Part shown: positions 1-64,000 of the stretch, in pieces
How the letters are laid out: every line of letters begins with the position of its first letter
How positions within the stretch are numbered: the stretch's first letter is position 1
Origin: an uncultured Candidatus Saccharibacteria bacterium
Lineage (GTDB): Bacteria > Patescibacteriota > UBA1384 > XYA2-FULL-43-10 > 1-14-0-10-43-13
DNA length: 64,000 bases
Assembly (NCBI GenBank): GCA_964628585.1
Contig: CAZVMH010000004.1
Span: forward strand, 9,977-73,976
Reading direction: 5' to 3'
Program-made: the position numbers and the translations under genes
Notes under the pieces: generated by a model
Seen by the model: only the letters and a program-made list of their open reading frames with translations
Database searches by the model: none
Told to the model about the DNA's origin: nothing

Positions 1-3000
1 GCCGAGGCCGGGCGCATCTGCATTATCATTGGCCGCCCGCCAATCGTTCTGGCATTTTTGAATAACAGAATTAAGCAAATTAATATCGGCGCCCTTCTTA
101 TCATTGTCGGCTTTGGCAATGCTTGCATTGGCTACATCGTCGGGAGTTGCGCTGTCTGCAGAGCCCTTATCAATAATCTTTTGGTTTGCCTGCATCGCCA
201 GCATTAGCTGGTTTGTGTCAATGCCAGAAGCGGCTTTACTGTCTGCGACACAATGATCGTCTCTGATACGATTATTCTGACTACTATAAACTCGACGATA
301 TAGTTCCGAAAGCGTTAGTGTCCCTTCCAGTTTGAATTGGTCATCTAGCTTTGTGGCAGCAATCTCCAAAATAACCCAATGCGCCTGCGAAGGGTCATTA
401 AATATTCGCTGGAATGTGCCGGGCGGAAGCTTTGCCTTGGTATCCAGGTCAAATTGGAATATCATTGAAAGGTTTGAATAAAGCATGCCCCAGTTTTGAT
501 AATATGTTTTATCTCTACATCCTTCACCTGCAATAGGTGACATATTGTCACAAATAAAGAATTTTTTAAAATTTAAAGCGATGTTAGCGGCGGCTTCGGC
601 TCCGTAATCATCCAACCCCAAAGCTTTGCCAAGTTCAACCGCGCCTATCCTGATTGCCATTTTGCTACCAATTTTCTCGTTATATTGATCAGGAGAAATT
701 TCTCCACGAGCAAGTTTGGCTGTCTCACCAAAATCGAGACCAAAAGCGTTATCGAGACTATCCCAGAAAGTTTTAAATTGATTTATCTCGTAGTAGTAAT
801 CTCTCATTTTTTGATCAGTTCCATTTTGCAATGCGCCAGCACCATATGCGCTTAAAATCTGCTGAATATATTCAGGCAATTTCGAATCTATATTGGCAAC
901 AGCCGTGGTTGCCTCTGCTGTGAGAGCGGGGGCGCTGGAAAGATAGTTCACTATTGAGCGAAGTTGGAAGGTGCCAGTAGCCGACTTAAGCGAATTGGCT
1001 CTACTAACGCCCAATATTGCTTCCAGATCGTTTCGAGATATTGTCGTAAGCGTTTCGCCGTTATCTAATCTTTCAGTATAAATTGGAATCTTAAAGATGA
1101 GGGCAAAGTTCATTGGTTTGATGTGAGCGATTAATTCACTCATAGAAGCGCCCCTAAACATACCCTTTGGCAGGCCAAGCGTTTCTTCAATTTTGGATTC
1201 CCCGATATTTTGTAGGAGATCGGCCGGACTACTGGCTCGTATTGGTACCGAATTGAGACCAACAAAACTACCCAACATTTTGGCACCAGCATCTGCTAAT
1301 GCGCACTTTAAGTTTTTGGGGTTTAGTGCAGAGACAATTAGTTGTGTTGTGCCAGGATTAAAACCAAGAGTCTCGTCTAAATAATATGCACCGATTCGAT
1401 AAAGTGGCTTTAGATCACCATTTAAAATTGCGTAAAGATCGTTACCATTAAATATTCCAGGAGGAATATCGATACCAAGCGAGGTAAAGAGCTTCCAACT
1501 TAAAATTCTCTTTGATTCAGCGTGACCAACAGCTCTTTTATATGTCGCGAGAGGAGTTTGATCGTTTTCGCGCGAAAGAAGTCTTTTTAATACATCAACA
1601 TTTAAATAGGCATCTCCCAAAGTCGCCAAAGTCAATCCACCGTCACTTATGGAGCTATATTCCTCATCCGTAAACACAGAGTTGATGGTGCCATTTATAA
1701 ATTGTATTAAACGTTCGCGAATGTTTCCAGTACTCTTTAATGATTCAGAAACAGACAGGCCTGCATGAGTTTTAATTGCTATTGCAAGGGTATCTAAAAC
1801 ATCAGTAAATTGATCGGCACTATGGTCAACAGAATAGGTCTGGGCATCGGTTTTATTTTTAAAGCAATGTTTACCAACTTTATCAACAATACAATAGGTA
1901 TTGCCCTCAAAAGTAGTTTGACGATAAATATCAGTTCGGTTTTCAAAATCTTCCCAAGTAACTTTATTGTCTGTCCCCGTGTAAGTGATTGGACAGGAAT
2001 TTTCATCTCCTCCGTCGCCGTACTGTTTCAAATACGGGTTTGTTTCAATATAATCGGCATCAAGTCCTTGTCGCCCAAGTTGGTTTAATTTAATGTCGCC
2101 ATTTATTAGCTTCAATAATACATCTATCAAATCTGTTCCGGAGAGATTAAGACTCTGTGCCAACTGTTGCTTTTCGTTTATTTCAAGCAAATCTGCTCCG
2201 TTACTCAAAGGGACTTTCTGTTTCTTAATTAAAGCAGCGGTTGAACCTTCTTTGATACCCAATCTGCGGTCAACTTTAACAGCCTGATTATTGGCTGTGG
2301 TACTAAATCCGCCTGCTTCCAATGCAGCTAAGCGACCTGAAATGCCCAGTCTGAACATAATGTCATCTCCGGCGCCCCTAATAGCATCATTATATCCTCG
2401 ACTGACAATATTATGGGCTACATCACTTAAATCCCTCTCGTTCATTAACTGGCCACCGTTGTTAGCCCATTCGGTTACATATTCATCGAGCCAATTCAAC
2501 TTTGCCGTGTCAACAAAAGATTCAAATAGGTTCGGATCATTTGATTTAACCCATTTAACATAGTCTTCGGGTTTAGAGGATGGGATCGATGTGCTACCAC
2601 CCCAAGCAAAATATGAACGCCATGTTTCTATCTGACTTTCAGCGTATTTAACAAGATTTTTATAGTCTTTTTTGAAATCGGGGATTTTGTCATTTAATAC
2701 ATCCCCCTGAAAATAAAAGCTTGGCATTGAAAACTCTTGCTCAATCTTGGCCTGACCGATTGCAAGATAAAAAGCATCAATGTTTTTAATGCCAGCCTTT
2801 TCATAGTTTTGAACTAAATAATAAATAGAATTTTGAGGCAATCCAAGACCGTTTTCTGCTTGAGCCGCTCCAATTCGAACAAAGAAATCGGTTGCGCTAA
2901 TGCGGTGCGTTACGAGATCAAACAATGCGGCTGGAGAAAAGCCGGTTGATCTAATTCCGCCGGAGCTTGAGCCATTGCTACTATTTTGTGCGCTTGTAGT

Positions 3001-6000
3001 TCCACTATTTCCAGCGCTGGTCCAAGTTGAAGAGAAACTCTGGCTGGCATTAATCTGTTTTATGGTCAAAAGATCGGCCGAAGCGATTACTTTTCCGGCC
3101 ATAATTTCTGAAACAGCACGAATTAGTTCATTGACGTTCAAAATAGTGGTATCAACTTTTCTGGCTTTACTCTGATTTTGAATTCGAATATTTTCGCAAT
3201 CAGCAAACAATCCGTCAACTTCATAAGCAATACTTCTGGCGGTCTCTTTCGCTCCTGCTATTGTAGTAACATTCAAGTTATTAAACGCACGTAATATTGC
3301 ATTAATGTGTTCATTTATTGGTCCCAGTTCGACACCAGTTTCGTTGTTCCAATCACCTTTAATTTTTTGTGTTAATTCTAAAACACGACCCACTCTTGAT
3401 AAATAAAAATTAATTTCAGGGTTATTCGTTTGAAGTTCTGGGGTAGTATCCATCAGATCAATTTTTACTTTTCCATCACTATCTAAGAGCTTGTTTGCCA
3501 CACCGTAATAAAGTAGTTTGCTTCCAATCCGAGAAAAAACTGAACGAGGACTGGCTAAAGCACATCCGAACATTCGCGAAAGGTCACCGGATACGAGACC
3601 GAGGGAAAATGCTCGCTCTTCGTTAATGTCAACATCAAGATCTTTAATTTCAGTTGATCCATCAGCTTTTTTAATTGTAACAGTAACTTTCTTAGTAATT
3701 TTATTATCGGGAATTTGACAGGTTGTTTGATCTGTTTTTGTCAAATTTTCTAAAAGCCAACTTTGAGCTGCAGCGGCTCCAATGTCGTCTGGAGTAGCAG
3801 TAATATTTAGATCTTTCATTGCAAGATATTGTTCTTCGCTCAAATTGCCACCACCTTTACCGTAAAGGTATTTGCTGAATGTTAAGTTCTGCTGAATTAC
3901 ACGAGAAAGAGCGAAACGGCCAACAGTAATAAAACCGGTCGCTTTGCCCAAAAGAGCGTCGCTCCAGGCACCGTCTGGAAGATTGTAAGCGGCATTATTC
4001 GCTGAGAGATAATTAAATCCGTTTATAGTATCGTTTTTTCTGGTTTCACCAACTTTCTCAACAAAATCAAATGGAGAAATGTTCCCCGATATTAGCTGCT
4101 TAGCTGTACCGGGCGTAATGTGCAAAGTATTATCAATATAGGTTGGATCCTGAAACAAAACTCCAGCACGAAAGTCACCCAAATTTTTTTTCAATTCTTT
4201 ATAGTTAGCCCCACGAAAAGAATTTTTAGGAATATTTAGACCCTTTTCAATGACGCGATTGCCTATCAAAATACTCAATGATTGTACTGTAAGACCCTCC
4301 TCATATTCTTTGAGATCGCCTGGGTCAAGGTTCATTTCAAATTCAAGTTTGCGCTTACCGGCATTGGTGAGTGTTCCCTCCAAATCATAGACCTTTGCCC
4401 CGCCAGCTGATTTTTTATAATTCAGAGATTCAAGAGAGCCAAATGGAAGTCCAGCTCTTTTTTCCAGTGCGGTTTCGCCAATAATTACCTGTAAATCTTC
4501 TAAAGAAGTAATACTACGACCAATAAAAATCTCACGAGGCAAACCGAGATAGTCGGCAAAATACATTGCGCCGAGTTTTTGAAGAGTGTCTTCAGTATTG
4601 AATCCGGCGAAATTATGTCCGGGAGAGTTCAAAAGCTGGCCAAAAATAGTCTTACCAATAATACCAACGATGTCGGAGAAATTGGCATCAGAAAGATCTC
4701 CGTCATAATTTGTAACATCACCATTTAAATCATCAACTAGCGTACGCATCTCATCATTAGCGATATCTTTCATAATCCCCATCATATCAACCGAATTCCC
4801 CCCTGACTGATCATAGCTGGCCGATGTTTGCCAAGCCAACTTGATTGGGCGAAGAACTTTTTTTTCTCTGGTGGTTGAGCTTCCGCCGATTCTACGTTTT
4901 TTTACAACCGTAAGGGTACAACGAATGTCATCAAGCTCCATAATATCAACGGCTTGACCTTTGGTATGCGCAGAGATGTTTCTATCTGGCGGTTGTGCTG
5001 TGGCTAAATATCCTGTTTCAGCATTATCTAGACTCTCCAAATAGGCATCGTAGGTATCGCCATTTTCATCTTCGGCTGTAATATTGGCATTGGCTTGGTT
5101 GCTGTCTTCTTCTGAGCCCTGTGCAACTCCACACTCAGCCGCTGTCATGTTGGCGCAATCGACCGCTCTAGTTTCTGTAATTTTTTGACCGAGTGAAAGG
5201 CGGACAGCTTCAGATTCATTGGAATAGGGTCGAGCGGTGTCCTGAATTAGCTTCTTAACTCTTACGCGCCAATGACCTGCTCCTCCCTGATTTTTTGGAA
5301 TAACCAAATAATTGAGCATTTTTATTATTCGAATATCAATCGTAGTCGATTCGAGTGCGGAAGTTATTATTTGATCTAAATATTCGCTATCGGTTTCGAT
5401 TAATTGTTGAGTATCAAGTCCGGTAATACATTTTAGATTTTTATACTGTTCGTTGCCAACGGCTAAATTTTGCATAACAGGATCAACCCCAGAATCAGCA
5501 TTATTTTTTAATTCGTTTTTTTCCTGATTTAAAATTGTTCGTGGATCAGGACTTTTCCCCCAAGCCTTTTGTGCCTCATAGACTAAGTTTTGGAACTGGT
5601 TGTAATCTCTAATTCTGATTTTGGCCAGTTCATCTATCGAGGCGGGACGGAAACTGGTCGGTAAAAAGTTGTACATCGCTTCGAGATCGGTATAAAAATC
5701 AGGCAAAAGATCAGAGAGGCAGTAAAGACTACGAATGGCAGCCAAGTCAGTCCTGTTAAATATCAACCGAGCGTCCTGCATACCCATAATTTGATCTTCA
5801 AAACCAAGTTCGTAGCTAGACGCGTTTTCAGCGCTATTATTTACCTGGCTAGCCAAACTTTGTATCGCTACTGGTACGGTACTTTGAGTAATCTCTGTTT
5901 CGTCCCCTCCATCGATGTTTATATTTTTGGTAGTGTCGTCGGTTTCTGTTGTGGCCTTAGCTTTATCTGGTAAAAAAATAAAAACAGGCTCGACGATTAA

Positions 6001-6048
6001 AAGCGCCATCAAGAGAGAAATTATTGATTTTTTAAAGAAAGATAGCAT
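1..6048 (-). CDS. Giant secreted repeat-containing protein, over 2000 aa in window; partial, C-terminus lies beyond window start; last gene of the T4SS-like operon
   Basis: Manual minus-strand translation from ATG at complement(6046..6048) gives MLSFFKKSIISLLMALLIVEPVFIFLPDKAKA (signal peptide), then an uninterrupted frame to position 1. Recurring LGLPxxxF(R/I)G-type internal motifs. No competing ORF over 100 aa in any frame across 6 kb. Absent from the ORF track only because no stop codon falls inside the window. Start overlaps the stop of the upstream M23 gene (TAAATG). Confidence 0.6.
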   Translation of the reverse strand, partial: MLSFFKKSIISLLMALLIVEPVFIFLPDKAKATTETDDTTKNINIDGGDETEITQSTVPVAIQSLASQVNNSAENASSYELGFEDQIMGMQDARLIFNRTDLAAIRSLYCLSDLLPDFYTDLEAMYNFLPTSFRPASIDELAKIRIRDYNQFQNLVYEAQKAWGKSPDPRTILNQEKNELKNNADSGVDPVMQNLAVGNEQYKNLKCITGLDTQQLIETDSEYLDQIITSALESTTIDIRIIKMLNYLVIPKNQGGAGHWRVRVKKLIQDTARPYSNESEAVRLSLGQKITETRAVDCANMTAAECGVAQGSEEDSNQANANITAEDENGDTYDAYLESLDNAETGYLATAQPPDRNISAHTKGQAVDIMELDDIRCTLTVVKKRRIGGSSTTREKKVLRPIKLAWQTSASYDQSGGNSVDMMGIMKDIANDEMRTLVDDLNGDVTNYDGDLSDANFSDIVGIIGKTIFGQLLNSPGHNFAGFNTEDTLQKLGAMYFADYLGLPREIFIGRSITSLEDLQVIIGETALEKRAGLPFGSLESLNYKKSAGGAKVYDLEGTLTNAGKRKLEFEMNLDPGDLKEYEEGLTVQSLSILIGNRVIEKGLNIPKNSFRGANYKELKKNLGDFRAGVLFQDPTYIDNTLHITPGTAKQLISGNISPFDFVEKVGETRKNDTINGFNYLSANNAAYNLPDGAWSDALLGKATGFITVGRFALSRVIQQNLTFSKYLYGKGGGNLSEEQYLAMKDLNITATPDDIGAAAAQSWLLENLTKTDQTTCQIPDNKITKKVTVTIKKADGSTEIKDLDVDINEERAFSLGLVSGDLSRMFGCALASPRSVFSRIGSKLLYYGVANKLLDSDGKVKIDLMDTTPELQTNNPEINFYLSRVGRVLELTQKIKGDWNNETGVELGPINEHINAILRAFNNLNVTTIAGAKETARSIAYEVDGLFADCENIRIQNQSKARKVDTTILNVNELIRAVSEIMAGKVIASADLLTIKQINASQSFSSTWTSAGNSGTTSAQNSSNGSSSGGIRSTGFSPAALFDLVTHRISATDFFVRIGAAQAENGLGLPQNSIYYLVQNYEKAGIKNIDAFYLAIGQAKIEQEFSMPSFYFQGDVLNDKIPDFKKDYKNLVKYAESQIETWRSYFAWGGSTSIPSSKPEDYVKWVKSNDPNLFESFVDTAKLNWLDEYVTEWANNGGQLMNERDLSDVAHNIVSRGYNDAIRGAGDDIMFRLGISGRLAALEAGGFSTTANNQAVKVDRRLGIKEGSTAALIKKQKVPLSNGADLLEINEKQQLAQSLNLSGTDLIDVLLKLINGDIKLNQLGRQGLDADYIETNPYLKQYGDGGDENSCPITYTGTDNKVTWEDFENRTDIYRQTTFEGNTYCIVDKVGKHCFKNKTDAQTYSVDHSADQFTDVLDTLAIAIKTHAGLSVSESLKSTGNIRERLIQFINGTINSVFTDEEYSSISDGGLTLATLGDAYLNVDVLKRLLSRENDQTPLATYKRAVGHAESKRILSWKLFTSLGIDIPPGIFNGNDLYAILNGDLKPLYRIGAYYLDETLGFNPGTTQLIVSALNPKNLKCALADAGAKMLGSFVGLNSVPIRASSPADLLQNIGESKIEETLGLPKGMFRGASMSELIAHIKPMNFALIFKIPIYTERLDNGETLTTISRNDLEAILGVSRANSLKSATGTFQLRSIVNYLSSAPALTAEATTAVANIDSKLPEYIQQILSAYGAGALQNGTDQKMRDYYYEINQFKTFWDSLDNAFGLDFGETAKLARGEISPDQYNEKIGSKMAIRIGAVELGKALGLDDYGAEAAANIALNFKKFFICDNMSPIAGEGCRDKTYYQNWGMLYSNLSMIFQFDLDTKAKLPPGTFQRIFNDPSQAHWVILEIAATKLDDQFKLEGTLTLSELYRRVYSSQNNRIRDDHCVADSKAASGIDTNQLMLAMQANQKIIDKGSADSATPDDVANASIAKADNDKKGADINLLNSVIQKCQNDWRAANDNADAPGLG

Positions 6049-7572
6049 TTACGGTATTCTCATTACTGCTTTCATTTTGCCCCAAAGAATGCTCTGTTCT
6101 GTGTTGCCTGCTGCTTTCCCAGTTTCATATTCACTTCTAGTTACAACAACACACTGTCCGCTTCCCATTAATTCAAAATGAACATGACCTACAGAAGAAA
6201 TTTTTCCTATTGGTTTGCCCGCTTCTACTTGATCACCTTTTTTTACGGTTTGTTCTAAATGGGCGTAAACTGCAGTATAAATTCCATTTTTTATTTGTAA
6301 GCCACTTTTTGCTCTGTCATCTATAACTTCACCGCCAAAGATTGCATTAACCGGTGTTCCCGACCCAGCACTTAAATCGACTGCATCACAAGTATTCTGA
6401 ACGAACTGGATGTAAGTTCTAGCAGAACCATGAGGGGGTTTGGGGCAATTTTTGCCATTTTTTACATCAGCGCTACAAGGATTTAAAGGGGAACCAAAAT
6501 GTATACTTCCCCCAATGCTTGGCTTAAGGCAAAATTCAGAATTACACTCAGTTTTAATTGAGGTTGGCATTACAGGAACACTTAAAAGAGAAACAACAAG
6601 TGCTTTTATATCACCAATTAATTTTTTCCCAGCTTCTTCAGTTCTGGAAGTTCGGTAAGAAGTAATCTCTTCCAAAATTGAATCTATTTGGGCAACTTTA
6701 TCTGCATACTGACCCAATTTCTTAATTTCTCCAAGTTCTGTTTCCAAACCACTTAAAGCGGTATCTGAAAGAGCCTTAGTAGCTGAATCGTCTTTGCTGA
6801 ACAATAGTAATCTTTGTATCCATTCTTTATCAGAAAGAGGATTGGTTGCTTGAGTAATAGTTGAGCCGGTCGAGCTGACTTTAGTGTGTGAACCAAAAAC
6901 AACGCTCCAAAGAAGTACAATAATTAAAACAAGCAATACTAGCCCGACGATAATTGCCATTACTATCCAGCCGTATGGTGATGCGAAAAATGCGGTTACG
7001 GCTCTTTTCGCTAATTGAGCGACTGCTTTTTTGGCGAACTTCATCGCTTGGTCGATAGCTTGTTTCGTGACTTCTTTGCCTTTGTCAACGGTCCCGCCTA
7101 ATGCGCCCGTGGGTTGTGCTTTTGTTGTTGAGACATCTGGTTGTATTGCTGGTTTTTTAGTTGCTTCAATTGCTGGTCCACCAGGAAGTATTTCCTTGGC
7201 AGGAGAGATTGCGGGCTGTTCTCCAAGCACTTTTTGCTGTGCAACATCTGCCTGCTCTTGACCAGCAGTTCTTTGTGCCTGTTGTTTTCTTTGATCTATT
7301 GGTTGCCCAAATTGTGATTCTCCTTCATTTGTTTCTCCTACATCTTCTGTCTGCTCCCCAGTATTGCTCCCTTCTTCACTAGAGGATCGATTTAAGGATG
7401 GAGTATCTACTCGACGGATGTAGTTATCAAAAGGAGTTGCTGCAATTTTGCGAATATCTTCTTTTTTCTTCCTTGCCAAAACAAAATCACCCGCTTTTCT
7501 TGCTTCAATATGTTCTTTCTGAAGCTGTTGCAGGCGTCCCCAATACCTCTGTTTAAAATCTCTATCTGCCAC
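6049..7572 (-). CDS. Membrane-anchored M23 family peptidoglycan endopeptidase (T4SS-associated cell-wall hydrolase, VirB1/TcpG/CwlT analogue)
   Basis: C-terminal M23 signature (HGSARTY...CDAVDL...YAHL...GHVHFE). N-terminal coiled coil, acidic low-complexity segment and one TM helix (GWIVMAIIVGLVLLVLIIVLLW). Confidence 0.85.
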   Translation of the reverse strand: MADRDFKQRYWGRLQQLQKEHIEARKAGDFVLARKKKEDIRKIAATPFDNYIRRVDTPSLNRSSSEEGSNTGEQTEDVGETNEGESQFGQPIDQRKQQAQRTAGQEQADVAQQKVLGEQPAISPAKEILPGGPAIEATKKPAIQPDVSTTKAQPTGALGGTVDKGKEVTKQAIDQAMKFAKKAVAQLAKRAVTAFFASPYGWIVMAIIVGLVLLVLIIVLLWSVVFGSHTKVSSTGSTITQATNPLSDKEWIQRLLLFSKDDSATKALSDTALSGLETELGEIKKLGQYADKVAQIDSILEEITSYRTSRTEEAGKKLIGDIKALVVSLLSVPVMPTSIKTECNSEFCLKPSIGGSIHFGSPLNPCSADVKNGKNCPKPPHGSARTYIQFVQNTCDAVDLSAGSGTPVNAIFGGEVIDDRAKSGLQIKNGIYTAVYAHLEQTVKKGDQVEAGKPIGKISSVGHVHFELMGSGQCVVVTRSEYETGKAAGNTEQSILWGKMKAVMRIP

Positions 7573-7618
7573 ACCCCTCCCAATTAACAGCCTAAAGGCT
7601 GATCTCTGGAACTGGAAA

Positions 7619-8863
7619 TCAACTATCGAGATTCAAATAATATATCTGACCGCCAGATTGATACAATATTATTTTACCATTTACCACTGTTTTTAATAAG
7701 TTAATTTCGTTCTTACTAACATTGGAGAGCGAGTTTCCATTGATTGTTTTAGTTTCTGTGTTGAAAAAGAAAAGTTTCTCTTGAAAAAGCATATCTGGTG
7801 CTGAGAGTACAAGGGTGGTGGAGTCAATCCATGCGACTTTAGTGGGGGAGACACGAATGTCTAAAGTGTTTTTATTGCCTCCATCTTTGTCCATTACTGA
7901 AATTATCGAGTTAACGTTTTTTGCTGGATCTTCTGAATAAGAAAAATATAGGATCTTCTGGCTGTCGGGGGAGAAAACAGCGTCAACCTGATCGCCAGAA
8001 TCTGTCAGAGTTTTTAAAGTTAAATTATATCGTGAAAGCAGATAAATTTTATTAGTATCATAGTTAAGACTTTGAGGAATAATTAAAAGATTTTCTCCAT
8101 TTGGTGACCATCGCAAAAGTGGGTTTTCAATACCATATTCAGCCAAATTTAAGATTCTAGTCTGCTGCGTGGCGCCAGCATTGGAAAAAATTAAGGTCTG
8201 TTCGGGATAATAGACGTAAGCAATTTTTGCGCCATCTGGTGACCAAGCTATTGAACCAATATCATTGCCCCAAGGCGTTTCGGTTTGATGAACAAAATCA
8301 TATTTTTTGAAATCAAAGATACTTATGGCATTACCTTTTCTGAAAAGAGCTAAATCTTTATTTGGTGACCAAATTATTTCCTCTATCCCAGAAAGAATAG
8401 GTGCGGTAATGGCCTGAGTATTTTCAATAATTTTTTGATTATCAAGCATGAAGATTGATTTATAAAGAGTTCTTCCTGCATCACCTAAATGGTAAACCTC
8501 TGAATCACTGGCTTTGTCTAAAAATATTCCTGAGCCCAAGATCTTAGTTTCTCCAAGAGGCTTCAAATCATAAGTTAATGTACTTGGTAAAAATCTTTTT
8601 GCCTTAATAGTGGCGGAAATACCAATGTATCCTTCGGCTTGTACGTCAATTTTATGATTACCTACTCTAATAATCTTTTTTGATAGTCCATGGCGATTTA
8701 GTTTGATAGGCGCATTATCAAGAAGAACAATCGCAGTTTTAGGAGATATATTGATTGTAACTATTGATTGAGAAAGAATATTAATTAAAAAACAGATAAA
8801 TAACACTATTAAAAGCGCAAAAAAGTAATACTTTAAAATCAATTTTTTCTTATGTCTGTGCAT
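7619..8863 (-). CDS. TolB-like PD40 beta-propeller protein with N-terminal membrane anchor
   Basis: N-terminal TM (YYFFALLIVLFICFLINIL). Repeated WSPDG/WSPNG/FSPDS PD40-type blades (IAWSPDGAKIAYVY, LRWSPNGENLLII, AVFSPDSQKILYFS). Confidence 0.6.
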   Translation of the reverse strand: MHRHKKKLILKYYFFALLIVLFICFLINILSQSIVTINISPKTAIVLLDNAPIKLNRHGLSKKIIRVGNHKIDVQAEGYIGISATIKAKRFLPSTLTYDLKPLGETKILGSGIFLDKASDSEVYHLGDAGRTLYKSIFMLDNQKIIENTQAITAPILSGIEEIIWSPNKDLALFRKGNAISIFDFKKYDFVHQTETPWGNDIGSIAWSPDGAKIAYVYYPEQTLIFSNAGATQQTRILNLAEYGIENPLLRWSPNGENLLIIPQSLNYDTNKIYLLSRYNLTLKTLTDSGDQVDAVFSPDSQKILYFSYSEDPAKNVNSIISVMDKDGGNKNTLDIRVSPTKVAWIDSTTLVLSAPDMLFQEKLFFFNTETKTINGNSLSNVSKNEINLLKTVVNGKIILYQSGGQIYYLNLDS

Positions 8864-8869
8864 TTTTTA

Positions 8870-10264
8870 TCATGAACATTTATTACCTGTAGCGTTTACT
8901 TGGGACCATATATATTCCATATATGTTTTGCCAGGGTCATCCTTTCTAGATGAACTGCATCCAGGGGTTCCTTCTCCTCCTCCGGTTTGATAATGACCAA
9001 AAATTCCTCTTTGAGCGGAAAAATTTGTAGCATTCCCAATTTCTCTTGTGCTGTACCCTCCATTAATTAGATTGTTTATAACCTGGACAACAACAGCTTT
9101 TTGCTTTTCGTTTTTCATTAATTCGTCGCCTACACCTGCAATTTCTATACCAATTGTAAAGTTGTTTGCGGATTTTTTCGTATTACCTACTGTTGCCGTT
9201 CCGGAACCGCTTTGCTTTATATTAAAAGGTACAAATTGATAAACTGTTCCATCGCTGTCAATAAGCAAATGAGTGACATTTGGTGGCGATAATCCCATCC
9301 AGTAGTCTATTATATCTTTTTTAACTCCTTCTTTGCCGAGGGGCTTGTCGGCTGGGACTGATTTGCCTGTCCAGTGCAATGTTACTCCATGAGAATTAAT
9401 ATTATAATCAGCTCCTTTTCGTTTGCTTAACCAGTTTTTAAGATTTGCTTGATTCATAAATGAAGTATCGTAAGGACCGATTGGGTCACCTGTTGCTTTG
9501 CTTGCAAACCCGGTGTCACACTGTACTTGATCAGGAACGAGATCACTTAAAAGTTGTATTCTTGCTTCTTTTGAGTCAGAAACATATCCACGTTGATCGA
9601 AACTATCCTTTCTGGCAGCAGCAACATAATGATAAAGAAGCCTTGTCCATGTATTTTCTCCGGAAGGGGTACTGTACACGCCCTCACTATCCATCGCTTT
9701 CTTGATTAAAGAGATAGCGCAAGATTTTTGTTTCTCCCAACCACTATCGTCTCCGCCTACGGAGTAATGGCCACACCCAAATGCTTTGTAATCACTTCTA
9801 AAAGTCTGTTCTCCATACCAAAAAGAAATTAATACTGCTGGGTTGATGCCTGCGTTAGATGAGGCGGAAATTATATCTTGAATTTTATCTTTTACACCAC
9901 CAATCGAGGGGTATCTTTCTTTTAAGGTATTTATCACCTGATCTGCGCTTGTAATGGTAGTTATGTCAGAGAAGGCCTCATTTTTTAAAGAACAGCCCGT
10001 CCCACTTACTCCACTGCCAAATTTGGGAGAATTTTCGCCCCATGGGACTATACCGAAAATAGCAGCTCCAATGCCAAAACCAAATAGTATTAAAACACCC
10101 AAAATTGCAACGGCGATGGAAACATTGACCGTTGTCGCACCTGTTTTTGTAAAAATTTTTTTAGAACCCATCCCATAATTGTTTTTTGAAACGAAAGCGT
10201 TTTGGGTAGGACAGAAATTGCGGGTGGCAGAGGAAGCGTAGTCACCACTACGATGACGAAGCAC
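8870..10264 (-). CDS. Bifunctional cell-wall hydrolase: N-terminal putative glycosidase-like domain plus C-terminal N-acetylmuramoyl-L-alanine amidase (Amidase_2/PGRP-like) domain, membrane-anchored
   Basis: Signal-anchor TM (VSIAVAILGVLILFGFGIGAAIF). C-terminal Amidase_2 motifs (VTLHWTG, THLLIDSDGTVYQFVP, NNFTIGIEIAG, GHYQ, KDDPG). Confidence 0.6.
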   Translation of the reverse strand: MLRHRSGDYASSATRNFCPTQNAFVSKNNYGMGSKKIFTKTGATTVNVSIAVAILGVLILFGFGIGAAIFGIVPWGENSPKFGSGVSGTGCSLKNEAFSDITTITSADQVINTLKERYPSIGGVKDKIQDIISASSNAGINPAVLISFWYGEQTFRSDYKAFGCGHYSVGGDDSGWEKQKSCAISLIKKAMDSEGVYSTPSGENTWTRLLYHYVAAARKDSFDQRGYVSDSKEARIQLLSDLVPDQVQCDTGFASKATGDPIGPYDTSFMNQANLKNWLSKRKGADYNINSHGVTLHWTGKSVPADKPLGKEGVKKDIIDYWMGLSPPNVTHLLIDSDGTVYQFVPFNIKQSGSGTATVGNTKKSANNFTIGIEIAGVGDELMKNEKQKAVVVQVINNLINGGYSTREIGNATNFSAQRGIFGHYQTGGGEGTPGCSSSRKDDPGKTYMEYIWSQVNATGNKCS

Positions 10265-10325
10265 CCTACGATTTATGCCTAGTCAAAAACGGTTGCAGTT
10301 ACTGAAATAATTATGGGGTGGGTTC

Positions 10326-12182
10326 CTACCCATTTCCTTCCAAAATTTGCTTCGGATCACTTGTAATTATTTGATCCTCGGTATATGAAGCAACGACTTT
10401 AATGGCAACGTGATTTAAGCCAGCAAAGAAAAGTCCTTCGCCAACGTCTGATTCAAGAAGAAGATATTTTTCGCCCTCGGTTAAATTGAAAACCTCAGCA
10501 ACCAAATCAACAGAAGCGGTAGATTGTTTAAAGAGCACTTGCATGGCAGAGTTTGAAACAACAGCTTTACCGTAACGACTGGCCAGGAAATCCTCTACAT
10601 CTTGGCTGATAATTGTTAGCCCTAAATAATACTTTCTAGCTCGTTTAGCCAAACCGTGCAAAAATTTAGCTGAATCCTCATGTTGCATCATCCACCAAGC
10701 TTCATCAATAATCATAATTCGACGCTTTGTCGTCATGCGAATCTTGGTCCAAATATAATTTAGGATAGTGTACATAGCAATTGGTCGAAGCGCCTCCTCA
10801 AGATCACGAACAGAAAAGACGACAAATCCTGGTTTAAGTTCAAAATTGGTTCTTTGATTGTAGAGCGAAGCAAAGGTGCCCTCTACAAACCTTGAAAGTC
10901 TGGAACGAAGCGATTCGGTTCCACTCATATTTGAGAGAACATTGTATAAGTCTTGCATGACCGGTGGCTCGTTTTCTTGGCTCTCTGGATCGATTGTAAT
11001 ATCTTTTATAGCATAAGTCTCATAAAGTGCTCTCTCAATAATTGAATCTTCTTCAGGGGAAAGACCATTTGCCATTAGATTAATCAATCCATGTACAGAA
11101 GCAACAGTAGAACGAAGTAAATCTTCACCCGACTCCTCAGCGTTTCCAACTGGTAAATCGAATGGATTAATTCTTTTATCGGAGTTAAGGGAGATTTCAA
11201 GATAACTTCCTCCTACGGCGGTACAGAGTGATTTGTACTCATTTTCTGGGTCAACTACAATTACATCGGTTCCAAGCATCAAATATCGCAATGCCTCGAG
11301 TTTTACATAGTAAGACTTACCACTACCAGAGGTTGCAAAGACGACCGAATTGGCGTTTGGTAAATTGAATCTGTCAAATATAATTAACGAATTATTGTGA
11401 CGATTAATTCCGTAAAGAATGCCATCATCCTGGGTTAACTCGGATGAAACAAACGGAAAGCTGGAAGAAAGAGATCCTGTATCAAAATTTCGCAAAATGT
11501 TTAAACGGTCTGACATAAGTGGCAGAGTAGAGGCAAAACCCTGTTCCATTTGAAAAAGAGATTCTTTGGTATAGATTAAAAGACCACCTAGTGTTGATTC
11601 AAGCTGTTCGGCTACCGTTTTGAGTTCATCGGCAGAGTTGGCGTAAATTGTAAAATACAAACCAAATTGAAAAAGTCTGACTTCACCTCTCTGTAAAACA
11701 TCTCGCAATGCCTCAACATCACCCAGTGCAGTCTCAATTTCTGGGTCTCTTGGAGCGCCTCGTTCTTGTTCAACCGACATTGTTGATTGAAGTTTGCCCA
11801 CTTGTGTTCGAAGCTCGCTCATAACATTTTTTGATTCGAGCGGATGTATATACATGCCCATATCGAGGGTTAGGTCGTAATTGATAATAGGGGAAAGCCA
11901 ATTGGTCTCGATATAGCGGGGGTAGGTGAAGACAAATAGTGTTTTAACAAATTTATTTCCAAGTTGAAGATGGTACGGGGTCATAATGAAAGCGGAAGGT
12001 GCTATAACATCGCGTATTGAAGTACTGCCCCTTTTTATATCTTCAGGTAGTTCAATCTTATTTGATTCCCTTTCGGCAATGTTTTTTTGAGCCATTGCCC
12101 GAGCGTCGGTATTTGCAGGAGAATTAGATTGGTCTTCTGTTATTGGAGGAGTTAAGTTTTGTTGTGTTTGATCGTCAGCCAT
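10326..12182 (-). CDS. virB4: Type IV secretion ATPase VirB4/TraE/CagE family
   Basis: Walker A ATSGSGKSYYVK, VVDPENEY, Walker B MIIDEAWWM. Middle-domain pattern FVFTYPRYIETNWL typical of the CagE_TrbE_VirB family. Confidence 0.9.
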   Translation of the reverse strand: MADDQTQQNLTPPITEDQSNSPANTDARAMAQKNIAERESNKIELPEDIKRGSTSIRDVIAPSAFIMTPYHLQLGNKFVKTLFVFTYPRYIETNWLSPIINYDLTLDMGMYIHPLESKNVMSELRTQVGKLQSTMSVEQERGAPRDPEIETALGDVEALRDVLQRGEVRLFQFGLYFTIYANSADELKTVAEQLESTLGGLLIYTKESLFQMEQGFASTLPLMSDRLNILRNFDTGSLSSSFPFVSSELTQDDGILYGINRHNNSLIIFDRFNLPNANSVVFATSGSGKSYYVKLEALRYLMLGTDVIVVDPENEYKSLCTAVGGSYLEISLNSDKRINPFDLPVGNAEESGEDLLRSTVASVHGLINLMANGLSPEEDSIIERALYETYAIKDITIDPESQENEPPVMQDLYNVLSNMSGTESLRSRLSRFVEGTFASLYNQRTNFELKPGFVVFSVRDLEEALRPIAMYTILNYIWTKIRMTTKRRIMIIDEAWWMMQHEDSAKFLHGLAKRARKYYLGLTIISQDVEDFLASRYGKAVVSNSAMQVLFKQSTASVDLVAEVFNLTEGEKYLLLESDVGEGLFFAGLNHVAIKVVASYTEDQIITSDPKQILEGNG

Positions 12183-12203
12183 GAATTATTTCATATTTAA
12201 TAG

Positions 12204-13208
12204 TTATTTTTCTTTTGTTGGCGGAACAATAGTCGGTGCTTGTGCCATGCTTTGATTCGTTGTAGTTGGTGCTTGCCCTTGTTCTGCAGGAGCTGATGCA
12301 GGCAGTTCTGCCTTTACTGGAGTTTGTACCAAAGCTTGAGGGGCGACCGGCATAACTGTATTTGGCGCAGGTGTTTCTGTGGGCGCCGAAGAAGGTGCTC
12401 CTCCTTTTTCGACTTCTTTTTCTGCTTCAAGCTCTCTTTGTTTTGCTGCTTTTTTCTGTTGGTCTTCAACTAGGGCAGAATTATCAATAACGTTTTCTTC
12501 TGGTTGTTCTTCTGTAGAATTCTCTTTTTCTTGGTTAATATTTTCCTTCTCTGTCACTAGAGAAGAGGTTAGTTCCTCAACGTCGGAAAATCTTTCAATA
12601 TCTGCTACCTCTGGATTATATATTCCATAGAACAACTCGATTATTTCCTCAGTTGTAAGCTGAACACAATGAAGGCCCAAGCTTCCCAACCCACTTGCAA
12701 CAGTGTTAGCTCTTTCTGTCAGTTGGTCTTTGTAGCGTTTAAATGTTGTGTCTGCAATCTTTATGCCACTGCCTTCTCCTTTGCCACCAAATATTTTACC
12801 GAAAACAGATGGTTTTTTAATCTCGATTGGATCATAGGGGACCACAACATAGAAATTCTTTTTCATAATATTGGCCATGTTGACTAACTCTCCAACGAAA
12901 TCGATGTAGTCTTCCATTTGTACCCGTAAAAGCTCATTATTTTGCTTATCTTTTAAAACACTTAATTTTTTAATGTAGGGATTTAAATCAAGTCTCTTTG
13001 ATCTCATGACAATTTCTATCGGAAAATGGAGGGAATTTAGAAAGCCCTGATACTGAAAGATAATTGAATTTTGTTCCTCTTCACTTTTGAGAGAGAAATT
13101 GGTTACGCCAACGTTAAAAATAATGCGATATCCACCATTTGTCGTAATAACAATGCCGTCTTTAATCCCCGCAAGATCAATAAATTGTTGAGTCGCTGAT
13201 TGATTCAT
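12204..13208 (-). CDS. T4SS-associated protein; N-terminal about 190 aa resembles the extreme N-terminal domain of TrbE/VirB4, followed by a Glu/Lys coiled coil and a Pro/Ala/Thr-rich disordered tail
   Basis: N-terminus GIKDGIVITTNGGYRIIFNVGVTNFSLKSEEEQNSIIFQYQGFLNSLHFPIEIV matches the DG...G.y..f.l.G.d..s.s.eE...l...l...l pattern at the start of TrbE/VirB4. Lies immediately upstream of virB4 in the same frame, separated by two in-frame stops. No TM segment. Confidence 0.45.
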   Translation of the reverse strand: MNQSATQQFIDLAGIKDGIVITTNGGYRIIFNVGVTNFSLKSEEEQNSIIFQYQGFLNSLHFPIEIVMRSKRLDLNPYIKKLSVLKDKQNNELLRVQMEDYIDFVGELVNMANIMKKNFYVVVPYDPIEIKKPSVFGKIFGGKGEGSGIKIADTTFKRYKDQLTERANTVASGLGSLGLHCVQLTTEEIIELFYGIYNPEVADIERFSDVEELTSSLVTEKENINQEKENSTEEQPEENVIDNSALVEDQQKKAAKQRELEAEKEVEKGGAPSSAPTETPAPNTVMPVAPQALVQTPVKAELPASAPAEQGQAPTTTNQSMAQAPTIVPPTKEK

Positions 13209-13252
13209 AATCTCAAAGTTTAAATCTCAAATCTCAAAGTCATATCCCAAAA

Positions 13253-13525
13253 TTAATATCTTGTTTTGTCCTTCATCGTCATCAGCCCTGCGGCCAGAAT
13301 GCTCGCAATTTCGTTCGATTCTTTTAGAAGTACATCTGTTTCACTTTCAATATCCGATTTTGCTTTTATCGTAAGCTCAAGCCAGAACCCCGTTTCATTT
13401 GCCGATTTCAATGCTATTTCAAAGAATTTTATATAATCTCTCTTCGAACTGGACGCTTTCGCTTCTCTGACGTTTGCACCTATTGATGTTCCTGATCTTA
13501 AAAGCTGATCCGCTATTGCCCACAA
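13253..13525 (-). CDS. Four-helix-bundle family small protein (TIGR02436 / 23S rRNA IVS-protein-like), apparently N-terminally truncated
   Basis: Family-like pattern SIGANVREAKASSSKRDYIKFFEIALKSANETGFWLEL. An in-frame stop lies directly upstream of the Met, so the first helix is missing relative to typical ~115 aa members. Confidence 0.45.
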   Translation of the reverse strand: MWAIADQLLRSGTSIGANVREAKASSSKRDYIKFFEIALKSANETGFWLELTIKAKSDIESETDVLLKESNEIASILAAGLMTMKDKTRY

Positions 13526-13650
13526 ATTTCTATCGTTTCTAATCTTCTCGTATAACTTAATTGTGTTAAATGCAAATTGTAATAGCCTGTTCTGAAATTA
13601 TTTTTTAAAATTTGAATTGTCATTTTGCATTTTGAAATTTGAGGTTTGAA

Positions 13651-14061
13651 TTATTTCTGCTGTGGGTCAATTTCTTTTGCTAACTTTTGTATATCTTGGC
13701 GTGAATAATTTTTTGCTACGACAGCTGGTGTTTTATTATCAATTTTTGGTTTATAGACTTCAACATTTAAATCTGCAGAATTTTCATGATGCCAGAGTCT
13801 TTGTTTGGGAGTAGAGGAGTATTCTATGACGGAAAGAAAAAAATCTAAAAAAGGACGCTCATTAATTTTTAAAAAAATCATAGCGGCCACAAAAAGGCCG
13901 ATTGGAATGGCAATTAAATAGGCAAGAATCTTTGGTATTCCAGACATAATAATTCCATAACAAAAACCACCACCAATAACAGCATACATGAACTGTAGCA
14001 TTGTAAGTGGCCCAATAATTCTATCTTGCATATCAATATTTTGTGGTACTTTGTAGCGCAT
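13651..14061 (-). CDS. PrgI/VirB3-like small membrane protein of Gram-positive-type T4SS
   Basis: MRYKVPQNIDMQDRIIGPLTMLQFMY N-terminal motif (VP.d...e..i.GplT.rQ) followed by two TM helices. Position upstream of virB4. Confidence 0.55.
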   Translation of the reverse strand: MRYKVPQNIDMQDRIIGPLTMLQFMYAVIGGGFCYGIIMSGIPKILAYLIAIPIGLFVAAMIFLKINERPFLDFFLSVIEYSSTPKQRLWHHENSADLNVEVYKPKIDNKTPAVVAKNYSRQDIQKLAKEIDPQQK

Positions 14062-14435
14062 TTATCCCGTCAAATACGACTTAAGTCGCTTACTAATAAA
14101 TTGTTTACCAAAAAAAGTTTTAAGATATTTTTCACGATGTGTCGCGTCTTGTTGATTAAGACATCCTTCAAACTATATTAGCTTGAGGGGCAATCGATTT
14201 TTTGTAAACGGCACTTTGCCTGCTAGGCGTAACTTAAGTCGTAAATTTAGGTTTTTTGTATAACCCGTGTATCTCTTTTTGTCTTTCTCTGGTTTCAAAA
14301 CGTAGACGTAATAAAACATCAGTGTCCTAAATTTATTTGACTGGTTGAACCCTCCTAGTACTAAAAAATATACCCCGTTAATTGGATTATATCATAACTA
14401 AAATATCAATGACAAAAAATATAGAACAAAAATCT

Positions 14436-15890
14436 TTAAGCTTGTTTTCCGACTATACCTGCTAAGTCGGGAGCCTCTCCAGCCATTGCTTCCATTAACC
14501 CAAGAACATTCCTCCAAATACTTTCACCACCACCCTTCCCTTGTGGCGAAGCTTGGGCAAAACTTTCTGTTGGCTCATAATAGCCCCAATTGTCCTCATC
14601 TTGTTCGCCGTGTTTCTCTAAGAAATCTTTGTGAGACGAAACTTTTCCCTTGTTTTTTTCTAGCTCGCTTTTAATTTTTTTATAAAATATTTCGTAGGTC
14701 TTTTTTGCAATTTCTGGCATATTCTCGAAGTTAGTTCCGGCACTCAAAGCACATTTTTCCATAAATGCTGGCGCGGTACCATCTGTTTGCAGATATATTG
14801 CTGAAAAATCGGTTATAATCTCTTTAGCAATAGTCAGCTTTCTCATCTCAATAAATTGTTCTTTAGTTAAACCAGGCATTGTTTTTTCAGCTTTGGGAAA
14901 ATCTTCTTCGATTTTATCCATTGAAGCCAAAGTATTTTGGATATGTTCTGTCAAGAATGGAGAAACTTCGGTTCTATTTTCAACAATGATATCGCAGAGA
15001 CCAATCAATTCTTTATTTTCAGTTAAATATCTCTCAGTAAAGGCATGAGACATTTCATGATTTATGAGATGAGCATAACCAATTGGACGCCCATCCTGAG
15101 TTTTGGCATTATCTTTCAAAGTACTGTCGAACACAACAATTTCACCCGTATCTCTATCCCAATAAGCCACAGAGTCATAACCACAAGTGTCCATCATCTT
15201 GCGAATCTTTCGATCTCGTTCTGACATATTAGCTAGCTGTTCCTCTGTCGGAGGAGGCTCTTTAACAGGTATAGCCTCAATTGTAACTCCAGTGACTAAC
15301 TGAGGAATATCGCTAGCAGTAAGATGACCATTGATTACAGAGAGACAAATTGCTTTTTTGATTTCAATTTGTTTTGATTCAATATCTTTAAACTCTGGAT
15401 TGTCTTTTAATTTTTCGACTGCTTGATCAAATTTTTTGAATATTTCTGAGAGTTTGGTAATTAGTTCTGCTGTTTGATCTAGCTTTTCTTGAATGACGCC
15501 ATCTTGTTCTTCCATGGCTTTTTTAAATAACTCAAAAATTTGTGGGTCCATCTCTGTTCCAGACTTATCCATCATCCAGTCTAAGACCAAATTTGCATTG
15601 GAAGCCGTTATTTCACTTTTTCTAGCTGAAGCTTCCGCAGTTTTTTCTTCTTCTGTTGGTGGTGTCTCCGCTGTTTCTGCAGAAGTGCCACTTTCCGTTT
15701 TTTCGGCCTCTGGTTCAGTAGCTACATTTTCTGGTTGAACTGGATCTGTTGTTTCTGTTTGTCCGGGGGTGGTTCCTTCTGCTACTGGCATCTGATTTCC
15801 GTGAGCATCTAAAATAGGAACAGTATTTTCCTGCCCAATTGGTTGCCCATATTTATTAACTATTCCTGATGGCGTTACTGTTTCATTCAT
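14436..15890 (-). CDS. Soluble acidic protein with an HExxH zincin-like metallopeptidase motif (candidate secreted effector or processing protease)
   Basis: INHEMSHAF motif in the centre. No TM segment. Acidic Thr/Glu/Pro-rich N-terminus. Embedded in the T4SS operon. Confidence 0.45.
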   Translation of the reverse strand: MNETVTPSGIVNKYGQPIGQENTVPILDAHGNQMPVAEGTTPGQTETTDPVQPENVATEPEAEKTESGTSAETAETPPTEEEKTAEASARKSEITASNANLVLDWMMDKSGTEMDPQIFELFKKAMEEQDGVIQEKLDQTAELITKLSEIFKKFDQAVEKLKDNPEFKDIESKQIEIKKAICLSVINGHLTASDIPQLVTGVTIEAIPVKEPPPTEEQLANMSERDRKIRKMMDTCGYDSVAYWDRDTGEIVVFDSTLKDNAKTQDGRPIGYAHLINHEMSHAFTERYLTENKELIGLCDIIVENRTEVSPFLTEHIQNTLASMDKIEEDFPKAEKTMPGLTKEQFIEMRKLTIAKEIITDFSAIYLQTDGTAPAFMEKCALSAGTNFENMPEIAKKTYEIFYKKIKSELEKNKGKVSSHKDFLEKHGEQDEDNWGYYEPTESFAQASPQGKGGGESIWRNVLGLMEAMAGEAPDLAGIVGKQA

Positions 15891-15920
15891 ATTAATTTCC
15901 CCTAGTCTGATGTTAGCATT

Positions 15921-18605
15921 CTATTCTGCCTTTGGTGGCTCTGGTGGAGGAGTTGGAGAAGCCGGTGGTGTTTCCGTTGGAGTCTGAGGTGTTTGACCCG
16001 TTGTTGTAGGGGGCACTTTTGGAGTTGTCATCGTAACTTTTAATGGAGTTTGGCTTAAAGTTTTACCCAAAGATTTGGCGGTGGCCTTACCAAGTTCCTC
16101 AGCGAAAAGCCTACGCGTTTGACGATCGCTAAGAGTTCCTTGAACTTTTCCTCCACTATTGATAGCTCCGTCTCTACCGGCTTTCATTACTTCTTTCGCC
16201 ATATTTATAAATTCAGCTTTATCTGCTGTTCCTCCCGGAGTTAAAGTATGAGGATCAGAAAGAGGACCGGAGCTTAGATTGTGCATTTGTTCACTTAATC
16301 CCTCCAAAGATTGCGCAACCTTATTTATGGCATCTTCATTTGTATGTATTGATCCAAGATTGACTCCTTGCAATGCTGGATTGGAAGCGATATTTTCTGC
16401 CGTCATTCCAGCAGCAACTTGTGCCCGAGCGTTTATTTCATTTTGTTGATTGAGCCTTTGGCTAGTCTGTTTAATATATGCTTGACCGGTTGGATCACTT
16501 TTCATTAGTCCGATGGCTTCCCGTTGTTCATCGGATGACGCAGTTGCCAGTGTTTTAAAGTGATCTAGCCCTGCTTGAAGATCATCGATTCGTCTTTGGA
16601 GAGCCTCTGATTTTTTTGATCTGTCTTCCCCTGCAATCGATTTACTTGCGCCCGAGATCATTGAAAAAACTTTAGGATCAAAATATTCTTTAGCTTCACT
16701 ACTAAATGAATCTTTGTTTGCTTTATCAAAAGCGTCTATTTCACCCCTACCAATCAGCTCTCTGGCGAGATTTAAGTTAGCTTGAAGCGCGCGTCTGTCA
16801 GACCCCTTTCTTCCTGCTCCTATAATCATTCCGACACCAGTAAGCTCTTGTTCTATCGCGGGGCGCCTTTCGTCCATTAATTTTTTAACAGAACCCTCCC
16901 TTGCTTCTCTTATTGTGTCAAATGCGGATTGAAGATGATTTCTGCCTTCGTCTGAGACACCAACAAGTTTAACATTTATAAAGTCTTTACCACCAAACTT
17001 GGCTTCTTCCGTGACTGCTTCCCCCTCCGGGATTTGCTGAATGGCGGTAGTTGCAGCCGCAACAGCTGCACCAGCAGCAGCGCCTACAGCAGATGAAGCC
17101 AATGGTAATCCATAAGCAGTTGTAAGACTATTTTTCTGTGTCGCATAATTTTTAAGTTGGTTAAATCGGCGTAAATTCAATTTTGCTCTTGCGACGGCTT
17201 CTCCATTATTAACACCATTTGTTCCGCCAAGTCCTTCATAAGTGTCCATTAATTTAACAGCATTCATTGTAGCAATATCGCTTCTTAGTGCTTCTCTTAC
17301 TTCCAAACTATCTTTATTTGCCGCAGTGACGACAATTTTGTTACCGGCAGCGTCTTTGTGATTTTCAGCAAATAGTCTTGACTGCCTAGATCCAGGCCCA
17401 GCTTTTACTAAATCATCTAAGATCGCATCTTCGGTTTTTCTCTGATCTACCCCAGTAGGGCCAGCAGACTTTTGTTCATAATCTTCTTTAAATGATTCTA
17501 ATAAAGCTGTGGCGCGTGCTCGTTCGCCGAGAAGACGATTATATGTATTAGTTTTTTTGGCCGCACTTTCCAAATTTTTTCTCGATTCAGCAAATCCTGC
17601 TTTATAAGCTTTCACTGATGCTGGAATATTTACAACTCCGCCAGCTCGTTCTAAATTTTTACCCACAACATTGCCTAGAAAAGTTCCCTTATGTCTTTGT
17701 TGTAATCTCTGGCCATATGCGGACATCCTTGATCCTGCTCCCCCCAACAAATTGTTGTAACCGTATCCCGTAACCTTCTTGCCCAAACTTGCCCATTGAT
17801 TCATGATCGCTCCACCCATCTTAAATGGTGTAGTCAGAGCCAAATATATACATGCTCCAGCGAAGACGTAATTAATTAGCCATATTTCTTTAGCAAAGGC
17901 AGCATCAAACCATTGGGCACCAAGCCAAAGCCAGAAAACCGAAACTATGGGCATAAAAACCCATTTTGTAAAATTGCTCCACCATTGTGTAAAAAGACTT
18001 TTGCTTTGAGGTAAAACCATTGCCATAATGCAGAGAGGAGCAAGGGCGACTAAAAAATATAGCATCCAATTTCTAACTAAAAAGAGAAAGGCAAGAATTA
18101 AAACAATAACAGCCGCAGCCATTTTAAATAATTGGCCAAGAATAAACCAGAAAATTTTTCCTGCCGTGACATTGCTTGCGTTTCCAATTGAAACGTTAAA
18201 AGCCTCTTGAAATTTGTCAACTCCAACACCACCTTCAATAAATATACTTAAAATGGCGTTTGAAAAATCAATCATTAACCGACAAAAAAGAAAACTAAAA
18301 TTGGCTGCTATTATGGCAAAAACGAGAGTAGGCAACATTTTTTTAATTCCATATGTACTTACATTTAGACGCAATATTTGAGCAAAGGCAACTGCAATAA
18401 GCACAACAATCACAAATGTATTGGCAAGATTTATTAGCGTATTCCAAACTTTTAAGACAGTCGCTCCTTCACCACTTGAAGTATTTTTTAAAACAGAAAA
18501 AATGGGCTCCATGGCGTAAGAAGCTTGAGGCAACATCAAAAAAACTAGCCCAGCTAAAGCCAAGATTCCTAAACATTTAAATCTTATTTTTTTGTTAGCG
18601 CCCAT
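15921..18605 (-). CDS. VirB6/TrbL-like polytopic membrane protein with large C-terminal coiled/disordered domain and Pro/Thr-rich tail
   Basis: Signal peptide followed by about 7 TM helices in the first 300 aa, then a long hydrophilic region ending PPTTTGQTPQTPTETPPASPTPPPEPP. Architecture resembles Gram-positive VirB6 homologues (TcpH/ConG-type). Confidence 0.55.
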   Translation of the reverse strand: MGANKKIRFKCLGILALAGLVFLMLPQASYAMEPIFSVLKNTSSGEGATVLKVWNTLINLANTFVIVVLIAVAFAQILRLNVSTYGIKKMLPTLVFAIIAANFSFLFCRLMIDFSNAILSIFIEGGVGVDKFQEAFNVSIGNASNVTAGKIFWFILGQLFKMAAAVIVLILAFLFLVRNWMLYFLVALAPLCIMAMVLPQSKSLFTQWWSNFTKWVFMPIVSVFWLWLGAQWFDAAFAKEIWLINYVFAGACIYLALTTPFKMGGAIMNQWASLGKKVTGYGYNNLLGGAGSRMSAYGQRLQQRHKGTFLGNVVGKNLERAGGVVNIPASVKAYKAGFAESRKNLESAAKKTNTYNRLLGERARATALLESFKEDYEQKSAGPTGVDQRKTEDAILDDLVKAGPGSRQSRLFAENHKDAAGNKIVVTAANKDSLEVREALRSDIATMNAVKLMDTYEGLGGTNGVNNGEAVARAKLNLRRFNQLKNYATQKNSLTTAYGLPLASSAVGAAAGAAVAAATTAIQQIPEGEAVTEEAKFGGKDFINVKLVGVSDEGRNHLQSAFDTIREAREGSVKKLMDERRPAIEQELTGVGMIIGAGRKGSDRRALQANLNLARELIGRGEIDAFDKANKDSFSSEAKEYFDPKVFSMISGASKSIAGEDRSKKSEALQRRIDDLQAGLDHFKTLATASSDEQREAIGLMKSDPTGQAYIKQTSQRLNQQNEINARAQVAAGMTAENIASNPALQGVNLGSIHTNEDAINKVAQSLEGLSEQMHNLSSGPLSDPHTLTPGGTADKAEFINMAKEVMKAGRDGAINSGGKVQGTLSDRQTRRLFAEELGKATAKSLGKTLSQTPLKVTMTTPKVPPTTTGQTPQTPTETPPASPTPPPEPPKAE

Positions 18606-18682
18606 AGATAATATTAATTTACTTTTCTATTTGTGCCGAAACCACTGCTAGAGATACCGCCTAAAGTGATACTTCCATTGCT

Positions 18683-20221
18683 TCATTGACTGGTATAACT
18701 TTTACATGAGGACCAATCAGAAGTTTTTGAACTAGCATATCCTAAAGAAGTTCTCAGGTAACAAAAAGCCATATCCAAAAAACTCTTAGCCCAATCTTGC
18801 AGAGCAAGGGCCAAATTACAGAACGCCTTGTAAAGAGCGTCTCCTATCATGGTGTGCCCAGAGATTGTGTCACAAACGCTCGAAGCGTTATTATTTGTAC
18901 TACCACCAGCAGTATCAATTGCTTCCTGTGTCAAACCGGTTATTAATTCAGTTACAGAGTTATTGACTACAGCATAGGGATCATTTTTGCTGGCATAACA
19001 TTTATTAATTTTATTATTTGCATTAACATAGTAAGTCGCAAGCTGAATTTTGATTAAATATGGTAAAAATTCATACCAGCTACTTTCCTGTTCGGCATTT
19101 ACTCTTATTTCGTCCCACGCTATTACTGAGCCGCCCAACGCAAGGCCCATAGCACCTCCCAGTATAGGTCCGCCGACAGCTGATCCTGCGAGAGCTCCAG
19201 GAACTGATGCGATTGATGCACCCACAGTTCGTATTATTCGCGCAGCCCCTTCGGTTTCTATTCCTTGTGGCCTTTTGAGTTCTGCCTCGTGAAAGAAATC
19301 GTTGTATTTTTGGAATACATTTCCAGTTAGTGCAACTGTTGGATATTTTTTACCTTTTTCACCATAAAAAATGCTATATACTTCTCGGTCAAATTCCTTT
19401 ACTTTAGGTGTAATTTTCCCGATATTGTCAAAAAATTTTCCTACGAATAATTCGTCCTCAGCATCTCCTTTCCCTGTTACCGGATCTTTCATCGAATTAA
19501 TAAGATTCTCTTTCATGCTTTTGTAGAATTCATCAATTTCTGCAGATGATCCGCCGTCAAAAATAGGAGTAATTTCTTCTTTACTGCATGCTTCAATCGA
19601 GGTTGCAAGAGGGGCAGAGGAACGAGGTACCTCTGCGATCGTGTTGTTTCCGCTCCTGACGTCTTCCCAAACGTTTTTTGCGATCTTATACATTTCTGTG
19701 TCTACTGCATAAAGATATGGCAAACTTCTGGTTCCCCAATCTGCATCAGCATGTTTTGCACACCGGTAGTCAACCCTGTTATCATTATTCATCCATAAAT
19801 TCCATTTGCGACTATAAATAATATAATTAGTTTGGGTGTTTGTATATAAATTACTAGGTCCGTTTGTCGAAAAACATATGTCTATAACTTTGTTCGGCAC
19901 AATACTTTCGTCCACTATTATGTTAAATGTGCTAACCCCGTAAGGGGTTTTCTTAGAAAACCATGACGAAGCTTTTGGTGCGATTGAGCTGTCTATTCCC
20001 GCTGAATTATTGTATTCTCCAACGCCACCTTCTTGTGCGAAATATGCCGCTTTTCCTTCGTAAATATACTTAATTTCATCTTCTCTCTCAGCCATAGTAT
20101 CTTCAGTGGCAACCTTTTTCCATGTTCCCGCTGCCACTACTTTGTTTTGATTGAGACACGGCGAAAAAATACTAAAGATAAGAAGAAGTATTAGCATCTT
20201 ACGAATTATTATATCCTTCAC
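18683..20221 (-). CDS. Secreted protein with Gly/Ala-rich hydrophobic segment; first gene of the T4SS-like operon
   Basis: Signal peptide MLILLLIFSIFSPCLN. Internal segment TVGASIASVPGALAGSAVGGPILGGAMGLALGGSVIAW. Several Cys pairs. Strong SD (GGAGGGG) 5 nt upstream of the ATG. Confidence 0.45.
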   Translation of the reverse strand: MKDIIIRKMLILLLIFSIFSPCLNQNKVVAAGTWKKVATEDTMAEREDEIKYIYEGKAAYFAQEGGVGEYNNSAGIDSSIAPKASSWFSKKTPYGVSTFNIIVDESIVPNKVIDICFSTNGPSNLYTNTQTNYIIYSRKWNLWMNNDNRVDYRCAKHADADWGTRSLPYLYAVDTEMYKIAKNVWEDVRSGNNTIAEVPRSSAPLATSIEACSKEEITPIFDGGSSAEIDEFYKSMKENLINSMKDPVTGKGDAEDELFVGKFFDNIGKITPKVKEFDREVYSIFYGEKGKKYPTVALTGNVFQKYNDFFHEAELKRPQGIETEGAARIIRTVGASIASVPGALAGSAVGGPILGGAMGLALGGSVIAWDEIRVNAEQESSWYEFLPYLIKIQLATYYVNANNKINKCYASKNDPYAVVNNSVTELITGLTQEAIDTAGGSTNNNASSVCDTISGHTMIGDALYKAFCNLALALQDWAKSFLDMAFCYLRTSLGYASSKTSDWSSCKSYTSQ

Positions 20222-20304
20222 AGCCCCTCCAAAACTTAAAATTTAGAACGACAAAACATTTTTTGAATATACTCAAAAAAACACTTCTTTGGGAACTTTA
20301 TTAC

Positions 20305-28388: not shown

Positions 28389-29006
28389 CTATACTTGTGG
28401 TGCTGCCGGTGGAGGAGTTGGTGTAGAACCCTGTCCATTGGCGTCTGCTGGCTGTGCTGGCACTTCTTCTTCTCCAATAGCTGGATTGGCAGAAGGGGTT
28501 GCAGGAGCTGCTGGAGCAACATCGGTATCTGCTGGTGCAGCAGGAGTCATAATTGTTGGCTCAGCTGGAGCAAATGGTGATGCTGGTGCAGGTGTCTCAT
28601 CTTTTTCGGGTATTATATCTCCAGCCATAGATGACTGAGTGTCAGACACTGGTGGCATACCACCTGTTGCAGGTGCAGCTGTATCATCTGCATCATCTGC
28701 AGGTGGTGTTGTTTGTGGTGCGCTACCTGCTGGTGCAGCTGTATCATCTGCAGGTGGTGTTGGATTCATTGGATCGTCACTCATAGATTCCTCCGTTTCA
28801 TTTGACTTATTATTGTTACCAAATAGATCTTCATGTTTTTCGCCGGTCAATTTTTCAAGATGATGAACGCCAACCAAAATGGCGCATGGCTTACCATTTT
28901 TAGTCATCACATACATATTATCAGAAGATTCAACTGAGTCAATGAGTTGGTTCAATTTATCTCTTGCTTCCGTAACTGGTAAGATGTTATCAACTTGTAC
29001 TTCAAG
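28389..29006 (-). CDS. Phd/YefM-like antitoxin-fold domain fused to a 150-aa Pro/Ala/Thr/Asp-rich disordered tail
   Basis: N-terminal MLEVQVDNILPVTEARDKLNQLIDSVESSDNMYVMTKNGKPCAILVGVHHLEKLTGE resembles Phd/YefM. The remainder is low complexity (PADDTAAPA repeats). The ORF track starts 11 codons earlier. Confidence 0.5.
   Translation of the reverse strand, partial: LEVQVDNILPVTEARDKLNQLIDSVESSDNMYVMTKNGKPCAILVGVHHLEKLTGEKHEDLFGNNNKSNETEESMSDDPMNPTPPADDTAAPAGSAPQTTPPADDADDTAAPATGGMPPVSDTQSSMAGDIIPEKDETPAPASPFAPAEPTIMTPAAPADTDVAPAAPATPSANPAIGEEEVPAQPADANGQGSTPTPPPAAPQV
28640..28760. repeat. Coding low-complexity direct repeats (ggtgcagctgtatcatctgca units) in the disordered tail
   Basis: Direct reading of the sequence. 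Explains the spurious Trp/Cys-rich ORFs on the opposite strand. Confidence 0.7.
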
Positions 29007-29020
29007 CATATTCCCTCCAA

Positions 29021-29440
29021 TTATTTTTTGTAGGTCCAAAGTTTGTTACCAAAGAAGTTCCAAAGAGTAGCAGCACCTGAAGCGGCAATTAGAGCGACAA
29101 TTTGACCTTGGTCTAGGTTAAATCTGGTATATTTGAAAGCTAAGTAATTTATACCCCAACCAATCAAACTGACAACTAAGAATTTGATAAAAAGTTTTCC
29201 ACTGGCACCAGTATTATTACCAACAGCCGTTTTGTATTCTTTTTTGAAAGTCCAAATTGTGTTCCACAGGTAAGAATTAGTAACTGCTATCAAAAATGCA
29301 ATTGCTTTGGCGGTTGGTTCGAAGCTTTTTTCGGTAGCAATATAATGGGTGATGACAAAGAAAACAACCCAATCAACGGCTGTATTAGTAATGCCAACTA
29401 TACCAAATTTAATAAACTGAACAAGCCCTTCTGATTTCAT
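29021..29440 (-). CDS. GtrA-family membrane protein
   Basis: 139 aa, 4 TM. FIKFGIVGITNTAVDWVVFF pattern. Confidence 0.7.
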   Translation of the reverse strand: MKSEGLVQFIKFGIVGITNTAVDWVVFFVITHYIATEKSFEPTAKAIAFLIAVTNSYLWNTIWTFKKEYKTAVGNNTGASGKLFIKFLVVSLIGWGINYLAFKYTRFNLDQGQIVALIAASGAATLWNFFGNKLWTYKK

Positions 29441-29487
29441 GACTATATTATAGCCAACAACTTCATATCTAGCAAATTATATAAACA

Positions 29488-30558
29488 TTAGAGTAATTTT
29501 TCATCTAATTTCTGCAACAAATCTTTAATTTTATGTGATTCCTTTGTATTACAAACAAGAAGTGCATCGGGTGTATCAATGATTGCAATGTCTTTCAAAC
29601 CCACAGTAGCGATCAATTTTTTACCAGCCCAAACAAGACAGTTTTTGCTGTCTACACCTATATGTTGACCATTCTCGACTATTGAGACATTATCTTTGCC
29701 AGAAAGAGCCTCAAGTAGCGAACCCCATGTACCAGCATCGGACCAGCCAAAGTCAGCTGGAATGACATAAATCTCTTTAATTTTTTCCATAATGCCATAA
29801 TCAATAGATGTTTTTTCAGTTTTTGCATACTCAATTTTTAGAACCTTCTTTTCATCTTTTGTCCCAATAGCCTCTACAATTTTTTCAAGCACTAAATGGG
29901 TCTCTGGCATATATTTTTTATATAAATTCAAAATATGTGAGTTTTTCCAGATAAAAATGCCAGCATTCCAGTAAAACTTTTTCGAGATTAAGTATTTTTC
30001 AGCTGTAACTACGTCTGGCTTTTCCACAAATCGTTTCATCTGGTAAACAACTGATGGAAAATTTATCTTTTTTTCTATCTCGATATAACCAAAATCAACA
30101 GCTGGTTTAGTCGGTAAAATTCCTAAAGCAATAATATGATCAGGGTTTTTGTCTAAAAGCTGTTTTGCGATTTTGATTGTTTCAATAAATTCTTTTGGGT
30201 TTTGAATTAACGCATCGGCTGGAAGAAAAATTGCACCAGAACTAGGATCGCGTTGTTCAAGTGTAGCAGAGACAAGCCCACAGGCTGGAGCATTGCCCCT
30301 AAGAGCGGGTTCAACAATATAATTTTTGACTGGTATTTCTGGCAACATCTTTTTAATTTTAGCCACAAACTCTGGTACAGTTGAAATAATTATTTCTTTT
30401 GGAGAAAAGAGAGGGAGCAGGCGCAAAAAAGTTTCACGCAAAAGAGGATTCTCTCCTCCAATGGGGTGAAATTGTTTAGGTGTCTTCCGACGCGAAACAG
30501 GCCATAGTCTAGTTCCTACGCCTCCTGCCATTATTACAGCATAGAAATTATTCTTCAT
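29488..30558 (-). CDS. manC: Mannose-1-phosphate guanylyltransferase (no PMI domain)
   Basis: AVIMAGGVGTRLWPVSRRKTPKQF nucleotidyltransferase N-terminus with the typical GDP-mannose pyrophosphorylase layout. Confidence 0.75.
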   Translation of the reverse strand: MKNNFYAVIMAGGVGTRLWPVSRRKTPKQFHPIGGENPLLRETFLRLLPLFSPKEIIISTVPEFVAKIKKMLPEIPVKNYIVEPALRGNAPACGLVSATLEQRDPSSGAIFLPADALIQNPKEFIETIKIAKQLLDKNPDHIIALGILPTKPAVDFGYIEIEKKINFPSVVYQMKRFVEKPDVVTAEKYLISKKFYWNAGIFIWKNSHILNLYKKYMPETHLVLEKIVEAIGTKDEKKVLKIEYAKTEKTSIDYGIMEKIKEIYVIPADFGWSDAGTWGSLLEALSGKDNVSIVENGQHIGVDSKNCLVWAGKKLIATVGLKDIAIIDTPDALLVCNTKESHKIKDLLQKLDEKLL

Positions 30559-30590
30559 TATTTTTAAATTTTAAATTAGTAAATTGTAAA

Positions 30591-31508
30591 TTATTGAAGG
30601 TATTCTTTAACCATTTTTTGCCAGTCTCTGACTTTAAAATTCATAGTTTTCTCTATTTTCTCTTTTGAGAGATAGGTATAAGGTGGGCGTTTAGCTTTTT
30701 GGGGGTATTGATCAGAAGCAATTGGCTTCAAATTGATATCAATGCACACTATTTTAAATATCTCTTTAGCAAAATCATACCAGGAACAAGGGCCATTGCC
30801 AGAAAAATGATAAGTGCCAAAGGGTACAGATTTGCGGTTTGCTGTTTGCTGTTCGCGGTTGTTCTTACTGCCGGCTACCAACTGCCAACTGCTAACTATC
30901 CTGTCCATTAATTCTACCAGGTCTTTTGTATATGTGGGTGAGCCTATCTGATCATTTACAACTGTCAGAGAATCTCTTTCTCGGCCGAGACGCAACATTG
31001 TCTCGACAAAATTTGTGCCAGTGTGTCCTTCTGGTAGCTCGCCAAAAAGCCAAGCGACGCGTAAAATATAGTATTTTTCACAAATATTTCGAACATACTC
31101 CTCGCCATCGAATTTGCTTTTGCCGTACACGGATAGTGGATTAGCATCATCTTCTTCTCTATATGGTTGACCCTTTTCTCCATCGAAAACGTAATCGGTC
31201 GAAATGTAAATTATTGGGATATCAAAACTTTTTGCCACTTCGGCCAAGTTTTTGCTTCCTTCTGCGTTGATTTTGAAGCATAGCTCTTTTTCTTCTTCGG
31301 CGAGATCAACCTTAGTATAAGCAGCTCCATGAATAATAAAGTTTGGTTCCTCCGACTCGACAACATTGAGAACTTTTGACTTGTCCGTAATATCCATCTC
31401 TTCCGAATCGGTCAGAATCAAATCATATTTATTACCAAGCAAATCAATAATTTTTTTGCCAAGCTGGCCTTTTGCACCTGTAACCAGAATCTTTTTACTG
31501 TTTTTCAT
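30591..31508 (-). CDS. rfbD: dTDP-4-dehydrorhamnose reductase
   Basis: KILVTGAKGQLG, YISTDYVFDG, GxPT motifs. Start set at the internal Met MKNSKKILVTG; the ORF track extends to 31613, overlapping rfbB. Confidence 0.8.
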   Translation of the reverse strand: MKNSKKILVTGAKGQLGKKIIDLLGNKYDLILTDSEEMDITDKSKVLNVVESEEPNFIIHGAAYTKVDLAEEEKELCFKINAEGSKNLAEVAKSFDIPIIYISTDYVFDGEKGQPYREEDDANPLSVYGKSKFDGEEYVRNICEKYYILRVAWLFGELPEGHTGTNFVETMLRLGRERDSLTVVNDQIGSPTYTKDLVELMDRIVSSWQLVAGSKNNREQQTANRKSVPFGTYHFSGNGPCSWYDFAKEIFKIVCIDINLKPIASDQYPQKAKRPPYTYLSKEKIEKTMNFKVRDWQKMVKEYLQ

Positions 31509-32511
31509 TTTGTTTTGCTCGTTGACTATCCAAATATTCTTTTGAGAGAATTCTTTTCCACCATTCTTCATTTTTTTTATACCATTCGATGGTTTTTTTA
31601 ATACCTTCCTCAAAGTTTACTGATGGCTCCCAGCCAAGTTCTGCGGATATTTTTGAGTGATCGATGGCGTAGCGCATATCGTGGCCCTTGCGATCCTCCA
31701 CAAAAGTTTTGAGAGATTCTGGCTTATCCAAGGCACTCAAAATAGCATCGGCAACATCTAGGCCATTCTTTTCTGAGTCACCACCAATACAGTAGGTTTC
31801 GCCAATTTTTCCTTTATGCAAAATAAGATCAATGGCGGAGCAATGGTCTGTGACATAAAGATAATCGCGAATGGCTTTGCCTGTGCCATAAATTGGCAGT
31901 GGCTTATCGGCAAAAGCATTTAATATGAAGAGGGGAATAACTTTTTCTGGAAAATGGAATGGCCCGTAGTTATTTGTGCAGTTTGATATAGTGATTGGCA
32001 GGCCATAAGTATCAAAATATGCTCGAACAAGATGGTCTGAGCCAGCCTTAGAAGCGGAGTAGGGCGAATGAGGCAAATATGGCGTATTCTCGTCAAACTT
32101 TTCATCTAGGTTATCTAAAGACAAGGAACCAAAAACTTCATCTGTCGAGACATGATGAAAACGTTTTATGCCCATTTCTTTGGCTATATCAAGCAAAACT
32201 TGAGTTCCGATCACATTTGTCTGAACAAATAATCCCGGACCTGTAATTGAGCGATCCACGTGCGATTCAGCCGCAAAGTGGACTACAAAATCACAATCTT
32301 TCATGGCTTTCTCTACATCATCTCTATTACAAATGTCGCCTTGAGTGAACTGATAATTTGGATTCTTCTCGACTGATTTTAAATTCTCCAAATTGCCAGC
32401 ATAAGTAAGTTTGTCCAGATTAATAATTTTGTAATCAGGATACTTTTCCAACATAAACAAAATAAAGTTTGAACCAATGAATCCGGCTCCGCCGGTAACT
32501 AAAATTTTCAT
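31495..32511 (-). CDS. rfbB: dTDP-glucose 4,6-dehydratase
   Basis: MKILVTGGAGFIGSNF, YxxxK SDR catalytic pattern. Order with rfbA/C/D. Confidence 0.9.
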   Translation of the reverse strand: MKILVTGGAGFIGSNFILFMLEKYPDYKIINLDKLTYAGNLENLKSVEKNPNYQFTQGDICNRDDVEKAMKDCDFVVHFAAESHVDRSITGPGLFVQTNVIGTQVLLDIAKEMGIKRFHHVSTDEVFGSLSLDNLDEKFDENTPYLPHSPYSASKAGSDHLVRAYFDTYGLPITISNCTNNYGPFHFPEKVIPLFILNAFADKPLPIYGTGKAIRDYLYVTDHCSAIDLILHKGKIGETYCIGGDSEKNGLDVADAILSALDKPESLKTFVEDRKGHDMRYAIDHSKISAELGWEPSVNFEEGIKKTIEWYKKNEEWWKRILSKEYLDSQRAKQNEKQ

Positions 32512-32519
32512 ACAACTCC

Positions 32520-32996
32520 TTATTTAAGTGAATCCCAATCGAAACCTATTTTCTTATCGAAAGGATCAATTCTTTCTTCGTCTGGATTTTCCTTGTCATA
32601 TGCTTTAGTAACATGATAAAAAAGCAAACAAGGTTCTTCCGATAGAACTTTGTATCCATGTACTACGCCAACAGGAATTAGAACCAACTTGTAGTCATCA
32701 GTGCCACCATAAATAACTTGCGTCTCTCCTTTGGTAGCAGAATTCTCTCTTTGGTCATAGAGAACAATTGCTGATCGGCCAGTTGCTAAAAACCAAAGAT
32801 CGTCTTGGTTTTTATGCCAATGGAATGCTTTTATTATACCCTTGGATGCGATAGTAAAATTACTTTGTCCAAAATGGTTTAACATCTTATCATCATCACG
32901 TAGAACTTCCATAAAGATGCCTGGTTCGATATCTTGTTCTAGATCTGGTTTATCTTTAAAAACCTTTAGCTCTTTGATCTTCACTCCATCAATCAT
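32520..32996 (-). CDS. rfbC: dTDP-4-dehydrorhamnose 3,5-epimerase (short cupin form)
   Basis: Cupin pattern HWHKNQDDLWFLATGRSAIVLYD. Sits between rfbA and rfbB. Confidence 0.65.
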   Translation of the reverse strand: MIDGVKIKELKVFKDKPDLEQDIEPGIFMEVLRDDDKMLNHFGQSNFTIASKGIIKAFHWHKNQDDLWFLATGRSAIVLYDQRENSATKGETQVIYGGTDDYKLVLIPVGVVHGYKVLSEEPCLLFYHVTKAYDKENPDEERIDPFDKKIGFDWDSLK

Positions 32997-33868
32997 TGTT
33001 TAATTTCCCTTTCGATAGTTCTTAAATAATCTGCGTAACTAGACTTTCCCATTTTTTCAATAGCTTTGTCGAGTTCCTTATTGTCTATCCAGTCACTTCG
33101 ATAAGCGATCTCTTCAATACAGGCGATATTGTGACCAGTCATTTCTTGAATGATTTTTACATAGTTTCCAGCTTTATTCATTGCTTCATGAGTTCCTGTA
33201 TCAAGCCAGGCCATTCCGCGAGGGAGAACAGTTACATTCAATTCTTTTCGATCTAAAAATTTCCGATTTAAATCTGTAATCTCTAATTCGCCTCGTGCGG
33301 AAGGCTTAAGATTGTGTGCTTCTTCTACAACTTCTGGGCCATAAAAATATAATCCGGGTATGGCATAGTTAGACTTTGGCTTTTGAGGCTTTTCCTCGAG
33401 AGACAAAACTTTTCCATTTTTGTCGAAATCAACGACCCCAAATCTTTCCGGGTCTGGAACGTGGATGGCAAAGATATGTCCGCCCTTTTTGATTTTTTTG
33501 GCTTCCTTAAGAACACCGGTTAAACCGGCGGAGTAAAAAATATTGTCACCTAAAATCATAGCTACAGAATCTTTGCCAATAAATGAATCTCCAATTGTAA
33601 AAGCTTCAGCCAAACCATTTGGAGCATCTTGGACAGCATAAGAAAACTTCATTCCAATCTCTTCTCCGCTGTCCAAAAGTTTTTCAAATTGAGGGAGGTC
33701 GTGAGGAGTAGAAATAATTAGAACTTCTCGAATTCCAGCCAACATTAAGACTGATAGCGGGTAATAGATCATTGGCTTATCATATATTGCCATCATTTGT
33801 TTACTCACGGCGAGGGTTGCGGGGTATAGTCTTGTGCCAGAACCTCCCGCTAAAATGATACCCTTCAT
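32993..33868 (-). CDS. rfbA: Glucose-1-phosphate thymidylyltransferase
   Basis: MKGIILAGGSGTRLYPATLAVSKQMMAIYDKPMIYYPLSVLMLAGI. Confidence 0.9.
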   Translation of the reverse strand: MKGIILAGGSGTRLYPATLAVSKQMMAIYDKPMIYYPLSVLMLAGIREVLIISTPHDLPQFEKLLDSGEEIGMKFSYAVQDAPNGLAEAFTIGDSFIGKDSVAMILGDNIFYSAGLTGVLKEAKKIKKGGHIFAIHVPDPERFGVVDFDKNGKVLSLEEKPQKPKSNYAIPGLYFYGPEVVEEAHNLKPSARGELEITDLNRKFLDRKELNVTVLPRGMAWLDTGTHEAMNKAGNYVKIIQEMTGHNIACIEEIAYRSDWIDNKELDKAIEKMGKSSYADYLRTIEREIKQ

Positions 33869-33944
33869 ATTTCTCCTTGTTTAAGTTTCCTCAAATAAGC
33901 ATACCGCAAAACTCTTTATCAATTCAACCTTAACTGCTATATTT

Positions 33945-35254
33945 ATGAATATGAAAAGTCAATTCAAAAATATGATTATTAGATTTATTGAGAAGATCCA
34001 TTTCAAAGCTTTCGGCCATCCTATGAGTTTTGAAATGAAATCCTTTTTAGGAAATCTCTCGTGGTCCTTTGTTTCTGGGGCTCTGGTGCTACCTCTAATG
34101 ATGATTGTCACTACCTTGGCGGGTAGATTAATCGGCCCAACCGAATATGGTAAATATAGTTTGTTGTTATTAATTAATCAATTTCTAATCATTTTCATTT
34201 TTTTTGGACTGGATACGACTTCAGTTAAATATATTGCTAAAGCAAGAAATTTTTCTGAAAAAAAAGAGTTGTTGCGACTATCACTAATTTTGTTTTTTTG
34301 ATATTGGCTTTATCGGCTGGGTTGGCCCTGCTCTTTTTCCCAATTCTGCTAAAATATTCAAAAGAATACTCGATCTTTATTCTTACTGTGGTTTATTATA
34401 CGGCTATACTTTCAATAAAGGTTACGTTTGACATAGTAATTCGGGGCATCGAACAGTTTAAAAGACAAGCGTTTGGAAAAGTACTTGAGGTTTGTACAGT
34501 ATTGATTGCATTTTTCTTAATTTTCTTTGTTTTTAGGTTTAAGAATTTTTTAGGACTTCTTCTTGTTTTAAATCTCGGTGCCATCACAATTTCAATTTAT
34601 TATTATTTACAATTGTCAAAATACTTGGGAAAAAGTGACAAAAATATTTTGCGGCAGCAGCTTGGAGAGGGCAAATTATTTTTCATTAGCGCGCTTCTGG
34701 GAACCTTGTTTTTATCTATCGATCGAATAGTTGTAGCTCGATATCTAGGAGTGAACACTCTTGGGATATATAGTGCTTATTATTTTGCTTCGTTTGGTGT
34801 CGTGTCTCAATTAACTCAATTATTTACGAATGTCTTTTTCCCAGTAACATCACGTCTTAAAGATAAATCATTCACAAAAAAGATTGATAAACTCATAGTA
34901 ATTGGTAGCATTCCACTCACAATTTTCTTTGGATTGATAATGACAATGATGCTCTTAATTTTTGGGAAGGACTATCCAATGAATCTCTGGTACATTATCG
35001 GATTTTCAGTTTTTTCGATGCTTTACTTTTTTCAGGGATTATATAACACAGTAATTGTCGACGTTAATAAGTCAGAGTATAAAAAATATTTGATTGCTCG
35101 CAATACAGTCAGCGTTGTTACCATTATTCTTTATGTTATTATCATTCTTCTCCATAAAATAACAATACCCATAATAATAACAACTTTAATTTTCAACATG
35201 TTGCTGACAATATTTATCGAGCGTTTGTTTATAAAAGACATGCAACAAAGATAA
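33945..35254 (+). pseudogene. Wzx-family polysaccharide flippase split into two ORFs (33945..34301 and 34298..35254) by a frameshift at a T7 homopolymer; paralog of 46373..47686
   Basis: N-terminal ORF aligns with the N-terminus of the intact flippase (GNLSWSF...TLAGRL.GP..YG.Y). A +1 T in the run 34293..34299 would fuse the frames. The second ORF starts with TTG. Confidence 0.6.
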
Positions 35255-35315
35255 TTGCCGTGACGATTGAAATGTGATACGTTAAACTCGTAAAATAATT
35301 AATAAAAAAAGAATT

Positions 35316-36314
35316 ATGTTAAACAATAAGACAATCTTGATCACTGGCGGAACTGGTTCTTTTGGGAAAAAATTTACAGAGAGGATCCTTTCGGAGTATA
35401 AGCCCAAAAAAATCATTATTTACTCCAGAGACGAATATAAGCAGTATATGATGCGTAAAACATACTTCAAATGGGATAAGAAACTTCGTTTTTTTATTGG
35501 AGATGTTCGGGACAAAGAGAGAATGTATAGAGCCATGGATGGTGTTGATATTGTGATTCATGCAGCGGCTGTAAAACATGTTGATATTGCTGAATATAAT
35601 CCGCTCGAGGCCATAAAAACTAATATAGATGGAGCTCGGAATGTAATCGATACAGCAATCGATCAGGGTGTTGAAAAAATTGTTGCTTTGTCGACCGATA
35701 AAGCAGTTAATCCGATAAATCTTTATGGTGCAACAAAACTAGTGTCAGATAAATTATTTGTTTCTGCTAATGCCTATGTCGGTAAAAAGAAAACAACTTT
35801 CAGTGTAGTCAGATATGGTAACGTTTCAGGCAGTCGTGGTTCTGTTATTCCATTTTTTCAAACACTAATTGATAAAGGTGAAAGATCTTTACCCATAACG
35901 GATACTAGAATGACTCGTTTTTGGATTACGCTTGACCAAGGAGTTGACTTGGTGTTTGAAGCTCTAAATGAGGCTAAGGGCGGAGAAATTTATGTTTCTA
36001 AGATTCCTTCTTATAAAATTACCGATTTAGCAAAGGCAATGTTGCCAGAATGTAAAATTAAAGCAGTTGGCATTAGAGCAGGAGAGAAGCTTCATGAGGT
36101 AATGATTACTGAAGAGGACTCTAGATTGACTTATGATTTCGGTAACTATTATATTATTTATCCAAACTTCGATTGGTGTAATATTGGGAAGCGTTTGAAA
36201 CATGGTGCTAAAAAAGTGAAAGAAGGGTTCAGGTACGCTTCAGATAATAATGAACAATGGCTTGATGTCAAGAATATTCAAGAAGGTCTTAAAAAAATTG
36301 ATATTGTTTTCTAG
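35316..36314 (+). CDS. pseB: UDP-N-acetylglucosamine 4,6-dehydratase (inverting), PseB-type
   Basis: MLNNKTILITGGTGSFGKKF, about 330 aa, DKAVNPINLYGATK pattern. Confidence 0.8.
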   Translation: MLNNKTILITGGTGSFGKKFTERILSEYKPKKIIIYSRDEYKQYMMRKTYFKWDKKLRFFIGDVRDKERMYRAMDGVDIVIHAAAVKHVDIAEYNPLEAIKTNIDGARNVIDTAIDQGVEKIVALSTDKAVNPINLYGATKLVSDKLFVSANAYVGKKKTTFSVVRYGNVSGSRGSVIPFFQTLIDKGERSLPITDTRMTRFWITLDQGVDLVFEALNEAKGGEIYVSKIPSYKITDLAKAMLPECKIKAVGIRAGEKLHEVMITEEDSRLTYDFGNYYIIYPNFDWCNIGKRLKHGAKKVKEGFRYASDNNEQWLDVKNIQEGLKKIDIVF

Positions 36315-36323
36315 GGAGAATTT

Positions 36324-37505
36324 ATGAGTGATTTTTTATCATATGGGAAGCAATGGCTCGATGGGCAAGACAAAAAGGCAGTTTTAGATGTCTTAAACAG
36401 TGATTTCTTAACTCAAGGACCAAAGGTTGAGGAATTCGAAAAAGCAATTTGCCAATATACCGGTGCTAAATATTGTGTTGCTGTTTCAAATGGAACAGCC
36501 GCACTTCATATTGCTGTTGCTTCACTAAATATCGAGAGCGGCATGGAAGGGATTACCACTCCAAATACCTTCGTTGCTTCTTCAAATTGCCTCATTTACA
36601 GTGGCTTAACTCCTAAATTCGTTGATATTGATTCCAAAACCTATAACATTGATACAGCAAAAATCAAAAGAGCAATTAATGATAATACCAAAGTAATCAT
36701 CCCTGTACATTTTGCTGGTCAACCAGCTGATATGGAAGAGATCTCCAAAATGGCAAAGGATAAAGATATTTATGTTATAGAAGATGCCGCCCATGCAATT
36801 GGTTCAAAATATCCAAATGGTAGCAAAGTAGGTTGTTGCAAATATTGTGATATGACCACTTTTTCTTTTCATCCTGTTAAAACAATTACAACCGGAGAAG
36901 GTGGGGCGATAACTACCAATGACGAAAAGATTTATAACAAACTTTTACTTTTGCGGTCACATGGAATAACGAAAGATCCGATATTATTAGAACAAAATGC
37001 AGGTCCTTGGTATTATGAAATGCAAAAATTAGGATTCAACTATAGAATTACAGATATTCAATCAGCCCTTGGGATCAGTCAACTTAAGAAACTTGATGGT
37101 TTTATTGAAAGAAGACGGGAAATTGTAAAGAAATATAATGAGGCTTTTTCTAAAACAGACACTTGTACGGTTCCATACGAAAAACCGAAAAACTACTCCG
37201 CTTTTCATTTGTATGTTTTAAAAATCGATTTTACAAAACTAGGTAAAACTAGAGCGGAGGTAATGCAGGCACTTAGGGAGAAAAATATTGGGACGCAAGT
37301 CCATTATATACCCGTCCACACTCAACCTTATTACCAAAAAGAGTTTGGGTACAGACAGGGGGATTATCCGTTTGCTGAAGATTACTACAATCAGGCACTT
37401 AGTTTGCCGCTTTACCCAAAGATGTCAGATGCGGAAGTTAATTATGTCATACAGAAAATCAAGCATATCTTGGGGGTTAAAGGAACTAGCAATGCAAGAA
37501 GGTAA
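36324..37505 (+). CDS. pseC: DegT/DnrJ/EryC1/StrS-family sugar aminotransferase, PseC-type
   Basis: Family pattern throughout, PLP-lysine region SFHPVKTITTGEGG. Position next to pseB. Confidence 0.75.
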   Translation: MSDFLSYGKQWLDGQDKKAVLDVLNSDFLTQGPKVEEFEKAICQYTGAKYCVAVSNGTAALHIAVASLNIESGMEGITTPNTFVASSNCLIYSGLTPKFVDIDSKTYNIDTAKIKRAINDNTKVIIPVHFAGQPADMEEISKMAKDKDIYVIEDAAHAIGSKYPNGSKVGCCKYCDMTTFSFHPVKTITTGEGGAITTNDEKIYNKLLLLRSHGITKDPILLEQNAGPWYYEMQKLGFNYRITDIQSALGISQLKKLDGFIERRREIVKKYNEAFSKTDTCTVPYEKPKNYSAFHLYVLKIDFTKLGKTRAEVMQALREKNIGTQVHYIPVHTQPYYQKEFGYRQGDYPFAEDYYNQALSLPLYPKMSDAEVNYVIQKIKHILGVKGTSNARR

Positions 37506-38334
37506 ATACAATCCAGTAGAAAAAGTAAAGATAGAACTAGACGAAGAATTGTTATTTGATATGGCAGTAAAGCGTTATGAATATTGGAGAGGCCATCCAG
37601 AAGATTTAAAAATATTCATTAAGTTACTTAAACAAGAGGTCGAAAGATTGGAGCAAAACTCAGATTCTATTCCAGAATTTTCCCTGCCCGAAAGTTCAAA
37701 ATACAAGGCGATCTGGGTAACTTCCGGTTCTGGAACGGTTAAAAAACCAGTAACCAATGCTCCTGGAGACGCCCCTAATCGTGAGCCAGGTAAAGAATGG
37801 TGCCAGGGTAGTGATAAAGTTAGGGTACTACATGCGATTAATATTATAGAAAAGATTAGCTTGGCTAATTCAGGTATCAAAGAGGAATCGTCTTCACGGG
37901 AAGAGCCGGATATTATAAAAGAATTTGGGCCTTACCTGATTTACAATGGAGTCGAGGAACAGAACCTTGATCTCCTGGACGAAGTAAAGAAGAGTAATAT
38001 TAAATTTCCAATTGAAAAAATATACATTCCAGAAGGAGAAATCAGCCGTACTGTTGATCAGGTAATAAACTTAAGATTCCCTCCAGACTTAGATTTTGCA
38101 ACTGAAGATAGAATAGGAGTTGTCACTCATGCACCTCATATCGCTAGGGTCATGAGGATGGTTAATAGATACAAAACAATACCAAAGCAAACTGTGGTGC
38201 GTGCGTTTCCTATTAAATTCCCTAAACCAGAGAATGAACTTGAGTTTGCAATTGGTGAAATAATGGGGGTTTTGGGATATGTAAGCCGTGACCAAGCTAC
38301 CCTAGAACCATATCCGTATATTATTGAAGGATAA
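37492..38334 (+). CDS. Hypothetical protein within the pse cluster
   Basis: Start at ATG 37492, overlapping the pseC end by 14 nt; the ORF track starts at 37288 inside pseC. No recognisable motif. Confidence 0.4.
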   Translation: MQEGKYNPVEKVKIELDEELLFDMAVKRYEYWRGHPEDLKIFIKLLKQEVERLEQNSDSIPEFSLPESSKYKAIWVTSGSGTVKKPVTNAPGDAPNREPGKEWCQGSDKVRVLHAINIIEKISLANSGIKEESSSREEPDIIKEFGPYLIYNGVEEQNLDLLDEVKKSNIKFPIEKIYIPEGEISRTVDQVINLRFPPDLDFATEDRIGVVTHAPHIARVMRMVNRYKTIPKQTVVRAFPIKFPKPENELEFAIGEIMGVLGYVSRDQATLEPYPYIIEG

Positions 38335-38342
38335 AAAAACAA

Positions 38343-38858
38343 ATGAATGAACTTGAAGTGGATTTAGAAAAAGAAGGCGATAAGACGATAGTGCTCCCCA
38401 TGTCAGACGAAGATTTAATTCCTGTTTTCGATTTGGCAAATGAACCAAGCGTTAGAACTGCTTCTTTTAACCAAAACGAAATTGAGCTAGAGGGGCACAG
38501 AAAATGGTTTAAAAACAAGTTACAAGACAATAATGCAGTCATGTTAAAGTCAGTTACTGCTGAAAAATTGACAGGACAGGTGAGACTTGATATTGAGGGA
38601 GATAAAGCGGTTATAGGAATTAGTGTTTCGGAAAAATTTCGCGGCAGGGGAATTGGCTCGGAATTGCTGCAAGCGGCAATAAAGGAAGCACAAAAAAGGG
38701 GCATAAAGGAAATCGAAGCCTTTATTAAACCAGATAACAGTAGCTCTATAGCGTTGTTTGAAAAAAATGGATGGGTCTTCAGTAATGAAACGGAAGTTTC
38801 AGGCGTAAAGGCAAAAAAATACATATATATAGTAAAAGAGGAAAATGGTGGGCTTTAA
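38343..38858 (+). CDS. pseH: GNAT N-acetyltransferase, PseH-type
   Basis: GNAT motif RGRGIGSELLQAAIKEAQKRGIKEIEAFIKPDNSSSIALFEKNGW. Position between pseC and pseI. Confidence 0.65.
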   Translation: MNELEVDLEKEGDKTIVLPMSDEDLIPVFDLANEPSVRTASFNQNEIELEGHRKWFKNKLQDNNAVMLKSVTAEKLTGQVRLDIEGDKAVIGISVSEKFRGRGIGSELLQAAIKEAQKRGIKEIEAFIKPDNSSSIALFEKNGWVFSNETEVSGVKAKKYIYIVKEENGGL

Positions 38859-39891
38859 AATTGGTAACAAAATGGTCGGGGGAGAAAATCCAGCCTTTAT
38901 CATAGCTGAACTTTCTGCAAACCATGGTCATGATATTGAAATTGCAAAGAAAACGATTAAAGCAATGAAAGAATCAGGAGCAGACGCTGTAAAATTACAG
39001 ACATATACTGCCGACACCATCACAATAAATAGTAGCAATGACTACTTTAAGATTAAACAGGGTACGATCTGGGATGGCAAAAACCTCCACAAGCTTTATG
39101 AGGAAGCCCATACTCCATGGGAGTGGCAGCCAAAACTAAAGAAATTAGCAAAAGAACTTGGGTTAATTTGCTTTTCCTCTCCATTTGATTCTACGGCAGT
39201 AGATTTTCTTGCAAAAATGAATGTTCCTGCATATAAAATTGCATCTTTTGAGATTACCGATATTCCGCTGATAGAATATATTGCATCAAAAAACAAACCG
39301 GTAATCATATCAACAGGAATTGCAAAACTGGAAGATATCAGGGAAGCGATTAAGGCATGCAAACGCATGGGCAACGACCAAATTGCGTTACTAAAGTGCA
39401 CCTCTGCTTACCCTGCACCTTATGAAGAAATTAATTTAAAAACAATTCCTGACATGCATAAAAAATTTAGAGCAGTTATTGGTTTGTCTGACCATTCCGA
39501 AGGAATTGAGATGCCAGTCGCAGCGGTGTCGCTTGGTGCAAAAATAATCGAAAAACATTTTATTTTAGATAGAAAAATTGGTGGTGCTGACGCTAGTTTT
39601 TCTTTGGAACCGAGGGAATTCAAGGCTATGGTAGATGCGGTTCGAAATACAGAAAAGGCGCTTGGCAAAATAACATATGAGTTATCGGAAAAATCCAAAA
39701 AAAGCCGTGAATTTTCTAGATCTTTATTCGTTGTCGAGGATGTAGAAAAGGGAGAAGAATTAACCAAAGAAAATATCCGTTCTATCCGCCCTGCTTTTGG
39801 CTTGGCCCCCAAATTCTATAATACTGTAATAGGGAAAAAAGCAAAGCATACGCTAAAACGAGGCATGCCATTAAGAAAATCAGATTTTTAA
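38845..39891 (+). CDS. pseI: Pseudaminic acid synthase / NeuB-family sialic-acid synthase
   Basis: NPAFIIAELSANHGHDIEIAKKTIKAMKESGADAVKLQTY NeuB N-terminus. C-terminal SAF-like domain. Confidence 0.85.
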   Translation: MVGFKIGNKMVGGENPAFIIAELSANHGHDIEIAKKTIKAMKESGADAVKLQTYTADTITINSSNDYFKIKQGTIWDGKNLHKLYEEAHTPWEWQPKLKKLAKELGLICFSSPFDSTAVDFLAKMNVPAYKIASFEITDIPLIEYIASKNKPVIISTGIAKLEDIREAIKACKRMGNDQIALLKCTSAYPAPYEEINLKTIPDMHKKFRAVIGLSDHSEGIEMPVAAVSLGAKIIEKHFILDRKIGGADASFSLEPREFKAMVDAVRNTEKALGKITYELSEKSKKSREFSRSLFVVEDVEKGEELTKENIRSIRPAFGLAPKFYNTVIGKKAKHTLKRGMPLRKSDF

Positions 39892-39903
39892 TAGGAGACC
39901 AAA

Positions 39904-40596
39904 ATGAAAAATGTATTAGCCGTAATACCGGCAAGAGGTGGAAGCAAAAGAATTCCTCGTAAGAATATTAAAAATTTCTTGGGTCGGCCAATAATGGGAT
40001 ATTCCATCGATGCTGCGAAAAAATCAGGCGTTTTTGAGGAGGTAATGGTTTCCACAGAAGATAAGGAAATCGCTAAAATTGCTGAAAAGTTAGGTGCAAG
40101 CGTTCCTTTTATGCGAAGCGAAAAAACAGCTGGGAGTAAAGCAAGTTTGGCCGATGTGCTTCTCGAGGTTTTAGATGAATACGAAAAAAGAGGTAAAAAA
40201 TTTGAGTATGTTTGTTTCATACTTTCAACTGCTCCCTTTGTTACTGCCAAGAGAATAAAAGAAGGCTTTGAATTGCTCAAAAAAACTAAATCGGATGAAG
40301 TTATCCCTGTTGTTCAATTCAGCTTTCCAATACAACGGGCGTTTAAGGTTTTGGATAATAGGGTGAAAATGATATGGCCCAAAAATATGTTTAAGCATTC
40401 TCAAGATCTTATGCCGACGTATCACGATAGTGGTCAATATTACTGGTTAAAAATAGAAAGTTTTAAAAAACAAAAAAAATTTTTCTTGGCAAAAGCAACA
40501 CCATTAATTCTGCCAGAATCTGAAGTTCAAGATATTGATACAGACGAGGATTGGAAAATTGCAGAAATGAAATTTAAGATATTAAAACATGCGTAA
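39904..40596 (+). CDS. pseF: CMP-pseudaminic acid synthetase (acylneuraminate cytidylyltransferase family)
   Basis: AVIPARGGSKRIPRKNIK motif, about 230 aa. Confidence 0.8.
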   Translation: MKNVLAVIPARGGSKRIPRKNIKNFLGRPIMGYSIDAAKKSGVFEEVMVSTEDKEIAKIAEKLGASVPFMRSEKTAGSKASLADVLLEVLDEYEKRGKKFEYVCFILSTAPFVTAKRIKEGFELLKKTKSDEVIPVVQFSFPIQRAFKVLDNRVKMIWPKNMFKHSQDLMPTYHDSGQYYWLKIESFKKQKKFFLAKATPLILPESEVQDIDTDEDWKIAEMKFKILKHA

Positions 40597-41548
40597 GTTT
40601 AAAGCTCTCATAATAGGCGCTGGTAATATCGGAGCGTTATTTGATAGCCCTAAAAGCAAAAATATCATAACTCATGCTCACGCTTATAGTGTGCACCCAG
40701 GCTTTGAATTAATAGGGTTTGTTAACCCTGACCCAAAGAATGCAAAGAAGGCGGTTAAAATTTGGGGAGGCAAAGCCTATTCAAGCATAGAAGAGGCTTT
40801 CAATAAGGAACCGTCTATAGATGTAGTTTCGGTTTGTGCGCCAGATGAGCATCACGGCAAAATTATCAAGGAAATTGCAGAAAAAACGGTTGATTTCATT
40901 TTTGCTGAAAAGCCCATAACCAAATCTCTAAAGGAAGCTAGGGAAGTTATTGATATCTGCAATAAAAACAAAGTCCCTCTTCAGGTGAACTACTCAAGAA
41001 GATTTGTTCCTGAAATACAAGCACTAGCAAGAGAAATAAAAGCGGGTACTTACGGCACCCTGACTAATGGAATTGCATACTATGGCAAAGGCATCATGCA
41101 TAACGGCTCGCATATGATGGACTTAATTAGATTCCTCTTAGGCGAGGTCAAATTCATCAAAGCAACTGACAAGATAAATGATTTCTATGATGATGATCCT
41201 ACTGTATCCGCCATATTAACTTTGGATAATGGCGAGCCCATTTACTTGAGAGGTATAAACTGTCAAAATTTTACAATTTTTGAACTTGATTTGATATTTC
41301 AAAAAGGAAGAGTAACATTAAATAATTCCGGATACCAAATTGAAAGATATTTGGTTCAAGAAAACAAACTATTTAAAGGCTATCGTTATTTATCAAAACC
41401 AAAAGAATCAAAAACTTCGCTCGATAAGGCTATGTATTGTGCGGTTGAAAATATCCATGAATATCTTGTGAAGAAAAAACCACTTCTTTGTTCCAAGGAA
41501 GAGGGATATTTAAGTTTAAAAGCAGCGATAGAAGTAAAAGAGGCCTAA
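40589..41548 (+). CDS. Gfo/Idh/MocA-family NAD(P)-dependent oxidoreductase
   Basis: KALIIGAGNIGA Rossmann N-terminus and EKP motif (FAEKPIT). Confidence 0.75.
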   Translation: MRKFKALIIGAGNIGALFDSPKSKNIITHAHAYSVHPGFELIGFVNPDPKNAKKAVKIWGGKAYSSIEEAFNKEPSIDVVSVCAPDEHHGKIIKEIAEKTVDFIFAEKPITKSLKEAREVIDICNKNKVPLQVNYSRRFVPEIQALAREIKAGTYGTLTNGIAYYGKGIMHNGSHMMDLIRFLLGEVKFIKATDKINDFYDDDPTVSAILTLDNGEPIYLRGINCQNFTIFELDLIFQKGRVTLNNSGYQIERYLVQENKLFKGYRYLSKPKESKTSLDKAMYCAVENIHEYLVKKKPLLCSKEEGYLSLKAAIEVKEA

Positions 41549-42687
41549 TGAAAAAAATCTTATTATTTGCCAGGGATCCGGGTGGAGCAAATACAATAAT
41601 GCCATTAATTGAACCGTTGAAGGATAGAGGCTATGAGGTTTTAGTATTTGGCAAAGATGTTGCCCTTATCCGTTTTGCAGCAAATAATATTGAAGCCAAA
41701 GACATTACCAAGGAGATGGGAGGTATAAATGAGGTCAATATTTCCAATTTTATAAAAGTCAAACGACCAAACTTTATAATTACAGGAACCAGTGCTGATG
41801 ATATGACAGAAAAATATCTATGGAAGGAAGCAGAAAAATTGAAAATCCCATCCTTTGCCATTATTGACCAATGGTTGAATTACGGAATTCGGTTTTCAAG
41901 ATATGGGGTAGATAAAATGGAAGAATATTTAAAACGAAAAGAGTTCGATTATTTACCAACAAAAATATTAATAATGGATGATCTAGCAAAAAAAGAAGCA
42001 ATTGAAGAAGGATTACCCGCAGAAAGGATTATTGTTTCGGGACAACCTTATTTTGAATATTTAAAGAATAAAAAATTTGATCAAAAAGTGCTCCAAAAGA
42101 TAAAAACAAAAAATAATATTAAGTCCGGAGAATATATCATCGTTTACGCATCTGAACCAATTCGGAAAACTTATGGGGAGTCAAGCACAACCGACCATTT
42201 TTGGGGCTATGATGAGATCTCGGTCTTTAAATGTCTATATAAGGCAATGCTTATCGCCTCAGAGAAGTTTAATAAAAAAATTAAACTCATTATCAAGCCC
42301 CACCCAAAGGAAGATCTAGATCACTATAACGAATTGATTTTCTCTCTTAAGAAGGGTAGTATTACAATAAAGTTGGACAAAGAATCTGATTCTCAATACC
42401 TAATCAAACTTGCTGATTTGGTTTGCGGAATGTCATCAATGTTTCTTTTGGAATCGTATCTTCTGGGCAAAGCCACTATTAGTGTCCAGATTGGATTAAA
42501 TAAGAAAAACCCATTTGTTCTTGACAGAATCGGTATAGTTAAGAGCATTCTTAACCAACAGGAATTGAATAGTAAAATATCATCCTTGCTAAGCGGCGGA
42601 AAGACAGACTTAAAAAAATTTAAATTAATCAATAATCCGGTTGAAAGAGTGATTGTAAATATGGAGAGAGTATTATGCCAGAACTAG
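41548..42687 (+). CDS. GT-B fold enzyme, possible PseG-like UDP-sugar hydrolase/glycosyltransferase
   Basis: Start at ATG 41548 (TAATG overlap with upstream stop). C-terminal GT-B-like pattern CGMSSMFLLESYLLGKATISVQIG. Call rests mainly on context. Confidence 0.35.
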   Translation: MKKILLFARDPGGANTIMPLIEPLKDRGYEVLVFGKDVALIRFAANNIEAKDITKEMGGINEVNISNFIKVKRPNFIITGTSADDMTEKYLWKEAEKLKIPSFAIIDQWLNYGIRFSRYGVDKMEEYLKRKEFDYLPTKILIMDDLAKKEAIEEGLPAERIIVSGQPYFEYLKNKKFDQKVLQKIKTKNNIKSGEYIIVYASEPIRKTYGESSTTDHFWGYDEISVFKCLYKAMLIASEKFNKKIKLIIKPHPKEDLDHYNELIFSLKKGSITIKLDKESDSQYLIKLADLVCGMSSMFLLESYLLGKATISVQIGLNKKNPFVLDRIGIVKSILNQQELNSKISSLLSGGKTDLKKFKLINNPVERVIVNMERVLCQN

Positions 42688-43979
42688 CAATTAATGGCGG
42701 CAAAAAAGTTAGAACCAAAAAATTTCCTGCTTACAAAGTATTTGGTAGGGAAGAACTGTCAGCAACTAGTAAGGTTATTAAATCTGGTATCTTATCTAAA
42801 TTTCTAGGATGTTGGCACGATGATTTTTATGGAGGACCTCAAGTCCGTGAATTAGAAAAAAAATGGGCTCGTCATTTCAAAGTAAAGCATGCAATATCGG
42901 TAAATTCGGCAACCTCCGGTTTATACTGCGCCGTTGGTGCGGTTGGTGCTGGACCAGGGGATGAGATTATTGTTTCTCCTTATACAATGTCAGCATCGGC
43001 AACAGCTGCTTTGATATTTAACGCCGTTCCGGTATTCGCTGACATTGAAGAGGATTACTTTTGTCTGTCTCCGGAATCAATTGAATCAAAAATTACAAAG
43101 AGAACAAAAGCAATAATTGTTGTTGATATTTTTGGTCAACCATATGATGTGAAAAAAATAAATAATATAGCCAAAAAGCATAACCTATTGGTTATTGAGG
43201 ACTGCGCTCAAGCACCTGGGGCAAAATACAAAGGAAAATGGGCCGGTACCCTGGGAGATATCGGCGTTTATTCTTTAAATTATCATAAGCATATCCATAC
43301 AGGTGAAGGCGGTGTGGTCGTAACCAACAACGATGAGCTTGCCGACAGGATTAGGTTAATTAGAAACCACGCCGAATCAGTAGTTGAGGGTAAAGGGGTC
43401 AGCTCATTAATCAACATGGTAGGTTTTAATTTTCGAATGACAGAAATAGAAGCAGCCATTGCACAAGAACAGTTAAAAAAATTGCCAAAATTACTCTCTG
43501 AAAGGCAAAGGAATGTTAAATATTTGGAGAAGCATCTATCCAAGATTCCATGTATTAAGCCAGCGAAAGTAAGAAAGGGATGCAACCATGCATATTACGT
43601 TCATATTTTAAAATTCGATGAAGAAAAAGCCGGCGTAAGTCGTAATAAATTTATTGATGCAGTGAAAGCCGAGCTAGCTCCTACTGAATTAAGAGAAGCA
43701 GAAGGGGTGAAATTGGGAGTCGGTTACGTCAAGCCCCTATACCTTCTTCCAATATTTCAGGAAAGAACTGCTTTTGGGGACAAAGGTTGTCCATGGAGCT
43801 GTGGGTTCAATAAAAGTAAAACTTCCTATAAAAAGGGAATCTGTCCGGTTGTTGAAAAAATGCATGAGAAGGTCTTGGTCTCTCACGAATTGATGCGTCC
43901 GCCTATGTCAAAAAAAGATCTTGATGATGTTGTCAAAGCGTTTTATAAAGTTTGGGAAAATAGAATGGAGATAAAATGA
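42675..43979 (+). CDS. Second DegT/DnrJ/EryC1/StrS-family sugar aminotransferase
   Basis: SATSGLYCAVGAVGAGPGDEIIVSPYTMSAS and the rest of the family pattern. Confidence 0.8.
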   Translation: MPELAINGGKKVRTKKFPAYKVFGREELSATSKVIKSGILSKFLGCWHDDFYGGPQVRELEKKWARHFKVKHAISVNSATSGLYCAVGAVGAGPGDEIIVSPYTMSASATAALIFNAVPVFADIEEDYFCLSPESIESKITKRTKAIIVVDIFGQPYDVKKINNIAKKHNLLVIEDCAQAPGAKYKGKWAGTLGDIGVYSLNYHKHIHTGEGGVVVTNNDELADRIRLIRNHAESVVEGKGVSSLINMVGFNFRMTEIEAAIAQEQLKKLPKLLSERQRNVKYLEKHLSKIPCIKPAKVRKGCNHAYYVHILKFDEEKAGVSRNKFIDAVKAELAPTELREAEGVKLGVGYVKPLYLLPIFQERTAFGDKGCPWSCGFNKSKTSYKKGICPVVEKMHEKVLVSHELMRPPMSKKDLDDVVKAFYKVWENRMEIK

Positions 43980-44524
43980 AAAAACTAGCCTTTCTTAAGG
44001 GAAAAAAATTATACCTAAGGCAATTGCAACCAGAGGACATCGAAGGGGATTATGTGCAGTGGTTTAATGATCCGGAAGTTTGCCAGTTTAATTCTCACCA
44101 TACTTTTCCATATGGCAAAGAAAAGGCGGCTGACTATATAAATAATGTTGCTAACTCTAAAACAGATTTAGTTTTGGCTATAATTGCTAACGATAAAAAC
44201 AAGCACATTGGAAACGTTTCTCTTCAAAATATTAACTTTCTGGCTCAAAATGCAGAATTTGCCATTGTCATCGGTGACAAAAACTACTGGGGCAAAGGAT
44301 ATTCTAAAGAAGCTTCAAGATTAATAATCGAACATGGATTTTTAGAGCTTAACCTGCATCGCATTTACTGTGGGACATCCGCTGAAAATTTACCGATGCA
44401 AGGGCTAGCTAAATCTTTGGGCATGAAAAAAGAAGGTCAAAGGAAAGACGGAATATTCAAACACGGGAAATTTCAAGATATATTTGAATACGGTATCTTG
44501 GCGAAAGAGTATTTTAATAACTAG
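43976..44524 (+). CDS. GNAT-family N-acetyltransferase (RimL-like)
   Basis: YWGKGYSKEASRLIIEHGFLELNLHRIY acetyl-CoA binding motif. Confidence 0.75.
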   Translation: MKKLAFLKGKKLYLRQLQPEDIEGDYVQWFNDPEVCQFNSHHTFPYGKEKAADYINNVANSKTDLVLAIIANDKNKHIGNVSLQNINFLAQNAEFAIVIGDKNYWGKGYSKEASRLIIEHGFLELNLHRIYCGTSAENLPMQGLAKSLGMKKEGQRKDGIFKHGKFQDIFEYGILAKEYFNN

Positions 44525-44561
44525 TAAATATAACTTATTATTTTAACGGAAGGATGGTTAA

Positions 44562-45188
44562 GTGAAAGAATTTAAGACAGATCAAGAGAAATTTTGGGCC
44601 GGTGATTTTGGGAATAAATATGCCTCCAGGAATTGCGGAGAGGACTTTGTTGCTGGAAGATTAATGTTTTTTTCAAGAGTATTATCAAAAGTCCAGAAAA
44701 TTGACTCAGTAATCGAATACGGGTCTAATATAGGTGAAAACCTCAGAGCATTAAGCCAAATATTGCCAAAAGCAAAGTTTAACGCAGTCGAGATAAACCA
44801 GTCTGCGGCAAAAGAAATAACAAAGTGGAGCAAGGGCAAAGTAAAGGTTTTTAATCAATCAATTATTGATTTCAAAGCACCGAAAAAATATGACCTAGTT
44901 TTTACTAAAGGAGTATTGATTCACATCAACCCCAATGAGTTAAAAAAGGTCTATGCTTCCATGTATAAAGCGAGTGCAAAATATATTCTTGTTTGCGAAT
45001 ACTATAATGTTGAACCTGTTGCAATTGATTATAGAGGACATCAAGACCGGTTATTTAAAAGAGATTTCTGTGGAGAAATAATGAAACAATACCCCAGCCT
45101 TGAGCTTGTTGATTATGGATTTATCTATCATGGGGACGAAAAATTGGCTGACGACGACCAAAACTGGTTCTTGTTGCAAAAAAAATAG
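44562..45188 (+). CDS. Small SAM-dependent methyltransferase of the type found in pseudaminic-acid clusters (GTG start)
   Basis: About 208 aa with Rossmann-like SVIEYGSNIGENL. GTG start preceded by GGAAGGATGG. Cluster context. Confidence 0.5.
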   Translation: MKEFKTDQEKFWAGDFGNKYASRNCGEDFVAGRLMFFSRVLSKVQKIDSVIEYGSNIGENLRALSQILPKAKFNAVEINQSAAKEITKWSKGKVKVFNQSIIDFKAPKKYDLVFTKGVLIHINPNELKKVYASMYKASAKYILVCEYYNVEPVAIDYRGHQDRLFKRDFCGEIMKQYPSLELVDYGFIYHGDEKLADDDQNWFLLQKK

Positions 45189-45240
45189 ATTTAAGTTTAT
45201 AATATAATCCTATTTTTTTAACAAAAAAGAGGAGTGCAGA

Positions 45241-46341
45241 ATGAAGCTATGTACTAAGTGCGTTCAGCCTGATACCAGGCCGGGTATTTATTTTAACGAA
45301 GAGGGGGTTTGTGGGGCTTGCCTCTACGCAGAAGATGTTAAAAAAAACATCGATTGGAAATCACGTGAAAAAGAGCTCAGAGAGATTGCACAATGGGCTA
45401 AAAAAAATGCAAAGGGTGATTATGATTGCATTGTTGGGGTAAGCGGAGGTAAAGACAGCCTTTTTCAGGCGTTGTATGCAAGAGATAGGTTGGGCTTGAG
45501 ACCCTTGCTAGTTAATTGTGAACCAGAGGGAATAACCGATATAGGACGAAAAAATATTGAAAACCTAAAAAATTTAGGATTCGATACGATTTCCATAAGA
45601 CCAAATCCTGCAATATTAAAGAAATTAATAAAAAAAGATTTTTACGAATTCTTAAATCCCGTTAAAGTGACAGAATTTCCCTTGTTTGCAGTTTCCTATA
45701 TCATGGCAGACCAATTCAATGTTCCTCTTGTAGTTCAAGGGGAAAATCCAGCATTAACTTTGGGTGTTAGAAATAAAGGATTTGGCGAAAATGATGACGC
45801 TCTCAATACAAACAAAGGGGATACGCTTTCTACTGGATGGGAACGTTATATAACAGATGGTGTTACAAAAAGGGATCTATACTGGTACCATTATGATGAA
45901 GAAAAGATAAGGAAAAAAGGCATTCGAGCAATATGGCTGCAATATTACGCAAAGGAATGGTCAACACCGGGAAACGCAAAATTCTCAGTTGGTCATGGCC
46001 TAACTGTAAGGCCAAAAGGCTTTAATCCTAATGATATTGGCACTTATGTCAACTACTCCCAATTGGACTCTGATTTGGTGCAGGTAAATCAACTTCTAAA
46101 ATATGTGAAATTTGGTTTCGGTCAATGCACTGACCATGCTTGCTATGATATTAGAGAGGGACTAATTACACGTGAAGAAGGTTTGAAATTAGTAAAAAAA
46201 TACGACGGCAAATGTAATGTTAAGTATATTAAAATGTTTTGTGATTATATCGGCATTACTTTAGAAGAGTTTTATAAAACAGCAGATAAATTCAGAAACA
46301 AAGAAATATTTAAGGAAAAAAGATCCTGGCTCAAGAAATAA
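45241..46341 (+). CDS. N-acetyl sugar amidotransferase (PP-loop ATPase, PseA/WbuX-like)
   Basis: N-terminal Cys cluster CTKCVQPDTRPGIYFNEEGVCGAC. PP-loop VGVSGGKDS. Confidence 0.75.
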   Translation: MKLCTKCVQPDTRPGIYFNEEGVCGACLYAEDVKKNIDWKSREKELREIAQWAKKNAKGDYDCIVGVSGGKDSLFQALYARDRLGLRPLLVNCEPEGITDIGRKNIENLKNLGFDTISIRPNPAILKKLIKKDFYEFLNPVKVTEFPLFAVSYIMADQFNVPLVVQGENPALTLGVRNKGFGENDDALNTNKGDTLSTGWERYITDGVTKRDLYWYHYDEEKIRKKGIRAIWLQYYAKEWSTPGNAKFSVGHGLTVRPKGFNPNDIGTYVNYSQLDSDLVQVNQLLKYVKFGFGQCTDHACYDIREGLITREEGLKLVKKYDGKCNVKYIKMFCDYIGITLEEFYKTADKFRNKEIFKEKRSWLKK

Positions 46342-46372
46342 TATTATTAAATGTATTACCTCTAGTCAATTT

Positions 46373-47686
46373 ATGAAATCTCTTGTAATTGAATTGGTAA
46401 AAAGAATCCATTATTTTTTATTTGGCCAAGAGATGAGCGTTCAAATGAAAAATTTTATGGGCAATCTTTCATGGTCTTTTTTTGCTGGAATTATTGCTAT
46501 GCCAATCTCAATGCTTGTTGGAACTTTAGCTGGAAGATTAATGGGCCCGGTAGACTATGGGCGATACAACCTGGTTGTCCTAATTAGCTCGTATGTTGTC
46601 GCCTTTGCTTATTTCGGTCTTGATATTTCATCGCTCAAAAGAATAGTGAAATCAAAATCTCTGGCCGAACAGAGAACTTCTTTTTACAGTGCGTTTATAT
46701 TTATTGTATTTATGCTAGCGATCTTTACTGTAATTTCATTTTCCTTTGGACCAGCGATAATTGCGAAAACGGATCTTCCTAAAAATATAATTTACTTCAT
46801 TATATTTTATACAATTGTAAACTTAATTAAATCAATTACAGACGTCTTGGTTCGTGCAACTGAGAGATTTAAGCTACAAGCCATTTCAAGACTTATCGAG
46901 GTCTTTATTTTAACGGCTGTTTTTTTGGTTGTTGTTTTTCTTTATAAAATTCTTAATTATGAATTATACCTCGTAGCAATTATTCTCGGGATGGTCATCT
47001 CTTTGATTTATTATATACGGTATTTAAGACAATACTTCGGAGGATTCTCGTTTGATATATTAAAAAAACAACTCTCTGAGGGAAAGTTTTTTATGCTTAG
47101 CGGAATTTTAAGCACTTTTTTTATTTCCTCTGACAGGTTATTGATTGCCAAGTATTTGGATATAACAAATCTTGGGATATATAGCGCTTATTACGTGGCT
47201 TCTTTAGGTTTGGTTGCGCCAATGTCGCTTATATTGATAAATGTTTTTCTGCCTGCGACGGCAAGGTCTATCGATAAGAGCTTTACAAAAAAATTGGATA
47301 AATTACTATTCAAAGGGTTTGTTCCTATATATCTGTCGCTCTGTTTTGCGATATATATTTTCTTAAACCTTTTCGGCAAAGCCTATCCTCTGAGATTGAG
47401 TTATCTTCTTCTCTTTGCTCTTGCCGCCACACTATACTTTTTTAGCGTAATTTATAATGTAGTTATTTTGGATGCTGGACGAAATAACTATATTCAGTAT
47501 TTTTATCTCTCAACTATAATCAACCTTCTTACCATTGGGTATTATTTTGTTATCCTGCAATCTTCTTTTAAGTCGGTTATTCTTGTGCTGGTTGGCTTCT
47601 CAACTAATTTGCTCATCAATTTGATTATTCAGCTCGTCTTTGTTAGGATAATGAGAGAAAAGCGACTTCATGCACAAAAGGTCTAG
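46373..47686 (+). CDS. wzx: Wzx-family oligosaccharide flippase
   Basis: 437 aa, about 12 TM. Paralogous to the disrupted copy at 33945..35254. Confidence 0.7.
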   Translation: MKSLVIELVKRIHYFLFGQEMSVQMKNFMGNLSWSFFAGIIAMPISMLVGTLAGRLMGPVDYGRYNLVVLISSYVVAFAYFGLDISSLKRIVKSKSLAEQRTSFYSAFIFIVFMLAIFTVISFSFGPAIIAKTDLPKNIIYFIIFYTIVNLIKSITDVLVRATERFKLQAISRLIEVFILTAVFLVVVFLYKILNYELYLVAIILGMVISLIYYIRYLRQYFGGFSFDILKKQLSEGKFFMLSGILSTFFISSDRLLIAKYLDITNLGIYSAYYVASLGLVAPMSLILINVFLPATARSIDKSFTKKLDKLLFKGFVPIYLSLCFAIYIFLNLFGKAYPLRLSYLLLFALAATLYFFSVIYNVVILDAGRNNYIQYFYLSTIINLLTIGYYFVILQSSFKSVILVLVGFSTNLLINLIIQLVFVRIMREKRLHAQKV

Positions 47687-48683
47687 AATGCCCGTAACTT
47701 TGAACGTATATTATTTTCTTCTTAATAAATTCCGTTGGCTCAGGCAAAAGGCGCTTCGAATTTTTCTATATAAGAAAACGAGCAATATAATCAAATCAAG
47801 AAAAAAATTAGAAATCACTGATATTGATAATATATCTGCTGACATTTCTCAAAATAAGTTTTTTGCATATACGCCTGAAAAATACACGCAAAATGATTAT
47901 TACGGCATAGCAACGAATCTAAAAAAATATTCTGGATTGCCTTATAGTCGATCCTTAGACTACGCGATCGAGCATGGAATCGATTTCTATTCAGATGGCT
48001 CTTCTTATGACATACATTCAACTGCTCGCGGCATTTTAACATTCAGTAAATATCGAGAAGAACGTCTTAAAAAAGCGACTCCAAAAGAAATCCATTGCAT
48101 AGGTCCGTATATTCATTATGCCCCCCATTATTTATCAAACAAAAACCTAGAAAGAGAGAAAAAGCGGTTAGGTAAAAATTTTTTAGTTTTTCCTGCCCAC
48201 TCTACTCCGGGGGTGGATTCGGAATTCGACATAGATAAATTTTGTACATATCTTAAGAAGATAAGTCGTGGTTTCGATTCGGTCAGGGTCTGTTTATATT
48301 GGAAAGACATTTTAATGGGCAGAGATAAACCGTATAAAAAGCATGGTTTTGAATGTGTGACAGCCGGTCATATCTATGATCCCATGTTCTTATCACGTCT
48401 CAAAAGCATTATAGAGGTCTCCGCAATGACTGCAACAAATGGAGTTGGCACCCACATTGGTTATTGCATTCTAATGGGCAAACCGGTTTACTATTTTAAA
48501 CAGGAGGTAAAATTAAATAAGGATTTGTTTTTCCAGAATGATGATACCGACCCGGTAACAAATGCATTCTCTAAATTTTCACAAAAAATAAATTCGAAAC
48601 AAATACAAATCATTGATTATTATTGGGGCTTAAAGTGTGTAAAAACACCAAAAGAATTAAAGAAGATACTATTTAATGATTAG
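47670..48683 (+). CDS. Hypothetical protein (glycan-cluster associated)
   Basis: ORF only; no recognisable motif. Confidence 0.35.
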   Translation: MHKRSRMPVTLNVYYFLLNKFRWLRQKALRIFLYKKTSNIIKSRKKLEITDIDNISADISQNKFFAYTPEKYTQNDYYGIATNLKKYSGLPYSRSLDYAIEHGIDFYSDGSSYDIHSTARGILTFSKYREERLKKATPKEIHCIGPYIHYAPHYLSNKNLEREKKRLGKNFLVFPAHSTPGVDSEFDIDKFCTYLKKISRGFDSVRVCLYWKDILMGRDKPYKKHGFECVTAGHIYDPMFLSRLKSIIEVSAMTATNGVGTHIGYCILMGKPVYYFKQEVKLNKDLFFQNDDTDPVTNAFSKFSQKINSKQIQIIDYYWGLKCVKTPKELKKILFND

Positions 48684-48718
48684 CCACAAGATAAATATTA
48701 TTAAACTTTGAGGAATAT

Positions 48719-49582
48719 TTGAAGGATTATCGCAAAAAAATTCTATTATTGGGCGGAGAGGGTTTTATTGGCAGAAATATAAGCGATGTTGCATGTAAAA
48801 CATTTGATTGTTATGTGTGTGGTCCTCGAAGATCGCCCTTTTCCAATGGTAATGCAAAATTTATCCAAAAAGATCCTTACACTGAAAGAATCGATCAGAA
48901 ATTCGATGTTGTAATTAACCTTATCGACAACCAAGTTCCATACGAAAGAGTAACCGAGGAAGAGAACAAACTTCTAGAAAATATTCTAGGAACGGGTTGC
49001 CGACAGCTAATCTTTTTTTCTTCGGCTTCTGTTTATGCGGCCCCTGATTCAGAATATGCTAAACGTAAAATACTTATAGAGAAAACCTATGAGGAATTTT
49101 CGATTAGATATAAAATGAAACTACTGATACTGCGCCTTTTCAACATTTATGGACCCTACCAGCTGCCTTTTAAAAAGGGCAGCTTGGTTGCAAACATATT
49201 TTATAATCACCTTCTTGATAAACCAATTGAAATAAACGATATGCATGCCAAAAGAGATTTCATTTATGCTCCTGACATAGCCCAAATAATTTCAAGGGTG
49301 ATAGACCAAGAAATTGTCGGCACACACGACTTGGCAAGCAATAAGCTAATAACTCTTTGTGAATTATTGGAATCAATTAAAAAAGTTTTTCAACTATCAA
49401 ATTTAAATATTATTAATAAAAAAGTAAAGGATGACAGTTTCTGTCCGGAAGCCAATAGCGATCTTGTTGAAAACAAAGACCTAACCCCTCTAACAAAGGG
49501 ACTAGAGAAAACACTTCCTTTTTACAAGAAAAATCTAAGATTAATTGAGGAGATAGTACAATGCAAACAAAAAAAATTTTGA
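48719..49582 (+). CDS. NAD-dependent epimerase/dehydratase family protein (TTG start)
   Basis: KKILLLGGEGFIGRNI Rossmann motif and a YxxxK-type SDR pattern. Confidence 0.65.
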   Translation: MKDYRKKILLLGGEGFIGRNISDVACKTFDCYVCGPRRSPFSNGNAKFIQKDPYTERIDQKFDVVINLIDNQVPYERVTEEENKLLENILGTGCRQLIFFSSASVYAAPDSEYAKRKILIEKTYEEFSIRYKMKLLILRLFNIYGPYQLPFKKGSLVANIFYNHLLDKPIEINDMHAKRDFIYAPDIAQIISRVIDQEIVGTHDLASNKLITLCELLESIKKVFQLSNLNIINKKVKDDSFCPEANSDLVENKDLTPLTKGLEKTLPFYKKNLRLIEEIVQCKQKKF

Positions 49583-50973
49583 TTATTGGTGCCGGCGTTG
49601 CTGGTCAATTACTTTCTAAAAATATCAGAAAAAAACATGCTAATATTCAAATAATTGGTTTTGTTGACGATTCTAATGATTTTACAACAAAGAAAAAACT
49701 TGGCGCAATTAAAGATCTTCCGGTTATTGTTGAGGAAAAAGAGGTACAAGAAATAATAATTGCTATCCCTTCTGCATCAGGAGAATTAATTAGAAAAATC
49801 TTATTGACCCTGGAAAACAGCAGAATACCGATTAAAATAGTTCCCAGAGAACAAAGCGTAATTAGTTATGACAAGGTTGAATACTCCGATGTCAAAGGCA
49901 TTGATCTTGAGGATTTTCTAGGTAGGCCGTTCATAAAAAAAGATATTCAAAAGTTAAAAAAATTTTATACAGGTAAGAGTATATTAGTTACAGGGGGTGC
50001 GGGATCAATCGGATCTGAAATTGTTAAACAGCTTTTAAGTCTAGATGCGAAAAAGGTGACAGTCTATGATAATTCGGAATTTCTTACCTTTAATTTAGAT
50101 CAAAGCCTAAAGGAGGCAGGGATTAAAAAAAGCAGGTACCAGTTAGTTATAGGCAATATACTAAACGAAAAAAAGCTTCAGAAAGTAATTCATGGCCAAA
50201 AACCTGACATGCTTTTTCATGTTGCTGCATATAAACATGTATATCTAATGGAGGATAATCCAGAAGAGGCGATAATTAATAATGTCATTGGAACAAAGAA
50301 GGTAGTGGATTTGGCCGTAAGAAATAAAATAAAACAATTCGTATTTATTTCTACAGACAAGGCGGTTAATCCAACGAGCATTATGGGGTCAACAAAGAAA
50401 CTTGGTGAATATTATATTAAAAGTGTTGAAAAAAATTCTAATACCAAATTTACAATTGCCCGTTTTGGTAACGTCATTAATTCAAACGGATCAGTTTTGC
50501 CACTGTTTGAAAGACAAATAAGAGAAAACCATTACGTAACAATCACCCATAAAGAAATAAGACGATACTTTATGTCTATTAGAGAAGCTGCCCATCTTGT
50601 AATCAACAGTGCTTGCTATGATCAAAAAGGGAATGTTTACCTCCTGAATATGGGAAATTTAATAAATATCTATGAAGTAGCTAAATGCCTCATGCGAAGC
50701 AAAAATTTAATACCCGATAAGGACGTAAAGATAAAATTTATAGGACTTAAAAAGGGTGAAAAAATGATAGAGGAACTTTTCACTGAAAAGGAAAAGGCTA
50801 ATTTATTACAGACTGAATTAGATGATATATTTTGTTTAAAGAGTTATGGAGATTTTCCCTCTACGATAAATGACATAATTTCAAATCTTGAACTATTAGC
50901 GATAAAAAGAGATATAAGAAACCTTAAAAAAGCATTGGTGATATGCTTCTCTTCTCTTTCAAGTAAAAACTAA
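49561..50973 (+). CDS. CapD/PglF/WbpM-like polysaccharide biosynthesis protein (UDP-GlcNAc 4,6-dehydratase family)
   Basis: Two Rossmann-type motifs (KILIIGAGVAGQ; ILVTGGAGSIGSEIVKQLL) and ISTDKAVNPTSIMGSTKKLGE. Confidence 0.8.
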   Translation: MQTKKILIIGAGVAGQLLSKNIRKKHANIQIIGFVDDSNDFTTKKKLGAIKDLPVIVEEKEVQEIIIAIPSASGELIRKILLTLENSRIPIKIVPREQSVISYDKVEYSDVKGIDLEDFLGRPFIKKDIQKLKKFYTGKSILVTGGAGSIGSEIVKQLLSLDAKKVTVYDNSEFLTFNLDQSLKEAGIKKSRYQLVIGNILNEKKLQKVIHGQKPDMLFHVAAYKHVYLMEDNPEEAIINNVIGTKKVVDLAVRNKIKQFVFISTDKAVNPTSIMGSTKKLGEYYIKSVEKNSNTKFTIARFGNVINSNGSVLPLFERQIRENHYVTITHKEIRRYFMSIREAAHLVINSACYDQKGNVYLLNMGNLINIYEVAKCLMRSKNLIPDKDVKIKFIGLKKGEKMIEELFTEKEKANLLQTELDDIFCLKSYGDFPSTINDIISNLELLAIKRDIRNLKKALVICFSSLSSKN

Positions 50974-51000
50974 AAAACGTCATAACAAAACTGATTGGCT

Positions 51001-51948
51001 TTAGTCGAAGTATATATCTTTCCATAGATTAACTACATTATCCCAATACCGTAATGACATATTTTTGATCTGCCGTTTGCCAAATTTTTCTCTAATCTTT
51101 TTTGATTTAACCAACTCTTTTAGTATTTCACAGTATTGTTTGCTATTATTTGCAACCAATTCTTCTAGCCCACCATTAAATAACTCCGGATTTCCACCTG
51201 CGTTATTGGATATGCATGGAATGCCCAGCGCCATTGTCTCTTGAAGCGCAATACTAGAAACATCCTGGTAGGAAAAATACGTAAAAATATCAATTTTTTT
51301 GTAAAATTTATTTTTGTCACAAAAGCCAAGAAATTTACAATCAATACCAATTCTTTTAACTTCCTGCTTGACCACTTCTAGGTATTTTCCGCTTCCACCA
51401 ATATAGAGTTTCATGGGCGTATCGAGCGCTTTTATGATTTTTGCCAACTCTACAACGCCCCTGGCCTTATTGTAAAAACTGAATCCGGTCAGAATTCCTA
51501 GCGTAGGCTTTTTTGATTTTAGTTCGAAATCAGTTTTGATTTGGTGGGGTTTATTTGTTCCGTTTGGAACAATTAATGCATTTTTAAGGTTTAGCCTCTG
51601 GCGTAAAAATTCACAAGAGGTTGTTACAACATCTGCTGTCTTAATGGCCGTGGGATATAATTTAGACCATATTATTGGTTCTTCGGGGTAAATTCCATGT
51701 AGTGTGATAATATATTTACCTCTTAATGGGTGAAAAAAAGGTAACGCCGAATGAGTTACAGGCGAAGAGAAAGGCTCGAGTAAATAATCTTTAATTGAAT
51801 TTTTAATTGTTGAATTACAGCCAGAATTATTTAAGGCCGCTGATAAGTCCTTACCCCAACTTGTAACACCGCCAGGATTGTGGGGAAGAAAGATATTAAC
51901 TTTGTTGATTGATTTGTTTTGCATTGGCATTATTGAATAATTTTCCAA
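51001..51948 (-). CDS. Glycosyltransferase family 4 (GT-B)
   Basis: C-terminal ETMALGIPCISNNAGGNPE motif. Confidence 0.65.
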   Translation of the reverse strand: MENYSIMPMQNKSINKVNIFLPHNPGGVTSWGKDLSAALNNSGCNSTIKNSIKDYLLEPFSSPVTHSALPFFHPLRGKYIITLHGIYPEEPIIWSKLYPTAIKTADVVTTSCEFLRQRLNLKNALIVPNGTNKPHQIKTDFELKSKKPTLGILTGFSFYNKARGVVELAKIIKALDTPMKLYIGGSGKYLEVVKQEVKRIGIDCKFLGFCDKNKFYKKIDIFTYFSYQDVSSIALQETMALGIPCISNNAGGNPELFNGGLEELVANNSKQYCEILKELVKSKKIREKFGKRQIKNMSLRYWDNVVNLWKDIYFD

Positions 51949-54020
51949 ATCTTTACTTTATTTTTACTGTATATATTTTTAAAATCAGGTGAGTTATCGA
52001 ATTTCTTTAAATTAGCCGAATAGAAATTGAAATCCCTCCACCAAGTTCTTGTGCCATATAAGCTGTTAAATTTTTCTTCGGAATATAGGATATATTTATC
52101 ATTTTTTTCGATAGAATCAATATATTCCTGAATTTTTTTTTGTTCTTTTTTTAATTCGAGGTATTCTTTCATATCCGCCGCATTGGTAGTGGGGTTGTAA
52201 GAAGCAAAATATTCAGAGAATAAAATTCCAGTCCTGTTTTCAATTTGTGATTTTAAAAGAAGCTGGTTATTTTCATTTTTTTTCAAATTAGAATAAGGTT
52301 TATCCGTAAGTATTCCAACGCTTCCTGCGTCTGAATTGGATAAAAAGAATTGCTTATCTGGAACAATTAGGTTTCGATCGGAAAAATACTCAATCATTGG
52401 AAAATTGCCTGCTTGGCTAACAATATATGAGTTTTCAGATACATTGTTTTTAAGAAACATTGCCGATTCGTATTCTGACTTAGCTGTCCATCCTCCTTTT
52501 GCCCAAGTAATGAAGAATGATAAACAAATACTGCAACCAAATAAAACCATAAAAGTAAAAACAACTTTTTTATTTCTGGTATTAAAAACAAACGCGATTG
52601 AGGGGATAGCTAATAATACCAAGCTCATCGCGACAAAAAGCCAAGCCCGATCAGGAAGATAAGCAAGGCCAACCCTGGGAAATATTTCAGCAATCATAAA
52701 AAAGAATATAAAGCATCCCAAATAAGTTTTGTTAACAGAGGAAATTCTTAATTTCTTTGCTTTATAAAAAGCATATATAAAAACTGGCAAAACTAGAGGA
52801 CCGAGGTTATACCCATAATATAATACTGCCGTAAACCCTGGCCATCCCATCTGGTTTCCGTCCACATTTTTGTAGTTGTCAATAAACCACAAATTAAGTT
52901 GCGGGTGAATTAAATAGTTTATGAATGATGGGACAAAGTTCATGATCATTGAAACAAAACCTAGATCTACAAGCCACGGATATACCAGAACCAATAATAA
53001 CAAACCGATAGAAGAACTTAGGATTGGATACTTAATTATTAACTTCCAAAAAAAGGCAATTATGGTGGCCAACAGGAGAAGTAAATTAAAAAGGAAAAAT
53101 ACATGAATCTTTATACCTATAAGAGAGAACAACATAAGAATCGCTATTTTTGCAATATTTCCTGGCTCTTTTGATTTAAGAATATCAACGATTATATACA
53201 AAAAAACAGGAAGAGTTATAAGGAATATTGACTGAGGTCTGGTTACTAATATTTCCATTACTATCACTGGAAAAGAAAGGAAGACCAATGATGATAATAA
53301 AATCGCAGTTTTATTTTTTGTAATCGAAGAGCTTATTGAATAGAAAACAACAACCAATAAGCCGCTAAGCATGGGAAATATTAGTTTAAATAGCCAATAT
53401 GCAGGTATTTTAGTAATAAGGGTCAAAGACCAGACTAGCGATAAAAAAATTGGACGGGCTTCATCGCCTGGCATTTTATGGGAAGAAAGAATCTCTCTTA
53501 TCTTAATAAGATATACATAAGGGTCCGCTTCCGGTATGAAAGGGTAAATTAGTAAGTTTACGGTAATGACTAGGAAAAAAGTTATTAAAGCGGCTATTAA
53601 CACAGGATGTTTTTTAAGAAACGCCAAACTTGTTGGCGTTGCAGTATTAGTCTTTTTATTAAAAAACATCGTTATAGATAGACCCAAAAAGCTCAGGAGG
53701 TACATGGAAAATACAGCACCTAATGTAATTTTAAGATCACCAAAATTATTGAGAAACAGAGAAATTGCATAAACAACGGTAGGGGTAATAAAAAAAGAAA
53801 ACAATAAAGTCCAGAGCAAGGCGGTTATTAAATTTGTTTTTAATTTGGTGGCTTGCTCCATTAACCAGGTTAAGTTAAAGCCAATGATGAAAAATATTGG
53901 CAGGCCGAATATATAAAGAAAATAGGGGAAGTGGAACAAATAATAAACTAAATAAGAAACTGCATAAAGGCATAGTATTAAGTAGTTTATTTTTAATATG
54001 AATCTATTGTTTTGGTACAT
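51930..54020 (-). CDS. Large polytopic membrane protein, candidate GT-C fold glycosyltransferase/polymerase
   Basis: 696 aa, at least 12 predicted TM helices and a C-terminal soluble domain of about 200 aa. Next to GT4 and GT2 genes. Confidence 0.4.
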   Translation of the reverse strand: MYQNNRFILKINYLILCLYAVSYLVYYLFHFPYFLYIFGLPIFFIIGFNLTWLMEQATKLKTNLITALLWTLLFSFFITPTVVYAISLFLNNFGDLKITLGAVFSMYLLSFLGLSITMFFNKKTNTATPTSLAFLKKHPVLIAALITFFLVITVNLLIYPFIPEADPYVYLIKIREILSSHKMPGDEARPIFLSLVWSLTLITKIPAYWLFKLIFPMLSGLLVVVFYSISSSITKNKTAILLSSLVFLSFPVIVMEILVTRPQSIFLITLPVFLYIIVDILKSKEPGNIAKIAILMLFSLIGIKIHVFFLFNLLLLLATIIAFFWKLIIKYPILSSSIGLLLLVLVYPWLVDLGFVSMIMNFVPSFINYLIHPQLNLWFIDNYKNVDGNQMGWPGFTAVLYYGYNLGPLVLPVFIYAFYKAKKLRISSVNKTYLGCFIFFFMIAEIFPRVGLAYLPDRAWLFVAMSLVLLAIPSIAFVFNTRNKKVVFTFMVLFGCSICLSFFITWAKGGWTAKSEYESAMFLKNNVSENSYIVSQAGNFPMIEYFSDRNLIVPDKQFFLSNSDAGSVGILTDKPYSNLKKNENNQLLLKSQIENRTGILFSEYFASYNPTTNAADMKEYLELKKEQKKIQEYIDSIEKNDKYILYSEEKFNSLYGTRTWWRDFNFYSANLKKFDNSPDFKNIYSKNKVKIWKIIQ

Positions 54021-55122
54021 TGTCTTGGAGGTAGACCATTAATTTTTTAACGTTGTTATTCCAATCGTATTTTTGTTCTATTTTTTTTCTTACCGAAATC
54101 CCAAAATCAACTATTTTTTGCCTGTTTTTTATTAGGATCAGCAATTTTTTGCTAAGAATAGCGGGATTATGCGGAGGTATTAAAAAACCATTTTTTCCAT
54201 TCTCAATTATTTCTCTGGTCCCTCCTACGTCGGTTGCAATAATTGCCTGACCCATTGCACCTGCTTCTAGTACCGATGTTGGCATTCCCTCGGAATACGA
54301 AGGGTTAACAAATATCGAACTCTTATTAAGGATATTTTTGATTTGAATTGAGTTCTTCTTGCCTGTAAAAACAATAGAGGGATCGTCACCGGCCAGCTTT
54401 TCAAGAAAATCTTTATAATTACCGTCCCCAACAATTATAAGCTTCATTGGTTTTTCCGAAATGTCTTTGAATGCCCTGATTAGGTCTTGGACACCTTTTC
54501 CCTCTATCAATCTCCCTACAAATGTAATTGTTATCTCTTTCTTTGATGTAATGCTAGGTTTATAAAAATTGGTATCCACGCAATTATAAAAAACTTTAAT
54601 GTCCTTAGCTCCAAGGGTAGCTGAAAAATCGGCAGAAGACTTTGAAATTGCTAAGCATTTGTTTGCTGAAGTAAAAACAACCCTGCCTAAGGTAATATCG
54701 TAAAGATAAGCTATAAAACTTGTTAGCGGATTGCTTAACTTGGGATGACCAGTTCCAAGTTCAAAGTGAAAAGATTTAACTTTATATTTTTTTGCTAAAA
54801 AGATCCCCCATAATGATAATGGAAAAAATCTAGTATTAGTAAAGATGGCATTAAATTTTGTTTTAAAAATATCTTTTAATAGTAGCTTGTTTTTTTTGCA
54901 GATTTTCGGAATAGGAAAAACTCCTCCGGCTACATTTCTTGTCTCTAATCGTACTATTTCTATTCCTTGCACTTTTTCTTTGTTCGGTTCATTTCCAATT
55001 CTTGAAGATATTACAACTATCTTAAAATTGTTCTTGGCTAATCGAGTAGCAATTTCCCAAACAAATTGTTCAAGACCACCTTTATGGGGATAAAAATACG
55101 GAGAAAATATTGCAATATTCAT
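54004..55122 (-). CDS. Glycosyltransferase family 4
   Basis: YSEGMPTSVLEAGAMGQAIIATDVGGTREII motif. Confidence 0.8.
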   Translation of the reverse strand: MNIAIFSPYFYPHKGGLEQFVWEIATRLAKNNFKIVVISSRIGNEPNKEKVQGIEIVRLETRNVAGGVFPIPKICKKNKLLLKDIFKTKFNAIFTNTRFFPLSLWGIFLAKKYKVKSFHFELGTGHPKLSNPLTSFIAYLYDITLGRVVFTSANKCLAISKSSADFSATLGAKDIKVFYNCVDTNFYKPSITSKKEITITFVGRLIEGKGVQDLIRAFKDISEKPMKLIIVGDGNYKDFLEKLAGDDPSIVFTGKKNSIQIKNILNKSSIFVNPSYSEGMPTSVLEAGAMGQAIIATDVGGTREIIENGKNGFLIPPHNPAILSKKLLILIKNRQKIVDFGISVRKKIEQKYDWNNNVKKLMVYLQDNVPKQ

Positions 55123-55463
55123 TTTTCTTTTTCAATATTACTCAGGCCTAATTTAATCACTAGGTCATGCAGCTTTCGTTCTAAACGGTTAGCCTTAATA
55201 TAAATTCTGTAAGTTATGAAAAATAGGAGAATAAAAGCAATTCCAACAAAAGTTCCAATTCCAATGTTTTCTTTTGATAATCTCTGCATTGTCGAATATA
55301 TTTTGTCAGGGAATATGGCAGCACAAATTATAAAAAGCCATGTTACTGTCCAGAAAAGAAGCATTACTATGGTTTCTGCTCCTTTTTTGTAATCGTAGTA
55401 TGTTTTAGTTATTACGGTAAACCCCAAGAAGAAAGAAAGAAATTTGATAAAGTAAATAAACAT
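55119..55463 (-). CDS. Small membrane protein (DUF2304-like GT2 companion)
   Basis: 114 aa, 3 TM. Overlaps the upstream GT2 stop by 1 nt. Confidence 0.4.
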   Translation of the reverse strand: MFIYFIKFLSFFLGFTVITKTYYDYKKGAETIVMLLFWTVTWLFIICAAIFPDKIYSTMQRLSKENIGIGTFVGIAFILLFFITYRIYIKANRLERKLHDLVIKLGLSNIEKEK

Positions 55464-56149
55464 TATTTTCCGATTAATCTAATTGTTAAAAGACGTGTAA
55501 ATATATTTATACCGTTTAACCATAATTGACCTTTTTTAATGGAGTAGTCAGTATAAATTGTTTGGATAGGAATTTCTATAATTTTGAGTTTATTTCTCTT
55601 CGCTTCGCCAATCATCTCAGAACAAACTTCATGGCCTGAAGTCCTTAGGGAGATTTTTTGTAAAGCATCCCTCGATAAAGCTCTTGCTCCTGATTGGGAA
55701 TCTGATACCCAAATGCCATAAATTAAGAATGTAATTAAGTTCATTATCTTATTGCCATAAACCTTAAATTTGGGCATTCCTTTAGTTTTAAACATTCTGC
55801 TTCCGTTAACAAAATCGGCTTCACCCAGCACAATAGGCTTAATTAAATTTGCAATGTCCTTTGGCGAATGTTGACCGTCCCCATCTATAGTAACAGCCAT
55901 ATCACAACCAAGTTTTTTAGCCAGCTTAAAACCAGTGGAAAATGCTGCTCCCTGGCCCAGGTTCACAACATGTTTAAGGGTAAAATCAGCCATTTTTTTG
56001 GCCTCTGCATAAGTATTATCCAAGGAACCATCGTCGACTACGATAGAGATTATTTTTCTTACACTCTTTAATTTTTTAGGTAAAGAAAAGAGCACCTTTT
56101 TGATTGCGCCCTCTTCATTATATGCCGGTATAATTATCGCCAGTTTCAT
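55463..56149 (-). CDS. GT2-family polyprenol-phosphate sugar synthase (DPM-synthase/ArnC-like)
   Basis: LAIIIPAYNEEGAI, VVDDGSLDNT, DGDGQH motifs. Confidence 0.8.
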   Translation of the reverse strand: MKLAIIIPAYNEEGAIKKVLFSLPKKLKSVRKIISIVVDDGSLDNTYAEAKKMADFTLKHVVNLGQGAAFSTGFKLAKKLGCDMAVTIDGDGQHSPKDIANLIKPIVLGEADFVNGSRMFKTKGMPKFKVYGNKIMNLITFLIYGIWVSDSQSGARALSRDALQKISLRTSGHEVCSEMIGEAKRNKLKIIEIPIQTIYTDYSIKKGQLWLNGINIFTRLLTIRLIGK

Positions 56150-56219
56150 GTTTGATCCTTATTTTTTTAAATTACCAAAGAGTTGTGAGACAAGCAAGCT
56201 TATCTCAGCAGAAAAACCA

Positions 56220-57749
56220 TTACTTTCTTTTTACTCTATAGATTTTCACCTCGTTAATGGGACTAGTATATGTATACTCAAGTGAAATATCTTTTTCAAT
56301 TTGTCCCTCCAGCTCTTTTGGTATCCCAACTGGCACTGTGCTTGGCAACCAGCCCTTTTGCTTATCAACCACATAGAAATAATCAAAATTATTAATAATG
56401 TATGTTCCGGAGTAACTACTGTCATATGAAACGAAAGTGCCGTTCGTATAAAAAATTGGAAGATATGTGTTTAAACCAAAAACCAAGATTCTGTTCGCTC
56501 TTTGGCCCGAGAGGAACTGTACTGCCTTCATATCGGCGTCAGTCATTCTTATCTTTGTGTTATAGTTTAAGGCGATAAGCAGTCGGTCACGAAAGGATAG
56601 AGAAAAAATAATTAAAATAAGAAGAATGAAAGGCGGAAGCATTTTTTTATGATGCTTTTTAATATAATCAATCATGTAGACAATTGTTCCTCCGGCAGAT
56701 ATAGAAAGAGGTACAATTAAATCTCTAACCAATCGATATGGGTAGGAAACAAAAGATGTCCTTGATACGATAAAATAAGTTACTATCATAATAGAAATCA
56801 TAAACATGACCGGGACTTTTCTTGAACCTTTTATGTATCCGGCAATTGGGTTTGCGACAACCCCTAAAAAACCAAAGATAATTGCTAAAAAACCCAATTC
56901 TAAAGGATACACTCTAAGTGACCAGGGAGTGTCTATGATGTTTCTTTGTAAAGAAATATAAGGTGGATAAGACAAAAATTTAATTCCAGTAAAATTGTTT
57001 GCCAATGCCTTAGCGGAGGCAAAAGTATCTGTTTGCAAAAAGATAAATAAAAACAGGGCAATTAATACTAAATAGCCAAATAGAAAGAATGCACTTTTTT
57101 TAGCAGACCATTCTTTTTTGAAGTAGAAAAAAATTATAACCACCAATAACCAGACAAAAAATATCATTAACACAGAAGCTGTCGTGAAATGGTGTGTTGT
57201 TAAGATTAGTCCAAAAATAATTAAGAGCAAAATAATAGCAACAATCTTTTTGGTGATTTCTTTGCTGATTAATAAATAACAGAGGACTGCCAATAACAAA
57301 GGCCAAAGAATGTGCGAGGCTAGTAAGTTAGGGAACATTCCATCATTTTGGGTTGTAATACTGGAGTTTGCCGTCAAGCCGTAAATAGCCATGGCAATTA
57401 ATCCCTGCCATTTACCGAATAGGGAATTAGCACAGATGAAGATCGATACTGAAGCAAAAATGATTAATGAGGGATAAGTCCAAACGATAGTTTGCATTAA
57501 ATCAGTTTTTGCAACTTTGGAAATCAAGAGAATAGAATAATGGTATAGCGGTGGATATGCTCCGCTAAAAAAAGAACTGAAAAAACCGTTATTCTCTAGC
57601 CACTTTGCAATATTATAGTGGTTTAAAGAGTCTTCTCCTGGTGGCACATGATAATGGAATCTAATTGTTCCGTAATATTGAATGAAAATAAGTACAATCA
57701 AAACAATTGAAAATAATAGCCAAAATTTTGCGTTTTGCTTCTTTTCCAT
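56220..57749 (-). CDS. Polytopic membrane protein, candidate GT-C glycosyltransferase using a lipid-phosphate-sugar donor
   Basis: 509 aa, about 11 TM. First extracytoplasmic loop carries PPGEDSLNHY, an acidic motif reminiscent of ArnT/PMT-type GT-C enzymes. Confidence 0.4.
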   Translation of the reverse strand: MEKKQNAKFWLLFSIVLIVLIFIQYYGTIRFHYHVPPGEDSLNHYNIAKWLENNGFFSSFFSGAYPPLYHYSILLISKVAKTDLMQTIVWTYPSLIIFASVSIFICANSLFGKWQGLIAMAIYGLTANSSITTQNDGMFPNLLASHILWPLLLAVLCYLLISKEITKKIVAIILLLIIFGLILTTHHFTTASVLMIFFVWLLVVIIFFYFKKEWSAKKSAFFLFGYLVLIALFLFIFLQTDTFASAKALANNFTGIKFLSYPPYISLQRNIIDTPWSLRVYPLELGFLAIIFGFLGVVANPIAGYIKGSRKVPVMFMISIMIVTYFIVSRTSFVSYPYRLVRDLIVPLSISAGGTIVYMIDYIKKHHKKMLPPFILLILIIFSLSFRDRLLIALNYNTKIRMTDADMKAVQFLSGQRANRILVFGLNTYLPIFYTNGTFVSYDSSYSGTYIINNFDYFYVVDKQKGWLPSTVPVGIPKELEGQIEKDISLEYTYTSPINEVKIYRVKRK

Positions 57750-57811
57750 TGTATTTAATATACATAATTCATCATTAACTTGCCAGCCTCTGAAAAATCG
57801 ACTATCATTAA

Positions 57812-57916
57812 TTTGTTATCAAGAGAGACGTTAGGGAATTGGCCCAATGACCGTCCAGCAACCCTAGGCTTAGCCGTTAGGGTGCTAAATCCAAGCCGTA
57901 AGGCAAGATAATACTA
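57812..57916 (+). promoter_or_regulatory. SAM-I (S-box) riboswitch aptamer upstream of metK
   Basis: TTATCAAGAGAGACGTTAGGGAATTGGCCCAATGACCGTCCAGCAACC...GGTGCTAAATCC...GATAAT matches the SAM-I consensus (UUAUCAAGAGNGG...GGGA.UGGCCC.AUGA...CC.GCAACC...GGUGCUAAUUCC). P1 is gttatc / gataat. Confidence 0.85.
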
Positions 57917-57917
57917 C

Positions 57918-57947
57918 TCTTGCTCTCGGTGCAAGATTTTTTATTTT
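57918..57947 (+). terminator. Riboswitch expression-platform terminator (with alternative antiterminator pairing)
   Basis: tcttgc-tctcggt-gcaaga hairpin followed by ttttttatttt. The same tcttgc can pair with gcaaga at 57903..57908, overlapping the 3' side of P1. Confidence 0.6.
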
Positions 57948-57957
57948 AGGAGACAAA

Positions 57958-59091
57958 ATGGAGACAAGGCTTTTTACTTCAGAATCTGTCACTGAAGGAC
58001 ACCCGGATAAAGTTGCCGACCAGGTATCCGATGGCATACTTGATGCGCTGTTAGAACAGGATCCAAGGAGCAGAGTTGCAGTTGAGACATTTATAACCAA
58101 CGGCTTGGCTGTTGTGGCTGGTGAAGTAACAACTAAGGCAAAAATTGATATGGCAAAAATTGCCCGCAAAATTATCGCTGAAATTGGTTACGATGGCTGC
58201 GGTTTTCATTTCTCAAAAAGTGGAGTGATGGTTGCGGTTAAAGAACAGTCTCCAGACATTGCTCAGGGCGTTGATAGCGATGATTTAGAGAATCTTGGAG
58301 CAGGCGATCAGGGTATGATGTTTGGTTATGCTTGTAATGAAACACCAGAGCTAATGCCTCTTCCAATCATATTGTCCCAAAGACTTTGTCAGAAATTAGC
58401 CGAAGTGCGAAAGAAGAATGTAATTCAAGGCCTTTATCCGGATGGAAAATCGCAAGTTACTGTAGAATATAAAGACGGTCTTTCTTCTAGAATCCATACG
58501 GTATTAATTGCCTCCCAACACGCAGAAGAAAAAGAACATAAAAAATTAAAGGAAGAGATCACCAACAAAGTGATTAAACCGGTTCTAAAAGAATATGGCT
58601 ATGAAATTGACAGCAAGACTAAGGTTTATGTAAATACAACCGGAAAATTTGTAGTGGGCGGTCCAGAGGGCGACACAGGGTTGACCGGACGCAAAATCAT
58701 TGTAGATACCTATGGTGGAATGGCACGTCATGGAGGCGGAGCATTTTCGGGCAAAGATCCATCTAAAGTAGATAGAAGTGGTGCATACGCTTCTCGTTGG
58801 GTCGCTAAAAGCATAGTTGCCTCGGGCTTGGCCGATAAGTGTGAGGTTCAGTTAGCATATGCTATTGGTAAACCAGAACCACTTTCTATATACGTAAATA
58901 CATTTGGCACAAGCGAATACTCCGATGAAGAAATTGTGGCAAAAATTAAAGAGAACTTTGATTTGAGACCAGGCATGATTATAAAAAATCTAAAATTACG
59001 CCGTCCTCAATATCAACAGATCGCGGCCTACGGCCATTTCGGCCGACCAGAGTTAGATTTGGCTTGGGAAAAAGTGAAAAAAATCAAATAG
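57958..59091 (+). CDS. metK: S-adenosylmethionine synthetase
   Basis: [59 protein letters not shown] motifs. Confidence 0.95.
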
Positions 59092-59099
59092 TTCTAAGC

Positions 59100-64000: not shown

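Follow-up and report, generated by a model that had tools for sequence, protein, structure and literature searches.

The first 6 kb of the window, as we call the whole stretch of 64,000 nucleotides analysed here, are listed with no open reading frame longer than 92 amino acids and lie directly downstream of an M23 peptidase gene, raising the question of what this apparently empty DNA encodes. Direct translation of complement(1..6048) gave 2,016 sense codons and zero stops. With ~6.1% stops among random codons, a frequency derived from the local composition (GC ~0.41), so long a stop-free run has a probability of ~1e-55 of arising by chance. The frame is missing from the list because the list leaves out ORFs that run off the end of the source. 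An earlier sequence-only reading, which had proposed a single stop-free minus-strand frame of more than 2000 codons reaching the window edge and had put down the gap to this artefact, was thus correct on both points. Nor did we find several shorter genes in other frames: the small plus-strand ORFs within 1..6048 (88-92 aa) are unsupported, while the long minus-strand frame aligns end to end with homologues.

We found 46 full-length homologues of 2,444-3,144 aa, all annotated as 'hypothetical' and all from Patescibacteria or Berkelbacteria. The best of them (2,742 aa) is 51% identical over a collinear alignment that takes in 100% of the query, and query coverage is 85-100% among the 40 best of the 46. 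The query's end aligns near residue 2017 of one homologue (P0001), placing ~725 codons of the gene beyond the window edge. The region (1..6048, minus strand) therefore codes for residues 1-2,016 of a ~2,740-residue protein conserved in Patescibacteria (Berkelbacteria-type), truncated here by the edge of the window. The homologue alignments show conservation over the full length and at both ends most of all, the C-terminus being the most conserved part of the family.

Residues 232-425 (4774..5355, minus strand) form the family-defining core, delimited by alignments and a profile search. It reads IDIRxxKxLxYLVxPKxQGGAGHWR..., followed by a variable insert and NISAHxxGQAVDIxExDDIRCT..PIKLAWQT; across 135 superfamily members D238, R240, the GGAG loop, E278, S359, H361, D368 and Q407 are invariant or nearly so. 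An exhaustive profile search of 1.84 billion sequences recovered the core in only 184 representatives (clusters at 50% identity), nearly all of them large proteins of 1,400-3,300 aa, and the wider superfamily spans 1,450-3,300 aa; no copy was present in the plasmid and phage sequences searched. The giant protein gave no significant match in sequence searches of Pfam, NCBIfam, PHROGs and the PDB, or with Foldseek against the PDB and BFVD, and Pfam and further family searches matched it to no adhesin, toxin or immunity family. These results define an unannotated superfamily for which neither Pfam, NCBIfam nor PHROGs has a model and the PDB no match.

The gene is tightly coupled to that of the M23 peptidase, as had been proposed. 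The previous claim that its ATG overlaps the M23 stop codon, on the other hand, needs correction: the ATG (6046..6048) and the TAA (6049..6051) abut with a spacer of 0 nt and share a frame, forming a TAA-ATG junction (6046..6051, minus strand; ...ccgTAAATGcta...). In 7 of 9 loci, that of the window included, the start and the preceding stop overlap or abut; in the homologous loci the two genes share 1-8 nt at this junction or are separated by 2-19 nt. A gene caller placed the start at Met14 on a sister contig; we favour the ATG at 6046..6048, because the N-terminal pattern that it includes (K/R-K, a hydrophobic stretch and AxA) is kept in 45 of 46 homologues. Judged from the 46 homologue N-termini and from hydropathy, residues 1-32 (5953..6048, minus strand) make up a signal-peptide-like or signal-anchor segment, with a KK n-region, a hydrophobic core containing a conserved E/N/Q-P, a hydropathy peak at residues 8-26 and an AKA (AxA) site; the N-terminal sequence with its putative cleavage point is MLSFFKKSIISLLMALLIVEPVFIFLPDKAKA/TTE. 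The signal peptide proposed for this start was thus supported, as a Sec-type signal-like segment.

A hydropathy scan detected only this N-terminal hydrophobic segment in the window protein and one C-terminal region more in the homologues. The latter lies ~140 residues before the C-terminus and spans 27-55 aa (median 32) and has Pro/Gly at its centre, so that a hairpin and a single kinked transmembrane helix are both possible. The tail after it is conserved and ends '...NPQTVAWTHIGF' ('...THIGF'), and AF2 modelled the C-terminal region of a homologue as a pair of helices leading into a small alpha/beta domain. Both the anchor and the ~140-aa tail are known solely from full-length homologues, that part of the gene lying off the window. 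Since the homologues carry this hydrophobic anchor and an invariant C-terminal domain, the giant protein is most likely membrane-tethered rather than freely secreted. The description of the locus as encoding a giant secreted protein therefore holds for the size of the gene and its Sec-type signal-like segment, but probably not for release from the cell.

Upstream, and on the same minus strand, the window carries a membrane-anchored M23 peptidase (6049..7572; TM residues 203-221, M23 domain 396-473), an N-terminally anchored beta-propeller protein (PD40/Tricorn-like, 7619..8863; domain match and conserved synteny), a membrane-anchored N-acetylmuramoyl-L-alanine amidase (Amidase_2, 8870..10264; domain match and TM prediction) and a VirB4-type T4SS ATPase (10326..12182; P-loop_TraG at 1.6e-28 and a score of 100 against a cut-off of 25.8 bits, with AAA_10 and DUF87). 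These are preceded by a TraC-like/TrsD-like protein (12204..13208; phmmer partner of ORFs carrying PF26593 TraC-like), a PrgI (VirB3-like) membrane protein (13651..14061; PrgI match 4.6e-10) and, further away, an 894-aa VirB6/TrbL-like polytopic protein (15921..18605) with at least five TM segments and a phmmer match to an ORF of locus L025 annotated as PF19590 TrbL_3. The region's best sigma-70-like match, TTGTCA-18-TATAAT with TG (14386..14415, minus strand), lies in the 374-nt gap upstream of PrgI and, as a consensus match only, represents a candidate promoter driving PrgI through to the giant gene.

All the homologous loci examined have the same order: PrgI, TraC-like, VirB4, wall hydrolase, beta-propeller, (M23) and, last, the giant gene. 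Of 26 loci fetched, 24 have the beta-propeller gene and 21 the VirB4 gene upstream on the same strand in this order, and those without have no upstream DNA. Five distant superfamily members (1,453-2,591 aa) all lie in T4SS clusters, four of them directly downstream of the VirB4/beta-propeller block on the same strand. On the other side, which is off the window edge here, the giant gene is followed in homologous loci by DciA, recF and dnaN, and in L003, L004, L005, L025 and L027 by dnaN-dnaA; VirD4 was not seen in the homologous loci examined. The giant gene is thus the last gene of a probably chromosomal MPF_FATA-like T4SS operon, in agreement with the terminal position first assigned to it.

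This operon shares PrgI/VirB3, TrsD/TraC-like, VirB4 and VirB6/TrbL-like components with the MPF_FATA-like T4SS of Patescibacteria (Wang et al. 2023, PMC10633639; Quinonero-Coronel et al. 2025, PMC12102498), as well as downstream peptidoglycan hydrolases and, in homologous loci, a chromosomal position beside dnaN-dnaA. Patescibacteria T4SS are described as chromosomal, near dnaA and without a relaxase (PMC12102498); none was noticed near the operon here in an unsystematic inspection. The published component lists and text, however, do not mention a giant terminal gene (PMC10633639, PMC12102498), whereas here a protein of 2,400-3,100 aa ends the operon in every case. Rickettsiales extended VirB6 proteins (for example the VirB6-4 giants; PMC7648143, PMC12857230) are also very large T4SS membrane proteins with huge hydrophilic extensions. 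In contrast to their at least five N-terminal VirB6-type TM helices, the giant protein has just a signal-like segment and, towards the C-terminus, a single hydrophobic region; it has no TrbL match in Pfam, and the window operon encodes a VirB6/TrbL-like protein separately (15921-18605).

Structure predictions point to an almost wholly alpha-helical build rather than the beta-helix or Ig-like fold for which modelling had been suggested as a check. AF2 of residues 85-450 gave a confident bundle, consisting of helices only at residues ~95-255 (5284..5766, minus strand; pLDDT 80-97), although the conserved core was modelled at just pLDDT 40-70. For the C-terminal 1,200 residues of P0001, AF2 predicted nearly all helix (mean pLDDT 76.8); pTM is too low (0.43-0.54) for the models to give the global shape. 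Residues ~880-1000 (3049..3411, minus strand) appear to be a long-helix, coiled-coil-like stretch, their PDB profile matches being only to coiled-coil or designed helical bundles (E >= 0.01).

The recurring LGLP-type motifs that had been noticed from the sequence alone are genuine. The family carries 7-8 dispersed helix-loop-helix units of 35-40 aa, 'IGxxxIExxLGLPxGxF'; the unit HMM detected 8 copies in the window protein, compared with an average of 0.02 in each shuffled sequence, and HMMs from one 60-residue segment matched other positions with E down to 1e-9. On the minus strand, repeat HMMs located two adjacent units at residues 486-553 (4390..4593), one at 594-629 (4162..4269), two adjacent units at 1054-1129 (2662..2889), the top-scoring unit at 1610-1650 (1099..1221), which in a homologue model forms a helix, an LGLPxG loop and a helix, and a diverged unit (LDxKAKLPPGTF) at 1857-1895 (364..480). 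Residues 101-200 are, in addition, weakly similar to residues 1118-1200 (HMM cross-matches, E down to 1.6e-5). The repeats are few and ancient and occupy positions conserved between orthologues; a search for tandem repeats at the DNA level found none.

What, then, might such a protein do? Our leading, if tentative, reading is that it belongs to the known Patescibacteria T4SS, with which it is associated by gene order alone, as an extracellular subunit that is anchored in the membrane and has a structural or host-facing role; it is less likely to be a substrate released from the cell or an adhesin of the classical kind. None of the fold and family searches gave a match that would favour a particular structural role.

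The first alternative, a surface adhesin or host-recognition protein that projects from the epibiont and binds the host surface in a PrgB-type role as in Gram-positive conjugation, was also the first suggestion made from the DNA. PrgB is an LPxTG wall-anchored, beta-rich protein with an adhesin domain. Like PrgB/aggregation substance of pCF10, the giant protein is large, probably Sec-exported to the surface and encoded with a monoderm T4SS, and Patescibacteria are epibionts in whose T4SS 'no adhesins such as PrgB were detected' (PMC12102498). Unlike PrgB, it is predicted to be all-alpha, with a C-terminal membrane anchor, and has no sequence or fold similarity to it. LPx[TSA]G is found in the last 120 residues of 0 of 46 homologues, and there is no wall-anchor motif. 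The small number and age of the repeats, the lack of DNA tandem repeats and of Ig, beta-helix or other beta-rich architecture, the conservation rather than variation of the whole length, especially the ends, and the lack of a match to any adhesin family likewise do not resemble a classical adhesin, and we regard this role as unlikely.

Slightly less probable still is a VirB1-like giant hydrolase whose core, a putative divergent LAS (Hedgehog/DD-peptidase, M15-like) metallopeptidase, would cut the peptidoglycan of the producer or the host. The core does contain S-x-H-x-x-G-x-A-x-D (H361-x6-D368, a zinc-type motif of the form H-x(3-6)-D within NISAHTKGQAVDI), as do LAS peptidases, including the M15_4 peptidases in the neighbouring slot of sister loci. 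The sole recurrent weak Pfam matches are Peptidase_M15_4 (E 0.068) and Extensin-like_C (E 0.083), and hhalign of the core with the M15_4 alignment gives 59-61% probability. Moreover, the operon neighbours are hydrolases, and the position downstream of VirB4 is shared with VirB1-like hydrolases (PrgK, TcpG, CwlT) and with SEML1_0007, the essential 1,113-aa Hedgehog/DD-peptidase-domain protein beside VirB4 in S. epibionticum. Yet no Pfam match reaches threshold, the hhalign match is limited to a 29-residue motif, and the third zinc ligand, a downstream His in ExxH, DxxH or HxH, is missing: no conserved His follows D368 within the core, and H259 is not kept throughout the superfamily. Six residues separate H from D in 106 of 129 members, but 17-25 do so in ~18 (~15%), and Foldseek against the PDB reached at best E 0.69 with a core modelled at low confidence. 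The motif is, furthermore, N-proximal rather than C-terminal, and VirB1-like hydrolases have nothing that corresponds to the giant's more than 2,000 further helical residues. We also considered whether the ...xHIGF tail at the C-terminus might complete a split domain, but this found no support: hhalign did not align the THIGF His to DPMHFQYGG of M15_4. The enzymatic reading of the core is thus unproven.

By analogy, the giant could be a tape-measure-like or conduit protein, helical and hairpin-bearing, that is threaded through the apparatus and inserted in the target membrane. Many tape measure proteins are built wholly of alpha-helices and also carry a hydrophobic hairpin and a motif like that of hydrolases, and the giant, long and almost purely helical, shows the same combination; the top BFVD Foldseek matches of its C-terminal 1,200 residues were nearly all phage tape measure or minor tail proteins. 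These matches were, however, insignificant (best E 0.007 with TM 0.08; TM-scores <= 0.10, rmsd > 40 A), PHROGs returned 0 families and Pfam no tape-measure match, and the locus has neither tail-like genes nor phage context, making this quite improbable.

Translocation of the giant by the T4SS itself, as a substrate, effector or toxin sent into the host, would fit a gene inside the operon, large polymorphic toxins being common in contact-dependent systems, but is very improbable: a conserved Sec-type signal instead of cytoplasmic recruitment by a coupling protein through a C-terminal or internal signal, a membrane anchor before a most conserved C-terminus instead of a variable toxin tip or charged secretion signal, the lack of toxin/immunity families, replication genes where a small immunity-like gene would be expected, and the failure to see VirD4 in the loci examined all oppose the secreted substrate suggested earlier.

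Returning to the membrane-anchored subunit, the N-terminal segment would direct export via Sec, and the C-terminal hairpin or TM with its conserved tail, as seen in homologues and models, would hold the almost entirely alpha-helical protein on the cell membrane. Invariant synteny, topology and size suggest that it may be co-produced stoichiometrically as an extracellular structural subunit and not as cargo. It could form a long scaffold of helices, spanning the envelope or projecting from it at the wall opening made by the neighbouring hydrolases, oriented toward the host cell, with the N-proximal core as a ligand-binding or catalytic head. A bolder version, possible though doubtful, is that this tethered all-alpha protein of ~2,700 residues and new fold is a lineage-wide, unrecognised extracellular core subunit, the wall-spanning, host-contacting part that replaces VirB8, adhesin and outer components, its head being a new wall-binding or -cutting module. 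It is not universal in Patescibacteria T4SS, because S. epibionticum SEML1_0004-0019, the only genetically studied locus, has no gene for a protein of more than 1,113 aa.

In S. epibionticum, the only species tested, the T4SS proved essential, and its function has been called completely unknown (PMC10633639, PMC11665869), while VirB8 is mostly undetectable in the surveyed Patescibacteria systems (PMC12102498). Because it shares the operon, is coupled to hydrolases and is conserved at 1,450-3,300 aa across divergent lineages, the giant protein is an obvious contender for the missing part that spans the envelope or faces the host. The superfamily (~184 clusters) could join the T4SS detection profiles for Patescibacteria, whose inventories are at present without an adhesin and almost without VirB8.

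We found that the minus-strand frame complement(1..6048) translates into 2,016 sense codons without a single stop, an open run expected by chance, on simple arithmetic, with a probability of about 1e-55, given that about 6.1% of random codons are stops at the local GC content of about 0.41. The first 6 kb seem empty because the ORF lister omits ORFs that run off the end of the source; it lists there just four, of 88-92 amino acids, on the plus strand. Among 5.8 billion proteins searched, 46 homologues came up; with one exception they are 2,444-3,144 amino acids long, and none has a Pfam domain. The few that are named are 'hypothetical proteins' of Patescibacteria, Berkelbacteria or unclassified MAGs. 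The best homologue, P0001 (2,742 amino acids), is 51% identical across 100% of the query, whose end aligns at about residue 2017, indicating that about 725 residues (2.2 kb) lie off the window. This missing 3′ end was not recovered from the Logan sister contigs L001 and L002, which both stop short of the window edge and carry an M23 gene identical to the window copy. The stop-free frame and the 46 homologues thus bear out the proposal, made in the sequence-only reading, that a single giant gene fills this region.

The giant ATG (6046..6048) lies next to the TAA (6049..6051) of the M23 gene (6049..7572), and the junction reads ccgTAAATGcta. The two codons had been described as overlapping; the junction is indeed tight, but stop and start merely abut, in the same frame. 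In seven of the nine loci compared, the giant start is no more than 2 nt from the preceding stop or overlaps it by 1-8 nt, which fits translational coupling of the giant gene to its predecessor. On the sister contigs the gene caller places the start at Met14. The homologues begin with the pattern M-x(3-6)-[KR]K, a hydrophobic stretch containing [E/N/Q]-P midway, and AxA, in agreement with the upstream ATG and not with Met14.

The giant gene closes a VirB4 operon and is tightly coupled, stop to start, to the genes for wall hydrolases anchored in the membrane. Reading upstream on the same (minus) strand, it is preceded by genes for an M23 peptidase with a single transmembrane segment (6049-7572), an N-terminally anchored beta-propeller protein (7619-8863), an anchored Amidase_2 protein (8870-10264), VirB4 (10326-12182), a TraC-like/TrsD-like protein (12204-13208), a bAvd-like/23S-rRNA-intervening-sequence four-helix bundle (13253-13525) and PrgI/VirB3 (13651-14061), the gaps between the giant gene and PrgI being 0-125 nt. 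A 374-nt gap (14062-14435) holding the region's best sigma-70-like site is followed, still on the minus strand, by genes for a 484-aa protein (14436-15890), an 894-aa VirB6/TrbL-like polytopic protein (15921-18605) and a 512-aa exported protein (18683-20221). The order PrgI, TraC-like, VirB4, hydrolase, beta-propeller, M23 or other peptidase, giant gene is shared by every homologous locus with upstream DNA, confirming the assignment of the giant gene to the end of a T4SS-like operon; the beta-propeller gene is found in 24 of 26 loci and VirB4 in 21 of 26. Downstream of the giant gene, homologous loci carry DciA, recF, dnaN and dnaA. VirB2-like T4SS_pilin arrays (28038-28544 in locus L004, 22399-24486 in the P0095 locus L025 and 23370-24724 in the P0128 locus L027) lie beyond the dnaA, rnpA, yidC block as seen from the giant gene, so that T4SS genes are found to either side of the replication origin. 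Another bAvd-type gene lies near the end of locus L003; these genes may conceivably be connected with diversity-generating retroelements. The M23 peptidase, whose start the ORF lister placed at a GTG, has, N-terminal to its transmembrane segment, about 200 residues that match no family and presumably lie in the cytoplasm.

An exhaustive HMM search of 1.84 billion representative proteins (cut-off E <= 1e-3) with a profile of the conserved N-proximal core matched just 184 proteins. Nearly all are 1,400-3,300 amino acids long and carry the core 130-500 residues in from the N-terminus, and the majority have a signal-like N-terminus and a '...H-h-x-aromatic' C-terminus. All five distant members that were looked up sit in T4SS clusters: P0095 (1,518 aa; TrbL_3, x, PrgI, TraC-like, VirB4, x, x, giant, x, recF, dnaN, dnaA), P0104 (2,339 aa; beta-propeller, x, giant), P0128 (2,591 aa; lysozyme/amidase ... 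giant, DciA, dnaN, dnaA, with PrgI and T4SS pilins nearby), P0129 (2,294 aa; PrgI, TraC-like, VirB4, ..., C39-like, ..., giant) and P0098 (1,453 aa; TraC-VirB4 fusion, NlpC/P60, giant, C39/C70-like). The fusion in the P0098 locus (L029, 6055-8733) joins the TraC-like/TrsD-like protein and VirB4 in one 892-aa ORF, consistent with the reported remote homology between TrsD and the VirB4 N-terminus. In a GTDB scan the close family occurred in 19 species, of Berkelbacteria, unclassified Patescibacteria and MAGs automatically labelled Saccharibacteria. One distant member, on an 11-kb contig, is labelled Verrucomicrobiae, probably a binning label. A plasmid or phage origin found no backing, as tblastn with the first 1,000 residues gave no match in PLSDB or INPHARED.

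The protein is predicted to be all-alpha, with a Sec-like N-terminus. A Sec signal-peptide-like segment, kept in homologue N-termini, spans residues 1-32 (window 5953-6048, minus strand), as the earlier claim of a signal peptide had it. Its hydrophobic stretch (residues 8-26, ...LIVEPVFIFL...), with the mid-segment [E/N/Q]-P found family-wide, is long for a signal peptide; given this long hydrophobic core the segment could instead be a signal anchor, or it may be a specialised processing signal. An all-alpha bundle (residues ~95-255; AF2, pLDDT 80-97) follows, within which residues 101-200 are weakly similar to residues 1118-1200. The recurring LGLP motifs noticed earlier proved to be real repeats: an HMM of the unit 'IGxxxIExxLGLPxGxFxG' finds eight copies, against 0.02 per shuffle. 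The 7-8 dispersed units, of 35-40 residues each and modelled as helix, LGLPxG loop, helix, lie at residues 486-553 (two), 594-629, 1054-1129 (two), 1550-1567 (weak), 1610-1650 and 1857-1895, and a related variant, 'LDxxLGLxxGTT', at 636-670, 1255-1280, 1541-1577 and 1764-1796; HMMs built from single 60-residue windows match the remaining copies (E as low as 1e-9). Orthologues carry the units at equivalent positions and no tandem repeat was found at the DNA level, which points to old internal duplications and not a fast-evolving array. Long helices at residues ~880-1000 matched only coiled coils in PDB profile searches.

The AF2 model of the 1,200 C-terminal residues of P0001 is helical almost throughout (mean pLDDT 76.8). 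In the homologues the part lying off the window contains a hydrophobic region, 27-55 residues long (median 32) and with a Pro/Gly turn at its centre, that is modelled in P0001 as two helices, and a conserved alpha/beta tail of about 140 residues ending '...NPQTVAWTHIGF'. Endings vary in the wider family (HVGY, HVRW, FGGLF), and the last 220 residues of P0001-P0172 include an invariant His in '...H[IV]x[FYW]' or '...HVSFGGLF'. As a separate annotated protein the C-terminal domain was not found: a profile search gave only three short same-family fragments and no recurrent Pfam family. None of the homologues has an LPxTG motif. That the protein is an adhesin we consider unlikely.

The core (residues 232-425) reads IDIRxxKxLxYLVxPKxQGGAGHWRIKVxRI..SxES, a variable insert, then NISAHxxGQAVDIxEIDDIRCT....PIKLAWQT. 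D238, R240, the GGAG loop, E278, S359, H361, D368 and Q407 are near-invariant in 135 superfamily members, and conservation of H259 and C377 does not extend to the wider family. The motif S-x-H-x-x-G-x-A-x-D within it is the first zinc motif of LAS/M15 peptidases, the hydrolase slot of sister loci holds an M15_4 peptidase, and the only two recurrent weak Pfam matches of the core were Peptidase_M15_4 (E 0.068) and Extensin-like_C (E 0.083), a member of the same Pfam clan. Alignment of the core to M15_4 with hhalign gave 59-61% probability over a 29-residue motif only; a third His downstream of the core motif is absent, about 15% of superfamily members have an H-to-D spacing of 17-25 residues, and the AF2 core (pLDDT 40-70) has no fold match. 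The tail '...DWVHVSFGG / ...WTHIGF' resembles the 'DPMHFQYGG' C-terminus of neighbouring M15_4 proteins, which prompted the idea of a LAS domain split between the N-proximal SxHxxGxAxD and the C-terminal D/WxxH[IV]x[FYW], the tail providing the His that the core lacks. Profile-profile tests did not support such a split (hhalign probability 0.8% for the tail profile and 45.6% for the concatenated profile, with the tail His unaligned). Membership of the core in the LAS family is thus not established, and that the giant protein is itself a LAS-like hydrolase seems to us rather doubtful. The core is best regarded as a conserved module whose constellation of residues, of unassigned type, looks catalytic or ligand-binding.

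Searches of Pfam, NCBIfam and PHROGs gave no match for the window protein, P0001, P0095 or six other distant members. PDB profile searches with whole-family, core and repeat-unit alignments gave nothing significant: coiled-coil noise for the first, no match for the last and, for the core, a chance-level 'QGGAGHW' match (E 1.4) to the Legionella effector RavD (PDB 6nii), in which core residues 246-281, 'VYLVTPKxQGGAGHWRIKV', pair with 'VYFFRTGTQGGAGHWQVLYY'. This stretch of RavD may hold its catalytic His; the match is probably a coincidence, since H259 is not conserved across the superfamily. Foldseek against the PDB gave best E values of 0.69 and 0.28 for the two models. Against BFVD, the top matches of the C-terminal half were phage tape measure proteins (best E 0.007, TM-scores <= 0.10), which in these models reflect a shared long-helical character and are not evidence of homology; a tape-measure-like conduit is an improbable reading of the giant protein.

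Elsewhere in the window, the T4SS block is bordered on its upstream side by a XerC/D-like tyrosine recombinase gene (21826-22854, plus strand), which adjoins BacA; a RhuM/Fic-domain gene (26532-27551, plus strand) lies a few kb beyond. A large cluster for surface-polysaccharide biosynthesis (~29000-63500) encodes, among others, two Polysacc_synt_2 dehydratases, a DegT aminotransferase, a mannose-1-P nucleotidyltransferase and a flippase-like Polysacc_synt protein. The S-adenosylmethionine synthetase gene metK (57958-59091, plus strand) is immediately preceded by a SAM riboswitch (Rfam RF00162, 54.6 bits; 57813-57914, plus strand). No tRNA genes were found in the window.

The T4SS itself is of a known kind. 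PMC12102498 describes Patescibacteria T4SSs with a VirB4 in its own clade related to MPF_FATA, with TrsD, PrgI, VirB6, VirB2-like pilin arrays and varied hydrolases, usually without a relaxase and often near dnaA; VirB8 was mostly undetectable and 'No adhesins, such as PrgB, were detected'. The T4SS is essential in S. epibionticum, its role being called completely unknown (PMC10633639, PMC11665869, PMC12857230). These papers do not mention a giant terminal gene, and the words 'giant' and 'large protein' are absent from the three of them searched for these words. Downstream of VirB4, S. epibionticum has an essential 1,113-aa Hedgehog/DD-peptidase protein and a 643-aa lysozyme/cysteine-peptidase protein, but nothing bigger, making the giant gene a feature of other Patescibacteria lineages. 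To our knowledge, it has no cultivated, genetically tractable host.

The function of the giant protein we infer from genomic context only. Our preferred reading, held tentatively, is that it is a membrane-tethered extracellular T4SS subunit: it would be co-produced with the wall-opening hydrolases and act as a scaffold that spans the envelope or faces the host, the conserved core being its functional head. A translocated effector is the reading least compatible with a Sec signal and a conserved membrane anchor, and is very improbable. Adhesin, hydrolase, conduit and effector are not mutually exclusive, and the earlier interpretation as a secreted adhesin, host-contact protein or substrate is supported in part. 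The giant proteins form an unannotated superfamily without a recognisable fold, missing from published component lists; they represent a so far undescribed variant of the Patescibacteria T4SS, or an addition to it.
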